A stretch of 60,164 nucleotides of DNA, the filler included, from Hausera hauseri (taxonomy: Eukaryota): assembly GCA_046269625.1 (NCBI GenBank). It is 10 parts of 10 records of this genome, joined end to end, with 100 filler letters (N's around TTAATTAATTAA, not from the genome) between each part and the next. Parts side by side here need not be neighbours in the genome. Positions count along the whole stretch, not along the records: positions 1 to 5,499 come from JBJURY010241405.1; 9 more parts are not named here. One strand, given 5' to 3'. Positions 1-60,164 of the stretch are shown piece after piece. The position numbers were made by a program, and so were the translations under genes. The notes beneath the pieces were generated by a model, which did not search any database, was not told where the DNA came from, and worked only from the letters and a program-made list of their open reading frames with translations. How positions within the stretch are numbered: the stretch's first letter is position 1; each line of letters starts with the position of its first letter.

Positions 1-1934
1 GGAAAAAGGATATGCGTCATTTTAGGGGTATAGTGCGCCACCGGGGACACGGTCGCAAACGAAATCCCTGCGTTGTAAAGGTTGATCTGCCCAATTGGGA
101 TGGTATCAGAGACATTGGATCTGGATATTACCCTGAACATTTGATCGGTTAGTTTGGAGAACGGTAACTCATTTCCTGTTGTTCGCATATTAGCTGGTTT
201 AGCAAATGGTCTTTTAGGTTTCAGTACCTTGTTCGTAGGCTCAACGAGTAAATAACTAAATTTGTGATACTTAATTGCATTAAGTATACCTAGGGATATT
301 GGAAGTAGTGATTGGGGTACTCTTTTACAAAGTATAACAAAATAGAAAAGTAAGAAATTATCCGACCTTTTTTTACATCCTAAGTCCAGAGTGTTTGTAG
401 AGCCTGGGGTCATTGTATTTATTCGTTCGAAGTCAGTATGCGAATGTCGTTGACGTTTTTGCCGTTCATCTTTTGTTTTAGCGAAATTGGTATCCACAGA
501 ATTGCCTCGAGCTTTCAAATACAAGTCCGGTCTGTAACGCGATTCGCTCCTAACGTTATTTACTTTATACTGGTTGTCTGGGAATTCTGTGTGGCGATAT
601 ACTGAAGATCCTTCGGTTCGTTTTTTTGCCAGTAGTATACTTACAAGGTACGTTATAAGATCTTTCCTGTGTTTCCAATCTTTGAGTATGGAAGACACTG
701 TTTTGCTCATGGAATCACTGGGTGCAATATAAATACCTTTGAAAACTATTAACAATGTTTCCCATTTTTTTCGTTCAAGCCGTGTAGCCTCTCCGACAGG
801 TCTTACGATATTTTTTGTTTTTTTAATACTTTCGATTAAAATATCTTTTTTAAGTATTGAGAGATAATATTTTACGATGTACGTGTCCAGAAATTCTGAT
901 TCCACGGCACTGGCTAATTTATGTCCATCTAAGTTGCAGACCAATCCATCGTTTATTTTTCTTTTTCTGCGAGCCGCTTTCAGTTCAGCAATTTTCTTAG
1001 ATGTATTGACACCGTCATTAATAGATCGTTCAACCTCAGACGTGACGTCATGCATATTGCCACGGTCAACAATTGTTGTAATAAGATTCTCCTTACCATC
1101 TTGATCAAAAATGACGATAATCACCTTACCGAATTCCTCCGTACGTACATTTTTAATATATCCAACTTCTTGTGAAGGAGCGTTAAATTTCGGCAAAGGA
1201 GTTGCACCGGTGACTTTGCATCTTCGTCTAACGTCAAATTTACTCATCAATTTCACCACCATTATTCCGTATTTATTGGCATAATGCAGTGACAAATCCT
1301 CGACTTTACCACCAGTAACGATCACTTTGCACCCAGCGTCGGCAATTTCTTTCAATCTGTTCTCCATCAGATCTTCTTTACCTCGTGAGAATGACATGAG
1401 TTCATCGGCAGTTTGCAACAAGACCGTTCTTTTTGTTTCCGTTTGTAATTGGTCGAATGGACATGAATAAACCGCTACTTTGGATTTGCAAGAATTGGTG
1501 CATTCAGAACATTTCTTATTAGGCGAACTGTATGTAAGACACGTCGAACATTCATATTTATCGTCCGCATTTCGGAAAAATGCCTGACCATTAATTCGAC
1601 CTGCCAGAACGTCTAACGTTGCCGGATAGTTCCCAATGGTCACTTTGCACAGTTCGGAAATGATAATCCGGTAAAATTGCGATTCCAGAAACGGAAATTC
1701 TTTGGGGCTCTGACGAATAAGTTTTTCTTGGCCTTCCGGTAGACCATACGGCTCACTTCCTTGCGGTAATTTTCGCATAAGCGCACTTAACTCTTTGTCT
1801 CCATTTTCATACGACTCACCAGCCTTTCGGCACACTGTTGATAACACCTGGAACTTTATCGATAGACCTACGGTCTTGTTTATTTCCGTAAAATCGAACT
1901 GTTGAAACTCAGTGTTAAGCCCTCTGTGAGACAT
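1..1934 (-). CDS. Chimeric ORF of at least 644 codons, 3' end off-window: unknown N-terminal part + in-frame CCT8 fragment + unknown C-terminal part
   Basis: Manual translation from ATG at 1934 (in-frame TGA just upstream) to position 1 found no stop. Begins MSHRGLNTEFQQF; includes KYECSTCLTYSSPNKKCSEC then KVAVYSCPFDQLQTETK. Probably absent from the ORF track because it has no stop in the window. Confidence 0.6.
   Translation of the reverse strand, partial: MSHRGLNTEFQQFDFTEINKTVGLSIKFQVLSTVCRKAGESYENGDKELSALMRKLPQGSEPYGLPEGQEKLIRQSPKEFPFLESQFYRIIISELCKVTIGNYPATLDVLAGRINGQAFFRNADDKYECSTCLTYSSPNKKCSECTNSCKSKVAVYSCPFDQLQTETKRTVLLQTADELMSFSRGKEDLMENRLKEIADAGCKVIVTGGKVEDLSLHYANKYGIMVVKLMSKFDVRRRCKVTGATPLPKFNAPSQEVGYIKNVRTEEFGKVIIVIFDQDGKENLITTIVDRGNMHDVTSEVERSINDGVNTSKKIAELKAARRKRKINDGLVCNLDGHKLASAVESEFLDTYIVKYYLSILKKDILIESIKKTKNIVRPVGEATRLERKKWETLLIVFKGIYIAPSDSMSKTVSSILKDWKHRKDLITYLVSILLAKKRTEGSSVYRHTEFPDNQYKVNNVRSESRYRPDLYLKARGNSVDTNFAKTKDERQKRQRHSHTDFERINTMTPGSTNTLDLGCKKRSDNFLLFYFVILCKRVPQSLLPISLGILNAIKYHKFSYLLVEPTNKVLKPKRPFAKPANMRTTGNELPFSKLTDQMFRVISRSNVSDTIPIGQINLYNAGISFATVSPVAHYTPKMTHILF
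867..1481 (-). pseudogene. CCT8: Chaperonin CCT theta (TCP-1 theta) fragment, intronless, with internal deletion
   Basis: KVAVYSCPFD..TETK.TVLL.TADELMSFSRG, VIVTGGKVEDLSLHYANKYGIMVVKLMSKFDVRR, EVERSINDGVNT, then a jump to FLDTYIVKY. These match diagnostic CCT8 motifs. Confidence 0.9.
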
Positions 1935-2144
1935 AACATTTAAAATTCATTGATAAGTCCTTTTCATTACATCAAGAACAAAAAACTCCCTTTGGATTCC
2001 AACACGAGTATTACGAAAGATTTACCCAACACTGCTATTGTGTTCAAGTTTCACCTTGAATTTCAACGAAACAAATTGAACGTTTATGATTGGTTTCAGA
2101 CATTGAATATTGGTTTACCCTGAGGTCAAAAATTTGAGCCTTCA

Positions 2145-2800
2145 ATGAAGGACACCAAATGGTTTATTCGAAGTTTCGTTAGGCCGAATTTGCGTTCGGA
2201 AGTGCGACAAAAGGCGACAAAAAATTAACCAAGGACATAATTGATTTGATTAATTCGAAATTCCGTGGACAGAATAGAATTGTTTACCGTTTGTCACGGA
2301 AGGAGTATATTCAAGTGGCACAGGAATTGAACAAAGCTTGTTTGAAAGCAAAATCATATTATGCCTGTATGGTTGATAGTGCACGAGTAAAAGTTTAACA
2401 AATGTGGATAAACGAGCAAGATTGCAAAATAGTCTGCGCTACAATTGCATCTGGCATGGGTACTGATAAAGCGGATGTGAGATTCGTTATCCACTACTCG
2501 ATCCCGACATCTGTTGAGGGATATTACCAGGAAACAGGTCGTGCTGGACGAGATGGACTTCCGGCTGTTTGGGTGTTGTACTATTACTGCCAGGATGTTA
2601 TACGAATGCAGCGCACGATTGATAGAGATCAAACCGGAAATTGTGAAACGAAACACCAACACGAAATACAGTTGTATAAAATGGCGTCATTCTGTGAGAA
2701 TGCGTTAGACTGTTGACGAAATCACCTTTTAAGTCATTTCGGTGAACATTTTGACAAAGCGCTTTGTGGGGTGGTCCGAAACTGCGAATGTAAGTCGATT
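2145..2800 (+). pseudogene. BLM: RecQ helicase (BLM-like) HelicC + RQC fragment with stops and frameshifts
   Basis: [76 protein letters not shown]. Confidence 0.85.
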
Positions 2801-2845
2801 GACGATGTATTTATATTTTCTGTAAACGATATCAGTAGATCAATT

Positions 2846-2962
2846 TGTTGGCACGTTTATGAGTTAGTCCAAAAGTCAGATAGGACGTACGATAAAGCCG
2901 TAAAATGTTATCTGAGAGCATTGAAAATAGATAAAGATAAAATTCAGGTATTGCCTGATTTG
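2846..2962 (+). pseudogene. NAA15: NatA auxiliary subunit (TPR) fragment of about 39 codons, fused to the RecQ fragment
   Basis: CWHVYELVQKSDRTYDKAVKCYLRALKIDKDKIQVLPDL versus NAA15 [39 protein letters not shown]. Confidence 0.85.
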
Positions 2963-5499
2963 AGGGAAACTCGGTCATCCTGCAATTTGGGGCCCGCCGC
3001 GCCGAGGCGGAGGACCCGACCGTTAACCCTGCGCCGGTCGGTCAGACGGCGCCTTCCGCGTCGGCCGCACAGCACGTCTCAGGCACTCTACTTCCACCTC
3101 TATTTCCCTTTTCTTCAATAATACACACATTTACACACAGTACATCACATTTACATATTGCAACTCTTCGAACCTTCATTTCTTTCTTACTTAACTCTTC
3201 CCATATTTACCTCACCCATAACGGCGCTATCATACCTTTTACCGGAACCCTATCATCTTTCTCAAGCCACACTTGACTCCACATACATCTCCGTATCCAT
3301 GGTGGCACGAACTCTTCGCCAACCATTGACACTACGGATAAAACCACCACAAAACCAAAATCTGTCATATTATTTCAAAAATCCACTCCTAATCCTGCTA
3401 GCAACTTCCCACTCATTACCTCTTCCGCTCCTTTCCCTTACTGCACCGAATTTTTCATCGGCAACCAAGGCTCCAGCAAAACGTGGTTGCAATTCCATAA
3501 GCTATGGCTACAGGCAAATAACATCACTGACTCTTTAACTAGAGCACATAATCTTCTCTTTCTCCCTAATAATATCAAAACTCGAATTCACAACATCATC
3601 GAAATCTTTGAACTTCCAGACCCATATTCCCAACTCTCCAACGCAGTTCTTAAGATCAGAGAACCTTCCATGGACACGATCATACAGCGTTTCTTCCACG
3701 ACAATGTTATAGGCACCCAACGGCCATCAGAATTCTTACGCACCTCTTTAGCACATCTACATACCCTCGGCGTCACTAAAGAACACAACCAGAACTACTG
3801 CGCCACTATTTCCTCAATGCACTACCTATCCAAATCCGGGCCCTACTTACCGTGATTGGAGACTCCACCGCTTGAGAAATTGGCCGACTTAGCCGATAGG
3901 ACACACGACGTCCTACACGTAAATTTTCCACCAGTTGTTTTAGCAACAGTTGCCGCTAACGATATTCAAACAAATAACATGTCTATAGAACAACAGCTTA
4001 ATCAGCTACGTGCTGAAAATATTGCACTACACGCAACAATCAACAATATCAATAATAAACTAAGCGAACTCACCCTGTCCCGCCGGAGGGATTTTGTCGC
4101 TGATCGCGTCCGTTCTGCGTCTAGAAACCGCTCACCATTGCCTGCGCGTTCGTTGATCTGCTATTACCACAGCAGATTTAACACTAATGCTCAGAAGTGC
4201 TGCCTAGGGTGCAAATTTTACAACAAGAGTTTTTTCTCGGACACCGTTGTTTAAATCTATCATGCAAGGTACAAAAATCAGGCTCGTAAATGCATTCCAG
4301 GCTGCACTTTCAAATCAAATACGAACGACGGACGTACTACCTTTCCTTCTAATAGTCGTCCTAATTCACCCTTTCAAAAAAACTAAGTTCGCCGCCAGAA
4401 GTCACGGCAAATTCTTGCAAAGGCACTACTTCACTTTCTGAACGCCGACACGTCTCTTTTGCTGTCTTTACTCTAAAGGCTGCAATCACTGCTCCTACAA
4501 CGCAATCTGTTGATTTTCTCATCGATTCAGGTGCAGCGATTTCTTTATTACCGCAAACCTTTCCTGTACAAAATTCTCCATTTAGAATTAAGCCCTTATA
4601 CACTACTTCAGGCCAACCGCTGCACATTTCTGGCATGGTTAAATTATCTTTCACCTTACCAAATTTTCTTTTACCTTTCCACTGAACGTTCACAGTCTCT
4701 AACGTCCAGACGGCAATTCTAGGATCCGACTTTCTATCGCATTATAATTTATTAGTTGACTGCAGTCAGCGATGTTTGAGGAACGGCACCACTGGCAACA
4801 TTTCCCAGCATGTCCATAGCATTTCGACTACCGCGCAGTCGACAGGAACGCGGAGATCAATCCTAAAAAACCAATGAATAACTTCAATTTTCACAACAAT
4901 AATTCAATTCGTAAATTGTTAAATAATAATATTGATAGTCGATTGAGGTTCGACGTCGATAATTGTGGTACTGCCACCAACGTCAATTCATTCGACGAAA
5001 TCACTTCACCCAACACCATTTTCAATTCGACCATCTTACACCAAATACCACTCGACTGCTCATCGCCAAACAACTCAAAAATTGCATCCGCTACTACTCA
5101 AGCCGTTTCACGATTTCCACCAAATCTCTCACAGTTACCTACAACTTTACAGCAATTCGTCAACACATCATGTCCACGCATACTTAAAAAAACCGTACGT
5201 TTACTCCCGCAAACAGTACTTTACACCACATAGTTACACAACATCAACGCCCAATACGCCAAAAGGTACGGTCTCTGTCACTTCGCCGTAGACAGGCTGT
5301 AGAAGCCGAATTTCTTGAGCTAGAACGTTCCGGCATAGTACGCCGTTCCAAATATCCTTGATCATCACATTTACACGTTGTACAAAAAAGGACGGTACTT
5401 TTAGACCATGCGGTGACTATCAACAGCTGAACAACTTGACTATCATGGATGCGTACCCTTTACCACTCATCAAGGATATCTTGCATCGTCTTAATTCAA
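2961..5499 (+). mobile_element. Degraded CsRn1-like Ty3/Gypsy retrotransposon: putative 5' LTR about 2961-3299, gag, protease, start of RT; cut by contig end
   Basis: Gag with IGTQRPSEFLR and CHCC finger CYYHSRFNTNAQKCCLGC plus a second degraded finger. Protease FLIDSGAAISLLP at about 4514. RT start [24 protein letters not shown]-rich TG-starting block at 2961; CA followed by TGGTGGCA at 3298-3307. Confidence 0.9.
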
Positions 5500-5599
5500 N
5501 NNNNNNNNNNNNNNNNNNNNNNNNNNNNNNNNNNNNNNNNNNNTTAATTAATTAANNNNNNNNNNNNNNNNNNNNNNNNNNNNNNNNNNNNNNNNNNNN
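5500..5599. other. Artificial contig linker N44-TTAATTAATTAA-N44; the same linker is at 10272, 17389, 22234, 31540, 38830, 43703, 47920 and 53675
   Basis: Identical 100-bp spacer with stops in all six frames, repeated 9 times. Confidence 0.98.
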
Positions 5600-6247
5600 G
5601 GTGGCTGACATTTGTGAGGGGATTCTATTTCTTTCATAGCGTTGATATTTTTGCGTACTATTATTTCTTCTTTTGTCGTAACCATTATAATTATTTCTAG
5701 ACTTATTCCACTTATGTAATTTCGCATCCCGTTCAGCCTTTCGTGCCTTTCTTATTGCTTCCTGGAAAGTAGGTGGATCCGCTTGTGAAATTATTGTCCT
5801 TAATCTTTCTTATAATTTATATTGAAACTGGGCTAACAATGCATTGATTCGTATCGTAGCGTCAGGATATGCTCTCGCTTCGAGTTTTTTCAATACACAG
5901 ACAAAGTCCTGCACGGTTTCATCTTTCCGTTGCCTCCTTCTTATAAATTCTTCAATTCTTTCCTTTTCAGAGGGATCTATTAGAAATTTTTGAGGCAGTT
6001 TTTCTTTGATTCCTTTTCAGTGTTTCTTGTCTTCTTCGGACATTTGGAAGTAAATCATGAGAGCCGTCCCTTTCAAATGAAGGGGTAATCTTTTTACTCT
6101 TTGATTGTCGTCCCATCCGAGTCTTTTGGAATATACCTCATATTCCATCATAAAATCTTGAATATCTTCTTTACCCGAAAACTTCTTCATGAATAAGGTG
6201 AAGTCAGCCTTTGACTGAATCACCCGCTTAACATTGTGGTTTGCCAT
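5600..6247 (-). pseudogene. Ty3/Gypsy gag (capsid) 5' part with stops
   Basis: KFSGKEDIQDFMMEYEVYSKRLGWDDNQRVKRLPLHLKGTALMIY..RRQRKDETVQDFVCVLKKLEARAYP..PPTFQEAIRKA. Confidence 0.85.
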
Positions 6248-6376
6248 GGGTTCTTCTTCGCTTAAATTTTGTATATACTCTAATCCAAAAGGTAGGTTTT
6301 CTTCTGGTTGGTATACTGTTCCTTTTCTTGTCGTTATCTTGCTACCGTTAATCTAAAGGCCTATTAATTAAATTTA

Positions 6377-6394
6377 TCCCGGGTCACGGCACCA
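6377..6394 (-). promoter_or_regulatory. Primer-binding site complementary to the tRNA-His 3' end
   Basis: Minus strand TGGTGCCGTGACCCGGGA, 3 nt after an LTR end ...GAACA and just upstream of gag. Confidence 0.8.
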
Positions 6395-6397
6395 GTT

Positions 6398-7131
6398 TGT
6401 TCAGTCCTCATTAATGTAAACACTTAGGATAAGATATAACTTCGTAACTTTACCAATTAATGAGACGAAAAAAGATCTTTAATACGAGGATAATTGGATG
6501 TGGTTTTCCTTACTTAACTGTGAGTCGGTAATGTGTTTCAAGAAAGTCACTTGAATCAAATTTAGTTATTTAGTTATTGTTTATTATCCTATGCTTTATT
6601 GAGAGTTACTTTGGCCGTCGTGAGGTAGTTTTGACCTGGACGTCGAATTTATTCACGTTATTTAACGATTTACTTAATTAGTTTAGTTAATTGATAAACA
6701 CAACGATTACTCCCATTATATGAAAACGTATATTCTATTAAAATTATACAAATAAGAAAGACCAAATTAACAATCAATCATATACAAAAGTAAAATGCTT
6801 ACGTGAAGACGTGTGAAATTGTAAAATCTTTTTTTTACTTGTGTTTGAGAGAAAAATCACGGTTTATATAGCAATTCTCGTTAACAGAGATTCCATAAAA
6901 ATTTCATTACATATTAATAAAATTACTCCAGTTCACATAAAAATTCCATAGTACATATGCAAAATATACAGAAAATTTTGAATAAATCAGCACGCACATA
7001 AGAATTCAGGCGTGATCAGTTGCGTGATTAACATGAAATGGTTAATGCATTTATTAATATCACTTTAATGTCACAGTATGATTATTTAGTATCGCTGTCA
7101 CAATATGATTATCTATTATCGAGGTCTTACA
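6398..7131 (-). repeat. Putative LTR (about 734 bp, TGT...ACA)
   Basis: Minus strand starts TGTAAGACC 38 nt after the last ORF stop and ends CTGAACA before the PBS. Non-coding, AT-rich, TATA-like TATATAAA at about 6863-6870, about 26-bp tandem repeats at its start. Confidence 0.65.
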
Positions 7132-7168
7132 ATATCGACGGGGGTTTGAAGAAATTGCCCCGAATTTA

Positions 7169-9985
7169 TCACTGATCGAGCATTAGAGACATATGGATGT
7201 ATTTACCCGAGGTTCTTGATTTGTACCGGATTGGCTCGGGTTTGTAGATTTCATCATGCAATATGACTGTTTTATCCAGCTGGATTTTTCGTTTTCTTCC
7301 ACACTGCGACGCCGTTGGTGCTGTTTGCACCGTATCGGAAGCCGAACTCTGAGTAATGTACTCGTCTGTCCATTTTAATTGCTTATAAATCGACTGATAA
7401 CATTGAGCAAGGGCAGTGTTTCGAAGAGAGAAGCCCTTTGCATCATAAAACTTGCGAGCGAGTTCTTTATAGGTATTGGTTGATAACTGATACCGACAGA
7501 TAACATCCTCGTGATGTAGAATATCACGAACTCCAGCTATCCGCCGGATTGGACACTTGAAATGGTTTATAACCATTTTAACCACGTCGGCTCCAATCAC
7601 AATTTTTACGGTTATTGCTTCGGCCACTTTTCGATAAAAGTCCACTGGATCTATCTGATTGTTTATATTAGACTCGGTAAGGCCTGTTATGTGTGTATCA
7701 AAGTTATTGATACGCCGCCTCTGGGTAATGATTCCGTAGAGTAGGGTGTCTCCATTTAGGGTCAGAACCGAAGCTTCTATAGGTTGAAGCTGATTTCAAT
7801 GGTCATAGACCAGATTGACGGTTGCAATGACCATGTCTTTATCTGTAATTTTCTCCAATCTTCGGAAAGAGATGTTCTTATATTTGACGTAATTCGGTTC
7901 CGGGAGGTTGAAACACATTCCTTCTGGAAGGCTCGGGTAAAATTTTTCGTGCTTGATTATTTCCAGTGCTAATATCACACAATTCGTGCAAGAGCGAATT
8001 TTGAATAGGTTGTCTTTAATAAACGAGTGGTCAAAAGCAAAACCATGCTCTGGATCGACATTGATTAAATCTCCTCTGATGGATGTTTTCCTATCTGTTG
8101 TTTTTATTTGAATTTGACCCACTACACCATATAAGTTCAATGAATGGAATCGATTAGGTAGAATGATTATTTCAGTCAAAAGAAATGAGGTGGCTTTGAT
8201 TATTTGCATTATGGCAAGAGATAGGTTTGCCATACTATACCCTTTTAAGTTTTTTGGGATCTGTTGAGTTTGAGGGTAGTTAAGGCCTGTCATGTAATCA
8301 TTGTGAGATACATAGTATTGGTTGGATGGATTGGCATTTATTATGTAATTCTTCACGTTACTATACCAGTGTTTAGAGCGATTGATAGTCTGAATCTGGT
8401 GGAAGGTTGTTGCTGAGACTGCAAAAATGAAAGTCAATACGTCATTTATCACTATACTTAAACACAACACAACGGTTATCAGACCACTTATAGGGGCGAT
8501 CGTTGTGGTTTCGTTACTATTTCTAAAGTGCAAAAAACCCGATGTTGTTTGGTTATCTGTTTAATAAGGGTTGCGCATGTTGCAATCCTTGACATTAGTC
8601 GTCAGCTGAGGTTGTCCGTATCTAACGGGTTTATTAGATTACACAAGTCAATTCTGATCCAACTTCTTCTTTGTTTAAATCGCCAGCACAAGATTCTACC
8701 CACTATTACTAATATTACTGTGAAGATTATAGGGATTAATGATCCTATGCATATTATTTCTATTCGAGAATATTTATAAGCGGCTCGTGCGGGTGTTGAT
8801 TTTATAAGATGCGCTTATTTCATAACTTACCCTAGTGATAGCTGACACTATTTTTGTAGAAGTTGTTTTATCTTTATCATCTAGTAAATGTAATATTATC
8901 GTAAATTGAGTATTGGGATGTAAGGCTGCACATGTTGCCACTAAGTCATCTGGCGTTGTGACTCCCTTAGCCACTACTATGTCTCGTTTCTTGCAACTAA
9001 ATTTAATTTTTACAAAATCTAAATCTGGTCTGACCGAAATAATTAATGCAGTGGGAGCTGCTATGATAGTGACGTTATCCCATATGGAGCGTTTTGAACG
9101 ATAATAGGAAGCATATGGTTTGACCAAGGTGGTCATTTTTCTTTTTTCAGCGGAGGACTTCACAAGTGGCGTCGTGGTCTTTTCTTGTATATCATCGCAT
9201 TCCTTCTGATTTTTATATCTTATAAACATTACGGGTCCTTTTCGCACTATTGGATATCCCAATTTACCATTTATTCTTCGAAATAAAAGGTAATAAACGT
9301 GATATATTTTTCCTCGTGTAACCATACAACACGTGCGTTGTTTTTTACCTTTTATCTTACAAACTCTGAATTCCGGGGTTACTGTTAACACTAATTTTAT
9401 TGTTATTCTTCGCGTTTGGTCTAATTGTATCATGGTTATTATCTCAATACAACTTCTTCCACTTATAAATCCTATAGGTCTTGCTAATAACTGGTTGAGT
9501 ATTATTTCGTCTATTTGGGATTCGTTTATTTGTTGTTTGGTAGGAATTACTAATGATCTGTAGAACTTTGTTTGCCGACTCGAAGAATAATCTCCTTCTC
9601 TACTTACAAGTGTGAGATACAGGTAGTGAACACCTGAGCTTTGTATTACGCATGGGGTTTGGTTGGTATCTAAGAGGAATAAACAATTATAATGGCGTTT
9701 ATCCAAATTTCTTTTGATATCCTCCTGCCAAGGTATTATTTGTATTGCCATTACATATTTCAGAGTCATTCGTTNNNNNNNNNNCGGCATGTTCCAAATT
9801 ACTACTTTCTAACCTCTTCTTGATTAAATTATTTTATACTGTAAATTCTTCATTAACAGGTACTCTATTATAAGTATAGCATGCCGTATTTTTGATTGTT
9901 TAATTTCTTGGTCTGTCATTTGTCCAGTCACTGGGGAAAGTAAAAAGATGGCTGGCAGCAATAGGCTTTTTATTAACCAATACAT
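7169..9985 (-). pseudogene. Degraded extra ORF in the env position, with signal peptide and internal hydrophobic segment; no recognised homology
   Basis: ORF pieces 9824-10105, 8774-9790, 7796-8533 and 7169-7645 lie between the integrase C-terminus and the LTR. Signal-like MYWLIKSLLLPAIFLLSPVTG; hydrophobic ISGLITVVLCLSIVINDVLTFIFAVSA. Confidence 0.55.
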
Positions 9986-10079
9986 TCTATGGGTTGAACT
10001 TTCGTCCTCAATATTTTCAGTAATACTTAGTACGATTTCCTTTTCGCCTTTCCTTAGCCCACTATCTCGAGCCGTTGGC

Positions 10080-10271
10080 TTACATCTGTTAACGTGGACA
10101 TTCACGTATTTATTGTTTTTTTTTCAAGCATACATTTGGTAGACTCACTTTCTCCACTTCATACGGTCCTTCATATGGTCGTCCCAAATTAGACGTTTTA
10201 CCCTTCTCGATTGCCGGAGAATATAACACTACTTGGTCGCCTATCTTAATTTTCAGTTTCTTGGTCTTCTT
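10080..10271 (-). mobile_element. Gypsy integrase C-terminal GPY/F module
   Basis: KIGDQVVYILRQSRRGKTSNLGRPYEGPYEVEKVSLPNVCL...NVHVNRCKP. Confidence 0.8.
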
Positions 10272-10809
10272 NNNNNNNNNNNNNNNNNNNNNNNNNNNNN
10301 NNNNNNNNNNNNNNNTTAATTAATTAANNNNNNNNNNNNNNNNNNNNNNNNNNNNNNNNNNNNNNNNNNNNACGCTTTCGACGTTTTACCTTATCGCGCC
10401 AGAATACAGCTATGTGTACCGTCGTCCGAATTTTACAACATATTTATCTCTTTGCGCGGTGGACCGCACTCAGCAAATTAACAGGACGTATTTGATAGGT
10501 GTAGCTGTTGCTCTTATTTATTTGTAGAGAAAGGTTTCTGTAAAGACATGTGTGTCAGTATTTATGGCTTTATTTTCATTTCGTTATTGCATATGAGCGA
10601 AATGCGAACTTATTCATTTGGCTGTTCTCAAAGACATTGTTGTGTATGTAAACCTTATCTACTGTGCTTATAACACGAAAAGAAGTTGTTTCATTAAAAA
10701 GTGCCATCCAGATCCTCACAAATGTTTAATAGACTTTAGTTATGCAAGATTTAAAAATAATTGATTATATAGTTAATAAATCTATAATTGTTGTTCAGTT
10801 TGATCTTTT

Positions 10810-13800
10810 ATGTTTGATGATGGAAATGTACAGCATACCTCAGAAACTACAATGGTGTCAGAAAAATGGAATTACGCATTTTTTTCAAAAGAAAGAAACC
10901 GAATCAACTGAGGAGTTACTTGCATCCTTGGCTTATCCTACCCAGAAAACTGTGAAGCAACAGGACACAATTTTAAATCAATTTGAGGTTAAAGCACTAA
11001 AGACAAAGTTTTCAATACACGGAAAATCCGAACCACCTGTTAAACGAGCTAAAATTGATACCGATGTTAGTTCTGTGCCCATAAAACGTTCTGCAAAGAC
11101 TTCTGTTGATTTGGAAAAATTGAATATGTCATAGAGGACGCTTATGATCAAAGCGTAACGTTTAATCAAAAAGGTACGGAACCATTACCAACAACAAAAC
11201 CTCAAGTTGATACGAAGAAATCCGTTGATAATGCACAAGTAGTTACCGAAAAAGAAATGTCTACTGATAAAAGGTCAATTGATACGGAATCCTTTAATAT
11301 GGATGTTGATTTCAGCGATGCGTTCAGTGATTCTGCATTCAAAGTAGTAGAAGAAGCAGATGATAGCCCATTGTTTGTCAGCCTTACTGAACTTAATGTT
11401 ACGTTCTCCGTTAAAGAAACAGCAAAATTCGATTCAGACAATTGCGTTTTTTGGATCGATGCATACGAAGATTACAAAATTCCCGGTTCTGCGTTTCTGT
11501 TCGGTAAAATTGGAAACCAAAATGAGCAGAAATATTCAAATTGTGCCATTTGCATTTCAACTCTTGAACGACGCGCGTATCTTTTGATTAAGTCCGGTTT
11601 CAAGAAATTCGCTGTTTACAATGAATTGAAGGATTTATTCTCTAAACATAGAATTGAAAAGTCCCGTGCAAAATGCGTAAGAAAAAAGTGTACCGACGTA
11701 CCCGATGAGGCCGACTACATGGTCGTCCAATACAACGCGAAATTTCATGCGTTCCTAGCCAATTTAACAGGCAAAACATATTCTGGAGTTTTTGGGATGC
11801 AAACATCTTGTTTAGAGAATTTTCTTCTGTATCATAGACTAAAGATGTCATGTTGGTTATCATTAGATAACTTGATACCATCCGAAAGACCGTTCAGTAA
11901 TATCAAATTAAATTATGAAGTGGATACCGCTAAAGGTATACGACAAGTTGAAGGACGATACACCAATCCGCCAGTTACTGTTTTGTCATTGAATCTAAAA
12001 ACTGTCGTGAATGAAAAAGAATTGTTAATGAAATTATTTGTACCGTTTGTGCCTATAATAATGAGGTGTTCATGGAAAAACCACCTCCAAAAGAAAAGCG
12101 CAAAGATTACTTTGCAATTATTTGTCCACCAAAGGATGCTGCGTTGCCTTATGACATTCGACAAAAGGTTAACGACTGGGGTGATAAGTTTAAAGGAAAA
12201 GTTATAATACAACAGAATGAAAGAGCTTTGATCAACAATTTCTTGGCAAAATTACAAACAGTTGATCCAGACGTTATTGTTGGTGATTACCTTTTTGGGT
12301 ATCTTTTCAATATGATTATTAACAGATGCCATGAACTTAATATCGCTACGTGGGATAAATTTGGGCGATTAAAAAGGAAAATACCACTTCTGAAATTCAG
12401 TAGTGGAGGCAAATGGCTAGAACTCATTGTAATCGCGGGAAAATTGATCTGTGATGTGTCGACCAGTGCACAAGAATTGATTAAATGCCGTAGTTACGAA
12501 CTGATTGAATTGGTTAAGGAATTGCTTCCAGCAGATGTGCATCGTTTCGTTGCGGATTCTATAACAGATGTACCATTGATGTTTCTAACGTCATCAGGTG
12601 TTTATCAAATAATAAAAAAACATTGGAAGAGACTATTCTCAATATTCATTTAATGCATTATCTTTAAGTACTACCTTTGGCTTTGCAAATCATAACGATT
12701 TGTGGTAATGTGATGGCCCGTACACTTTTTGGAGGACGTTTCCAAAGAAGTGATTATCTTCTCCTGCATGCCTTTAACGAGGCCGAATTCATTAATCCAG
12801 ATGTACCGGGTCAAGTTGGTCAAAAACCAGTGCGGAATTCGATGATGGAAAAATACCAGAATTGTCACGTCGTAAGGCTAAATATACCGATGATCTTGTT
12901 CTGGAACCAAAGACGGGATTTCATAATAATTTCGTTCTTTTGATGGACTTTAACCCATTGTATCCATCGATTATTCTTGAATACATTATCTGCTTTACAA
13001 AGTTGGATCGGCAAAAGTATTTCACGACTGATGACACTGAATTGATAGCTGAGAAGACGAGTGAGCTTATGGAACTTCCAACTGAAATAAAAAAACTTGT
13101 AGAATCCCAAAAGCAAGTAAAAAATCTGTTGAGAGAACCCAACTTGAGTCCGAAAAAACAAATGCAATATGATTTTTGTCAAAAAGCTCTAAAGATTACC
13201 GCGAACAGTTTGTATGGCTGTTTGGGATTTGAACATTCCCGTTTTCAGGCAAAACAATTGGGTGCATTGATTACGTGTGAAGGTCAAGATATTCTGCAAC
13301 GTACGAAACATCTTGTTGAATCTTGTGCCATTAATTTAAATAGTATAACTGGCCGATCAGCAATAGAAATTAAGCTTCTTTTATTTAAGAAAAAGAAATA
13401 CGCAGCATTGGCTGTGATTAGAAAAGATCCCTCGTCGGAAAAATTGATAACAAACAAGAATTAAAAGGTCTTGATATAGTTCGAAGAGACTGGTGCAAAT
13501 TGGCCATTAAAGTTGGCAGACGAGTTGTCTTGATGCTTCTGAAACGTGAGAGGGACCTAGATAATTTACTAGATCATATATACAATTATCTGAAATCAGT
13601 CGCTGCAGACATGACGAAAAACAAACTTGAATAGGATAATTACATTATTACAAAGTCATTAAGTCATAGTCCTGAGGAATATGAAGATGCATTAAGTTTG
13701 CCGCACGTGCAAGTAGCTTTAAGGATTAACGAAACGGGGTCTGTGAAATTGTATAAAGCTAATGGCATTGTGGAATACATAATCTGCAGTAATAGGTCAA

Positions 13801-14790
13801 CAAATCCACACAGCAAACGTGGGTATAGTCCCAAAAAATTTACATATAATAAATTACAGGTTGGATAATGTGGAAATCAAATGGGTGCCAAGTTCTTGGA
13901 AGTGATATCCGACGAACACGGATTAAGTGTCGATGGATTTTACAAAGGCGACAGTGATTTACAACTGGAGAGAATTAATGTGTATTATAACGAGGTTACC
14001 GGCGGAAGATTAGTTCCCAGAACGATCCTCGCCGATTTGGAATCACGCATAATAGATTCTGTCAAATGTAGACCATATGGTAGTTTATTCCGACCTGACA
14101 ATTTTGCTTACGGCCATACTGGTGCCGGAAATAATTAGGCCAAAGGACATTACACCTTCGGAGCCGAACTGATAGATTCTGTCTTGGAATTAGTCAGAAA
14201 AGAATCCGAGGCCTGTGAATGTTTGCAAGGCTTTCAAGTCGTACATTCACTTGGTGGTAACAGTAGTGTTGTATCTGGTGTGAACAAATTCGTTAATTGC
14301 AAACAACTGGAAATACATTGTCCGGAATGTAAAAGACGATTCTAATTGACGAATCCTGTCGATAGATTCTCACATTATAAGCGTCTAAAAAACATTCGCA
14401 ATAAAGAGATACAGTTGAAGGAAACCATCATAATGAACAAGATAATGACTGAGCAACGGCGGCTAATTCGGGCGTATTACAATTCAACTGTGTGTAACGA
14501 ATATGACTGAAAATACCAGTCTGGAGCTGTCCCAGGTACATTATCGACCGTATTAAAGAAACCCATTGACCGAAATGGCCATACAATCCGTCCACATTGC
14601 GGTGACGGAGAGACGAAACCTTTGGTATCGGCTGCTCAACTGTACAAACAACTGTGTTTCTATGAAAATTTATTTCCAACAAAAGAAATGGACAATTCCA
14701 CTCTATACTCTCCGGTGAAACAGATACACGATGAAGTGAGATTTGTTATTGTGTAATATTCGTCTGGCAAACATTTTTTTAATTTGCTTC
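10810..14790 (+). pseudogene. POLA1: DNA polymerase alpha catalytic subunit; intronless, frameshifted, internally deleted, interrupted by a tubulin fragment
   Basis: [110 protein letters not shown]-terminal CPEC and LYKQLCFYENLF. Confidence 0.93.
13854..14258 (+). pseudogene. TUBB: Beta-tubulin N-terminal fragment (about codons 7-142) embedded in the POLA1 copy
   Basis: [96 protein letters not shown]. Confidence 0.95.
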
Positions 14791-14809
14791 TTATTAGCGA
14801 TTCTTAACA

Positions 14810-17388
14810 TGTCCGCCGTTGACACAACATCGTCCCTTTTAAACTTAGCCCTCCATTGCGGTTGTCATTTACGGCCCATTTACTTAGATACTTCAGATTT
14901 TTGTTCACATACGTGCAACAAAACTCTTGAGTTCCGAGTACATCATAGCGTGACCGACTGTCCAACCGTCTGTCCAATGTCAGTGGGTCCTACACTACGG
15001 TACATTGCGCCACCCCTAGGGCCACCACTGACACTCTCCTTATTCTTCATACATAATTGCCATTTACGCACACTCAATACAACGTATTTTATAGGCGCAC
15101 ATTACTTGTACAATTATGTGCTACAATTTGCTCATTTTCCTTATTTTTATCTCACAACAACTTACCTGTAATTAATGTCAATTTTCGCGACATTTTTATT
15201 CCTTTATCCCATTATGTCATTATTCACATACACATTCGCATTCGTGGTGGCATGGAATCTTCATCCACCATTGGCACTACTGACAAAACTGCTTCTAAAC
15301 CATCACCTTTCACTTTTCATCAAAAATCAACGACCATAATCACGCCGTCTACTTTCACCACTTATACACCTTCCATCCCGCCATCCAAACACTTCTCAGA
15401 GCATAGAATACTTTATTGATCACGAAAAGTCCAGCAAAACCTGGCTTAACTTTCACAAACTCTGGTTGGAGTCTAACAACGTTACTGATCCATCTGCCAA
15501 AGCCCATAGTTTACTTTGCCTTTTACCAAACACAGTAAAGACTTCTCTCCACAATATTTTAGACATATTTCAACAATCCGACCCGTACATCCATCTCTAT
15601 AATGCAGTTTTGAAACTCACGTAACCTTCTATGGATTCTGTAATCCATATATTCTTCAACGATAACGCTATGGGCACACAAAAACCATCAGATTTTCTCA
15701 GAACCTCTCTCGCTCAACTGCAAACAGTCGGCGTTACAAAACAAAACAATTCCGATCTCTTACGACATTACTTTTTAAACGCATTACCGATTTAGATCAG
15801 AGCTCTGCTTACCATCATCAAGAAATCGACGGAACTGGATAAATTAACCGAACTTGCAGACCAAACGTACGAAATCTTACACCTGAACACACAACCTATC
15901 ATTTCTTCAGCACTCGCAGCAAACGACAACACATTAGAATATCAAATACAACAGTTGTGGGCCGAAAACGCAGCCATACATAATACGATAAACAATATCA
16001 ATGATAGATTAAATGAAATCTCTTTGTCTCAACGAAAGAGTTCCACCTACGATCGCAAACGCTCTGTATCCAGAGGTAGGTCACCGTCTCCTGCACGATC
16101 GCTGATCTGTTTCTACCATGATAGGTTTGCTCGTAAAGCACAAAAATGTCATCTTAGGTGTCGCTTTTACACCCAAAAGTATAAAGTTAACAATCCTATT
16201 TGCATCTACCACGCAAAATGTAAGAGTGAGGCACATAAGTGTATTCCCGGTTGTACCTTTAGAAGTAGAACACAACATACGAACGTCGGACGCACTATCT
16301 TGTCTTCTAACATCCACTACATAGATTTCCTCGTCGATTCAGGTGCAGCTATTTCCTTACTGCCGCTCACTTTTCCAACTCAATGTACTTCATCCAACTA
16401 TAAACCTCTATTTACAGCTTCCGGACAACCGCTACATGTTTCCGGTTCTTGTAGACTTTCCTTTACCCTTCCAAAATTTACTTTAATGTTTCACTGGACA
16501 TTTACCGTTGCAAACGTCCAGACAGCCATTTTAGGATCCGACATTCTTTCGCACTATAATCTGCTTGTCGATTGCAAACAACATTTCTTAACAAGTGGTT
16601 GCGATAAGGATCTATTCGATCACATCGATACCATTTCGTCTGTCGTGCGGGTGAACGCAAGTTGAAAACCGATATTAAAAAAACCGTTGCACAAACCATT
16701 TTTTACAATCATGGCAATTTGTTTTATAAATTACTGAAGAACAATATTACTGACGATTGGGATTTGCACGGTGATGAAAGTGATTCCGTTACCACCGCCA
16801 ATTCCTTAGATAAAACTACCAGCTACAATATAATATTCAATACTACCATCCTGCATCGAATACCACTTCATTTTGAATCACCAAATAACGTCCAAATTGC
16901 AACAGTTACCGATGAAACCACCTCGCTCCCACCAAACTTTTCACAATTACCTGCATGTCTGCAGCAATTTATTAACGCATCTTGTTCTAGAATTATTAAA
17001 AAAGACAGGTCTTTTACTCCAGCAAATACCACTTTTCACCACATTGTGACACAACATCAAAGACCTACCCGCCAAAAAGTGCGTCCATTATCTCATCGTA
17101 GACAAGGAGTTGAAGCTGAATTTCTAGAACTTGAACGTTCGTACATTGTACGTCGCTCCAAATCCTCATGGTCGTTACCATTACATGTCGTGCAAAAGAA
17201 GGACGGAACTTTTCGACCATGTAGTAATTATCGTCAGTTGAATACTTTGACAATAATGGATGCGTACCCGCTACAACTCATTAAGGAGATCTTACACTGC
17301 CTTAATCAATCACAATTTATTCTACCATTGATTTATCCAAAGCCTACCACCAAATTCCTGTGGCACCTGAAGATATCGAAAAACAGCC
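14810..17388 (+). mobile_element. Degraded CsRn1-like Ty3/Gypsy retrotransposon (leader/LTR, gag, PR, RT start), paralogous to 2961-5499
   Basis: MGTQKPSDFLR; two CHCC fingers (CFYHDRFARKAQKCHLRC, CIYHAKCKSEAHKCIPGC); FLVDSGAAISLLP; [23 protein letters not shown]; TGGTGGCA at 15245-15252. Confidence 0.9.
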
Positions 17389-17488
17389 NNNNNNNNNNNN
17401 NNNNNNNNNNNNNNNNNNNNNNNNNNNNNNNNTTAATTAATTAANNNNNNNNNNNNNNNNNNNNNNNNNNNNNNNNNNNNNNNNNNNN

Positions 17489-17626
17489 TTCGAGTAGTCG
17501 AATTAAAAATCGGGTCCGAGATAATGACAAGACCTGTGAATAAAATGTGCAGGATCGATGAGAAAGTAGAAGATTGGGTGGGTTGTGATATATTTAAAGA
17601 CCGGATTACTCCAAGGAGGGGGCAAA
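17489..17626 (+). mobile_element. 3' end of a BEL/Pao integrase (DUF5641-like tail) followed by a polypurine tract
   Basis: RVVELKIGSEIMTRPVNKMCRID; AAGGAGGGGGCAAA immediately before TG at 17627. Confidence 0.7.
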
Positions 17627-18154
17627 TGTTGGAACCCGACTGACTAGTTGGGTAATCCGGGAAGCATGAAAAGTTATAAAGGAAGGGATGTAAATAGTGT
17701 ATATATAGATGTAATTGCATATATGTATATAGGCATGTATATTTGATTGCACATGTTGTGTTTAAATATTAGTTGTTGGGGGTTGGAATTGTAAAGTGTG
17801 TGTGATGTAAAAACAAAACATGGAAAATATTGAAAGGATGAACCCTGCCGGGGTTTGCGTAATGAGAATGAATGATTGTATGTTTGATAAATTCAGCACG
17901 CATGTTTCGGGCCAAAATTTTAAAGGTGGAGAGAATCCCCCGAAGAGCAGCACTCCGAAAACAATGGCTAAGTATTGTGAGAAAATTAATCTAAATGTTT
18001 TTTATATGATTATATATTGTTTAAGGGGGGTTTGGGATTGTCAGAGATTTTAAAAGGGAAAACACATGATATCAAAACGAGTTGGACATTTAAATATTAT
18101 GTAAATCCAACAAAAACGAATTTATTATTTAAATGTTGTGATATTGTTCCACCA
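17627..18154 (+). repeat. BEL/Pao LTR (528 bp)
   Basis: TGTTGGAAC...GTTCCACCA (8/9 inverted terminal match), with PPT upstream and PBS 2 nt downstream. Confidence 0.8.
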
Positions 18155-18156
18155 AA

Positions 18157-18174
18157 TGGTAGCAGAGCGTGGTT
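18157..18174 (+). promoter_or_regulatory. Primer-binding site complementary to initiator tRNA-Met
   Basis: TGGTAGCAGAGCGTGGTT matches the 3' end of animal tRNA-iMet (...CTCTGCTACCA). Confidence 0.85.
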
Positions 18175-18424
18175 GCTGCTCTGCACCCTGATCTGCAAGC
18201 AGCGGCCACGGCTCCTTGTCTTGTTGAAGATTCCTTCTGACCTCCTCGTATTCGGATCTTCCTCCTTGAACTGTTTAAAGAGTTTTTATTCGCTTGCGGC
18301 AAAAAACCAATCCGTGAACCCGGCTAGTCAAATAAAGATAAACAGATTGGAAAATAGTTCGGGTTCTGGGTTGGTGATGCTGCCTAGGGAGCCTGAGGCA
18401 GAGTGCCTTTCGAATTCATACACA

Positions 18425-21400
18425 ATGGCCACGGTTCTAGAAAGAACCTGGCTAAATAATAAATTGAGGAAAAGGAGAGAAGGTAATTATGTGGAAGGAT
18501 TTAAAGGTGTGAAGAACGATATTGGCGAGGAAGAGAAGGCTATAATAGAAAAGGAGCAAAACTCATCGCAACTCCAAAATCACGCTTCCAAAATCGTTAA
18601 TGAGAAGAAGGACTCTACGACAACGAATAGAGATGTTAAACAAGTGTATGTAAGAATAAGAGAGGGTAAGCTAGTGCAGATCAACTTAGAGAAGGTTAAA
18701 TCTTTAAGCGAGTTGCTTACCGAAGTCGAAATAAGATCAAAAATATCCGTGAGTTCATTGAAGTTATTCTATCAGGGTAAGAGGATAACGACTGATAAGG
18801 ATGTGGAAGATTTAACCCATGGAACTACTGTGTACATAGTCGTTGGCCTTAAGGGAGGAAGCAAACATGCCAGCAAGAGTTACGAAAAGAAGCTTAGGGC
18901 GAGTTCAGAGAACGCCAAACGAAGAACGAAAGAATTCGAAACAAGGTTTTTAATGAAGGATAAATTGAAATCTAGGCTAGAAAGTATCCACGGAAGGATA
19001 TATGTCGCCAATTCTGAAGAAAAAATTCGGAAAACCTACGATGAATTTTGCGCAGTCTATGAGGAAACTGTCTCGGAGATACTGGAGCTCCAAGTCATGG
19101 CGAAACAACAGAGCAGAACAGATGAACTGGAAGATCTGATTCAGGACAGGGAAGTGCTGAGTCAGCTGAATGCTGATGTAGTGGCAGGGTTGCGAGGTAT
19201 AGCCGCTAATCGAAGCGAACAGGAGAGAAGTCGTCAAGAGATCGCGGAGGCTACAGTGAATAATAATTTATGTCCTCGCCTGAGCCGAATCGAATTGCCG
19301 AAATTTAGTGGACATATTGCTGATTACGAGAAATGGAGGCAAACCTTTGAAGTTTGCGTACACCGAGCTCCAATATCCATAGTAGAGAAGCAGTTAAAGT
19401 TAGAAGATTGTCTCAGTGGAGATGCTAAGAAATTAGTGGCGAATTTTGGCATCAGTGAGACGTCTTACGCGGCAATTCTACAAAAGCTTGAGAGGTTTTA
19501 TGGTGGAGATCAAAGAAATTTCGCGGCGTTAATCGATGAAATCCGAAAGTTCGAAAAGGTGAGTGTAAATAATATAAAACAAATAGATAGTTTAGTTTCA
19601 CTATTGGAAGCTGTTACGGTACGACTGAGAATCATGAACAAGGGAAACGACTTAGATAGTGTACTACTATATAAGATCATTTTGGAGAAGTTACCAGAAG
19701 CCTTGATAAGCCAGTGGGAAAGGCACCGACGGAGTTGTCAAAAGGAAGAGAATATCAGTGAGTTGAAATATTGGCTAGAAGAAGAAGCGGATATACGCCG
19801 CGTATCTGCTGAATCCGCTCATGGTATAGATGTCCTAGAAAGAAAGGAACCCAGAAGTATAAGGCATGATGATTATCGACACATCCAAAGTAGTGACTAC
19901 CGTCAAAAGCATGGTTCAGAAGAAAAGAAGGTAAACTACCACCATAACCATTTTACAGAAGTCAAAGAGAAGGCGGCAACCGCAAAAGGCGTATGTTGGG
20001 CGTTTGAGAAGGGAAATTGCACTTTCGGAAAAGAGTGTAAATATTCCCATGGAAAAAAGGAAGAGAAGAACGAAAATAAGAGCAAAATGTGTAAATATTA
20101 CCAGCAGGGGAACTGCAGAAATGGAGACAAATGTCGGTTTTCGCATAGGAGAGAGAGGTCAGTGGGACGAATTAGTAATCGTGAAGGTACGACAGAGAAC
20201 AACAGTCAAGAGAAGTTGGAAGAACCATCACAAAATAGAAATGAAAGAAACGTGAAAGAGTCAGACGAGCTTGGGAGCGATCAAAAGAAGAGTTACGTAA
20301 CTGAAAGACATAACCAAAAAGAAAAAAATGAGGTGTCGTTGAGGACGATCCCAGTGATTGTGCGTAATGGGGAATATGAGGAGAAGATCAATGTATTGTT
20401 AGATGATGCTAGCACGGACAGCTACATCAGCACTTCACTGGCAGGAAGGTTACGATTAGAACAAAAACCAGAGTCGATTTCGGTAGAGGTCTTAGGTGGC
20501 GAAAAGAGAAAGAAGAGTGCAGCAAGAGTTGAGTTTCATTTAAGCAATCTGAATAGAGAACTAGAAGTGAAGGTATCAGCACTGACAATCGAAAATGTGG
20601 TAGGTAATTTAAATGCTATAAATTGGAGCATATCTAGAAGCAGATGGAACCATCTAAGAGAGGTACCCTTCCCAACAATAGTAAAATCAGGGAAAATCGA
20701 AGGGTTGATCGGAGTAAATTACAGTCAACTTCATCGAGCTATCAAAGAAGTATCCGGGAAGGAAGGGGAGCCTATAGCTCGACTAACACCGCTAGGATGG
20801 ACCTGTATCGGACCGACATCTACAAAAAGACCATTTCAGAAGCGATCGAACTTTATTAGATGTTTCTTCTCGAGTGGAGAAGAGTTAAAGGATGATTTAG
20901 AGCGGTTGTGGAGGTTAGAGGACATGTTAGAAAAGAACCAACCGTGGACAGAAGACGAAGAGAGAATAATGGAAAAATCCAAGGCTGAGATGCGATACGC
21001 GAACAACAAGTACGAAGTCAAAATCCCATGGAAGAGAAATCCACAGGACTTGCCTGATAATGATCGGATCGCTAAAAGACGGTTGTCGCTGTTGGAGAAT
21101 AAATTGGGAAAAGATTTGGAATTAAAGGAGGGCTATCAAAATCAAATAGTCGAACATGAGAAAAAAGGGTATATTAAAAATGTGACAAACGAACTGAAAG
21201 ACAAGGCGACTGGGTGGCTTCTACCACATTTTCCGGTTATAAGAAGAAGTGCGGAAACCACAAAGATTAGAATAGTATTTGACGCAGCGTCAAAAAGTAT
21301 GGGTATTAGTCTAAATGATCTGATCCACCAAGGTCCCAAATTGCAATTAGACCTGGTAGATATATTGATAAGATTCAGGAAGTATGAAATTGCCATGGTA

Positions 21401-22233
21401 TGCGATATCACAGAGATGTTCCTACAAATTGGAGTAGCACCAGAGGATCGGAAATACTTAAGATTTCTCTGGAAAGAAGAAGAATGTGTGAAAGTTTATG
21501 AGTTTCAACGATTGGTGTTTGGGTTGAATGCAGCTCCATATTTAGCGCAATTAGTAAGCCGAGTAAACGCGGAGAAACACGTAAAAGATATACCCAAAGC
21601 AGCATGGGTGGCTACAAACGCCACTTATATGGATGATAGTTTGGTATCTGTTAGGACAGAAGAAAAAGCGGTAAAGATGTATCAAGACTTAAAGTGGTTA
21701 TGGAGTCAGGCTGGGATGAATGCAAGGAAATGGGTATCAAATTCTGAGAAGTTACGCGAAATCATACCGGAAGATGAAAAGTCGGCGTGCTATCAGATCG
21801 TAGAGGAGGAGACAAAGACCAAAACTCTAGGCATGAGGTGGAATGCCAACAGTGATGTGTTCTCATTCGATAGAAGGGTCCAGTCAGAAGAGATAACTAC
21901 AAAAAGGAAGTTTTTGAGCTCGGTAGCAAAAATATTTGACCCATTAGGATTCCTTAGCAGTTACCTAATGAAAGGAAAATTAATCATTCAAGAGATGTGG
22001 ATGCACGGTGCAGATTGGGATGAACAGCTTCCAGACTACTTAATCAAACGAGCGAAAGAATGGGTAGCAGAACAACAGGATTTGGATCAGATTCAAATAA
22101 AACGTGTATTAATATCAGACCAGTCCCAATATGAGGTACATATATTCTGCGATGCATCTAAAGATGCCTATGGAGCGGTCGCTTATTTGGTCACCACAGG
22201 AGACAAGAGAATTAGCAACATAATAGTGGCGAA
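18425..22233 (+). CDS. Intact BEL/Pao Gag-Pol polyprotein (3' cut by contig end): Ubl - DUF1759 capsid - 2x CCCH - protease - RT - RNase H
   Basis: Ubl 18638-18859 ending GLKGG; IELPKFSG..YEKWRQTF; CCCH fingers 19994-20146; LLDDASTDSYI; TPLGWT; LPHFPV..TTKIRIVFDAAS; YMDD 21626-21637; IFDPLG; HIFCDAS..AYGAVAY. Start is probably ATG 18377 or 18425. Confidence 0.93.
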
Positions 22234-22333
22234 NNNNNNNNNNNNNNNNNNNNNNNNNNNNNNNNNNNNNNNNNNNNTTAATTAATTAANNNNNNNNNNN
22301 NNNNNNNNNNNNNNNNNNNNNNNNNNNNNNNNN

Positions 22334-25300
22334 CTGGAGATGGAAGCGAATTGTGCGATAAAGACGAAGTGAATAGTGGATTTGCAGGCGATGACGGTGA
22401 AGTAGTTGGTCAAAGATCAGTATATGATGACGCACATGAAGAGAACTGATTGTAAAGCTAGCGTGATTGCTGCGAAGGATTAAAATCATCAAGGAAATTA
22501 TATGATGGCTGGAGGGGAGAGAGGTTAGAGTTTGGATTCGAAACAGTGCCGTTATCCTGGTCATTGTCAACGAAAATGCTGCTTTAATATTAGAAATGTG
22601 TATATTTTGAGGTCTGTACTTAGGTAAAATAGTAGCGCTGTGCGAAGAAAGGTTGAGTAGTTTGTAAGGGCCAACGTATTGAGGCCGAAAACCAAAAGGT
22701 GATGGATCGTTCAGAAATACAAACTTGGCTGAGTATAAGTCCTCTGGAATATAAAGTTTGTCTTTATTTATAAGACGACAAAAGGCGTTTAAGTTTACAT
22801 TTACAAAATGGGACTCTGCCGCACGAATAACGTCATCTGATGAACTTTTATCAAAATTGGAGAGCTTAAATAGGGCACGAATTGGTGTCCCAAAGAGAGC
22901 CTCAGCTGGAGAACTGCAGGTGGGGGTGAATGACGTGTTGCGCCAACCGAGTAAAACAAGAGGAAGAGTTGAGGTTCAGTTATGATTGTTGTTTGCCAGG
23001 ATTTTTAAGGAAATCTTCGTGGTGAGGTGAAATCTCTCAAGAAGACAATTTGCTTGGAGATGGTACGGCGTCATATGAAAATGGGTCATCCCCAAGTACC
23101 TTACCAGAGATTTAAAAAAATCAGCGAGAAGCGCGATTCATCATCAATAAAATATATTGATAGCCGTTGTTGGTTGGTAAAGGACCCACAAAATCCAAAT
23201 GAACGGTGTCAAAGCGAGACGTGCAAGGGAAGTGGTTAAATGGTGGTTTGAGGTGTTTATGAACCTTATATTGTTGACATGCTACACATCCCTTAACCCA
23301 GACCTGTACATCTGTACGTATAATCGGCCATACAGCATGACGTTGCAGTAGACGGAATGTGGCTTTTGAACCCGGATGATGAAGAGAGTGAAAGTGAGTG
23401 AAAGCCGTTTTTTGTAGCGATGGAGCAAGGATGATTTTTTATTAGTCGAGTTGGATATGTCATAGGCGATTCCATCGATGATTTCAACCGATTTAAAAGC
23501 TTGAAAAATGTCAAATGATGACTGATTGCTTCTCAGAACTTCAGAGGAGAAAATTGGCTGAACTGTAATTGAGTTGACCGACCGCGACAAAAATATGTAA
23601 ACTAAATTTTCGGTGCATGAAATATATTTCATAAAAAAAGTAAATGTCGACGGGTATGACATCTGTCGTTCTTGACTGGGTGATGGTTGTTTCAACGTCA
23701 TGATATGAATTAGAGTCTTGTGGTCGGTTTAAATGATAAATTGACGTGATAGAAGCAAATGCTTTAAATGCTTTACCGCTAAAACTATGGCTAGGAGTTC
23801 ACGATCAAATGTTGAGTATCGGCTTTTTGGTTGCGTGAGCTTTCTGGAGTAGAATTCTAATGGCTCGTCAACACCATTGTATATTTAGTGTAATATCGCA
23901 CCAGTAGCTGTGGTTGAGACATCGGTTGTTAATATTAGTTCCGCGTTTGGTTTTGTAAAAGCCAGGATTTCAACGGTTTTCAGACCTTCACGAAGGCGAT
24001 CAAATTGATTTACTAGATTGGAAGTCCAGTGGATTAATTGCCTTTTCTTCCCAGATGAGAGATGTGCGAAAGGTGCCTTTAGTTCAGAGACGTGTGGCAC
24101 GTATTTGTGTACGAAATGCATTATCCCTAGAAAACTCCTCATATAGGTAGTAGTAGTTGGTAAGGTCACATTTTTTAATTGTTGTAAGCGATTAGGCTGG
24201 GGCGAATGACCTTGGGGAGTAATTATGTGACTTAAGAAGTTGACGCATTTCTGGAAGAAATTGCATTTGGCGAAATTGATTTGTAGGTTGCTTTGATACA
24301 ATATTTGAAAAATAATTCTAATGTGATCATGATGTTGTTTGATCGAGGTGGAAGTGACTAATATGTCATCTATGTATTGGTGAGCAAAGTCAAGACCTGA
24401 GAGAACGGTGTCAATGTGGCGTTGAAAAGTCTGCGATGCTCTACGTAGGCCGAAGTGCATGAAGATGTATTCATAAAGGCCAAATGGTGTGATTATAGCA
24501 GTCTTTGGAATATCATCAGGTGCAACAGGAATTTGATGGTAGGCCTTATGCAGATCAATGGTAGAGTAGGTATTGGTATTATTGAGGCTATGAAGAATAT
24601 CCTTAATGAGTTGTAGTGGATAGGCATGTGTAATAGTTAGGTTGTTTAATTTCAGATAGTCGCCACATGGCCTGTAAGTACCATCTTTTTTACTACTGCA
24701 TGAAGAGGACAGGCCCATGGAAAATTCGATGTCCGAACGATGCTAGACATTTCCAGTTCATTAAATTCCTGTTCCACAGCCTTACGTCTGCGTGGCGACA
24801 AGGGTCTGACCTTTTGTTTGATAGGCCTCTGATGCGCCATTATTATATGGTGATACGTTGTGGATGGAGGCTTGAAGTTGACGTCCCTTTTGACTATGCG
24901 AAAGCAAGACGTTGTGACGTATGATTTAAGATTGGAGTCTAGCAATAAGAATGATTGAGGCATATCATTAGAAAGAACAGCTGCGGTGATTGACGAAAAG
25001 CAAGTGGCATCGCTACTATCATCACCTAATTTGGATTTCTATCTTAGAATAGATTTATGATTGTTGTTCATAACTGAAGAAATACCGACTTTATCGGAAG
25101 CTTTTTTATAAATGATGAAGCGTTCAACATATTTACAAATGCGTACAATGAACTGCTCGCTAGATTGTCTGCGAGATGCATGTTTGGAATTGCGATCGAG
25201 TTCCTGCTTAGAAGACAACCGTATTTTCAATCGACCAATAGATCATGTGCGGCAAGAAAATCTGAGCCTATTATGGGAGGTTTAATATTGGCCACGTGAA

Positions 25301-27960
25301 ACTTCCAGACAAACGTATCTGGCAAGTTGGCGAAAGTAAAAGTCAGTTCCATGGTTCCTGCAACATGCAACGGTTGTCCACTGGCAGTGGAAAGCAGAGG
25401 ACAGGAAATTATAGTGGATGTAGGGGTGAAGGACAACGGACGGAGTAAGAAGGCAGCTCTTGTATCTATTAGGAATTCAATATGTGAGGTATCTCTGCAT
25501 AACAGTGTAGCTTTCAACAGAAAGATTGCAGAGGCGATGTTGAAACGTCTAGAAGATTGAGCGATATTGCCTGCGCCAGAATGTGCCGTAAAATCTGGAG
25601 CATTATTAGTTTTTTGAAAGGTTTGGAGACAAGGAAGAAGAGGAAGGAAAAGGAGAAAATTTATCTTCATAGTGTTTACAACCAGACACACATGAACTGG
25701 CCTGTGACTGATATTTGTTGTGGTATATGCAAATGAGGTTGCTTACAACGTATCGCATGCTATAGAATCGACAGCCTAAGAAGCATTTCCTTGCATCCTT
25801 TCAAAAATGCATGTGATGGAAGCAAGGTATACGTCCACCAGGTGACATAGATCGAGTTGAGTGTCTTGAAGTGCTTTGCTCCCTTGAAGTTCTGGTGTTA
25901 CTTCGTCGAGGCCCATTAATATTATTTAATTAAACGGTGATGACTGAAATTGACTGTTGTAACGTTTCAAATTGTTGTTGCATCAATTGCAGTTGTTGAG
26001 AGGAAGACCTAGTGTCTATATTTTAGGTATGTGCGGTTACAGCCACAATTGGGAGAGACTTTTTGGTGTGGAGAATCTCAAAGGACTTGTCGGCCACTAT
26101 GGCCAATCTTTCAATAGCAGTGGACTCGTCGACAACGGTGAGCAAAGCTCCGATTGAAGTAGGCAAATATCGTTTGAGCTACACACGAATCCACGTAAAC
26201 CGTATCGATCATCGTCCATTTTATTTGATTCATCCACCACAAGTTATCCACCAATGTCAGCAATTCGATTGTAAATGTTGCAGTACCGATTGTCCAGTTT
26301 TGTTAAGTAACCTGGTCGCAATTTTGGACCAAAATACAAAACATCCACATCACCGAAAAGGCCCATCCGTCCTTTGTGTTTCTTACTATTGTAACCAGCA
26401 ATAAAGATATTCAATGAAATTAGCGATATTAAGCAATATGCACAATATGACTGTCGAAGCAACTCTCGTAAATTTGATGGAAGTCGAACGTAATCATCTA
26501 ACTCTTCAATAATGCCATCAAAATCGGCTTTCGATTTACGACTAGAACTCATAATTGTTAAAGCTGAATCGTCGCCTGGACTAAAGTCCTCCGTAACTGG
26601 CAGTTGAAAAATATTGGATTCCAAATTTATTCAAATAAAATAGTAAAAAAATGGCGCAACAAATTCATTTGGTATTTTGGGCCGTTTGCAAGAAACATCA
26701 TTATTAGCCTCAAAAGATTCAACAGATAAAGATCTTTTACTTAATGATTTATCTAACGAATTGTTTCTATTAACGTCACCTGAGTTCACAGGAATAGGAC
26801 ATGAAGTCTTGGAAATTCATTGGACATCAACTTCGATAAATTACATCTAGCACTTGTTTTGAATTCCGCACTAATATTTAATGCACTGAAATCGCTTTCA
26901 TTGAAATTCTCGTTATCTTTGTCTATAATTCTGCATGTTGCATTTGGAGGTAGAGGAAACAATGACGAATGAGTGAAGAGAAACAGGCGGAAAATAGGGG
27001 CCCCACTATGGCCCCGACGCGACGGCAGCGGACGCCCGTCCGTGCCCAACCAAATGGGCCAAAATGTACCGGCCGCTGTAGACACCACAGCAAAGATGAC
27101 AAAAAATAACGGCGAATTAAATCTGCCTTATTGATAAGCGTTACTCCTAAAGCTCTAAGCTGCCGAATGGCCGTATGGAGAAAATCGGATGGTTTTTGGT
27201 TTCCTATCGCATGATCATTAAAGTATTTTCGTATAATGTGATCTATCGAAGGATCAGTGATATGGAGTACAGCCTCACAGAATATTTCATATAGTGTCGA
27301 TGATTGGAGCAGCTGGAAGATGTTACTGATCTGCTGCTTGATGATGGCAGGCAGAAGTATCAAAAGACTATTGGCTCGGACAAAGGAGTAGGTGATGTTG
27401 TTGGATTTTAGGTACTGTTGGTGGAATTGGAGCCATGGTTTCCTGGTGTTGTTTTTATCAAGAAAAAAATCCACACAAGGTTGATTTAGCGAGGCTCGTG
27501 TTTGTTGACAGTTTGGTACACAATAGACGTTGTGTGTATTTGTGGATTTATCATCTGAGAAAGGCTGATTTGAGTCCGATCCACCCCAAAGGCGAAAATT
27601 GAGCATGGGATTGATGACTGGACGTTCGTCGCATGCCAAAGACAGAAGGGAGCCGACAGGATGTACAGTGACACCTCGATGTGTGAAATAGAAGTTAGAA
27701 GTGTTGAGTGAGGAGGATAATGAGTTGTATAGGAGCTGCGCTGTGGCGTTGAGTGGAGCTCTAATGGTGTTAATGTGTTAATTATTGCTAAAGACCAGGA
27801 AGGCGAGTTGCTGCGACGTAATCCCAGGAGAATGTTGAAATATGGGGGGGGGCTTGGGCGGTTTCCTTCTGGGTTAAAGAGAGGTTCGAGCGTACAGCCG
27901 GGGAAGCAGTGGCAAATGATGGTTGAGATAAAGGAATATCCAAAGTTATTGAGCTTAAAA
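22334..27960 (-). mobile_element. Degraded near-complete CsRn1-like Ty3/Gypsy element (gag-PR-RT-RNase H-IN); gag split by a 922-bp insertion
   Basis: Gag IGNQKPSDFL (ORF 26923-27639) resumes at LPTSIGALL at about 26165. CHCC fingers about 25680-25825; FLIDTRAAF; RT KTAIITPFGLYEY..FGLRRASQTFQR..YIDD; RNase H LTTDVSTTATGA; integrase GPY at about 22670. Confidence 0.92.
26168..27089 (-). mobile_element. 922-bp insertion in gag: GC-rich LTR-like start + unidentified coding-like cargo, 5-bp TSD
   Basis: Flanked by GCAAA (26163-26167 and 27090-27094). Minus strand runs TGTGGT...ACGATA. Removing it and one TSD restores gag RRYFLSSLPTSIGALL. Confidence 0.7.
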
Positions 27961-28319
27961 AGTTTTCAAAATTAAAATTGGTGTTGGTCATTAAAATTTG
28001 TGAGCGCAGAAAATGGCCGCACTGGTGTGCGCAAACCAGTAAAAGGAACTTCGCCAACCTGTGCTTGAATGTCTGAATCCCGGATGTCGAATTCTGCCAC
28101 ATCTGAACTGTTCTACCCACTGGGTTATTCTTACTAATCAAATCGACGCCGGTCTCATCGACACCTCTCGAATGTTTGTTCTTTCTTTTGTCAAATACAT
28201 TGTTACCAAGTGACTTTGAGAGGATATTGTGAAGAATAGTAAGGAATTTTGAGCCTTTTAACTGATTCCTACTGCTCCAGAAATGGAGAATGCTGACAGT
28301 GAAGTAGCCACCTTTCTCC

Positions 28320-30640
<2,321 letters not shown>

Positions 30641-30665
30641 ATAAGTGTTCTTCCTCCTGTCGGTT

Positions 30666-31539
30666 AGTAGTATAAAAATGCCGGTCCTGGCTCACCACCT
30701 CCTCCTCTCCTCCCCTCCCTTCCTTCTCCTCCGCCTGCAGCCAATCAGAAGCGTGCTTGATGCGCGCACACGCACTGGCTGGGTAGAATCGGCGACGGAG
30801 AGTTTAAAAAATACCGTGAAAAATGCACGTTGCACCCCGGAAGCAGGAGAAGTGCACAAAAAAGCGGATGTTAGAAGGAAACGGCGCACGGTCATGTGTG
30901 GCTCGTGGAAATGATGGGCAGCAATGGTGCATCAAAAGCCAAAGGAACGAAGCCGATGGGATGCAGCGCAGAAGCAAGTGGCGAGGACAAAAAAGCGAGC
31001 CAGGACCGGCATATAGTTTGTGAGGAACGGGAAAACGTTATGGGTGAGTCGACACCGGTCCCGTAACAATTGGATGATGAGTAACCGAACGGTATCGGGA
31101 AGGAAGGTGCATGATGCACCGATGACGTCACAGACACCCATGTGTATGTGTGCACTGATGATGGAACCCAGTGTCGAGTAGCATATCAAACAAAAGCCCA
31201 AGACACAGGTTATTGGATCCCGGTGTTCGAATGGAAATAACCCAATCCGGAACGGAAGTGCGATGAGAAACATCGAAAATCGGCAAAGGGTATACCAGTA
31301 TAATAACAGGAATATACCAGTATAATAACGCTGCACAATTGCAAAAGTGCGTAAAATGAAAAAGTGCACCTGCACACCGATCAATAATCACAGCACACTC
31401 GAATTGTACACTGATTGAAAGTGCATTGTCTACTGCACACGCTTGTACATGTGCCATTTTGGTATCATTGATTTAAAATTTATACCGGAAAGGCCTATGG
31501 CGGTTCTGCCCCACTTGCGAATTATTCGAAAACCAATCA
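30666..31539 (+). repeat. GC-rich non-coding block starting AGTAGT; probable transposon terminus/TIR
   Basis: Abrupt GC increase next to the NBEA fragment, C/T-rich tract and CCAAT motif; no credible protein. Confidence 0.35.
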
Positions 31540-34346
31540 NNNNNNNNNNNNNNNNNNNNNNNNNNNNNNNNNNNNNNNNNNNNTTAATTAATTAANNNNN
31601 NNNNNNNNNNNNNNNNNNNNNNNNNNNNNNNNNNNNNNNTTTAATTTTATTACATATATTATTATGCAGGGGTATGTAAATTTTGACTATATTATCCATA
31701 TTACCCATATTACTTGTACTTTACACTATTACACTATTAAGCCTACAATGCTCATTTACATACTGTCATGAAAGAAAAATATTAGATGTATACTAAACTG
31801 AAATTTACAGTACGAACGCACTAATACAGTTGTTACTACCTTCTGCTTGAGATAGTTTCGCTGGTATATTACAGGCATGATATACAGCATGTTTAGCATC
31901 CGATTCTATTTGTATTTAATGGGTCGATTTTTGTATGTATCAAGGAAGTTAATATGCAAGACAACAACAAGAATGATACCCTAATTGCACAGAATACACA
32001 AAAAACGGCGATAAAGAAAAGTATGATAAATAATAACCGCAACAAAGATGCTCACGAAAAGTAAATTTCAATCCTATCTTAGCGTGGACGGCCTGAACTG
32101 ACACCGCAAAAACGAAGTTCACGATTGTGAAATTTGTGCCTGTTCTTGATCGTATAGTCCTACCATAAGCCTTATCGGAAAATGATCTGTTACACGTAGT
32201 CCCTTAAATTGGTGGAGAAATTGCAGTAATGGAGAATTTTAATCTAACTCTAAGGATAATCTTCACCCGAATAATCGGCACTGTGTAAATGTTCAACAAA
32301 CCTACCGAACATTGATTAAGAGAACTATAAAAGGATTTAATAAAATTCCAAGCTGCCTCATTAAATACTTTAACTTTCCTTTCGTATATAACGTTAACTA
32401 CACATACTTTCATCGATACTATTCGGTTACTTTGAAACAATTATATAAAATGCTAAAAATTGAGTATTTTGGTTGAAACACCAACAATTTTAGTTTTCTT
32501 GTTATATATGCGAATTTTGTCGACGTCTTACAAAGAGATAAGCTTTACTGATCAATCATAAAAATATTTTATGTAATAAAATTCTTAAATAAAAATTCTT
32601 AGAAATTCGATGACAAATTTTACAACAATTATTTTTTATGGATATATACCACCATTTATAAAATATTCAATACTTACCGAAAATTCCCATTAATTTATTT
32701 AATTTACGAAAATTTTCACATTTTTAATATTCGTATAAAATGAACTCTGCTATGTTTGTGCAGCATTTATCCCAAGATGAGCAATTGTTACGTGAGGCTT
32801 GTTCCTTGGTCATATTCCTTTATACACCACTGGTCCACAACGTAGCAATGGTCAGTTATTCATCACTGCATTCGAGTTATTCCGACTAACTATAATCATC
32901 AATTATAATCCTTGGGTGTTAACGTTTGAGATAGCATTTCCAGTAGCGAGTGTATTCGCTTCCACCATAAATGTCTAAGCAATTCCTCTGATGATCGTGA
33001 ATTCTCGAGTGGTTCTCATCTGCAATTCTGAAGATCATTTTTAGGGCTTCTTTGTGCAGACCCGATCTTTGAAATTCTATTTTTGAAATTGAACGATAAT
33101 CGGTTCCCGGACATTTCACGTTGATACGTGATTTGAATTTTCATTTTAAAAATTGAATTTAGTTTAATTCTCGGGCATCTATGCATTAGGATTCGTCATC
33201 ACCAAATTTGATAGGTTGTTTTGAAAAGGGCCTAAATCAGTAAAAGATAAATGTGACTTACGCCCTTTTCAACATAACCTATTCAATTTTCTTTGGAAGT
33301 TGCTGAACAGAATTGAATTTTTAAAATTGCCTACAAGCAATTAACCAAACCGATCGGCGTCTATAGAAACTTGACCTTCAGGTTTGTACTTATTAATTAA
33401 CGAAAATGTATACGTTAATTATTAGTAAATTATACTATTGTATTTTACACTAATTTTGTATATTTAATATGCCCCAACACTTGTTCATTATGCGTCACAT
33501 CACATTGGTGCTTGTGCATTTCTTATTTCATTGTAAATGTTGGTTATTTAGTTATAACCTGGTTAATTGATTATTTTAGCGCCGTGGATACCAACGCTTT
33601 GCAATCTGCAGGAATTGTATAGATACCCATCAAAACAAGGAAGGCGTTTACATATGTACAAGGATTTATAATTTATACAGAATATTCACATTGTCATAGT
33701 CAGATTAATCTGAACTGCACAAATTTGAATCAGGAAATATTATTGTCAATGTTTTGTTAATTTTGGATCACATAATTTTCACTGTATTTTTCAAGTTCTA
33801 CTGAGCTAAAATTTGGGATTTTTTTATTTCTAATCTATATATTAACAAACCTTAACATTTCGTCCCCTTTAAAAAAGGATTCGGTTCTCCGGATCTGTCT
33901 TGGTACTGACATCGATATTATTGAGGAGTCTTGGTTTGATTACTAACGTGGCGTTGTTTACTGGATTGACCCAATGGCACAGGCGTTGGCATCGTTCGTC
34001 ATAAGTATTTTGTGCGGTATGGGCATAATTCCAGTTGAACGCGAGCCGGTGTAAACCTTTCGATCATGTTTTTTACTGAAGTGGCAGATGCCGATAATAT
34101 AAACTTTGGTTCCTCATTTTTTCGCCAAAATGGTGACAGATTCCGGAAATGCTATGAAAAAATAACTAAGAATATTAAGGGCAATCTGTGACTATACTAT
34201 TCATAACATTTATTTACGATATAAAACTGTAAATGGTTTACATCAGTTTTCTTCGCATTCTTTGTTTTTGTCAACTCAGCAAGTTTATCAAAATTTATTT
34301 GAATCATTTTAGGGCAAGAACAATTTTGATTTGGAGTATTTGTGAC

Positions 34347-35214
34347 TTATTTAAACGTATAACAAAACATATAGACAGGACGCTCCCAAATCCTCACATT
34401 ATCGACTGTAGATATCTTTACGGCGCATTTGATTGCCTCGGACGTCCAGTTAACTTCTATAGCAGTTCCTGGAACAACTGTTTTGGATTTTGTGTGCAAC
34501 GGATTTAAATGACTCAAACGTTTATGTTTGTCCATTTCATGATTGGTGTAACCGGATATAGCGAGGTGATTGCGGGAACAAGCGAACATGCGCCCTAGAG
34601 CAAGATAAAAACTCTCCAGAGTGACCGCGCGACAATTGTATGTTGCACCTTCGGCATCCATATTTCTAAGAATTTGTCGTAAAGATTCGATGGGTATGAC
34701 TCTCATTGTCGGTACACAACCAAAAGGACAAATCACTAGCATTGTAAAATATTAAAAGGTTCCCATTTATTTCTTGGAATCTTAAAAACAGACTGTTAAA
34801 TTTTACTAGTAATTTATAAGTAAGTTTATTACGTTATGAGTGTTGACATCGATATTGTGAAATGCATGTATAATAATTTCCATAAACAATTCAGTGGGGA
34901 TGTCGTATGAAATAAAAATTGAAAAGAAAATTGAAATATGTATAAACAAGTCGAGTAAACAATGTGTAATGGAATTACCGGATCTTTGTTCTTGTCCCCG
35001 GAGTGTCGTGCTGGTAGTGCGCAGGGACGTACCAGTATACAGTTCGTCGAGGTGGGCCGGAAGGACCTCTGATACCAATGTAATCCTCTGTTACACCGGA
35101 TGAGATTCGGAAATGCATTGTTAATTCGACCAGAATGCACGACTGACAATCCTTCGGGGCACCGTAACTCGCTCTTGAGATGTTCAAGTTGCGGCATGCA
35201 ACAATTGAAAACAT
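34347..35214 (-). other. Possible exon remnants of an unidentified host gene
   Basis: GC-elevated open segments (about 34380-34735 and 34979-35217) in AT-rich DNA with AG/GT-like borders; no motif recognised. Confidence 0.25.
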
Positions 35215-35610
35215 CTCCTGACCAAGGCAATGTACAGGACAACATAAAAAGGTAAATGGTTATGCCGATAATTGAAAAGGATCGCTGTTATCTAACATAC
35301 AATTACTAACATTCAGATATTTTATTAAAAGGACAAGGAAGACCAAATTTTCCAAATTGAGCACACCAAATTACCAGGCTGGATCACACAAAATTATTAG
35401 CAACGTAAAATCGTAATAACATGCTTGAGATTAAATGAATGCGGTAAATGAATGTGTGTGTGTGTGTTGTCGAAATGAATAAACTGAAAATAGCAAATTG
35501 ACATTTAATTAAAAATTATACAATACCATTCAATGGTTTTCGTGCACTTTCCTTTTTATAAATTATCAATAATTTTGCAAATAAATTTAAATTCATTAAA
35601 TGTCAGTCTA

Positions 35611-37712
35611 CAGTGTGCCCAAATTATTTTTGCCGACATTTATGTACTTATCATTATACTCCCGTGAAAAATGTTTTTATAGACTTTTGTGGAATTTTAA
35701 AGAATTTCTTCCTATTTTGTGGACACATTTTCTGCAAATACTCGATTTTTCAGCTTATGACAATTAATATAATGTTATTGTTTTTTCAGAAATGAAAAAT
35801 TACAATTCTGTTGACATCCACACTACTAAATTGAAAGCGTTTTTCTTATTGTGGAAAAAAGACTTCTTTATGCAATAAGATTTTGCCAGATATCCTGAAG
35901 AAAGCAGTGTCTGCCGAAAATTTGATAAAGAATAAAACATTGTGCAGCAAGGGTCTCGTTTTTTCAACTTTAAGTTTATTTAGAATGCTGCTAGGAGAAA
36001 ATTTCAAAATTCCGTTAATATTTATTTTCGAACGCAGCATAAATAGAATTTTGTTTATGCCTGTTGAGTAAAGTTCAAAAATCAATGAATGCTTGTGTGT
36101 GTCGTTAATTATGTTTATTTTTCTATGATTGATTTTTATTCTTCGTACGGGTGATGGCGTAATTATTTTTTGCTTTATGTCGAATTTTTCCTTATGCGGG
36201 TGATTGCTGAAATGTTGAAAATATGTTAACGAAATATATACATTTTACAAATAATTTTTCTTAATTGAAATTACATTTACCTCCTGTCTGTATAAGCACA
36301 TTCAAACAATGCAGAAGTGAACAGGTTGATTTTATAATTTTTATCCGATGAATTGCGTTCTAATTACGTTTGTACGGCAAATTTTGAATCCTTTCTCATT
36401 CCAATAAGACAGACGTTTTCATTTATGTTCTGGACAATTATTACTAGTGAAACAATTCCTAGTGACTGAAAAATTATGAGCTATAATGAATAAATGCCGT
36501 TATTACATACCACATCATAAATAATTCGTAAATTAAATTTGTTTGTTTACAGTTTTATTTATATAGTAAATGTTTGTATTTAATGTAATGACGAATGTAT
36601 GTATTTATATTTAAATGTTACACAATAATTTTATAATACAGTATCATGTGTAAATCGTGGGAAATATTTAATTAATTAAATAATATTAATACCAACAATA
36701 TTCAGAGAAACATGCCATGAAGTAACCAAATCCCATTTAGTTGTTTCTGTTAAACAATTTCAGATATTACAAAGAACGACAGCATTAAATAATGTACAAT
36801 ATTCCCCATATTAATTATTTCCAAAAATTAAATACCATTTTAAAACAATATTTTCCATGGAAATTAAACGAAATATCGCCAAGGTCATTTTCAGTATATT
36901 TCAAAGGATTTTAAAAATAGTTTTTTACATATCATTAAAATAAATTACCATCGAGAAATTAATCAATAAATAGTTTTGTGTGTAAATATTCATGTAAAAA
37001 AATTTTCCACACGGATGTATTTATACCTAAATGTGGACGTGCAGCTAAACATTATATCGAAATAAACCCATAAGGTACATTTGATTAACTATTCGATGCA
37101 ACTAGTGCTTGCCGAACTGAATATGTTACAAAATAAAATACTAATTGTTTGAGTTTTACGTTTATTTACTAAATCGCTATGGTGCACATGAAATTCACAC
37201 AAACAAAAATAATTCCATACAAACGCGTAAAAAACGGGCCTTTGCATTTTACGAATTTATTTGCCAAACTGAGAAGAAACTGCAAACATGTGTGTGTGTG
37301 TGTGCGTAAAATGTTATTTTGTAAAAGTAACTTTATAGCAACTATTGCTGAAAGAAGTTAAATAGAATAATAAATTTGATATTTAAAAATAAATGTAAAA
37401 GAAAATCATAGTTTCGACATCTGATGATACTTAAATGTTGCTTTTACTTATAATGTTGATTTCAGCCATCATTTACAACTTTTCGATTATCTTAATTTAA
37501 AATATGATTGGTTGTATTCAGCATAATGTATTCATTCAGTTAATGAGCTGCACCACGTACCAGCTACTTTACGTAAATCCTGTTTTGCATCATGTACGAT
37601 ATAAATATGATAATAATGACTATAATGATGATAAAAGTCTGTAAAAGCATTTTTGACGGGAGTATAATACATAAGTACATAAATGTCGACAAAAATAATT
37701 TGGGACACACTG
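35611..37712. mobile_element. Non-autonomous Tc1/mariner-like TIR element (about 2.1 kb) inside a longer inverted repeat (35444-35690 / 37632-37883)
   Basis: TA|CAGTGTGCCCAAATTATTTTTG ... CAAAAATAATTTGGGACACACTG|TA; no transposase ORF inside. Confidence 0.6.
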
Positions 37713-38929
37713 TAGACTGGCATTAAATGAATTTAAATTTATTCGCAAAACTATTAAAAATTTATAGAAACGAAAGTGGACGAAAACCATTGAATGATAT
37801 TGTATAGTTTTTAATTCAATGTCAATTTGCAATTTTCAGCTTGTTTCTTTCGCTAACACACACACACACACACATTCATTTACAATATTTATAAATTTCA
37901 TTATTTAAAAAAACGATATTTCCGTTTGTCGAAAAATGAATTTTGCATATAGAATTGTCAGATTTCGTTTGTAAATGCGTGACAAAATTCGAATAAAAGA
38001 ATCTTTCTCAATCATAAAATCAATCTGTTGAACACATGCTGTAATAAAACAATGAACGTATCATTATCCTTGTCCACAGTATTTTTATTCCATGGAAATA
38101 ATTTTATTTTTAGTACAAAAGAATTGTAAATAATACTCAAGAATTATTGAAAAATATTTGGAAAATTCCCTATTTTGATTTATCACATGAGATGATTTCC
38201 TCTGTATATTAGTGACACGTCTTTGATTTGTGAATCCGTGAAATTTCTTTGTTTAATTACGTATGTAGTTCAAAAAGTTCGTTGAAAAATTATTCTTAGG
38301 ATTTTGTTTAATCGAACAAGTATATGAAATTTGATTTGTGAAAAATTTGAATTTAATCGTTGATATTTGTAGTAAATGTTAATTTCCTAAATGAAATTTC
38401 ATATAGATCGATATAAAGTATATGTTCACTATCCTAATGTAATATTTTGTATTTGTATAATATGTCATGTATATAGTATTAAATAAGTACATAAATGAGT
38501 ATGAAAGTGTATTTTTCAAATGAATCTAAAATACTTTATATATCATACTGCTCATTTTATGCACGAAAGGAATTATTTTTATAATGACTATATATAGAGT
38601 TAATCAAACTTAGTTTTTCACAATTTGTTTTAAACGCGAATTGTGCAAACGAATGTGAAAGTTTCGCAAAATTTATTATTTTAAATTTATAGAGATAAAC
38701 AAAATTCTACGAATAATTTTTCCACATACTTTTTGAACTACCCACGTATTATGTTAAGCATATCAATAACTTTACTAATATTTTTATTAAGATATCCATA
38801 GAAACCATATAGTGGTACATGTTCAGATANNNNNNNNNNNNNNNNNNNNNNNNNNNNNNNNNNNNNNNNNNNNTTAATTAATTAANNNNNNNNNNNNNNN
38901 NNNNNNNNNNNNNNNNNNNNNNNNNNNNN

Positions 38930-41900
38930 CAACATATCCCGAACTGTTCGGATGACCCTTTCTGCCAACCCGTTAGATTGATGTTGAAACGGACTGCTGA
39001 ATATTTATTTAATTCCGTATTCCTCGAAAAACTCCAAATTTGCTTCCCGAAAAACACTTTCCGTTGTCGGTCAAAATTGACTTCGGTTTTCCAAATCTGT
39101 AAATCCATTTCACCAACATGCACTCGATAATTGTTTCTTCCATCTGCTTCCGTATTTCTGTTAAACTCACCAGCTTTCAAAACTGATAAATAATAACCAA
39201 CACATACGGATACATGCTATCTTTGTCTCCGACATACGCACTATCCATTACCAATTGGTCCAGAAAAGTATCACTCTTAACAGGAACGTACTTCTCTTTG
39301 TCTTTTTAGTTGGAATTTCCCGACGTAAGCATCCTTTCACTTTTTTCAATGACAGTAGATAGATGTGAGCACACCAATCCAACCCCCCTCCCCAGGGAAG
39401 GAGAAAAAAAGTGGTTCGTAATGAGTCATGGTGTAGAAAAAAGCGATACACGCACACACGGTAAAAAGGGCGGAGATGGGCGACACGGTCATGAGAGTGA
39501 TACACACAAGCACGCGTACTGTATGGATTTAAGTCGGGTTTAAAATTTTGAATTTCGCGCCAAAAATTTTTTTGTTTAAATTTTGGCTGTGAACAAGGGG
39601 ATTTCTGGCTCGGATTGGGTTTCACTATTCCTACCTCATTTTTGTTTAAATTTTGCAAAGCTGCTATAAATACCCATGTGAAAGTGTCACTTGTGAAAAA
39701 TGTCTCAACCACATATCTTGGCCAGAAATACCTTTCTTCACAACCAAAATTTAAACAAAAAAATTTTTGGCGGGAATTTCAAATTTTTAAACCCGACTTA
39801 AATCCACACAGTAAGCGTTCTTGTGTATCACTCTCATGACCGTGTGCCGCCCATCTGCGCCCTTTTTACCGTGTGTGCGTGTACCGCTCTTTTCTACCTC
39901 ATAACTCATCACGAACCACTTCTCTTTTCCTTCCCTGAGAGGGGCGGTTGGCTTGGTGTGCTCACATCTAACTATTAATGACATCTACTTTTGATAAACC
40001 CAGAACTGCGAAGTGATGTTGACTATATCGTTTTGTCTTCTTCATACCCAGATGGCATAGATCCACATGTATCTTCTGGATGAAATATTTCCGCATATTG
40101 TTGGAACAACTGGTACTCTGTGGTTCAGATCTTTATATACCTTGAAACTGTCTGTCATTTCCAATTTATTGATCATATTGAGAATCGCTTTCGAGAGTTG
40201 AACGTTTTCCGCCGTTCAGCTGTCTAATCGACATTTTACTTGTTGTATTTCTGTACATTTTTCTTGTTCATTTTTCATCCTTTGCAAGGTTGACCTGACC
40301 AATAATGAATTAATGTGCCTTTTTATGTTTCGGATCAGCATGTCTTGTTTGGCACTGAGCACACATCCTCATACAACCGCGACAGTCTATCTGCATTTCC
40401 ATGTTGTTCGCTTTTCCTATATTCTAGTGTGAAATTAAAATCTGTCATGTTTTCAGCCACGTTTGGAATTGCGGTTTTATTGGTTTGGTTGCTGTTTTCA
40501 TACATACCAGTGATTTATGACAGGTTCTAACCGTGAAGTGCTTACCATACAGATACTGTTTAAAATACTGCATAAACTATTTTAAAGCCAACAGTTATTT
40601 TCTTCTGAAGCAGTAGCCTTTCTCAAAAGATGAATGTTATCGACGCATACGCTACTACCTTTTCTTCATTTCCTATTTGCTGGCTAAGTACAGCTCCGAT
40701 TGCACCAAGCGATGCGTCTGTATCTAAAATAAAGTCCTTCGTTGGATCCATGAAGGTTAATATTGGCGATTCATATAGCTTCAATATCAATGGCTTGAAA
40801 CTTTCCTCACACTTCTTTGACCAAAAAATTTTTTTACAAGTACTCTTTCAAGCCGGATGCAATGGCACCTCAATGAGCGCGTAATTTTTGGTAAACCTTC
40901 TTTACTAGTTGGCCAGACCTAAAAGCGCTCTCAACGACCGCGTACACTTTGGGACTGGATAATTCTGGATTTCTATTACTTTTAGTCGATTTGTTGACAC
41001 TGCATGATTACTAATGGTATGTCCGAGAAAAATCAACTCCGAAACACTAAATCTATATTTTTGGGCATTTACTTTCAGATTTGCATTTTTTAATCTTTTG
41101 ATCACCAAGTAGTTTGCAATGTTCCGAAATCATCTTTGAGTAAATCAGCACGTCATCCAAGTATATGACAACACCCGCAAACAGTAAGTATTTGAACAGT
41201 GTATTCACTAGTCGCTGAACTGTTTTCGGGTCAGTTGAGAAGCCAAATGTTACTCGGTTAAAGCAATTTTGTTGCCACTTCATGAAAAAGGCTCTTTTCT
41301 CTTGAAAGTCGTCGTCCAACTCGACTTGATGATATGCTTTACAGAGGTCTATACTTGAGAAAATTCTAGACCCACCTAACGCATCAGATAAGGTCTGACT
41401 TTCGGAAATTGGAAATAAAATTTTCTTTGCTATTTCATTTAACTTCCTAAAATCTAAACAAATTCGGATTCCCCAAATTTCTGTTGAGTAACCATTAAAT
41501 GGGAATTCCCTTCACTTTTGCTTTACGAATAATATCAGCTTTCACCAAGTTTTTGAAAGATTCTTCAATTGTACCTTTCAGATATGCTGATTGGCTTCTA
41601 GGATTCAGAAAAATTAGTTTACCCTCAGTTTCGATTCTAGGTTTTACCAGATCCGTAAACCCTAAGTCGTAATCATATTTCATAAACACATCATAGCGTT
41701 TTATAACTTCCACTAATTGGCTCTCCGCGATTTCCATTTTTCCCTTTTGTCACAGCTTTCATCTTCTTCGATCGAGATCCAATAATGCCGGTTTTAATCA
41801 ATTTTACATCATATGCCGTTAAAATATCCATACACCAATAACTTTCGACCTGATTGTTTTACTACTATCAATTCAGTCTTATGTAGATCAGAATCCGACT

Positions 41901-43250
41901 CCACATTGACTTTTATCTTCCCAAACAACCATCACGTTTTGAAAGGTTCCACTCAAAATTAAATCTCACTTAGTTAGCGTAAGTTTTCTGATCGCCTACC
42001 AAATCTTTTTGCTGATTACTGACACACGGGCTCCAATATCAAGCAACACTTCTATTTTACACTTGTTCAACTTCACTTTACTCCATCACCGTCAGTCTTT
42101 TCCCACGACCATTTATGCATCTCGATTTTATAAATTTTCTACGCCAACTCCACTGACGAAATGGTCACAACGGAGTTCGAGTGTTTAACGTTTCATGCAC
42201 GTTTTCTTCATATGGTACTATTTCATCCATATGTTCTTCATACATCTCTTCAACACACACATATCGGATTTACCTGTCGTAATTTGAAACAGTTTCTAAA
42301 TCCGTGTCCACTTTTTAACATATGAAACATAAATTGTTTAAATGGCGGTTTCTTCTAATGTGTCCATTTTTCCACAGCAAAAACAATCAGGCTTAGATAG
42401 CACTTCCTCTTTTGGCGCTGGTAACTATTTCACGTGGCAGTAGAGCTTTCTGGCTTCACGATACGCAGAATACGTTGGACCTTGTCTTCTCCTATATGTG
42501 GCCAAATTGAAAGATGATTTCTGATCTCTTTTCGTACCTTTTTTTCTCGGATATTCTGTTACACTGTTGTGTATGACCGGTCTTCTGTCATATTCTATGG
42601 ATTTTACGTACGGTGTCTTTTCTACATTTCTGTTTCGAGCCTTTACCGTATCGCGGAATTATTTCTTCACTGCAGCCACTTCTTTGTATTCTTCTACGAT
42701 TTGACTATCCTCCAAAATTTTAGTCCCCTTTCTCATCTCTTCTACCATCATTTTTGGTTTGATAACAAACCGCTGCTTTAGCACTTTTGAGCTGATTCGT
42801 TTTTTCAGAACTTATTAAACGAATTCTTCTTTGTCCAACTCAAAAATTTTATCGGTTTCTTGGCGCATCCTGATCTCAAATGTCAAAAATTTTTCTCCTT
42901 CCTTTTGACACATTATGGTCAATTGAAATATCTTATGGAGAGGGTTCACCTTCCTCATAAAAGTTGTTTTAAACCATATTATGACCTCTTCATTCGATGG
43001 ATGGTTCTCCTTTTTTGTTTAAAATCAGTCAACAGAATTCTGGCTTCATTTGTTAACAGGAATTCACATAGCTCTACAAAGAGCTTCAAAAAAATTTGCT
43101 ATCGTGTATCATATCTTCCAGCCATCGTTTTGTTTCATCCGTAAATGAACCATGAAATTTCAGAACTTAGGCACCATGATATTTACGGAAATGTTCGCTA
43201 TAGTCCAGAAGACTGGTATTACTCGGTCCCATGGTCCTGGGCTGATCACC
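38930..43250 (-). mobile_element. Heavily degraded Ty3/Gypsy element (gag with CCHC knuckles, PR, RT, RNase H, IN)
   Basis: Knuckle remnants about 42290-42390; VLLDIGARVSVI about 42040; IYLDDVLIYS; FILDTDASLGAIGAVLSQ; integrase H..HLG and WIYRFGKPKSILTDNG. Confidence 0.88.
39354..39976. mobile_element. 623-bp non-autonomous TIR element (about 255-bp TIRs, 6-bp TSD AATGAC) inserted in a Gypsy integrase
   Basis: Arms about 39354-39609 and 39721-39976 are reverse complements. AATGAC at 39348-39353 and 39977-39982. Starts AGTAG. Confidence 0.88.
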
Positions 43251-43807
43251 AGTTAAGAGCGGTTTGCTCGGTAAGATCGGCGGATCGAAATCCGGAATAT
43301 CACCTGACATTTTATCCGGCATTTCGTCCAAAGTTGAATTTGAATTGAAGTTTTAATTAAAATTTATTAATAACAAATTTGAAACAGATTTTCCGTTTAT
43401 TAAAAATAAATTATAATTTTAATTATTAATTATTTTTGAGCCATCACTAGTAAAATTAATTTCCTTGTTAGGATTATATTTAAGCACAGATAATGTTTAA
43501 AATTTGTGCAACAATTACTAGTCAAAAAAAGTACCTGTCGCAACAATTAGTTGGTTAACAATTACTTTTATTTATTCCACTTGTTTTAAAAATACAACAT
43601 TTCAGTTCGATGACAGATGAGGTAAAACAGGCGGCAACGCACTCTGGCTATCATGAAGACAGAAAGCTCTACTGCCACGTAAAATAGTTAGCAGCGCAAA
43701 AGNNNNNNNNNNNNNNNNNNNNNNNNNNNNNNNNNNNNNNNNNNNNTTAATTAATTAANNNNNNNNNNNNNNNNNNNNNNNNNNNNNNNNNNNNNNNNNN
43801 NNTAGTC

Positions 43808-44300
43808 GATAGAGAATTTTTTTCTGCATCTAACCCACTTGATTGCATGTCAATATGATTTTTCATTGCCGAGATATTTTATTTTGAAAAATTTTTTCGA
43901 AATATTCGAATCGATATATATTTGAATCCATAAGTTATATTGATTTGCGATCTGTACCAATCGATAGAGCTCATAAAACTGAACATTTTTCATGTAGGAC
44001 TCAAAAATATTTGGAAACTCGGTAATTCGAAAAATCGATTTTGAAAAGAATTTTTCGAATAATTCATGCTCAAGATAGAGAATTTCTTTCTCTATCCGAC
44101 AAACTTGACCTCACTTCAATATGCTTTTTCATTGTGGAGATATCACATTTTAAAAATTTTTTTCGAAATATTCGAATCTATATATATTCGGTTCCTTACA
44201 TCATACAGACCTGGGACCTATACCATCGGATAGAGCCCGAAAAGCTGAAAATTTTTCACTTCCAACCAAAAATATTCGAAAACTCGGTGAAAAGATATTC
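43808..44300 (+). repeat. Diverged tandem repeat, period 266 bp (about 2 copies)
   Basis: GATAGAGAATTT at 43808 and 44074; TTTTTTCGAAATATTCGAATC and AAACTCGGT recur at the same spacing. Confidence 0.8.
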
Positions 44301-44446
44301 AAGCTCGAAAAAAAATTTTTTCGAAAAAAATTTTCTATTAATACCATCAGATGCAAAATTCTAAAGTACACATTTTTCATTTTTCAAGATTTTCGAAAAA
44401 TTTCGAAATTTTCACTAAAAAATTTTCCCTGGAAAAATATTTTGGA

Positions 44447-44563
44447 GGTGGGAATAGTGAAACCACGATCAAGCCAATTGATTTTTTTGGGTGGGAATAG
44501 TGAAACTCCGGCTGGGCCAATTGGTTTTTGGGGTGGGAATAGTGAAACTCCAGCTGGGCCAAA
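44447..44563 (+). repeat. Tandem repeat, 3 copies of about 42 bp (GGTGGGAATAGTGAAAC...GCCAA)
   Basis: Core motif at 44447, 44490 and 44532. Confidence 0.85.
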
Positions 44564-44650
44564 ATTTCCCATATAAAGTATTGATTATCGATCCTGGGGG
44601 CCTCAAGATAGAAAATTTATATTGGCCCAGTGTCCTCCGTTCCCCCTACT

Positions 44651-47371
44651 AAATGCTGCTGCGTCAAAATCAAAAGCTTTCATACATCGGCCTGGCCTAC
44701 CAACAACCGGTTTTAAGTTTTTAATTATTTTCGATCGAAGAGGCCCTGGAAATCCGCCATAAGGCTCGCCAACAAGACCTTGAAAAGTCTCAACCATTGA
44801 CTTTGGAAGAGATAAATCTTCAGCTTTGTCAACCAATTCTTTCGCGCCTAATTTATTTTGCACCATAAATTGGACAAGATCACCGACGACTTTCGAAGAT
44901 GGCGTAACCTTAAAAGTATCTTTAAGCAATTCATGTGCAATGGCATATTTAGCTTTAACTTCTTCAAATTGATCGGCTAGACCAAGTGAAAACGATTGGA
45001 ATTGTAAATTTGTGTATTGACCACCAGGAATTTGATTGTGGTACACATTAGCATTTCCACTTCGCATTGTTGTAGTACATTCAAAAGGACAATAGAGTCT
45101 TCTTGCTTGGGCCCGGTAGGATGAGTAAATGTACAACTTTTCGATACACAATCCAGTATCTAAAGCGGTGTTCTTGAGACAAGATACGACAGCTCCCAAA
45201 GATGGCTGACTGGTCATTCCAGACATCGAATCAATTGTACAGTCAACTATACCAGCTTCAGCTTTTCCTGCAGCTTCCATTCCACCAATCAAATTTGGCA
45301 AATAGTTAAGACAGTCGAAAACACGGAAAACATCCATGCCTGTTTGAACTGCTAGTTCACAAAATTTGAAGACTACATTATATGGATAATTGGTATAACC
45401 GACTGCATTGTCATCCCTAAGAAGCATCTGAAAAGGAATATTAGGAATCAGATTTCGTCGAGTTTCCAGTTTTTCCCAAAGACATTCTCGCAAAAATCTT
45501 ATGGAAACATCAAATGTGGCTCCTCCCCAATTTTCTAAACTAAAAAATTTGATAAATTATGTGCAACGAATGGGCTAATAGCAGCTAAATCGTATGTTCT
45601 AATTCTAGTTGCCAACAAAGACTGATGTGCATCACGAAATGTTGTATCCGTAATTAAACAAGCTGGATGTTTCCAAACGGCCTTAGCAAATTCTGCTGGA
45701 CCTAATTCTAATAACTTGTCACGCCAACCTTTGGGCTATTCTGCGTCTGTGTCAATATGTGGTATCTTAGGACTCTGATCTGATGGACGTAATGAGATTG
45801 CTAACATGGTAACATGACCGTTGACCGTAACATTACCTAAGAATTTTAATAACTTTTGAGCACGGTTTAGTGATGGTTTGAACTGAGAGTTCTGGATGTT
45901 CATCAATGAAACATGTATCCACGCTTCCGTTAGGGAATCTTTCGTTTCAAGAACATTGAACAAAAACGGAGTATTTGTTTTAACTCCTCGAATTCTGAAT
46001 TCCATGAGTGATCGATGCATTTTTGCACATGCAAGACGAAAATTTAATGCATGTGCAATAACTTTACTAACAAATAATCGTAATATGGAGAAATTATGGC
46101 CCCAGCAAAGGTACTGGAAGAGTTCAACCGTATACCCATTTCTTCACAACTTCGGAAAACCTCTAAACGCCCAGAATGTGGTTGGAAATCTTTGGCTGGA
46201 TCTTCAGATGTAATCCGTTATTGAATTGAATAACCAAAGGGCTTAATGCGATCTTGATCAAGACCAAGGTCCTTCAGTGACTTACCTTCAGTAATCAAAA
46301 TCTGAGATCGTACCAAATCAACACGTGTATCATTTTCAGTTACCGTGTGTTCAACTTGAAACCTGGCGTTAACTTCAGTGAAATAGTGTTTATTCTGCAG
46401 TTCATTATAGAGAAGCTCAACTGTTCTTGCGTTTTTGTAACCAACAAATTTGGCTAAATTAACCGCGTCCGTCAACATATTGTGTCTAACATTTTCATTA
46501 AGATTTGGTGCTGGAGCTATTTCAACAATTTTCTGATGTCGTCTTTCAACACTACAATCTCGCTCATAGAGATGAACAACATTTCCAAATTTGTATCCTA
46601 ATATCTGAACTTCAATGTGTCTTGGCCTTTCAATAAACTTTTCTATGAACATATTACCATTTCCGAGAGCAGCCATAGCCTCTGATTGGACACGTTTAAA
46701 ATTTTTGGGCAACGCATTTAATTCACGATTAACACGCATTCCACGTCCACCGCCACCAAACGCTGCTTTGAGCATAATCGGTAAACTGTATTGTTCGGCA
46801 AATACCATTGCTTCGTCAACATTGTCAACTGGTTTATTCGTACCAGGCACTACGGTAACATTGGCATCGATTGCCGCTTTACGGGCCTCGACTTTATCGC
46901 CCATTTTCTGAACGACTTCGGCAGTTGGTCCTATAATTTTGATACCGACTTGAGTACAAGCCAGTGCGAATTCCGATCGTTCGCTGAGAAATCCATGGCC
47001 GGGATGAATAGCATCGACACCGACCTTCTTAGCAATTTCAATAAGTTCTGGAATGTTTAAGTAAGTTGCAACCGGTGCTAAACCGACTTCAATAAAATAC
47101 GATTCGTCGGCTTTCTGTCGATGCATTTGCATTTTGTCTTGTTCACTGTAAATGGCAACCGTTTTAATTCCCATTTCCGTACATGCACGAAAAACTCGAA
47201 TAGCAATTTCACCTCGATTTGCAACTAAAACTTTCTTGATTTTTTATGCGTAAAAACATGACTTTCTTTACTGTTAATATGCGATTGGTGAACTTTTCAA
47301 CAATTACAAGTTAATTTGGAGCAATTTCGAAATTTCGATTGTAGATTGGAAATCCGTAGAACGGACAACAT
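44651..47371 (-). pseudogene. PC: Mitochondrial pyruvate carboxylase pseudogene; intronless, internally deleted, 3'-truncated
   Basis: Presequence-like [107 protein letters not shown]; multiple stops and frameshifts. Confidence 0.95.
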
Positions 47372-48019
47372 GGTACTGATGTAATTTTGTGTCTAAGTAA
47401 AATTTGGACTAATGAACATATACTGTGTGTCGATAATATTTTTACTTTTTAAAACTATATGAATAAAGTCTTCAACACTTAAACAGTATATCAATAAATA
47501 AATGCAATTATATGACCTAACGTAACTCACTCAGGGTCATGTTAATTTAAATAAACAATCATTTAAATATTGGTAGATGCTAAATCGGCATAATCTTTCT
47601 TGGGTATAACATTTTGTATCATGTGCAATATTTATCATCAAAAATAGAGTAGAGTGTTGCCCCGTTTAAATTCCATGCCCCGGACGGTTTTTAAAATATA
47701 ACCGGGGTTTTTCAATTTTTTATGGTCAATTCAATTTAATCGTCCATTTAATTAAAGGTATGTGCATATTTAGGATTTATTAACAAATATGTTTTCCATA
47801 TTGGTGAATATCATTCTTTACATTAGCCCAATTATTAATCATCAAAACCTTGAATTACAGTATGATTGACAGTATAAAATAGTAAACAAATTTTGTTCTG
47901 TATGTAGGAATATTGGAATNNNNNNNNNNNNNNNNNNNNNNNNNNNNNNNNNNNNNNNNNNNNTTAATTAATTAANNNNNNNNNNNNNNNNNNNNNNNNN
48001 NNNNNNNNNNNNNNNNNNN

Positions 48020-48079
48020 TGGCGATATGATAAATAGCGATACAATAAATGGAGATGCGATAAATGTCGATATAATAAA
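48020..48079 (+). repeat. 15-bp minisatellite, 4 copies
   Basis: tggcgatatgataaa tagcgatacaataaa tggagatgcgataaa tgtcgatataataaa. Confidence 0.75.
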
Positions 48080-48099
48080 AGCAAATATCCATACAAAAA

Positions 48100-49790
48100 T
48101 TACGATAGTGGTGAAGTTAGGACTTGCTTTAGAACTTCAAATGCTCGTTGTTGTGATTCCTCCGAACTCCAAGCTGTTCCTTTCTTGGTTAATGCTACTA
48201 ATGGTTTAACTATTATTCAAAAAAATTATATACAAATTTCCTGTAGTAGTTGGCCATTCCTAATAGTCTTTGTAGCTCCTTAAGATATTTTGATGGTTCT
48301 AATTTTTTAAGTTTCTCCACATTTCTAGGGTTAGGTTGAATTCCTTTACTCGACAGTGTGTCCAAGAAAAGTGACGGTACTTTTAGCAAATTCGCATTTT
48401 CTCAACTTGATTTTTAAATGAGCTTGTTTCAGTCTGTCAAATACTTGTGAAATACCTTTTAAGTGTTGTTCGACGTTTTCAGAAAATATTATTACATCAT
48501 GTATGTACACTATACAACAGGTTACTCCTCGCAATACAAAATTCATACATCTTTGAAATGTGGCAGGTCATCCTGTCAAACCGAAGGGCATAACATTAAA
48601 TTCCCATTATCCGGTTCCGATAGAAAAGGCTGTTTTTTGTTTATCTTCTTCGGCAACTTCGAGTTGCCAAAATCCACATTGTAAGTCCAAAGTGGTGAAT
48701 ATTGCGGCATTTGTCAAGGCTGCAAGCATCTCATCTATCTTTGGTAATGGGTAATTATCCTTCTTTGTAACATTATTTACTTCTCTAAAATCGACACTAA
48801 ATCGTTGTACTGCGTCTTTCTTCTGCACTAATACTACTGGGGACGTCCATGGCGAGAAACTCGGTCTGATAATACCGTGTTCCACCATTTGTGCTATTTG
48901 TCTATCACATTCTTCTTTCTTAACTTCAGCCATTCTATACGGATTTTGTTTAATAGGATAGGTGTTCTCTGTAATTATATGATGTTGAATAACGTTAGTT
49001 CTGCCAATGTCATTATCATTCATAGCTATAATATCTCGATATTTATGAAATAATTGCAGTAATTTTTTCAATTTATATGGGGTTAAATCGCCGTCTTTAA
49101 ATTTGATATTTTCATCTTCTACTAAGAATGTTGCTGCGCATACCTTAACTGGTTGTAATTGTTCTAAATTGAGATTTTGCCGTAATCTGATGGCCTTTTT
49201 ATTGATGCTTTCTATTGGCAATTCTAAACATTGTACGCCTTTTGGTACAAATAAGGGATATTGTAAAATCTTATATTTTTGTTATTATATAAATTTTATT
49301 CAAACATCAAAGCTGTTTGTGGTATTGCGGTGGTATTGTTAACATTACTACTACTTGCTGTTGTGGTCCAATAATAACTTCATGAGTTAAAGCCACACTA
49401 ATATCCTCAAATGGCAAGTTAGTCAGCGTATATTTAAGGGTCTTAGATGATAAGTCCATCGAGATTCCTGAAATTTGAGACAATGCATTCATTTCTATTA
49501 CTAAGGGCACTGGAAAATTTTATCGTCCACCACAAACAGGGTGATGGTGTGTAGATTACCATCAATTCTTATTTTCATGTTCATTTTTCTTAGAAATTGT
49601 ACTTGAGTAAAGTTTGCTGCTGCTATTATCACATCACTTGGCATGATTGTTCCTTTTTGATCGTCGGGTAAATATTAATGGCGAATCCTTGACATTGATG
49701 CACCGGTATCTAGTAGTGCCATAATATTTAATCTGTTAAATTGTACACGGACATAGGGGTTATTTCCTGTTGTTATTGTTGTTTGGGTCA
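48100..49790 (-). mobile_element. Ty3/Gypsy protease + reverse transcriptase, degraded
   Basis: ALLDTGASMS; PIKQNPYR; IIRPSFSPWTSPVVLVQKKD..RFSVDFREVN..DNYPLP; KTAF; YIHDVIIFS (degraded YxDD); KCEFAKSTVTFLGH. Confidence 0.9.
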
Positions 49791-49931
49791 TAAAAATGAA
49801 TTTTGTATTATTTAGTAGAATATTCGTGGTATTATATTGTCGAAGTACGTTTGGTGGGCATGCAGTGCTGGGTAAGCAGGTGCATTCATCCAAATCTCTT
49901 GCCATAGGAAGATAATGCATGGATGTGACCT

Positions 49932-51950
49932 TTATTTCTTTATAATCAGGGTATTCTGGGAGGGTTTATAGTATGTTCGTGCTTCCGGTTCGAAGTGTTG
50001 TCGAGCTTTCTTCCTTAATAGCATATATCTGACCAGGTATTCGTCCACTGTTAACTTGATAAAGGCTTGTAACTGTTGCTCTAATTCTGGGACTAGACGA
50101 AGTTCTTTTCTTAATTTTTCAAGTTCTTTTGTATGCCCATACATCAATACTGATTGAGCCATTGAAGGAAAACATCCCAGCATAATTTGCCATGCACAAC
50201 CACGTACTTTCTTTATATTTCTTGTAGCTCCTATTTGTCTTAATATGACCATTATGGTAGTAATTATGACATATACCGAAAACTCCAGATATAACGTGAT
50301 CAAAAGTAAGGAATTTATTCCAGTAGTCGTAAGGGACCTTTTTATCTATTCTATCTAAATGGTCAATTAGCAATAACATTCCATAATTAGGTACACAATC
50401 TGATCCTTTTGTAACAGTATATGTGAATTCTGTGATGACATTTTCTCGGATATTCGGAAATAGTACTTGTTTTCTTACTGCTTCCAGGTCTGTTAAAGAA
50501 TATAATTCAGTGGAAGGATGTTCTCTATTTACTATAAAATTCATACCTTTATCTAATGGTAATAATCCAATCCTCTGTGGTATGTTCATCATAGTTGGTT
50601 GGCGTGTTTTAGTCCATATTCCGTCATTAGGTTTAAAAGCTGGATAGAAGTCTTTGTAACATGGTGCAAAGCTAATTTCGGTAGGTAATAACAATTTTCG
50701 GCTAATAGAATCTACGTATCTGATTTTAGTTATGTTTTTATCATTGTATTGGACCATTAATTCGTTCGTGCAATTTTCTTTTCGAGATGTTACCAGCGTT
50801 ACCTCTATCGGTAGGCATTGGTACACATGGAGTATTTCACCTTGTACTCTACCAAATGTTCCAGGGCCATTTCCCATAATTATGGCAATATGTTCTGGGA
50901 ATTCTCTGGCTAATATAAAGTCATGCTGGTATAATTTTTGAGTGATTTTACAATCTGTCAATACCACCATGTTATACAACTCAACTAAATCTATTTTTGC
51001 GGTGTGATAAATATAATCTATCTTGTTATTCGTGTATAGATACCACTTTATATCTTCAGTTGGTAACTTTCCTGTATTTGCAAGAGTTACGTTTATTACG
51101 AATATATCATCATAGGATGTAGAGTAAACTGTGTTCGAACCACAAGTAGATACTGCTCTTTTACGTGCCAGTACGATTTTATCTTTGTCACTGGATGACA
51201 TTAAAAATTTTAGGGAAATGGTCTGTTTCAAGGTTCGAGGGGTAGGTAAACTTATATTATGTTTATGTAGAGGTTCTTGGTATTCGTCATCGTAATATAA
51301 ATCACCTTGTATTTCATACATAGATACTTGTTTAAAGAAAGCTAGTGGACTTATTACAACCGTTTTTCCCAAAGTAGGGTGGATGCTCCTAGGGTACGTA
51401 CTCCATCGGAATATGTATAGGATAATGCGGTTAATATTTTTCCTGTGATTGCATCGAAATTCACTTTGTATTTTTTATAGTGACAGTATAATCTTCTATT
51501 TTTACTACGACAGATTCCTTTTGTCCATTTGTCATCATACTTTCTCCTTTACAAGTTTCACCGTATCCGGACCATATTTTTCCGCCTGTAACTATGCGTA
51601 ATTAGACTCGTTTTCCTATGCCTGCTTGTACTGGCTGTTGAAGGCCTACATGAATTGAATCAGTGGCTCTTCTACAATTTGCGGCTGCTAATGTCATGGG
51701 TTTGTGTAGTCCTGCTGGAATAATTACTGGATTCCACGAATTATGATCGCAGTTATAATCGAATACTACTTTATTAATTTGGCATTCCTTTACTTGCACT
51801 TGTTGATAACTGATCTTGATACAGTTTATAGTTGTAAGGACTTTTTTTCTTTACTGATATTGGATTTGCATTTTGACTTTTGCCTATATCCACCAGTGAA
51901 AGTCTGACTGTTATTTCGGGTTTGGAACTTCTAACGCTTTCGTGCTTTTT
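49932..51950 (-). pseudogene. Envelope-like glycoprotein resembling chuvirus-type G proteins; frameshifted; located upstream of pol
   Basis: VQVKECQINKVVFDYNCDHNS, LAREFPEHIAIIMGNGPGTFGRVQGEILHVYQCLPIEV..NCTNELMVQYN..YVDSISRKLL..APC..GIW; C-terminal hydrophobic segments (VYVIITTIMVIL; GCAWQIMLGCFPSMAQSVL). Confidence 0.75.
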
Positions 51951-52339
51951 AAGCTGCTAACGACTATCAGATATAGTAATAGGTGAATAATTTGTACTAT
52001 CCAATCTAAGACATTGGTATCTCTGGGGTACATTAGAGTTGTAGGGTTAAATCGTTCGAGGATTTCATCCCAACCTCCTTGTTTGGTTACCAAATCTTTT
52101 GTTAGTTTATCCATGTAATGGAATAAGCCCCTTACTACATGATGCAATTTTGCGTCAACCTCTGTTTGATTTTTAAAGCTGACCACTATACATCCTAATG
52201 CCATCAGTAGTCGATTTTGATCACATTCCTTTAGTAATCGTGTCAATGCTTTATTTAAGCCTCCTTTCATTTTATATTTCTGTAGCAATATTGTAATTTG
52301 CGATGAAAGGTTTCTAGCGGTTTCTATTATGGACTTCAA
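51950..52339 (-). CDS. Bcl-2-like domain + transmembrane segment within ORF 51911-52597
   Basis: BH2-like YMDKLTKDLVTKQGGWDEILERF, weak BH1-like DQNRLLMALGCIVVSF, then hydrophobic VLDWIVQIIHLLLYLIVVSSL. Confidence 0.5.
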
Positions 52340-52599
52340 TGGAATCGTTGTAATTGTTGGTATTTTCTTGACTTGATTTGGCTTAACTTTCTTGATTAAT
52401 TGTTCTAGAGGTTCATGAGTTGTTAATGTTACTTTTGGTATGTCTGTTTCGTTTTCATTCGATGTTCCCGTAGTAGGAATTTTTGTTTGTTCACTTTCAT
52501 CATCACTAATAGTAAATCGTTGGAAGTTATTGTATAATATATTTTCTAACATTTCTCGTTGTTCCTTACGCGTTTTCGACAAGGGTCTTTTCTTCACTT

Positions 52600-53674
52600 A
52601 TCTTTCTGGTCTTTCTTCTTCAGGATTTTTTTCATCATCACTTATTGGATTAATGTTGCATTTGCGTGGTCATCTTCTTTTTTTCTTTGTACCAAATTCC
52701 ATGGTAATCTGATGAATCTTTCCGGTAAGGAGTCCATAATCCACAATGTAATCATTGTCAGCGGCTGGTCTACCGTAAACATCTGTTTTCGCTATTATAT
52801 TAGTTTCTAGATCTAATTCTTCTAATACTTTCCTTCGGAGGTCTGTAAATTTAGTGAACATTCCTGCTGTTACTTCGATTGCTTGTTCCCGCTTATTGGT
52901 TTTAATTTCTATACTTATAGTTATTTTCTTCTATGTTTTTGTCTTAAGTCCCTACCAAGAGCTTTAAGTAGCTTTCTTGCTGCTGAAAAGCAAAATACAT
53001 CGTCCTTCGTTAGAGACAAAAGCCATGGTGCGCATTCCATTCAATTAGCCAGTGGTAGTAAATCACATTGGCATAAGGCATTCCATACCTGGTTAGGTGC
53101 TGTATTGGCTATTTGTAGTTTAGCTTTAATTATTTTTGTAATTAATTCTGGGAGTTTATCTTACAATATGGAACCGGAGGGAATATTCATTTCTGGTTCT
53201 TTTTCAGATATGCATGTTTGTATTGAATAACAAATGGTTTCAAGTAATGTCAATCGCTGGGGTGGAACCTTAGATTTGGGTAGCGGTGCGATTAATCTGT
53301 CGTTATGATGTTCTATCCATTCTCCAATTGTTCTTTTTCTGACGAGCGCATGCGAATATTCGTCTGAATCCATGTCCAGGTGTCTTTGAGTAATTTGTTC
53401 GATTACTGGGATTTCTCTTGCTTCAGTAGATTTTTCGAGTTTCCGCATTGCTGAAAAGCCTATTCGTAGTGTCTTCTGACTTTCTATTATCCATGGTATA
53501 TTGTTTTCCGCTCGCTCAGTTTTTAAGTATTCGTCTAGATATCTTTGTGCTATAATTTCTGAGTTATGATCATTATATAGGTCCAAACATCTGTAAGTTT
53601 TGTTGGTTTGTTCCATTTCGTAAATTGCGGTTAGATTTATTGTACTTATTTTCAATGTATTCACCAGTTCTGGC
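52600..53674 (-). pseudogene. Degraded upstream part of the same polyprotein, unidentified
   Basis: ORF pieces 53161-53664 and 52670-52861 are on the same strand and separated only by single stops or frameshifts. Confidence 0.4.
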
Positions 53675-53779
53675 NNNNNNNNNNNNNNNNNNNNNNNNNN
53701 NNNNNNNNNNNNNNNNNNTTAATTAATTAANNNNNNNNNNNNNNNNNNNNNNNNNNNNNNNNNNNNNNNNNNNNATTAA

Positions 53780-55570
53780 TGCTGAGAGATCGGGAGGTGT
53801 TAATCCTCTGAAAGAAGAGATTCCTGATTTACGTGATAAGTTGTAAGTGGCTTCAACAATGTCTGAGATTTATGTTGAAAATGGTTATGGTTCACCTTGG
53901 CTGAATAAATTTATAATCGCCTTCAATCTTCAGCAGATCTTAACCTTTAGTAACGTTCGTTTGAAAGAACGGCTTGATCTCGATTTGAAGTTTGAAAACA
54001 ATCTAAAGGAGACATTATATTAATTACGGTGTGAGCTTAAATTGAAAGATATTAAAGTTAAACATCTTCAAGATAAAATCAATGATGACTGTAGTGAAAT
54101 TGAACAACACACAAACGGTAATTTATCAAAATTAAGAATATCAGAAGTCACAGCTACATGTCATGCGAGATGTGACTGTCAATAAATAGAAATAGCATAC
54201 TTGAAAGCAGAATTAAAAAAAACTAAACGATTAGAAATCAAATCTGAAGCAAGCTATTTCTATTCAAATTTAAAGGAGTATTATAATGTTAAAAGCAAGG
54301 AGAATATATCAGATTACGAAACAGCTCATTGTAGATTGAAAGAAGAGTTGACCAAGCAAGCTATCACAAATAGTCAGTTGAAGCGGGAGAATTCATTTAT
54401 AAAAGGAAGTTTTCTGAAAAACGAACAAGAATTAAAAGCTTAAATAGCTTCATTGAAGACTAAATTGAATATGAGCAATGAACAACATGAGGAGTCTGTA
54501 ATTGAACGACGACAGTCTCTGATTGTCAGAGATGATTCTAATAAAGTTCCATCTGTCATGAAGAACAGACAGTATTGTTTTGGAAATTGATGAAAATCTC
54601 GAATACTCGGACGAAGAATTTATTGAAAGTGATATTCTGAAAATTGAACGCCTCGAAAAGGAGCATGTAGAGTATAAAACAAAAATCACCACGCTAATAT
54701 GCCACATCGTTAACAAATGTCAAGAAATCATTAAACACCAATTGGTATTGGGAGATGAAGAGTCATTGACGACTAAGTGCAAAGAATTGCGGGAACCGTG
54801 GGACAATGAAGAGATGGACTTGCGACAAAATTACAAAGAAATAAATGAGTTACAGATGGTGGAGATTATTGAGTTGCGGTAATGAGACACGGTGTGAATA
54901 GTCGAGTAAAAAATTAAAAGGATTTAAATTGAAACACGAAGAGATTACAGACGACAGAGATAGATTGTATAGTGAAACTGAGATTCTTCCTGATGTGAAA
55001 TTAATACTAAAAGAAAAATGCAACTCACCCAAACTTGAGTTTCTTGGTAAGCCGTTTCAAACAGACTTCAATGGATTACCGACAATTGTTCAATTCAAAA
55101 TCAACTTATATTTTGTTCTGATAAATGGTAAATCTACAGAAATTCAGGAATTTGACGTTAAGCATCAGATATATTACATCCTGGTTACATCACCGGATGA
55201 ACAAACACTGCTTTATACTTTACAAAATTACGGCATTAACCATCTTGGGGCTAAGAACAATATACATTTCATTTTTGTATTCAGTGTAGTTCGAGAACAC
55301 AATTATGGAAATACTCGAAATTGATGTAAATAGAAAAGGTATGTCTGTGGTTATTGAAGAAACCGATGGAACAAATTGTGCGATGTGTAAATGATCAGAG
55401 AGTGGCCTGTTTGTCAAGGTATCAGATATGATTAAAATTGATATAAGTTCAAATATATTAATCATATTTAGTGTAGATAAATTGAGAATTCTTGTTGCTG
55501 GCAAAAGGTGTATAACAAAAGCGGATGTGGCCGAATTTTTACAATCGTCAAAGTCACATTCCCTCACAGA
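53780..55570 (+). pseudogene. Degraded coding-like fragments, partly coiled-coil, unidentified
   Basis: Run of E/K/L-rich plus-strand ORF pieces (54201-54443, 54580-54882, 54929-55324) broken by stops. Confidence 0.3.
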
Positions 55571-55706
55571 ATTTGTTGGATGCCGCGGAAAAATGTATGA
55601 TTATTCTTTTTACCGTCATCTCAATTTCTTTTACATTTGGACTGATGAGTAGACAAAAATTCCTTTAGTATTTCATGATGTTAATCGAATATCCCTTATT
55701 TATTTC

Positions 55707-56711
55707 ATGTTACATATCGTTGTCTGTAAAACCAGTTATATGATCACGACCAATGGGTGGATAGTGACTTGTACCGCTACTCTCCTTAGTCTCCCCACCG
55801 GACAGCAAAAGCGTAAACTAAATCTGAACAAACCATCATCAGTTCGGGCTCCTTTACGCCGTTGTTTAGAGATTGACCAGATCATTCAATTAAACCTTCA
55901 ACCAGAATTTAATATGCAGATTAACAATTACATCTGGTTAAAGGATTGTCCGAATGATTCGAATTGTGATAAAAGGGACGAAAGGACACTCAAAGATTTT
56001 AATTGCAAAGAATTCATTACAGAATTCAGTTGTACTAAGCGAGAGTCTGAGAATGCCGATTCTTCGAAAATGACAAACCTTGGTTTAAAGAGCTATACGA
56101 CTTGGGGTGAGGATCTTATTCGCAATCAAAATCCTAAAAGCGCTATTGGAGTATTCGATTCGAGACACAATAGAATAAACAAACCGCACGCAATCGATTT
56201 CCAACAAAAGGTATTGAAAAGGTCAATGATTCTCTTTAGAACCGTATCCGAATTGAGGGAAAATTTGAGAATGTTAACGGCTCTCCTCAGAGCCACAGTT
56301 ATTGATTTTGATGGGGTTTCGAATCCCCTTAAAAGATTCGCGAGAGTTGCCATTTTACTAGATGCGGGTAACACTTCAATGTCGGTTCCTTATTCGCCCC
56401 TACGACGTTTGAGCTGGAGCCACAAGGTCACAATTAATGCCCACCTTGCAGGTTACGTAGAAGCCCCAGCTCATGGTAAGGAGATCACTGGACTCATGAA
56501 GTATGAGATTAAAAGGAAAGTCGGATTAGTAAAAAATAAGGTCAGTTTTCATGCATTGTCATATACATTGTTGTCGGTCGTCTTCACATTCCGCCCTGAG
56601 CTTCCCCCTAACGAACGTTGCGCTAATACCCATAGGAGAATATTACCAAATTGTTCTATTAATAATTTTTTATTTCAGATATTAAGAACCTTGATAGAGT
56701 ATGAAAAATAA
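55707..56711 (+). CDS. 334-aa ORF of unknown function
   Basis: Long stop-free ATG-initiated frame in otherwise degraded AT-rich DNA; no motif recognised. Confidence 0.3.
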   Translation: MLHIVVCKTSYMITTNGWIVTCTATLLSLPTGQQKRKLNLNKPSSVRAPLRRCLEIDQIIQLNLQPEFNMQINNYIWLKDCPNDSNCDKRDERTLKDFNCKEFITEFSCTKRESENADSSKMTNLGLKSYTTWGEDLIRNQNPKSAIGVFDSRHNRINKPHAIDFQQKVLKRSMILFRTVSELRENLRMLTALLRATVIDFDGVSNPLKRFARVAILLDAGNTSMSVPYSPLRRLSWSHKVTINAHLAGYVEAPAHGKEITGLMKYEIKRKVGLVKNKVSFHALSYTLLSVVFTFRPELPPNERCANTHRRILPNCSINNFLFQILRTLIEYEK

Positions 56712-56782
56712 ACGTTATACTAAATGAAATAGGAATAAATCCTGTTATCTCTGAAACCTTTATAAACATCCTCATAAACTTC

Positions 56783-59700
56783 TTGTTATTTGTATATCGC
56801 GTCAGACCTGTAGAAATATTGCAACAGATATTAGAAGAAATCATAAACAAAAAAAGTAACAAGTTATCTGTTAAGGGGTATTACCTATTTAATAAATGTT
56901 ATATAAATAAAAGATTTAGATTTAGATATACTTTACTGAACAAGAACATACCAATCCTCAAAAGGAAATTAAAACAGTTAAGGGTATTACCAAAAGGGAT
57001 GGAAATGGAGAAACCGTCAAAGGAAATAGAAAATAAGAAAACAAAAAAACTTAAAAAAATAAAATTAGAGAAGAAAAGGAAAGAGTTCGAAGAACACAAA
57101 CCGGGACAGATTATCGTAAAAATAAACCAAAACCCCCCAGTCGTTTTTGATGTTAACGAAATGGAAACCATTAATACGTTGAAAAGAAAAATACCTGAAA
57201 AATGTTGTATGAGAACGGAAAAAACTATAATCATATATAAGAGTGAAAGACGGAACAATGACGAAATGATACAGAAGATCCCACATGGGACGATTATAAG
57301 CATCAATAGTGGATTACGAGGAGGGAGTGTTAGTGAAAGTGAAGTCGACGAATCAAAAAACATCGAGGTACAAAACGAAGATAGTAAAAATGATCCAAAC
57401 AAGAAGTCATGACATTAGATGACAAATCAGATATAAAATCACGGAATGAATATCTAGCACCAAAGTTAAAGCGTATCGAGCTTCCGAAATTCGGCAGAAA
57501 CGTTGCGGAATTCAAGAAATGGCGACAGATTTTCAAAAATTGTGTAGAAAAAACTTCGCTTTCGGATATAGACAAACAGATGCAACTAGAAAATTGTATG
57601 GAGAAGCAAAACGCTTAGTTCAAAACTATCTCTCAGAAGATTCCTACAAAGCAGCTGTCGGAAAATTGGAACGATATTATGGAGAAAACCAGAGAAATTA
57701 TGCCTCTCTTATGTCGGAAATTATAGAATTTCAAAAGATAAGTGTACATAATATCAAAGGATTATATTCCTTTGCCACGTTATTGGACTCCGTCATTATA
57801 AGATTAAAATATTTAGACCGTGAAACGGAGCTAGAAGGTGGTCTACTATACCAAAATCTAATCCAAAAATTACCCGAGGTTATGGTGTTAACATGGTAGC
57901 GTTATCGCAAAGACAAAGACAAAAAACGGAACGTGCAGAATTTGAAGGCGTGATTAGAAAAAGAAACAGAGTTAAAACATATTGCTGCAGAAGGAGTTTA
58001 TGGAATAAATGTCTTGATACCAACCAAAAATAGACATTCTTAAAGATTAGTGAAAAATTCCTTTTTTACCGATAAAATGGAGGAAAGGTATAAGTCCACA
58101 AACAAAATTGATTTCGGCACTAATGAAAAAGAAAATTAAAAAATAACAATTGTTGGAAAGAAAAGGAGGTCCAACGGAGACCCTGTAAATATTTCCTAGC
58201 TGGAAAATGCCAATTCGATAAATCATGCATATTTCGACATGAAAAGAGAAATCAGAGTGGTTATAAGAATACAAATCAAAAGCCTTGTTCATATTTTCAA
58301 AGTGGAAACTGGAGGTAAGGTGAAAATTGTTGGTTTAAACATGAGAAATTTCCATACGTTTCAAGGCGAGAAGCAAACTGCTTGAAAATCCTTGATGGAA
58401 AATTATACATAGAGAGAACTTTCAAAACCTCAATTGATGTTGACAGAACTATATCACAATCAAACGATAATTCTTGCCAAACGAATTAATGTGAATTCTC
58501 AGAGAGACGGACTTATGTGACGAAAATGGGAGATGAGAAATCTAAAGAACAAGACAAAATAGCCTTGAGGACGATATCAGCGTACTTGATCTACGGAACC
58601 AAGAAAGTTAAATGAATATGTTACTAGATGATACTGGCACAGACAGTTTCCTGGAAGAAGACATTGTACGGCAATTGGAACTCAGTGGAGAGGAGAATGT
58701 TACAGTGGCCGTAGACGGAGATACGCAACAGAAACACAAAATGACAAGAGTTCACATGATATTGCAAAGTTTGGACAATAGCATTTGTGAACGGTTCAAC
58801 GCACTATTCATGAAAAAGCCAACTGGAAACATTAATGCTGTAAACTGGGCGATTGAAAAAAGACGATGGCCCCACTTACGAGGTATTGCATTTGTAGAAG
58901 TGAGAAGAAATGAACACGTAGACAGAATCATAGGTGCAAATTACATACATCTTCACAAATCTATAAACGAAATTTCAGGCACACCGGAAGGACCAATAGC
59001 TAGACTGACTCCCGTTGGTTGGACATGTGTCGGAATTCTGAATGAACGGAAAGGCAATTTAGTAAGTAACAATTTAGTACGAACATACTGGACTAAGGTA
59101 GACGAAATGAACAAAAATATAAAAAGATTATGGGAAATTCTTCAGATTACAAAAGATAAAATGAAAAAGACTGAACATGGAAGGTATGAGGTTTCTCTGC
59201 CCTGGAAAGACAAAATTGAGATACCAAAATCCAGACATATGGCAGAAAAAAGACTCGAGTATCTGCAGAAGAAACTAAGCTCAGATAACTTGATGAATGT
59301 AGCTTATGAGCAAGTGATTAAAGATCATATTAAAAAAGAATATGTGGAGTTAGTAGAAAAGGCGGAAAATGAAACGAATTATTGGACGTTACCACATTTC
59401 CCCGTTCAGAAACCGGATAGGTCTACCACGAAAACCAGATTAGTATTCGACGCAGCTGCAAAGGTAAAAGGGAAAAGCTTAAATGACTTGTTACACTCAG
59501 GACCAAAGTTACAGCAAGATTTAGTAGAAATTCTAATCCGCATGAGAAAGAATGAAATCGTGTTAATTTGTGACATAGCTGAGATGTTCCTACAAATTAG
59601 TATTTCACCAGATGACAGAAAATTTGTACAATTCTTGTGGTGAAGGAATGGTAAGGTTGAAACGTATCAATTCACAAGACTAGTATTTGGATTGAATGCC

Positions 59701-60164
59701 TCACCATTCTTGGCAGATATGTTTGAGAACAAATATCCACGAGCAGTTGAAACAATTAGACAATCAACATACATGGATGACTGTATAGATTCCACTGAAA
59801 CAGAAAGTGAAGCTATTAAGTTATACTACCAGTTGAAAGAAATCTGGGAAGCAGCAAAAATGAATACCCATAAATGGTTATCGAATTTGGAACAATTATA
59901 TCGCGAGATACCGGAAAACGAAAAAGCAAAGGAATACGCCTTCAAAAGTGAGGTCAGTTGTACGTCGAAAACCTTAGGACTTAAGTGGAATGTAAAAGAA
60001 GACTGTTTAACTTTCGACGGCGGAGGGAATCGCGGAAGTGGATTGACCAAAAGAAATGTCCTAAATGCCTTAGCCAAAATATTTCACCCCTTGGGTCTAG
60101 TGAGCACTGTTACTATAGCAGGTAAATGTTTATTGCAGGAAATGTTGTTAAACGGGTTTGACTG
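56783..60164 (+). mobile_element. Degraded BEL/Pao gag-pol: Ubl - DUF1759 - 2x CCCH - PR - RT, running off-window
   Basis: Ubl 57107-57325 ending SGLRGG; KRIELPKFGR..FKKWRQIF; CKYFLAGKCQFDKSCIFRH at 58184-58240; LLDDTGTDSFL; LPHFPV..TTKTRLVFDAAA; YMDD 59770-59781; IFHPLG. Confidence 0.9.

Follow-up and report, generated by a model that had tools for sequence, protein, structure and literature searches.

A minus-strand reading frame free of stop codons runs from position 1946 to the edge of the window, the 60,164-nucleotide stretch of Hausera hauseri DNA analysed here, and covers 648 codons, or 644 when counted from the ATG at 1934. Is such a frame a new gene, or does it belong to something else? 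Chance is a poor explanation for its length: in 200 base shuffles of contig 1-5499 the longest stop-free frame reached 174 codons. An earlier note on this DNA had read it as a young or selected chimeric gene. Our analysis indicates that the 644-codon frame is probably the cargo of a Gypsy LTR retrotransposon, forming the front of a ubiquitin-Gag polyprotein. Of the former reading, the capture of fragments, the young age and selection for an open frame stand, whereas a free-standing host gene and selection on the amino acids do not.

The window consists of ten unrelated contigs, separated by nine identical artificial spacers, the first at 5500-5599 (44 N, a 12-base linker with stops in all frames, and 44 N). 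Consequently, the POLA1, NBEA and PC fragments once listed as neighbours of the frame lie on other contigs and are not its neighbours; only the BLM/Gypsy block shares its contig, and six-frame translation confirmed that the two lie head to head. The contig with the frame (C241405, window 1-5499) is a single piece. As it begins at window position 1, the direct extension proposed in the earlier note is blocked; upstream, however, an overlap with a second contig (L121) was found. An Rfam search of window 1-5499 gave no match.

A DNA search of the genome with the frame returned 47 matches, each covering part of it (the best 40 of 122 candidates were scored). Read along the minus strand, the frame is a patchwork of host gene pieces. 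Its first 22 codons with ATG 1934 (1869-1934) are an accidental antisense read beyond a breakpoint at 1868/1869. A fragment of an ankyrin and MYND-finger gene follows (aa 23-145, 1500-1868), which we take to be ANKMY2 by name. It ends within the first half of the MYND finger, and the C-x2-C-x9-C-x2-C motif described earlier is indeed present there, at aa 129-145 (1550-1500). Contig L102 matches 146 nt of this piece at 94% identity and then runs into a full zf-MYND domain (7e-10), and the upstream ankyrin-gene part of L121 matches a contig with ankyrin repeats (L239, 1.4e-15). A homolog search with aa 20-148 was blank. About nine codons of a coiled-coil gene are left at 1476-1505 (30 nt at 97% in L027); in L026 and L027 this fragment is long and continues beyond the relic.

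The CCT8 segment, placed at aa ~151-355 by Pfam Cpn60_TCP1 and PDB matches, comes in two parts. Part 1 (aa 151-311, 1001-1483) is 90% identical to a parent-like gene (L009), and part 2 (868-1000) follows an in-frame skip of 228 nt relative to that gene, in agreement with the internal deletion claimed before. Next come about 20 codons of TRRAP/Tra1 (819-880; 82% to L036, whose frame at this piece matches Tra1_central at 2.8e-13) and, across an A-rich join at 811-824 that is in frame in this contig, about 33 codons (717-818) of what is presumably a TBC1D8/9-like gene. Pfam and homolog searches with the latter piece gave no match; compared with L036, 660 nt have been deleted from it in frame. The following ~215 codons (70-717) are old, unassigned cargo, present in at least 26 other element copies at 71-96% identity; for the L031 copy of this region no protein homolog was found among 1.84 billion. 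Positions 1-69 are a constant element leader, which lies directly ahead of a ubiquitin-like domain (best 40 of 166 genome candidates scored); the domain itself, its GG and Gag are beyond the contig end. In an Atlas search every match scored below 0.9. Two other origins were rejected: antisense coding for aa 407-644, as mismatches are flat over codon positions (363/415/381), and a Tudor gene for aa 373-406, as in other copies the Tudor piece sits further upstream.

Where three junctions had been claimed, we counted six fragment joins and a private 12-nt deletion, none of which breaks the frame in this contig. At four of the six joins, as judged by eye, the two sides have words of 3-8 nt in common; the CCT8 part-1 join shows 8-nt near-identity and the TRRAP join a 7-nt shared word. 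The apparent intron of the parent-like CCT8 gene falls inside the deleted block, and no intron-bearing parent was found for the other pieces. Elsewhere, cargo is intron-free over 1,125 codons of dynein and 972 codons of neurobeachin, lengths that would fit an origin from mRNA.

The sequence beyond the window edge can be followed in sister copies. L017 is open for its whole length of 293 codons across the corresponding point, in L062 225 codons read through the GG motif into Gag, and the frame of L068 likewise reaches the ubiquitin-like domain and Gag. In L021, L022, L025 and L034, cargo, shared region, GG domain, CHCC-knuckle Gag, protease and reverse transcriptase (RT) all lie on one strand. 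The CHCC Gag motif was seen in L022, L024, L035 and the plus-strand element of contig 1-5499, and the order Gag, protease, RT, RNase H, integrase in L025 and window 22334-31539; the Pol domains matched were RVT_1, RT_RNaseH_2 and, weakly, rve_3.

GG-S is invariant in 12 of 12 rows before Gag, the rows having been chosen for a GG-like motif. An AlphaFold model of the preceding domain from the sister subfamily (11 sequences, L032 first) has a pLDDT of 78.5 and ubiquitin topology, and all matches listed by Foldseek for it were ubiquitin, ISG15, SUMO or NEDD8 (best E 4.7e-6, TM 0.76). Foldseek with the model led by L068, from the window's own subfamily, gave no match, Pfam and PDB profile searches with the 80-residue domain before GG did not call it ubiquitin, and its profile-profile score against ubiquitins was weak (E 0.027, probability 1.8%). 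On the strength of one matching model out of two, the domain ahead of Gag is predicted to have a ubiquitin fold.

ATG 1934 had been taken as the start of the frame. However, homology to L004, L026 and L121 ends at 1868, and L121 continues the frame upstream. Over its last 77 bases this contig is 100% identical to window 1868-1792, and it stays open through 799 codons in frame with the ORF, with a forkhead domain and the leading part of the ankyrin gene included. It adds 775 open codons from an ATG within a tRNA-Leu primer site, behind an LTR; ATG 1934 is therefore accidental. The ATG in L121 overlaps an 11-base site complementary to the 3' end of tRNA-Leu, for which a matching gene was found. 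The word spanning LTR end and primer site has 155 exact matches in the genome versus 2 for a control word, and homologs of the sequence before this ATG stop at one shared point, with unrelated flanks. At the other end of the element, L139 holds an integrase 84% identical to that of L025, then a purine tract, then an LTR related to the L121 leader. The element thus runs LTR, primer site, cargo, ubiquitin-like domain, Gag, Pol; for this exact copy the full layout is put together from separate contigs, with LTR, primer-binding site and polypurine tract seen on L121, L128 and L139. A single contig, window 10372-17388, carries a primer site at 10853, POLA1 cargo, GG, Gag and RT, and a beta-tubulin piece sits in frame with the POLA1 cargo (10733-17388, plus strand).

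A result that goes against our reading comes from 32 primer-site loci, where few frames were open from this ATG and many were open one base off. In many of the loci L153-L182 the open frame begins in the LTR end and passes through the primer site with a one-base shift from the ATG; the one-base-off frames of other families apparently start in the LTR. Host pieces entered behind the primer sites of these loci include peptidase M16 and acyl-CoA oxidase (ATG frame), among others. A tRNA-Trp-type primer word is absent from the window. A reading of the 3' end of L025 as an LTR was dropped since no link was found. In L151:1-1000, an integrase tail and LTR head are followed by host-like sequence in place of the usual LTR body.

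At position 1868 the contig of run X1 has a loose end matching the L121 branch. Its depth falls from about 90 along the ORF body to 6-13 past 1868, contig depth being a rough guide, which suggests that there are several near-identical copies and that the contig's own neighbour is a minor rearranged branch. From 1869 onward the plus strand gives the best reading, with 3 stops in 123 codons versus 7 and 7. Here, 1869-2985 is decayed cargo of a second element, made of an unassigned piece, BLM (RecQ; Helicase_C, RecQ_Zn_bind) and a piece that we take to be NAA15-like. The second element itself follows at 3130-5499 on the plus strand. It is broken by stops and comprises a ubiquitin-like segment, recognised by motif only and closing with GG at 3306, a Gag that carries CHCC knuckles, protease and the first part of RT. 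The contig with the frame holds one piece of a lineage that multiplied recently; this piece is truncated at its 5' end and joined head to head to another element.

Cargo differs among copies, while the same strand and the same frame are kept. Upstream of the constant leader, the Gag frame was the longest open of all six frames in 33 of 40 copies; when the three sense frames alone were compared, it was the longest in every one of 11 sequence groups (P 6e-6 at a chance of 1/3, 5e-4 at 1/2). Three of 43 anchors with less than 150 nt upstream were left out of this test, and by its design the roughly 15 codons beside the anchor do not vary and are in frame. The shared region was analysed in the only 27 matches of at least 250 nt. 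Among 130 variants common to at least three copies there were 0 stops (3-4% expected), and 30 breaks were private to single copies: of the 26 private indels, 23 cause a frameshift, and there are 7 private stops. Six breaks were shared, versus 13.3 expected on inner branches (P 0.02, all six counted as inner events); two of the six fit a clade, and most lie in slippery runs. Once inserted, copies decay by stops and frameshifts. The synonymous share was 39/130 (0.30) for shared and 77/299 (0.26) for private variants, with a neutral expectation of 0.23-0.27 (shared versus private, P 0.41). Long open mosaics of 925, 972, 799 and 509 codons occur elsewhere in the genome. Selection likely acts on the reading frame, not on the protein.

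A mechanism can be proposed. In the particle, reverse transcriptase would switch templates onto co-packaged host mRNAs and thereby insert, swap or delete cargo, which would enter between primer site and ubiquitin-like domain. Ribosomes starting at the 5' ATG would have to translate the whole cargo before arriving at Gag. A stop, or a join that is out of frame, would deprive a copy of Gag; efficient particle formation would be limited to versions with the frame intact up to Gag, and broken copies would rarely found new lineages. Nonsense-mediated decay of the broken RNA would push in the same direction. Host deubiquitinases are predicted, by analogy, to cut after GG and free Gag from its cargo. 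Such a cut would give one constant Gag N-terminus whatever cargo precedes it, leaving the cargo amino acids free to drift. In cytopathic pestiviruses that have captured mRNA for ubiquitin or a ubiquitin-like protein, host hydrolases cut after the ubiquitin and free an authentic N-terminus, according to the part of the source available (PMC8310069). As described there, pestiviruses also carry cellular sequence in frame within a polyprotein, cleavage being a prediction in our case; they differ in being RNA viruses with one-off insertions, whereas here the ubiquitin-like domain is fixed and the captured sequence variable (PMC8310069).

The frame is not open in all near-identical copies. In the X1 contig over 638-1391 (depth 92.6), two added bases in the A-run at 811-816 shift the frame; most near-identical copies in this sample are probably of that version. 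L020 and L036 are also out of frame at the join 811-824. Hence, either a broken version can multiply, presumably with help in trans, or the open state is the variant of one copy. None of the independent records listed confirms the window version at 811-816 or bridges 1868/1869. That the window is misassembled at this 2-nt site is a minority reading, which we nevertheless take seriously; an error limited to this site would leave the family-level result untouched.

Could the frame be kept for a reason other than translation into Gag? Open cargo might protect the RNA from nonsense-mediated decay, or template switching might be biased to join in phase, with Gag starting separately at a Met. An in-frame Met just ahead of the ubiquitin-like domain, possibly a second start, is found in 22 of 28 copies. 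The frameshifted versions in X1, L020 and L036 and the short shared words at joins agree with such an explanation, as does the finding, in the accessible text of Tan et al., that 14 of 17 young LTR retrocopies are in frame, possibly through youth alone (PMC5131818). A joining bias, however, cannot remove later stops and slips, yet these are depleted on inner branches; 11 of 11 groups in the Gag frame are unlikely even at a bias of 1/2; and in one subfamily the Met ahead of the ubiquitin-like domain is absent while the frame is open through. We therefore consider this explanation unlikely, and prefer selection for translation through the cargo into Gag.

An artefact of wider scope, in which the mosaic or its open state was built from collapsed repeats, has in its favour a highly fragmented assembly (909,086 contigs), the graph branch at 1868 and the 2-nt difference in X1. 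It is improbable, given that joins are bridged in independent runs (717, 868 and 1000 in X1, 868 and 1000 in X5, 1000 in X2), that paralogs share joins (at 1483 in L004, with 94% identity, and at 717 in L020) and that diverged copies share the layout. Runs X2-X5, which bear other organism codes, hold near-identical pieces at depth 2-8; these could be contamination within one campaign, or host or prey samples.

The CCT8 segment matches Pfam Cpn60_TCP1 at 1.3e-33 and human CCT8 at 3.9e-54, its best matches being trematode proteins (61%). Of its 24 differences from the parent-like gene, 21 move off the commonest residue in 100 animal CCT8 proteins, several of them at invariant sites. The window lineage has 14 non-synonymous and 8 synonymous changes, the parent lineage 3 and 9, a contrast that is not significant (P 0.07). 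By the two signs of a functional CCT8, conserved residues are not kept and dN/dS is not well below 1. The earlier note had regarded a dN/dS near 1 and other copies with stops as speaking against a gene; we found the former for this segment and the latter among the paralogs, L004 having two stops. A domesticated chimeric host gene with a new function, comparable to Bs1, is thus the least probable reading: its long open frame, short end branch (0.018) and pairwise CCT8 dN/dS of 0.35-0.47 are what a gene might show, but the pairwise ratio mixes in purifying selection on the parent, the window lineage has changed as above and lost invariant residues, the MYND finger is halved, the contig has no real start or stop, and near-identical copies are frameshifted.

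Cargo ahead of Gag has a parallel outside the Gypsy family. A search for the ubiquitin family found many copies in BEL/Pao elements that end in GG ahead of Gag (the best 150 of 847 candidates were scored, and 24 loci and 10 longer contigs were read). On the BEL/Pao contig C84435 (L222:1241-10000, plus strand, and L223), a 3,454-codon open frame first crosses host pieces of fn3, Ig, EGF and coiled-coil type and then reaches a ubiquitin that passes the Pfam cut-off, GG and a Pao Gag domain. Judged by this domain order, C84435 shares its architecture with the Gypsy family, to which its superfamily is unrelated. The ORF at window 17990-22231 (plus strand) is a Pao element with a weaker ubiquitin match. 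This region and window 55653-60164 (plus strand) are both BEL/Pao elements in which a ubiquitin-like domain and GG stand ahead of Gag; they also have CCCH fingers and are extended far at the N-terminus.

Template switching is established in LTR retroposition, as seen in the available portion of Tan et al. (2016, PMC5131818). Their retrocopies, so far as described there, resemble the present elements in having partial host mRNAs within LTR elements, short shared words at joins, several parents per chimera and further rounds of copying (PMC5131818). In contrast, their retrocopy replaces part of the element ORFs, giving a non-autonomous element, whereas here the cargo precedes a retained ubiquitin-like-Gag-Pol, shares the Gag frame and turns over between copies (PMC5131818). 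Maize Bs1, in the sections of the sources at hand, is likewise one LTR element with pieces of three host genes and a hybrid ORF (PMC13317346, PMC5131818); it stands as a lone example and is interpreted as a functional chimeric gene, unlike the many mosaics, drifting residues and ubiquitin-like spacer found here (PMC13317346). The CsRn1 clade of Ty3/Gypsy shares the Gag motif C-x2-H-x9-C-x3-C and a flatworm-like host, but its primer is tRNA-Trp, going by the accessible part of that report, instead of tRNA-Leu with two knuckles and an N-terminal ubiquitin-like domain plus cargo (PMC2582038). The planarian Burro Gypsy elements, as far as the available excerpt goes, also have a very long single ORF, host-like domains and a SUMO-like domain; they begin with Gag and carry their extra domains fixed and after it, whereas here variable mRNA scraps stand before Gag (PMC6431247). 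Literature searches for the ubiquitin-Gag-plus-cargo layout gave no match, in a coverage outside which most subscription papers and Repbase lie, so that novelty is unproven.

A broader proposal, which we put forward tentatively and consider doubtful, is that Gypsy and BEL/Pao each evolved a ubiquitin-gated cargo bay in this animal. Kilobases of host mRNA scraps would be exchanged ahead of Gag, become random exon-shuffled polypeptides on translation and then be removed by cleavage; the element would remain autonomous, and the carriage of host sequence would itself be favoured. If so, one advantage of cargo might be that small RNAs silencing the element would also strike host genes, and the genome would run a standing screen of in-frame chimeric proteins. 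LTR gene capture is known as a rare, crippling accident; here it would be routine, with the element genes kept. The family would also offer a clean example in nature of selection on the frame alone, for which cleavage at a ubiquitin-like spacer would account, and a mass source of in-frame exon-shuffled ORFs. For annotation it carries a warning: long open chimeric ORFs in this genome would be element cargo, not new genes.

Several further observations concern other elements in this genome. On contig 22334-31539, the upstream cargo of the Gypsy element is neurobeachin-like, and a second host-like block (25800-27100, minus strand) interrupts its Gag. L220-L221, L224-L226 and window 48607-53718 (minus strand) are giant Gypsy elements resembling planarian Burro, with Gag, a ubiquitin/SUMO-like domain and an env-like fusion protein in one 3,000-codon frame; window 50119-51471 matches a viral fusion glycoprotein family at 8e-34. 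Two of three frames of 3,000 codons are Burro-like and not of the cargo type. A broken, intron-free pyruvate carboxylase lies on its own contig at 44603-47243 (minus strand), beside three 43-nt tandem copies (44440-44567). Finally, inverted repeat pairs at 35447-37876 (185 nt, 86%) and 39356-39974 (131 nt, 87%) are probably the ends of DNA transposons.

What the first reader, a model, noticed from the sequence alone, without database searches (positions are those of the whole stretch)
18638..18862. BEL/Pao lineage with a ubiquitin-like di-Gly domain in front of Gag, conserved in two divergent elements
Seen: KQVYVRIREGKLVQINLE...LKLFYQGKRI...DLTHGTTVYIVVGLKGG|S (74 aa) and, in the second element at 57107-57325, QIIVKINQNPPVVFDVNE...IIIYKSERR...KIPHGTIISINSGLRGG|S. 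Length, hydrophobic pattern, the HGT motif, the L[KR]GG end and the following Ser are all kept while surrounding sequence has diverged. Established: ubiquitin fusions are cleaved after GG by host deubiquitinases, and cytopathic pestiviruses use inserted ubiquitin as a processing signal. Some BEL/Pao clades have an N-terminal PHD instead. Inference: these elements may use host DUB/Ubl proteases to release Gag, and may liberate a conjugatable or decoy Ubl. I know of no description of this architecture but cannot search for one.
Basis: partly seen in the sequence, partly recalled or inferred. Interest (0 to 1): 0.9.

Follow-up and report, generated by a model that had tools for sequence, protein, structure and literature searches.

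The report
Ubiquitin domain fused before retrotransposon Gag
An intact BEL/Pao retrotransposon carries a ubiquitin-derived domain ending in Gly-Gly just in front of its capsid protein, and this belongs to a whole sub-lineage of such elements, which suggests that they let the host's ubiquitin-cutting enzymes make the first cut in their polyprotein.

Summary
Window 18638-18862 encodes a 74-residue beta-grasp domain ending L-K-G-G, then Ser. It lies in one unbroken reading frame with a BEL/Pao Gag-Pol: coiled coil, DUF1759, two CCCH fingers, DUF1758 protease, RT with YMDD, and Peptidase_A17.

The domain is only about 20% identical to ubiquitin. It still aligns with ubiquitin end to end, with its GG on G75-G76. 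It folds as ubiquitin/NEDD8 (TM about 0.8).

An exhaustive HMMER search found seven more Gag proteins with a ubiquitin domain, or its tail, at the same junction. Four of those domains pass Pfam's ubiquitin threshold. On a DUF1759 tree, all eight carriers plus three N-truncated rows form one side of a 100/99 branch, against 38 rows without the domain. This points to one capture, probably from a polyubiquitin gene.

The L73 and G76 equivalents are invariant, and GG is kept in 7 of 8. The next residue is Ser five times, Gly once and Met once. It is never Pro.

My best reading (about 0.55) is a host-deubiquitinase processing signal that releases leader-Ubl from Gag-Pol. Cleavage itself is untested. 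Ten full-text literature searches found no earlier description, but Repbase, Dfam and GyDB could not be searched.

The parts
17489..18151 (+). Presumed 3' part of the 5' LTR, cut by the piece's edge
   Evidence: It lies directly upstream of the primer-binding-like site and has no long ORF. Contigs of other copies break or join at about 18106-18174 (tables 5 and 7). It is not verified, because no 3' LTR lies in the piece.
18157..18176 (+). Primer-binding-site candidate (TGGTAGCAGAG...)
   Evidence: Read directly from the sequence. From memory it is complementary to the 3' end of eukaryotic initiator tRNA-Met; this was not tested. The 18125-18283 bin has the highest depth in all four runs, as expected of a motif shared by many copies.
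18377..18637 (+). N-terminal leader of the polyprotein (87 aa from the ATG at 18377, or 71 aa from the ATG at 18425)
   Evidence: These are the only in-frame ATGs between the PBS candidate and the Ubl. Position 18425 reads G instead of A in most copies of the family (table 3), so 18377 is the more likely start. Two helices are predicted, at low confidence. No Pfam family matched.
18638..18859 (+). Ubiquitin-derived beta-grasp domain (Ubl) ending L-K-G-G
   Evidence: Supported. Ubiquitin residues kept: Q2, V5, G10, K11, I36, L43, G47, K48, D58, V70, L73, G75 and G76. Changed: L8 to R, I44 to F, H68 to Y, R72 to G, R74 to K (alignment).
18854..18862 (+). Gly-Gly-Ser junction, the proposed cleavage site after GG
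   Evidence: The same junction appears in 7 relatives. In the AF2 model the tail and junction are the only low-confidence stretch (pLDDT under 50) between two well-folded modules. That fits an exposed linker.
18863..19303 (+). Basic stretch and three long helices (coiled coil) at the start of Gag
   Evidence: AF2 predicts helices 166-210, 214-244 and 248-294 (numbered from 18377) at pLDDT about 90. This region is homologous in all Ubl-bearing relatives.
19304..19738 (+). DUF1759, the Gag core of BEL/Pao elements
   Evidence: Pfam PF03564, E 2.5e-17. The model is all-alpha at pLDDT 75-89.
19994..20146 (+). Two CCCH zinc fingers (C-x7-C-x5-C-x3-H) at 19994-20050 and 20090-20146
   Evidence: Pfam zf-CCCH_4, E 7.7e-14; pattern found. 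Relatives carry CCHC-type knuckles at this position.
20384..20722 (+). Aspartic protease (DUF1758), with the motif LLDDAST at 20396-20416
   Evidence: Pfam PF05585, E 2.2e-5; motif located.
21353..21721 (+). Reverse transcriptase, with YMDD at 21626-21637
   Evidence: Pfam RVT_1, E 1.6e-9; motif located.
21899..22233 (+). Peptidase_A17 region (BEL/Pao signature), cut off by the piece's edge
   Evidence: Pfam PF05380, E 4.7e-30, profile positions 1-105 of 162.

Best explanation
The piece holds the 5' two thirds of a young, uninterrupted BEL/Pao LTR retrotransposon. Its single Gag-Pol frame starts with a short leader, then a domain descended from host ubiquitin, then Gag.

Shown: the domain has the ubiquitin fold. 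It ends in Leu-x-Gly-Gly exactly where ubiquitin ends. The same fusion marks one sub-clade of BEL/Pao elements, which fits a single capture of a (poly)ubiquitin coding sequence.

Inferred: the domain works like the ubiquitin of natural ubiquitin-fusion genes and of cytopathogenic pestiviruses. Host ubiquitin or Ubl C-terminal hydrolases would cut after Gly-Gly as the chain is made. That would free leader-Ubl and leave Gag-Pol with a new Ser (in relatives Gly or Met) N-terminus.

A cleavable di-Gly would also save the polyprotein from the degradation that uncleavable ubiquitin fusions suffer. The ubiquitin fold may in addition help the yield or folding of the long polyprotein.
For: Fold and homology.

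Recurrence: the exhaustive HMMER search plus Pfam and HMM scans found ubiquitin next to DUF1759 in several proteins.
- P0004: Pfam E 4e-28
- P0010: Pfam E 4e-22
- P0027: Pfam E 1e-25
- P0043: Pfam E 4e-11
- P0070: Pfam E 7e-7
- P0063 and P0002: the ubiquitin tail only

Junctions:
- window and P0002: LKGG|S
- P0004 and P0010: LRGG|S
- P0027: LYGG|S
- P0043: LRGG|G
- P0063: LKGG|M
- P0070: LKEG|N

The L73 and G76 equivalents are invariant, although the window's Ubl is only 15-24% identical to the others. No junction has Pro at P1', which blocks deubiquitinases (established knowledge). No junction that keeps GG has a destabilising N-degron residue there; P0070, which has lost GG, has Asn.

One origin: on the careful DUF1759 tree, the 8 carriers and 3 N-truncated rows are one side of a 100/99 branch of length 0.99. 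The character needs one change. Nine of the 38 rows on the other side have 220 aa or more upstream of DUF1759 and no Ubl. Fifteen more distant Gag loci from metagenomes have none in six frames.

Source: in P0027, the six residues before the domain (MRVKCG) align with the LRLRGG tail of the preceding repeat of polyubiquitin.

Accessibility: the tail and junction are the only disordered stretch between two folded modules.

The element is multi-copy in runs of four coded organisms.
Against: No cleavage data exist.

The window's own Ubl has lost much of what ubiquitin-specific hydrolases read: L8 to R, I44 to F, R72 to G and R74 to K. If it is cut at all, the enzyme may be a Ubl-specific protease rather than a general deubiquitinase.

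A 71-87 residue leader precedes the domain, unlike the cellular ubiquitin-ribosomal protein fusion genes.

P0070 has lost the di-Gly, though it may be a dead copy.

Most relatives are short metagenome or transcriptome contigs of unknown host. P0027 also carries an HSP90 fragment upstream, so some chimerism in that contig cannot be ruled out.
Confidence: 0.55

Rival explanations
1. The domain stays attached and acts as an integral UBL domain, as in Ddi1, Rad23 or Parkin. It would tether Gag or Gag-Pol to the proteasome, to ubiquitin receptors or to ESCRT components. It would regulate particle assembly, trafficking or turnover rather than act as a cleavage signal.
For: The window's Ubl has diverged to about 20% identity with changed L8, I44, R72 and R74, which makes recognition by ubiquitin hydrolases uncertain. 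Ddi1 pairs a UBL with a retropepsin-like protease (PMC7072860), and a Ddi1 UBL-ubiquitin complex is among the fold hits (2mws). Ubiquitin fused to a retroviral Gag can replace a late domain (PMC2768365).
Against: Integral UBL domains as a rule lack a C-terminal di-Gly (established knowledge). Here L73 and G76 are invariant and GG is kept in 7 of 8 members across deep divergence. Uncleaved ubiquitin fusions are normally degraded by the ubiquitin-fusion-degradation pathway (established knowledge).
Confidence: 0.2
2. The point of the fusion is the released Ubl itself. It would be either a modifier that host E1/E2 enzymes conjugate to targets, or a decoy that jams ubiquitin-dependent host defence, as proposed for baculovirus ubiquitin.
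For: A free C-terminal GG is what conjugation needs. P0004 and P0010 keep the canonical LRLRGG tail. K48 is kept in the window and in four relatives.
Against: The Arg72 equivalent, which E1 enzymes use to select ubiquitin, is Gly in the window and Asn in P0027. K48 is Val in P0043. The released product would carry a variable leader. No trait that is needed only for conjugation is conserved across the clade.
Confidence: 0.1
3. The ubiquitin piece is a neutral passenger picked up by template switching and not yet lost. The di-Gly persists only by descent.
For: The window's copy has drifted far from ubiquitin. P0070 has lost GG. One contig of run X1 joins 18663 to 18875, skipping or replacing the domain (table 5).
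Against: The domain is kept open and foldable in members whose Gag cores are only 20-35% identical. The two residues most critical for hydrolase cutting (L73, G76) are the invariant ones. Ubl-less relatives show that the element can exist without the domain, so retention is not forced.
Confidence: 0.12
4. The fusion is an assembly or gene-model artefact that joins a host ubiquitin gene to a transposon.
For: P0027 and P0002 show signs of chimeric or host-flanked contigs: HSP90 and CFAP58 fragments.
Against: In the window the fusion is one continuous frame with no stop in 1269 codons. Contigs from four independent runs cover the Ubl start, body and junction bins. The domains are 20-72% identical to ubiquitin, not about 100% as a chimera with a host gene would be. 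Eight sequences share the same junction.
Confidence: 0.03

Closest known systems
Ubiquitin inserts in cytopathogenic pestiviruses (BVDV, CSFV)
   Same: A host ubiquitin coding sequence is captured into a viral polyprotein. [quoted passage not shown]
   Different: The pestivirus cases are sporadic, recent insertions of nearly unchanged ubiquitin in RNA viruses, in front of NS3. Here the insert is old, inherited by a whole clade of reverse-transcribing elements, strongly diverged, and sits in front of Gag.
Cellular ubiquitin-fusion genes (polyubiquitin, Ub-eL40, Ub-eS31, FUBI-eS30)
   Same: An N-terminal ubiquitin or diverged Ubl ends in GG and is followed directly by the cargo protein. The window's Ubl aligns with these fusions across the junction. 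FUBI is a precedent for a diverged Ubl that is still cut by a dedicated hydrolase (own knowledge).
   Different: The cargo is a retroelement polyprotein. A leader of 71-87 residues precedes the Ubl in the window. The Ubl is much more diverged than in the ribosomal fusions.
Canonical BEL/Pao (Belpaoviridae) elements
   Same: DUF1759 Gag, DUF1758 protease, RT with YMDD and the Peptidase_A17 signature occur in the usual order. The nearest language-model clusters are Pao-type polyproteins.
   Different: The 38 nearest Ubl-less Gag relatives and 15 metagenome loci have no ubiquitin domain. The window also has CCCH fingers where relatives have CCHC knuckles.
Ddi1/Ddi2 (UBL plus retropepsin-like protease)
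   Same: A ubiquitin-like domain lies N-terminal to a retroviral-type aspartic protease in one chain (PMC7072860).
   Different: Ddi1 is a cellular protein. Its UBL is not followed by Gag and is not released at a di-Gly.
Experimental ubiquitin-Gag fusions in retroviruses
   Same: Ubiquitin is joined in cis to Gag and has a functional effect (PMC2768365).
   Different: Those fusions are artificial, C-terminal and non-cleavable. They act in ESCRT-dependent budding, which an element without an envelope gene may not need.

Membership tests
BEL/Pao LTR retrotransposons (Belpaoviridae) | Pao-type polyprotein signature (Peptidase_A17) with RT | tested here: met
   PF05380, E 4.7e-30. RVT_1, E 1.6e-9, with YMDD.
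BEL/Pao LTR retrotransposons (Belpaoviridae) | Gag with DUF1759 and an aspartic protease upstream of RT | tested here: met
   PF03564, E 2.5e-17. PF05585, E 2.2e-5. The order is Gag-PR-RT.
BEL/Pao LTR retrotransposons (Belpaoviridae) | Two LTRs, PBS and PPT; RNase H and integrase after RT | not testable with these tools
   The piece ends at 22233 inside the Peptidase_A17 region.
Ubiquitin family (PF00240, beta-grasp modifiers) | Beta-grasp fold of about 76 residues | tested here: met
   AF2 models. Foldseek gives TM 0.76-0.82 to ubiquitin and NEDD8.
Ubiquitin family (PF00240, beta-grasp modifiers) | Sequence match above Pfam's gathering score | tested here: inconclusive
   The window scores 23.3 bits against the 25.4 cut-off. 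Its clade-mates score 29-97 bits. A profile built from them finds the window's domain at E 2e-6.
Ubiquitin family (PF00240, beta-grasp modifiers) | C-terminal Leu-x-Gly-Gly at the end of strand 5 | tested here: met
   LKGG aligns on L73-R74-G75-G76. L73 and G76 are invariant in 8 members.
Ubiquitin family (PF00240, beta-grasp modifiers) | Leu8-Ile44-Val70 recognition patch and Arg72 | tested here: not met
   The window has R, F, V and G at these places. P0004 and P0027 keep L8 (Ile in P0010). Ile44 is kept in P0004 and is Leu in P0010 and P0027.
Ubiquitin-fusion precursors cut by host hydrolases | Complete ubiquitin-type monomer, GG, and a non-Pro residue after it | tested here: met
   The domain is full length. 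P1' is Ser in the window, and S, S, S, S, G, M in the relatives that keep GG.
Ubiquitin-fusion precursors cut by host hydrolases | Actual cleavage after GG | not testable with these tools
   This needs expression and protein analysis. No RNA or protein data were available, and one search listed no RNA run.

The most novel reading that the evidence does not exclude
A lineage of reverse-transcribing elements captured host ubiquitin once and has kept it for a long time as a built-in cleavage module. The first cut of Gag-Pol would then be made by host deubiquitinases rather than by the element's own protease. This would be the first stable, clade-wide use of the ubiquitin-fusion trick by a retroelement. 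It may also produce a separate leader-Ubl protein with a function of its own.
Probability: 0.5. Interest if true: 0.75.

Novelty: new variant of a known kind. Interest (0 to 1): 0.66.

Why it matters
Retroelements are thought to process their polyproteins with their own aspartic protease. A clade that hands one cut to host ubiquitin hydrolases would add a new kind of host dependence. It would also be a natural, long-lived counterpart of the ubiquitin inserts that arise sporadically in pestiviruses. The clade offers a graded series, from nearly canonical ubiquitin (72% identity) down to about 20%. In that series only the fold, Leu73 and the di-Gly survive, so it is a natural experiment on what ubiquitin-type hydrolases minimally need. 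For genome annotation, it warns that ubiquitin hits next to DUF1759 belong to transposons and are not host genes.

Tried and rejected
- Word-indexed protein searches found almost nothing: region 1-300 gave none, region 147-445 gave one Ubl-less polyprotein, and the profile of Ubl-less relatives gave three DUF1759 proteins. The family is too diverged for exact 5-mers. These blanks say little.
- ESM Atlas returned only generic DUF1759 or Pao clusters, mostly from arthropods. This gives no information on the Ubl fusion or on the host.
- IMG/VR scans with A1 and A2 found no relatives. The scan with A7 returned 80 plain viral ubiquitin genes, none with DUF1759.
- The metagenome scan gave 15 Gag relatives, all without a Ubl. 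They served as a negative control.
- The DNA context, hosts and LTRs of the relatives therefore could not be examined.
- The AU test on the 137-row tree did not finish in about 860 s and was dropped. A careful 49-row tree replaced it.
- On the first 137-row quick tree the carriers looked scattered. This was because P0043 and P0063 had not yet been recognised as carriers and the long branches were poorly resolved.
- Rfam and tRNA scans of the piece found nothing.
- Host identity stays unknown, because the run organisms are coded.
Full report
WHAT IS IN THE PIECE

Places 17489-22233 hold one long plus-strand frame, open from 18017 to the piece's edge. It has no stop in the 1269 codons from 18425. 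The minus strand has only short ORFs of 95 aa or less. Rfam and tRNA scans found nothing.

Pfam on the translation from 18425 gives, in order:
- ubiquitin PF00240, aa 75-140
- DUF1759, aa 294-438, E 2.5e-17
- two CCCH zinc fingers
- DUF1758 aspartic protease, aa 654-766
- RVT_1, aa 977-1099, with YMDD
- Peptidase_A17, aa 1159-1261, E 4.7e-30, cut by the edge

This is the Gag-PR-RT order of a BEL/Pao element. The nearest language-model clusters are Pao-type polyproteins.

Upstream, TGGTAGCAGAG at 18157 looks like a primer-binding site for initiator tRNA-Met. That match rests on my memory of the tRNA sequence and was not tested. If it holds, 17489-18151 would be the end of the 5' LTR.

The only in-frame ATGs between that site and the Ubl are at 18377 and 18425. 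In most copies of the family, 18425 reads G (table 3). The start is therefore more likely 18377, which gives an 87-residue leader.

Codon 18860-18862 is Ser.

- Against PDB sequences, the stretch aligns with ubiquitin from Gln2 to Gly76, with one two-residue gap and its GG on G75-G76. Single-domain NEDD8 scores E 1e-4. The much lower E-values for polyubiquitin are inflated by its repeats.
- The Pfam score is 23.3 bits, just below the 25.4 threshold.
- A profile built only from the ubiquitin domains of relatives finds it in the six-frame translation of the piece at E 2e-6, over profile positions 2-77.
- AlphaFold2 without an alignment gives the ubiquitin strand and helix order at pLDDT 70-84. 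With the eight-sequence alignment it gives the same at 70-85.
- Foldseek returns ubiquitin and NEDD8 chains at target-normalised TM 0.76-0.82, rmsd 2.1-2.7 A and 18-25% identity.

By my count from the alignment, identity to ubiquitin is about 20%.
- Kept: Q2, V5, G10, K11, I36, L43, G47, K48, D58, V70, L73, G75 and G76.
- Changed: L8 to R, I44 to F, H68 to Y, R72 to G and R74 to K.

IT IS A CLADE, NOT A ONE-OFF

An exhaustive HMMER search of 1.84 billion representatives used Ubl plus linker plus DUF1759 as the query. It gave 2047 hits, of which the best 150 were listed.

Scanning these with a Ubl profile and with Pfam found ubiquitin followed by DUF1759 in five proteins:
- P0004: 97 bits
- P0010: 78 bits
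- P0027: 89 bits
- P0043: 43 bits, N-truncated
- P0070: 29 bits

P0063 and P0002 start inside the last strand of the domain, so only the tail is visible. P0002 is one of the window's closest relatives (P0001 is the closest, but is N-truncated) and also has two CCCH fingers. P0043 continues into DUF1758, so it too is a polyprotein.

The junctions, aligned:
- window: IVVGLKGG|S
- P0002: AFKLKGG|S
- P0004: LTLRLRGG|S
- P0010: LALRLRGG|S
- P0027: LVLNLYGG|S
- P0043: LLLKLRGG|G
- P0063: LLLRLKGG|M
- P0070: LLMRLKEG|N

The Leu73 and Gly76 equivalents are invariant, and GG is kept in seven of eight. Downstream, all share an acidic patch, a basic helix and a long coiled coil before DUF1759.

The other Ubl domains are 33-68% identical to each other. 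The window's is only 15-24% identical to them.

ONE ORIGIN

A careful maximum-likelihood tree was built from the DUF1759 region (49 rows, 190 columns, Ubl columns not included). The eight carriers and three N-terminally truncated rows (P0001, P0003, P0030, whose state is unknown) fall on one side of a branch. That branch has 100% ultrafast bootstrap, 99% SH-aLRT and length 0.99. The character needs a single change.

Several carrier rows are long branches, which is a caveat. However, the separating branch is itself long.

On the other side are 38 rows with no Ubl. Nine of them have 220 or more residues upstream of DUF1759, so the absence is real there. Fifteen more distant Gag loci fetched from metagenomes also lack it in all six frames.

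In P0027 the six residues before the domain (MRVKCG) align with the LRLRGG tail of the preceding polyubiquitin repeat. The domain itself is about 72% identical to ubiquitin by my count. This fits capture from a polyubiquitin transcript, followed by divergence.

THE WINDOW'S FAMILY

Contigs from runs of four differently coded organisms lie on the piece at 80-100% identity, in hundreds to thousands of pieces. The element is therefore multi-copy and occurs in several related genomes.

Twelve well-supported differences fall inside the Ubl between 18670 and 18732. By my translation, five are synonymous and seven are replacements, mostly conservative: K to N, L to I, I to V, V to I twice, E to A and I to R. 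This is compatible with constraint, but the sample is too small and too non-independent to count as a test.

One X1 contig joins 18663 to 18875, so at least one copy lacks or replaces the domain.

No RNA run was listed, so expression is unknown.

HOW IT MOST LIKELY WORKS

Shown so far:
- the ubiquitin fold
- the exact ubiquitin-type C-terminus
- the residues after the C-terminus
- clade-wide retention
- in the AF2 model, the tail and junction (residues 158-165 from 18377) are the only low-confidence stretch between the folded Ubl and a coiled coil predicted at pLDDT of about 90

Inferred: host ubiquitin or Ubl C-terminal hydrolases cut after GG as the chain emerges. This would free leader-Ubl from Gag-Pol.

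Three lines support the inference.
1. The survivors of heavy divergence are Leu73 and the glycines. From established knowledge, these are the tail residues hydrolases need most.
2. The residue after GG is never Pro, which blocks cutting. Where GG is kept, it is always a stabilising N-terminal residue (Ser, Gly or Met).
3. Uncleavable ubiquitin fusions are degraded by the ubiquitin-fusion-degradation pathway. An element carrying ubiquitin in front of Gag is therefore under pressure to keep it cleavable.

The precedent is the ubiquitin insert of cytopathogenic pestiviruses. [quoted passage not shown]

Against the inference:
- The window's Ubl has lost the L8/I44 patch and both tail arginines, so a general deubiquitinase may no longer recognise it.
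- A leader precedes the domain.
- Nothing has been tested at the bench.

I put the cleavage model at about 0.55. The rivals are an uncleaved adaptor UBL (0.2), a neutral passenger (0.12), a conjugatable or decoy modifier as the main function (0.1) and an artefact (0.03).

COMPARISON WITH WHAT IS KNOWN

The element is a BEL/Pao member by every feature that could be tested. LTR pairs, RNase H and integrase lie outside the piece.

The domain is a ubiquitin-family member by fold and C-terminus, but not by the recognition patch.

Functionally, the closest systems are the pestivirus ubiquitin inserts and the cellular ubiquitin or FUBI fusion genes. Ddi1 (UBL plus retropepsin-like protease; PMC7072860) and artificial Gag-ubiquitin fusions (PMC2768365) are looser parallels.

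Ten full-text searches combined BEL/Pao, DUF1759, retrotransposon, Gag and ubiquitin terms. None found a description of ubiquitin in a BEL/Pao Gag. The one paper that holds both DUF1759 and ubiquitin mentions them in unrelated passages. Repbase, Dfam and GyDB could not be searched, so prior cataloguing there is not excluded.

LIMITS

- The host is unknown.

VERDICT

The mechanism is plausible and directly testable. I rate it a new variant of a known kind, with interest 0.66.

Noticed in passing
window 19994-20050 and 20090-20146: Gag carries two tandem CCCH fingers (C-x7-C-x5-C-x3-H) where relatives (P0008, P0047, P0036, P0043, P0010) have CCHC-type knuckles. One of the closest relatives, P0002, shares the CCCH pair. 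This looks like a second domain swap in this sub-lineage.
   Followed up: partly
window 18017-18376: The polyprotein frame stays free of stops for 120 codons upstream of the first in-frame ATG, across the primer-binding-like site. By my estimate the chance is about 4e-4 at this base composition. There is no in-frame ATG in this stretch. It is unexplained: chance, non-AUG initiation, or a spliced upstream exon.
   Followed up: no
window 18425 (and 18421): Most copies of the family in four runs read G instead of A at 18425, which turns the ATG of 'MATVLE' into GTG. This start codon is therefore particular to the window's copy or sub-family.
   Followed up: partly
window 18663-18875: One contig of run X1 joins 18663 to 18875 (211 bases skipped or replaced). 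This removes almost exactly the Ubl and the junction, so a copy without the domain may exist.
   Followed up: no
window 20396-20416: The protease motif reads LLDDAST (Asp-Ala-Ser) rather than the usual Asp-Thr/Ser-Gly of retropepsins. The same motif occurs in P0002 and P0043.
   Followed up: no
P0027 residues 76-141 and 144-149: Upstream of its ubiquitin domain, P0027 has an HSP90 fragment (Pfam E 1e-11). It also has a vestige (MRVKCG) of the preceding polyubiquitin repeat tail. The leader may be a site where host sequences accumulate, or the contig may be partly chimeric.
   Followed up: partly
P0002 residues 920-993; P0030 residues 371-529: Two clade members run into host-like coiled-coil domains (CFAP58, CCDC149). 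These are probably read-through into flanking host genes or chimeric contigs.
   Followed up: no
L016-L095 (IMG/VR contigs): The scan with the ubiquitin-bearing alignment returned 80 viral contigs, many from giant viruses, that carry plain ubiquitin genes 49-83% identical to P0004's domain. None has DUF1759. L016 and L017 (6-8 kb contigs) match 46 residues beyond the GG and were not examined.
   Followed up: partly

Follow-up and report, generated by a model that had tools for sequence, protein, structure and literature searches.

The window analysed here (the whole stretch of 60,164 nucleotides) consists of ten contigs joined via N-TTAATTAATTAA-N spacers, one of which, a 5.6-kb contig at 48020-53674, is occupied by an element on the minus strand. 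Read along this strand, the order is cargo, membrane segment, glycoprotein (G), membrane segment, tail, protease and reverse transcriptase (RT). The earlier note had reported a glycoprotein ectodomain, transmembrane region and tail followed on one strand by an ORF with LLDTGAS and then a Ty3/gypsy RT, no LTR intervening, and matches to PF24664, PF00077 and PF00078 confirmed this description. The element sequence runs 1.7 kb past the end given there, up to the contig edge at 53674.

The copy is decayed, with 11 in-frame stops across the six segments examined and about nine frame changes; of the roughly eight located outside the tail-protease junction, six are shown by homologs. The element extends past the contig on both sides, and no RNase H, integrase, gag capsid or LTR was found on 48020-53674. 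An LTR-sized repeat was likewise not found there (the longest direct repeat has 26 nt at 77% identity). Just before the contig edge, where RNase H would be expected to start, the element is interrupted or ended at a 15-nt tandem repeat in four copies (48020..48079, no strand assigned, Tandem Repeats Finder score 64). The GC3 of codons is even across cargo, G and RT (0.27-0.31). No second G copy was found in the other nine contigs, where matches cover the RT region only, and neither Rfam families nor tRNAs were detected in the whole window. A neighbouring pyruvate carboxylase pseudogene has the mitochondrial type as its best PDB match.

Glycoprotein, pol and upstream cargo

A good part of the reconstruction was made by comparison with P0001, a protein of 1963 aa that carries cargo and G in one unbroken ORF, comprising the cargo, a ubiquitin-like (Ubl-like) domain, a helical domain, the first membrane segment, G and the second membrane segment, and that ends just after the G anchor, before pol. 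Its identity to the window pieces of cargo, domains and G is mostly 49-81%. The N-terminal part of P0001 is a long stretch rich in R, D, N and S, and the protein may begin downstream of a capsid; a Pfam search found no gag family in it or in the window pieces. The protein search with G returned nothing among proteins of 247-788 aa and one protein among those of 789-2250 aa, and G relatives were absent from the bacterial and archaeal genomes searched.

The G ectodomain (50283..51934, minus strand) is of the Monjiviricetes or chuvirus type, with stops and frame changes interrupting its 5' third. PF24664 matched 50122-51471 with an E of 8e-34 and the N-terminal piece (51449-51910, stops read as X) with an E of 0.0016. 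In P0001, whose G is 56-61% identical to that of the window, the match starts at residue 1345, spans profile positions 5-591 of 653 and reaches an E of 1.9e-63. The fusogen homology proposed for G is thus upheld, and similarity to a sequence profile supports its assignment as a chuvirus-type, class III, gB-like env ectodomain. Exactly two segments of P0001 exceed a hydropathy of 1.6, and both flank G and are present in the window, as required for cargo and pol alike to be cytosolic. The first (51935..52018, minus strand; window motif at 52009-51950; P0001 1337-1357) probably serves both as the tail anchor of the cargo and as the internal signal sequence of G. The second, the G anchor (50241..50297, minus strand), has a frame change inside it and the motif VIITTIMVIL at 50270-50241; its counterpart is P0001 1911-1929, with a hydropathy of 2.54. 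About 100 aa of cytoplasmic tail or spacer follow in an open frame (49932..50240, minus strand, with the stop at 49934-49932), the first third of which is 69% identical to P0001 1916-1963, where that protein ends.

In pol the order observed is protease and then RT. The retropepsin aspartic protease (49504..49965, minus strand), with one in-frame stop, has LLDTGAS at 49716-49696. It matched PF00077 at an E of 0.011 and scored 26.9 bits against a profile of the pre-RT regions of 31 relatives, the best of 200 shuffles reaching 1.8. The spacer towards RT (49051..49503, minus strand) looks dUTPase-like by eye only; it had no Pfam match, and its profile scores were within those of the shuffles (reached by 9 and 19 of 200). 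The protease-RT spacing of about 220 aa falls in the range of the relatives, 156-301. The RT, with the start of the connection region, extends over 48107..49050 (minus strand) and matched PF00078 at E values of 2.9e-8 and 1.2e-18. It contains two in-frame stops, two frame changes and a degenerate catalytic motif at 48507-48496.

The 120 RT relatives listed are gypsy-type pol proteins, none of which has PF24664 or a match to the pieces of G or of cargo. We built a tree of 114 of them together with two RTs of the window, using a Pao RT as root and no named reference clades. The RT falls among the gypsy RTs as sister to P0009 (support 0.98; 54% identity). Its distance is 0.80 to P0009 vs 7.6 to the Pao RT of the window, and 0.8-1.8 to the eight gypsy relatives measured. 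No Pao Pfam family was found in the pieces of the element, and the RT belongs to the Ty3/gypsy clade.

The cargo upstream of G begins at the contig edge with what looks like the C-terminal part of a DEDDh-exonuclease-like domain plus a linker (53164..53673, minus strand), 49% identical to P0001 734-892. The exonuclease assignment is a lead, coming from P0001 645-815, which fell with RNase_T/DEDDh and arenavirus NP exonuclease clusters in the Atlas (feature score 0.90); Pfam and PDB sequence searches gave no exonuclease-type match, and by eye the first catalytic motif is missing from the domain. P0001 has two exonuclease-like stretches that are weakly similar to each other, with a score reached by 21 of 2000 shuffles, and an AlkB-like look of the region between them found no support in the searches. 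Next comes a helical stretch of unassigned family (52953..53160, minus strand) with one in-frame stop, inside the tblastn match to P0001 734-1041 and with no Pfam family. It is followed by a conserved domain of about 80 aa (52688..52927, minus strand; 81% identity to P0001, 62/77), ubiquitin-like by eye and position, with no Pfam or PDB match; its comparison with two ubiquitin-like Pao domains in the window yielded no significant score. A charged low-complexity linker (52441..52672, minus strand) with two in-frame stops (52672, 52600) is 48% identical to P0001 over its open part (22/46).

The last cargo domain, directly ahead of the first membrane segment, is a helical one (52019..52438, minus strand), 72% identical to P0001 (79/109 over 52019-52345). 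In both copies its QNRL and GGW motifs are 47 residues apart and GGW is located 25-26 residues ahead of the membrane segment. We take BH1 and BH2 motifs and their spacing to be marks of Bcl-2 proteins, and it is by applying them to these motifs that the domain appears Bcl-2-like. No search with it (sequence, Pfam, PDB, structure or Atlas) returned a Bcl-2 protein; the sole Pfam hint was Death (E 0.042), the Atlas gave just one unnamed cluster (score 0.77), and no significant match came from PDB sequence searches with the helical, Ubl-like or cargo regions. Two low-confidence AlphaFold2 models (mean pLDDT 36.1 and 42.1) had no Foldseek match at E 0.001 and none in VIA-align at Z 8, with no Bcl-2 chain listed by either, and are uninformative on the fold. 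A library-wide search with the Bcl-2-like ORF matched just P0001 and P0002, and the latter, a repeat protein that matches the acidic linker only, was rejected as a relative. The ubiquitin-like and Bcl-2-like labels, assigned by motif and position, are therefore unconfirmed.

The junction between the glycoprotein and pol

The interval of 11 nt described between tail and protease is exact as the distance from the tail stop to the first ATG of the protease frame, but it is not a real gap between genes: the protease frame is already open at 49965, which gives it 34 nt in common with the tail frame. On the way from G to pol there is neither a non-coding gap nor an LTR nor a step in composition. A programmed -1 frameshift was rejected here because the canonical X-XXY-YYZ heptamer is absent from 50010-49900, and the junction is probably one more break of a decayed copy.

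The suggestion of a single polyprotein appears likely to be right, since P0001 fuses cargo and G and two membrane segments flank G. Env lies ahead of pol in the same orientation and no LTR separates them, in agreement with the earlier reading, and this in one copy only: as P0001 ends before pol, the linkage of G to pol rests on the single window copy. In the same family env and pol could instead be separate, the ORF ending after the tail and pol being expressed by reinitiation, a non-canonical frameshift or a spliced RNA. The ATG that follows the tail stop stands 68 codons ahead of LLDTGAS, as such an arrangement would have it, and a genuine stop could be the reason why P0001 ends directly behind the G anchor. 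On the other side, the protease frame is open for 45 nt before that ATG, the overlap and the missing heptamer have just been described, and the copy has its other frame changes, most of them shown by homologs. The window tail, moreover, continues for 68 codons after the end of P0001, which may thus be no more than a truncated protein, and in the planarian element Burro env is in frame with pol (PMC6431247). We thus regard separate units as unlikely.

Relation to Burro and other env-bearing elements

The closest known arrangement is that of Burro, described from planarians in 2019 with env in frame between gag and pol (PMC6431247). The polyprotein order given there is Ubl-BCL2-env-PR-dUTPase-like-RT, and env is related to mononegavirus fusion glycoproteins; the same text also scores it as 'gypsy Env', so that its fusogen class is not unambiguous there. 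It also reports decayed copies with stops and frameshifts from Dugesia japonica (PMC6431247). Our element shares with Burro (GYPSM1/Burro1-4) the location of env between gag-side cargo and pol, and apparently the succession of Ubl-like and Bcl-2-like domains, env, protease, dUTPase-like spacer and RT, the Ubl, Bcl-2 and dUTPase labels of the window being given by eye and position. The two differ upstream of the Ubl-like domain, where the family of the window element has the DEDDh-exonuclease-like lead and Burro1 has MATH. Burro1 typically carries BIR, ankyrin and MATH domains, none of which was seen in the available window part or in P0001, and neither was RING. Burro elements exceed 30 kb, and the window contig has 5.6 kb.

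Gypsy elements of the order GAG-ENV-POL with gB-type env have been catalogued in Platyhelminthes, Nematoda and Bryozoa, and a chuvirus-like G adjoining gypsy pol has been reported (PMC13524379). The main text of that paper names Burro nowhere and has no occurrence of Bcl-2 or ubiquitin cargo; its Schmidtea elements are presumably Burro. The HSV/gB-type errantiviruses share with the window element a Ty3/gypsy pol, a class III gB-type env before pol and an ectodomain between two membrane segments. The furin site is not conserved in them, nor in the window element (RKR at 51165) or the G of P0001, where R-x-K/R-R is absent. They are intact and often multi-copy, while the window element is one decayed fragment. 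In one gap-free block of 53 residues of G domain I, counted by hand between P0001 and printed alignment rows, P0001 agreed with Smed_errantivirus_1 at 20/53 positions, with the mosquito BEL-51_AnFu at 13/53 and with one insect row at 11/53; the Schmidtea elements are 32-64% identical among themselves in the six pairs shown. By eye, G domains I-II resemble Schmidtea more than the nematode, bryozoan, tunicate, branchiopod, tardigrade and BEL rows examined.

Two other systems are instructive. Anakin, a mosquito BEL/Pao element with a chuvirus-derived G, has a G of the same PF24664-type gB-like family (PMC7642597, PMC10084718). Its RT is BEL/Pao, whereas that of the window element is gypsy, and G of the Anakin type (BEL-51_AnFu) is the more distant one in the block above. 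We take Anakin's G to lie after the integrase. Juno and Vesta of bdelloid rotifers share a DEDD-type exonuclease in a gypsy element and a dUTPase between protease and RT; in these elements the nuclease is DEDDy with intact catalytic residues and forms a separate ORF3, and env is of the paramyxovirus F type (PMC5408684). In the window element the exonuclease-like domain has a DEDDh-like look and would be inside the polyprotein, upstream of env.

We consider it rather likely that the fragment represents 5.6 kb from the middle of a decayed Burro-like Ty3/gypsy LTR retrotransposon (GAG-ENV-POL, with a gB/chuvirus-type env), probably from a flatworm. It could also belong to a GAG-ENV-POL gypsy lineage apart from Burro, in another animal group, that reached the same order independently, the Bcl-2 and ubiquitin likeness being chance or convergence. 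GAG-ENV-POL elements are not monophyletic (PMC13524379), the cargo is unlike that of Burro1, and the searches returned no named flatworm or planarian protein and no Burro sequence. Burro polyproteins of about 4,900-5,100 aa, however, fall outside the length ranges of the protein searches, and the nearness of G domains I-II to Schmidtea and the two right-sized cargo domains in Burro's Ubl-BCL2 order weigh against this reading, to which we give little credence. Chance nesting of a chuvirus-derived endogenous element or a pol fragment beside unrelated sequence is highly improbable, even with G beside pol in one copy only and although fragments of chuvirus-like G often have broken gypsy sequence at their sides with no true capture involved (PMC10084718). 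In P0001 a long cargo of non-chuviral nature is joined in frame to G, the junction has no gap, LTR or compositional step as described, strand and membrane topology are correct, and intact elements in many copies are known with this order.

A possible cycle and its meaning

Active members of a Burro-like family would make one long polyprotein. Its first membrane segment would act as an internal signal sending G into the ER lumen, to be cut by signal peptidase, and the upstream ubiquitin-like and Bcl-2-like cargo, left tail-anchored on the cytosolic side, might damp apoptosis. The second segment would bring the chain back to the cytosol, tethering protease, RT and the off-contig integrase beneath the G trimer until the protease frees these pol proteins; particles carrying G could then bud and, through class III membrane fusion, gain entry to neighbouring or germline cells. 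The decayed window copy is itself incapable of such a cycle. A more speculative idea, to which we assign only a small chance, is that of a Burro-like lineage outside triclads in which the MATH/BIR cargo was swapped for one or two catalytically dead DEDDh-like domains (look-alikes of the arenavirus nucleoprotein exonuclease), which, together with a membrane-anchored Bcl-2-like domain serving also as env leader, would weaken RNA silencing and apoptosis in infected cells.

Novelty of an env-before-pol gypsy element is not supported, as the order was published for planarian Burro (PMC6431247) and again in PMC13524379. The cargo-env-pol arrangement is real but already published, so it marks no new origin of an infectious retroelement, and the candidate independent origin is unsupported, G resembling the known Schmidtea group in the hand count. 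The fragment's own contribution is small, a further family laid out like Burro but with a different cargo set that includes an exonuclease-like lead. It links the papers on Burro cargo (PMC6431247) and on gB-type env (PMC13524379), which seemingly deal with the same flatworm elements. Cell entry by the env of gB-type errantiviruses is an open question (PMC13524379), and the unbroken P0001 is better material than the window copy. If the host is not a planarian, the range of Burro-like elements would be wider, and the cargo-env-pol polyprotein would either move between hosts or predate triclads.

Glycoprotein, protease and reverse transcriptase in a decayed element

Nearly all of contig 48020-53674 (5,655 nt, 35% GC) is a single minus-strand element in which, as the earlier note had described, a glycoprotein (G) with a membrane segment and a tail is followed by a protease and a Ty3/Gypsy reverse transcriptase (RT). 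The frame 51471-50122 (450 aa) matched the Pfam family Monjiviricetes_fusion (PF24664, E 8e-34), and the piece 51910-51449, with stops read as X, matched the N-terminal part of the same family (E 0.0016). A hydrophobic segment (50270-50241) and an open tail frame down to 49932 come next, followed by the protease motif LLDTGAS at 49716-49696 and two RT pieces that match PF00078. Of the 120 listed RT relatives, 42 extended far enough upstream, and 31 of these carried a protease motif; against a profile of those 31 the protease piece scored 26.9 bits, the best of 200 shuffles reaching 1.8. No repeat longer than 26 nt was found anywhere in the contig, in agreement with the claim that no LTR separates G from the protease. 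The gap of 11 nt proposed between them is exact if measured between the tail stop and the earliest ATG in the protease frame; this frame is, however, open from 49965 and the two frames actually overlap by 34 nt; no canonical slippery heptamer occurs within 50010-49900, around the junction. GC3 was 0.27-0.31 over G, the RT and the cargo upstream of G.

The copy is decayed. There are 11 in-frame stops across six single-frame segments and, in a three-frame reading, about nine frame changes (four by alignment to the relative P0001 described below, two by RT relatives and three inferred, including the tail-protease junction), and the RT catalytic motif (48507-48496) is degenerate. Just past the start of the connection region the element is replaced by a 15-nt tandem repeat (48020-48079), where the contig ends; neither RNase H, integrase, gag capsid nor LTRs were found on the contig.

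The RT was placed with FastTree (one frame, X at stops) together with 114 of the 120 relatives, six being left out for their short alignments, and two other RTs of the window, with a Pao RT as root. Having no named reference clades, the tree decides only between gypsy and BEL/Pao, and it places the RT among the gypsy-type sequences, sister to P0009 (support 0.98, distance 0.80) and at a distance of 7.6 from the Pao RT. P0009, the nearest RT relative (54% identity), is a 412-aa protein from an 8,375-nt contig.

The cargo-glycoprotein fusion and its unbroken relative

Among 3,380 longer candidate proteins G had a single match, the unbroken 1963-aa protein P0001 (E 4.7e-138, 61% identical), and none of 2,840 candidates of near length matched. 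Residues 734-1963 of P0001 align with the window copy from its 5' edge to the tail of G. The only Pfam family in P0001 is PF24664 (E 1.9e-63, profile positions 5-591 of 653), which was not seen in any of the 120 listed RT relatives. In P0001, two segments and no more exceed a hydropathy of 1.6 (1337-1357 and 1911-1929), and G lies between them. G and a long cargo share one unbroken frame in P0001, so that in this family G is fused in frame to the cargo upstream of it; this argues against a stray chuvirus insertion as the source of G. The link between G and pol is not confirmed by P0001, since this protein ends (at a stop or contig edge) just after the anchor of G, 68 codons before the tail stop of the window copy. 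The furin site is not conserved, with RKR at 51165 in the window copy and none in the G of P0001.

Upstream of G, identity to P0001 is 72% in a helical domain, 48% in a charged linker and 81% in an 80-aa domain that, by eye, is a candidate ubiquitin-like domain. In both copies of the helical domain, GGW follows QNRL by 47 residues and precedes the first membrane segment by 25-26 residues, motifs and spacing reminiscent of the BH1-BH2-tail-anchor layout of Bcl-2 proteins; in the RT relatives, 138,231 residues in total, GGW occurs a single time. Neither likeness was confirmed by any tool. Pfam returned only Death (E 0.042), and PDB sequence searches with the cargo domains gave nothing significant. 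Two predicted folds of the helical domain were of low confidence and structure searches from them uninformative. In the Atlas this domain reached one unnamed cluster, at a score of 0.77. A library-wide search recovered only P0001 and one repeat protein, dismissed as unrelated.

Residues 645-815 of P0001, the second half of which is present in the window copy, matched Atlas clusters of DEDDh exonucleases at a score of 0.90, both for the RNase_T set, which made up 18 of 30 matches, and for the arenavirus nucleoprotein. Since shuffled proteins get to 0.9 four to ten times per 100, and neither Pfam nor PDB supports it, a DEDDh-exonuclease-like domain upstream of G is only a lead. Judged by eye, the stretch has lost its first catalytic motif. 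Farther upstream, residues 1-310 are of low complexity and rich in R, D, N and S, while the first exonuclease-like stretch of P0001 and a part that looks AlkB-like by eye lie within 371-640; Pfam and PDB support neither.

Other contigs of the window

The ten contigs of the 60-kb window (4-9 kb each) are linked by nine artificial N-TTAATTAATTAA-N spacers (e.g., 47920-48019 and 53675-53774). They are unrelated and adjacency across spacers is meaningless, so that the neighbours give contig 48020-53674 no genomic context. These other contigs carry further retroelements, as well as eukaryotic gene copies that lack introns and are decayed. An open BEL/Pao polyprotein (17993-22232, plus strand, 1,413 aa) has a ubiquitin-like domain upstream of gag (PF00240, E 8.6e-4, residues 219-284, ending in LKGG) and, downstream of gag, CCCH zinc fingers. 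Another BEL/Pao element, which is broken (56708-60162, plus), has a similar stretch ending in LRGG, and the two stretches align with a score of 88. Decayed gypsy-type elements without G lie at 22334-28000 (minus), 3856-5499 (plus), 15796-17388 (plus) and 41053-41511 (minus), the stretches 4512-5495 and 16324-17306 being 70-79% alike.

The intronless decayed copies comprise a chaperonin TCP-1 (3-1946, minus), a helicase C-terminal domain (2399-2716, plus), a family B DNA polymerase (11110-13464, plus), a BEACH protein (28685-29217, minus) and a pyruvate carboxylase (44603-47243, minus). They have the look of processed pseudogenes or of captured cargo, and several share their contigs with retroelements. 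The pyruvate carboxylase contig opens with two repeats (43808-44567), one of 185 nt in two copies and a tandem one of 43 nt in three copies. At 7169-9808 (minus), three open frames of 208-344 aa follow one another, none with a Pfam family. Two inverted-repeat pairs, 35447-35631 with 37692-37876 (185 nt, 86%) and 39356-39486 with 39844-39974 (131 nt, 87%), could mark the termini of non-autonomous DNA transposons.

Relation to Burro and possible biology

The structural part of the earlier reading was largely right, but the novelty it saw in an env placed before pol was not, this order with a gB/chuvirus-type G having been published. The closest match to the element is the planarian Burro type (PMC6431247). 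PMC13524379 describes gB-type env alone, in GAG-ENV-POL order, in Nematoda, Bryozoa and Platyhelminthes, in elements that are not monophyletic, together with 114 arthropod elements in which a chuvirus-like G adjoins gypsy pol. Its Schmidtea elements 1 and 2 (45 and 215 copies) are probably Burro, a name absent from the paper. A hand count over a gap-free domain I block of G, covering three rows only, gave P0001 20/53 identities with Smed_errantivirus_1, 13/53 with mosquito BEL-51_AnFu and 11/53 with one hymenopteran row. By eye, Schmidtea rows 1 and 2 share with P0001 and the window G a domain II insertion followed by LMS-x4-DG, while the compared rows from nematodes, bryozoans, tunicates, branchiopods and tardigrades look more distant, in a comparison without most cnidarian, ctenophore and insect rows of the supplement, which may bear on the likeness.

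PMC13465017 refers to a 2026 study reporting that the IAP region of Burro1 protects planarian stem cells, and states that the family is expanded in Geoplanidae and Dugesiidae. Rotifer LTR elements captured a DEDDy exonuclease (PMC5408684), gypsy fragments lie beside chuvirus-like G without clear capture (PMC10084718), and PMC8532177 and PMC11410931 mention Burro, with nothing further on its anatomy. A literature search, with the two primary Burro papers outside its reach, found no description of DEDDh-like cargo in a Burro-like polyprotein.

An intact element would make all its proteins as one polyprotein. Its first membrane segment could anchor the tail of a Bcl-2-like domain and also serve as internal signal for G, whose N terminus signal peptidase would release. 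At the second segment the chain would return to the cytosol, where the protease and RT would stay attached beneath the G trimer until self-processing. Particles with G might then bud and spread from cell to cell through class III fusion, and the cargo might curb RNA defence or the death of the host cell; any fusion, infection or anti-apoptotic activity is putative. What is new here is a decayed additional element of the Burro type, and the remaining novelty resides in its cargo and its host. It is conceivable, if rather improbable, that it represents a non-triclad Burro-like lineage in which MATH/BIR were swapped for one or two dead DEDDh-like domains that, with a Bcl-2-like env leader, would blunt silencing and apoptosis.

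Follow-up and report, generated by a model that had tools for sequence, protein, structure and literature searches.

The question raised by this locus is whether the coding sequence lying directly in front of a retroelement envelope (Env) encodes a Bcl-2-like domain, and whether the hydrophobic segment between the two serves both as the tail anchor of the former and as the signal sequence of the latter. The window analysed is a stretch of 60,164 nucleotides from Hausera hauseri (assembly GCA_046269625.1) made of 10 parts separated by filler, and the part of interest, from contig JBJURY010212522.1, occupies 48020..53674 between N-spacers at 47920-48019 and 53675-53774. It carries part of a single decayed GAG-ENV-POL Gypsy element, all of whose features described here lie on the minus strand. 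Following that strand, a broken upstream polyprotein region (52927..53673), 43% identical to residues 734-1024 of the relative P0001 and without any Pfam match below E 0.1, is followed by a likely ubiquitin-like domain (52691..52930) that is common to P0001, P0154 and P0006. The ubiquitin-like label is a weak one: a profile of the domain recovers P0006, itself outside the model, at iE 1.5e-8, the best PDB row is the UHRF1 UBL at E 0.7, and Pfam returns ubiquitin at E 0.098 in one of three members. Next come the stop-to-stop ORF of 228 aa that drew attention to the locus (51911..52597) and a gB/chuvirus-type Env (PF24664; 50139..51934) with several frame changes and stops, which Pfam identifies as a Monjiviricetes-type fusion glycoprotein (E 8e-34 over 50122-51474) and which is 53-69% identical to that of P0001 in four matched pieces, about 61% overall. 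An aspartic protease remnant (49507..49758; RVP E 0.012, with a match to P0154 1420-1503 at E 3.5e-5) and a broken reverse transcriptase (RT) with the start of RNase H (48109..49224; RVT_1 E 2.9e-8) complete the series. Since PF24664, RVP and RVT_1 follow one another in this order on the minus strand, Env precedes Pol in the element, and the contig represents a GAG-ENV-POL Ty3/Gypsy element whose gB/chuvirus-type Env lies ahead of protease and RT. Both contig ends are assembly breaks, and for this reason neither gag nor integrase nor LTRs are visible. That Env and Pol were brought together by chance from two elements was ruled out by the RT, which clusters with the Env-before-Pol relatives to which the Env tree also assigns the window Env (8 rows, support 99) and shares 49-60% identity with them, versus 37% with another Gypsy in the window.

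The copy in the window is a pseudogene, the remains of a dead element. According to the original prediction, the hydrophobic segment leads past one stop into the glycoprotein. This does not hold: the Env match departs from the ORF frame near 51920, just past the hydrophobic segment, and continues in a different frame as far as about 51830; mapping of P0001 on the window places further Env frame changes near 51830, 51500, 51380 and 50290. The ORF frame itself carries further stops at 51886, 51853 and 51604, and read-through of a single stop is ruled out by these multiple frame changes and stops. In comparison with P0001, the window has stops at 52672, 52600 and 51913; upstream, the ORF frame still matches P0001 across those at 52600 and 52672, and the ORF is a polyprotein fragment without a start of its own. 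The fusion of the domain to Env is evident in relatives, not in the window copy. In the public run X1, 17,642 contigs map on the stretch, 13,004 of them less than 95% alike, and 816 differences from the window are counted, 40 of which are listed. This pattern fits that expected from a family of many diverged copies, with the proviso that X1 is not independent and may be the source sample of the window, and that contig depth does not equal copy number.

The intact state of this arrangement is preserved in P0001 (1,963 aa), the sole return among 3,995 candidates when the Env piece was used to search for longer proteins. Its homologue of the ORF (residues 1140-1365, 64% identity) is in frame with a gB/chuvirus-type Env, and when the protein is mapped on the window the domain order is the same in both. 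A broader HMMER search with Env found 421 proteins, 150 of them listed, of which 24, picked by rank or length, were scanned against Pfam. A Bcl-2-like domain in frame with Env is present in five relatives (P0001, P0004, P0008, P0157 and P0159), and the order in relatives is a likely ubiquitin-like domain, the Bcl-2-like domain, a hydrophobic segment, Env, protease, RT, RNase H and integrase. Gag or zinc-knuckle matches are also present, together with integrase. Relatives can be as long as 4,099 and 4,844 aa; the longer of these two has ankyrin repeats, and the shorter, P0159, is a single ORF that unites Bcl-2-like domain, Env, protease, RT, RNase H and integrase. An unbiased case is P0008, which was retrieved through Env alone: Pfam places Bcl-2 at residues 9-70, directly before Env, at E 0.00096 (20.1 bits, below the PF00452 cut-off of 31.4 bits), and each of its 60 displayed PDB rows is Bcl-xL or Bcl-2, with a best E of 0.0099. 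P0004, selected by a motif scan, has GGW at a similar place and a Pfam Bcl-2 row at E 0.2 (12.7 bits). Of the proposal of a captured apoptosis regulator fused to Env, what is supported is a retroelement with a divergent Bcl-2-like domain in frame with Env, as in these five relatives; the window copy as such is a pseudogene. What the window contributes is a real and divergent Bcl-2-like domain before a retroelement Env, one more divergent example of its kind.

In the ORF, the putative Bcl-2-like helical domain spans aa 58-184 (52046..52426), with alpha4-alpha8 assigned by profile and alpha1 and alpha2 by eye only. The motifs quoted for it are all present (DQNRLL at aa 126-131, YMDKL from aa 161 and GGW at aa 174-176), and the claimed Bcl-xL-like spacing is accurate, the distance from Tyr to Trp being 15 residues both in the ORF and in the Bcl-xL chain. 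The BH1 position and the central hydrophobic helix alpha5 (52169..52225) have DQNR in place of NWGR. The BH2 GGW (52070..52078) is kept in P0001 and the other domain-bearing relatives (5/5); the BH2 motif (hydrophobic-x-x-x-GGW), which closes alpha6-alpha7, is found gap-free in each of the six members, and over 35 positions around GGW the alignment has no gaps and shows a common amphipathic pattern. The Trp preceding GGW is present in P0001 and P0004 and missing from the window copy. A basic residue is retained at the BH1 Arg position in 6/6 members, and from there to the BH2 Trp there are 47 residues in the window, 47 or 49 across members and 49 in Bcl-xL. Residues 10-25 were considered as BH4 and rejected; a by-eye match with P0157 and P0159 suits aa 62-72 better. 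Between the window and P0001, alpha4 is identical at 13 of 14 positions and alpha5 at 19 of 19, better kept than Env at about 61%, which suggests that selection acts on a folded alpha4-alpha5 core. Searched against the PDB, the five-sequence profile A3 has its best match in Bcl-xL (E 5.2e-4; profile positions 59-123, corresponding to alpha4-alpha8), and of 160 rows the 60 shown include 59 from the Bcl-2 family. There is, by these profile comparisons, remote Bcl-2 homology over alpha4-alpha8, inflated by the selection for GGW. The domain is very probably of Bcl-2 ancestry, an estimate that is carried by the relatives and by position and not by the window sequence alone.

The interpretation that we favour on balance is that the window holds a decayed fragment of a Burro-like Gypsy element and that the likely Bcl-2-fold domain of its relatives, which the Env signal would anchor, would likely dampen host cell death. 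By standard polyprotein processing, as generally known, the upstream polyprotein would remain cytosolic and the hydrophobic segment, acting as an internal signal, would be inserted into the ER; signal peptidase would cleave after it, freeing Env into the lumen, and Pol would return to the cytosol after the Env membrane helix. The upstream product would end in the helical domain, a short linker, the membrane helix and about 8 lumenal residues, a topology equal to that of a tail-anchored Bcl-2 protein but reached by co-translational delivery to the ER, and the element's protease would probably separate this product from Gag. A membrane-bound Bcl-2-like product would in this way be made one-to-one with Env, and it would likely bind pro-death Bcl-2 proteins, or other ER regulators of death or autophagy, during Env and particle production. 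We give even chances to the prediction that the domain is anti-apoptotic and holds off host cell death while particles are produced. It is conceivable, and put forward here tentatively, that throughout a clade of Env-bearing Gypsy elements the making of Env also yields a functional Bcl-2 of the viral kind, with the leftover signal serving as tail anchor, one ER-anchored inhibitor of cell death per Env and a module that is kept or lost by lineage.

The function is where the favoured interpretation meets its first competitor. As was already recognized for the window, NWGR is not conserved, and the signature is in fact absent from all six members; there is also little room for alpha3, judged by eye in alignment A3. 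Together, these two features make a normal BH3 groove doubtful. NWGR is also missing from many viral Bcl-2 proteins, and several poxviral proteins with a Bcl-2 fold block innate or stress signalling. It is thus imaginable that a Bcl-2-descended domain, anchored by the Env signal, no longer binds BH3 and acts as a scaffold that blocks innate or stress signalling or, in the manner of a long Env leader peptide, tethers Gag to Env membranes. In addition to the loss of NWGR and the short or missing alpha3, such a role would suit a domain placed within the Gag-side product, between the likely ubiquitin-like domain and the signal, whose alpha4-alpha5 core is the best-kept part between the window and P0001. 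Many domain-less relatives, however, retain signal and Env, hence the domain is unnecessary for assembly, and planarian relatives also bear BIR domains (PMC6431247), which points to a theme of cell-death control. We regard the scaffold role as somewhat unlikely.

The favoured interpretation also depends on what the hydrophobic segment is. The internal Env signal sequence and predicted anchor lies at 51935..52012, with a hydrophobic stretch at aa 196-213 and a polar one at aa 214-221, and a hydrophobic segment after BH2 is present as described, its top 19-mer beginning at aa 196 (KD 2.14). In this glycoprotein family the Env ectodomain starts with an [AG][YF]DC motif. A strongly hydrophobic 12-mer (KD at least 2.0) lies at most 45 aa upstream of the motif in 65/83 fetched proteins, and the predicted -1 residue is Ala, Gly, Ser or Thr in 51 of these 83 proteins with the Env start motif, most of which are stand-alone glycoproteins in which the segment is plainly an N-terminal signal peptide. 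In the window and in P0001 the segment stands at the same offset as in the stand-alone glycoproteins, with Thr at -3 and Ala at -1, and a signal-peptidase site is predicted after Ala221. Polyprotein relatives without the domain have a segment in the same place in 10 of the 10 checked (KD 1.28-2.19), to be compared with KD 1.01-2.14 in the six domain-bearing members. The segment belongs to Env because domain-less relatives carry it and because it lies anywhere between 19 and 59 aa from BH2, this distance being 19-25 aa in the window, P0001 and P0004 and 49-59 aa in P0008, P0157 and P0159. It is almost certainly, on this comparative evidence, the Env signal sequence first of all, and it is likely the signal that doubles as an anchor and not the reverse. 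The original prediction of a shared segment is therefore upheld for the Env signal sequence and is not supported for a captured Bcl-2 tail, given that 10/10 domain-less relatives have it.

That the segment stays on the Bcl-2-like domain as an anchor is predicted with good probability. A hydrophobic helix follows BH2 in 6/6 members and would become C-terminal only given the predicted cleavage. Alternatively, the segment might be a signal only: after signal peptidase, a second cut within the membrane, or removal through the protease of the element, would leave the domain soluble or part of Gag; intramembrane trimming of leftover signals is known from the hepatitis C core. The signal-like length of the segment, its occurrence in domain-less relatives and a BH2 linker that varies threefold would agree with this, but the BH2-to-helix distance of 19-25 aa in the window, P0001 and P0004 resembles that of a cellular tail anchor, and the linker between BH2 and helix is identical at 9 of 12 positions between the window and P0001. 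This alternative, which is not exclusive of the other ones, is considered unlikely.

A more radical objection is that the domain is no Bcl-2 homologue at all, and that a chance GGW after an amphipathic helix, or a death-fold or generic helical bundle in the window lineage, has been mistaken for one. Several results would be in line with it. Compared with Pfam, the window ORF has no Bcl-2 row, its only row being Death at E 0.084; alone against the PDB it gives 5 rows, none of them Bcl-2. Searches with the ORF alone found no homologue of 125-399 aa, and scans of viral and metagenome contigs found no relatives of it; in the ESM Atlas its best match (0.90) is to unnamed clusters, and the corresponding part of P0001 has no usable named match. 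No member reaches the curated PF00452 cut-off of 31.4 bits, two of five trimmed members have any Pfam Bcl-2 match (best E 2.5e-5), and whole P0004 and whole P0157 yield no Bcl-2 rows in the PDB. The hhalign probability is 15% for P0157 and 7% for P0008, versus 0.2% for the control P0154. With a two-sequence profile, 22 of 30 rows are Bcl-2, the best standing at rank 6 with a non-significant E of 0.54. Two AlphaFold models (pLDDT 38 and 40) are too poor for a fold test: with a low-pLDDT model, Foldseek ranks Mcl-1 first at E 1.2 and shows five more Mcl-1 or BAX rows, none significant, and with the second, so poor that these two results carry no weight, the top 50 of VIA-align contain no Bcl-2 chain and BFVD returns nothing under E 0.16. 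The earlier caution that the match lies mainly in BH2 was well founded, the support centring on alpha6-BH2, given that once the BH2 end is removed from 46 to 536 of 1000 shuffles reach the scores obtained between the window and its relatives.

The objection is nevertheless opposed by the comparison among members. The domain of the window holds the same position before Env as that of the Pfam-positive P0008, and the score of the window core against P0008 exceeds all 2000 shuffles. A core profile built from the window ORF, P0001, P0004 and P0008 and anchored on GGW found, among 165 proteins, the new members P0157 (iE 3.9e-5) and P0159 (iE 0.014), the next best being at 0.93; these E-values are too significant, because P0004 was picked by its GGW and the profile is anchored on it. 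When the lineage of the window is left out, a profile of the four outside members searched against 811 targets recovers P0001 (iE 3e-4) and the window ORF (iE 0.0019) at the top of all non-members, with the next at 0.24. Of 28 fetched proteins having at least 100 aa upstream of the Env start, 5 show GGW at 40-85 aa ahead of it, versus about 0.1 expected in that span from its 10 occurrences in 122,810 fetched residues, the span having been picked post hoc and the five proteins representing four lineages. The Death row, in turn, appears in 1/5 trimmed members only (E 0.036-0.084). An origin outside the Bcl-2 family is accordingly held to be quite improbable. Least credible is a pro-death or pore-forming domain akin to Bax, Bak or BOK that aids the exit of particles from the cell, for which speak a strongly hydrophobic alpha5 (mean KD 1.1-1.8) and an ER anchor that would be like that of BOK, and against which stand the pro-survival identity of the top PDB rows shown (Bcl-xL, Bcl-2, A1) and the small profit that a germline-transmitted element would presumably draw from killing its host cell.

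The distribution of the Bcl-2-like module is patchy. A quick version of the Env tree, with 32 rows, sets 17 polyprotein-type rows apart at support 100; the other 15 are mostly stand-alone glycoproteins. Rows with the Bcl-2-like domain are scattered over four distinct positions between domain-less relatives, and their labels cluster no better than shuffles (259/500, with P0159 unlabelled). P0154, for example, keeps the ubiquitin-like domain and lacks the Bcl-2-like one, yet it is sister to P0008. The domain is absent from 11 of the 16 polyprotein relatives having an N-terminal extension, so it is dispensable. The tree, as a comparison of Env sequences, shows the scatter of the putative domain and not the order of gains and losses, and the simplest reading would be a single early gain followed by repeated loss. 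The lineage of the window sits on a long branch, with Env about 30% identical to all relatives except P0001.

Several known systems share parts of this organization. GAG-ENV-POL elements with gB-type Env have been described in flatworms, nematodes and bryozoans, and in these errantivirus Envs a transmembrane domain lies on either side of the ectodomain (Chary and Hayashi 2026, PMC13524379). The window agrees with these errantiviruses with HSV/gB-type Env in gene order and in the class of Env, and six Schmidtea Env rows of the supplement have, by eye, a Y.VYQE.D-like motif in common with P0004 and P0008; Bcl-2 is not mentioned in the available part of that source. Anakin elements carry the chuvirus glycoprotein (PMC7642597; named in PMC12440569), that is, the same glycoprotein family on an LTR retroelement, but they are BEL/Pao, whereas the window RT groups with Gypsy.

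The closest parallel is planarian Burro, for which PMC6431247 describes one polyprotein with Gag, MATH, Ubi-like, BCL2, mononegavirus-like Env, protease and Pol. Its Env sits between BCL2 and protease (Arkhipova and Yushenova 2019, PMC6431247), and the BCL2-like motif is credited there to Grohme et al. 2018. The BCL2-Env-protease architecture is, by that account, already known. The order of Ubi-like domain (a weak label here), BCL2-like domain, Env, protease and RT of Burro/GYPSM1 is shared with the elements studied here, its part from Ubi-like domain to protease being seen in the window and P0001. Further common points are an Env in frame between gag and pol and the occurrence of decayed copies with stops and frameshifts (PMC6431247). 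The element in the window shows the Burro domain order and is, by its predicted domains, Burro-like. The comparison is made by description, the fetched sequences including no named Burro protein. Burro features also comprise a size of >30 kb, an ORF of about 4,900 aa, BIR, MATH and ankyrin cargo and a planarian host, whereas the window contig measures 5.7 kb; MATH, BIR, ankyrin and LTRs are outside this contig or not seen there. A second-hand account of a 2026 study states that the IAP region of Burro1 protects stem cells (PMC13465017), and the available portion of another source mentions BURRO1 expression and not Bcl-2 (PMC8532177). The Burro account, in the part at hand, does not mention a signal sequence or anchor (PMC6431247), and a shared Env signal and Bcl-2 anchor was not found in the literature consulted; the primary Burro papers (Grohme et al. 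2018; the 2026 Dev Cell Burro1 study) may treat it. In the sources available in part, a retroelement Bcl-2 domain is so far listed only as the planarian Burro motif, and the function tested there is that of the IAP region, known second-hand. Modest additions to this picture are a membrane segment that would serve two uses and the uneven occurrence of the domain across four lineages. In six sequences, representing these four lineages, the domain immediately precedes the Env signal; it is optional, and as a small unit of about 160 aa it is predicted to be ER-anchored and one-to-one with Env. If this is true, a reverse-transcribing element would possess a functional Bcl-2 mimic and the Bcl-2 family a new route of membrane anchoring, which would bear on how animal stem cells come to tolerate, or even benefit from, giant elements that carry Env.

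Mimics of Bcl-2 are characteristic of large DNA viruses. With cellular and DNA-virus Bcl-2 proteins (Bcl-xL, A1, Mcl-1; PF00452) the domain appears to share the alpha4-alpha5-alpha6-BH2-alpha8 succession, the GGW and, after the predicted processing, a C-terminal membrane helix. It differs from the cellular proteins in the absence of NWGR and in an alpha5-alpha6 region two residues shorter in 4/6 members, and, unlike them, it would be made inside a polyprotein and take as its anchor a co-translational ER signal.

At the level of the proteins related to the Gypsy element through Env, the distribution of the Bcl-2-like domain is uneven. The relatives P0154 and P0006 lack this domain despite having kept a likely ubiquitin-like domain (residues 297-378 and 479-549, respectively). 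In the Env tree, P0154 is nevertheless placed with a support of 99 as sister to P0008, a relative that bears the Bcl-2-like domain, which suggests that the domain has been lost. The DEDDh-like exonuclease motifs recognized by eye upstream of Env in the relative P0017 (1-367) indicate that the slot ahead of the hydrophobic Env signal sequence accepts varied cargo. Downstream of Env, P0003, P0006 and P0151 present from 2 to 7 aspartic-protease-like stretches per relative, and P0151, a protein of 4,844 aa, also contains ankyrin repeats and a C2H2 finger. The NCBI record of P0002, a complete Env-Pol retroelement polyprotein, assigns it to a metagenome bin of Flavobacteriaceae, in which it probably represents animal DNA.

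The window itself consists of short contigs strung together with N spacers, and the adjoining of two contigs across a spacer does not imply adjacency in the genome. On its minus strand, a pyruvate carboxylase stretch (44603-47243), spread across several frames and apparently devoid of introns, is likely a pseudogene or retrocopy. The same strand holds a long ORF (3-1946) whose TCP-1/cpn60 chaperonin match is limited to aa 154-321, and a stretch judged DEDDh exonuclease-like by eye (7172-7795) for which no Pfam match was found. A fragmented family B DNA polymerase lies on the plus strand (11110-13464), and a self-complementary stretch of approximately 620 bases, 81% alike, occupies 39356-39974. 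Two plus-strand stretches (17990-22285 and 56705-60164) hold BEL/Pao copies. One of them has CCCH zinc fingers in its Gag region, where aa 220-285 also match a ubiquitin-like domain (E 8.6e-4), and the ubiquitin match in the second copy is weak (E 0.068).
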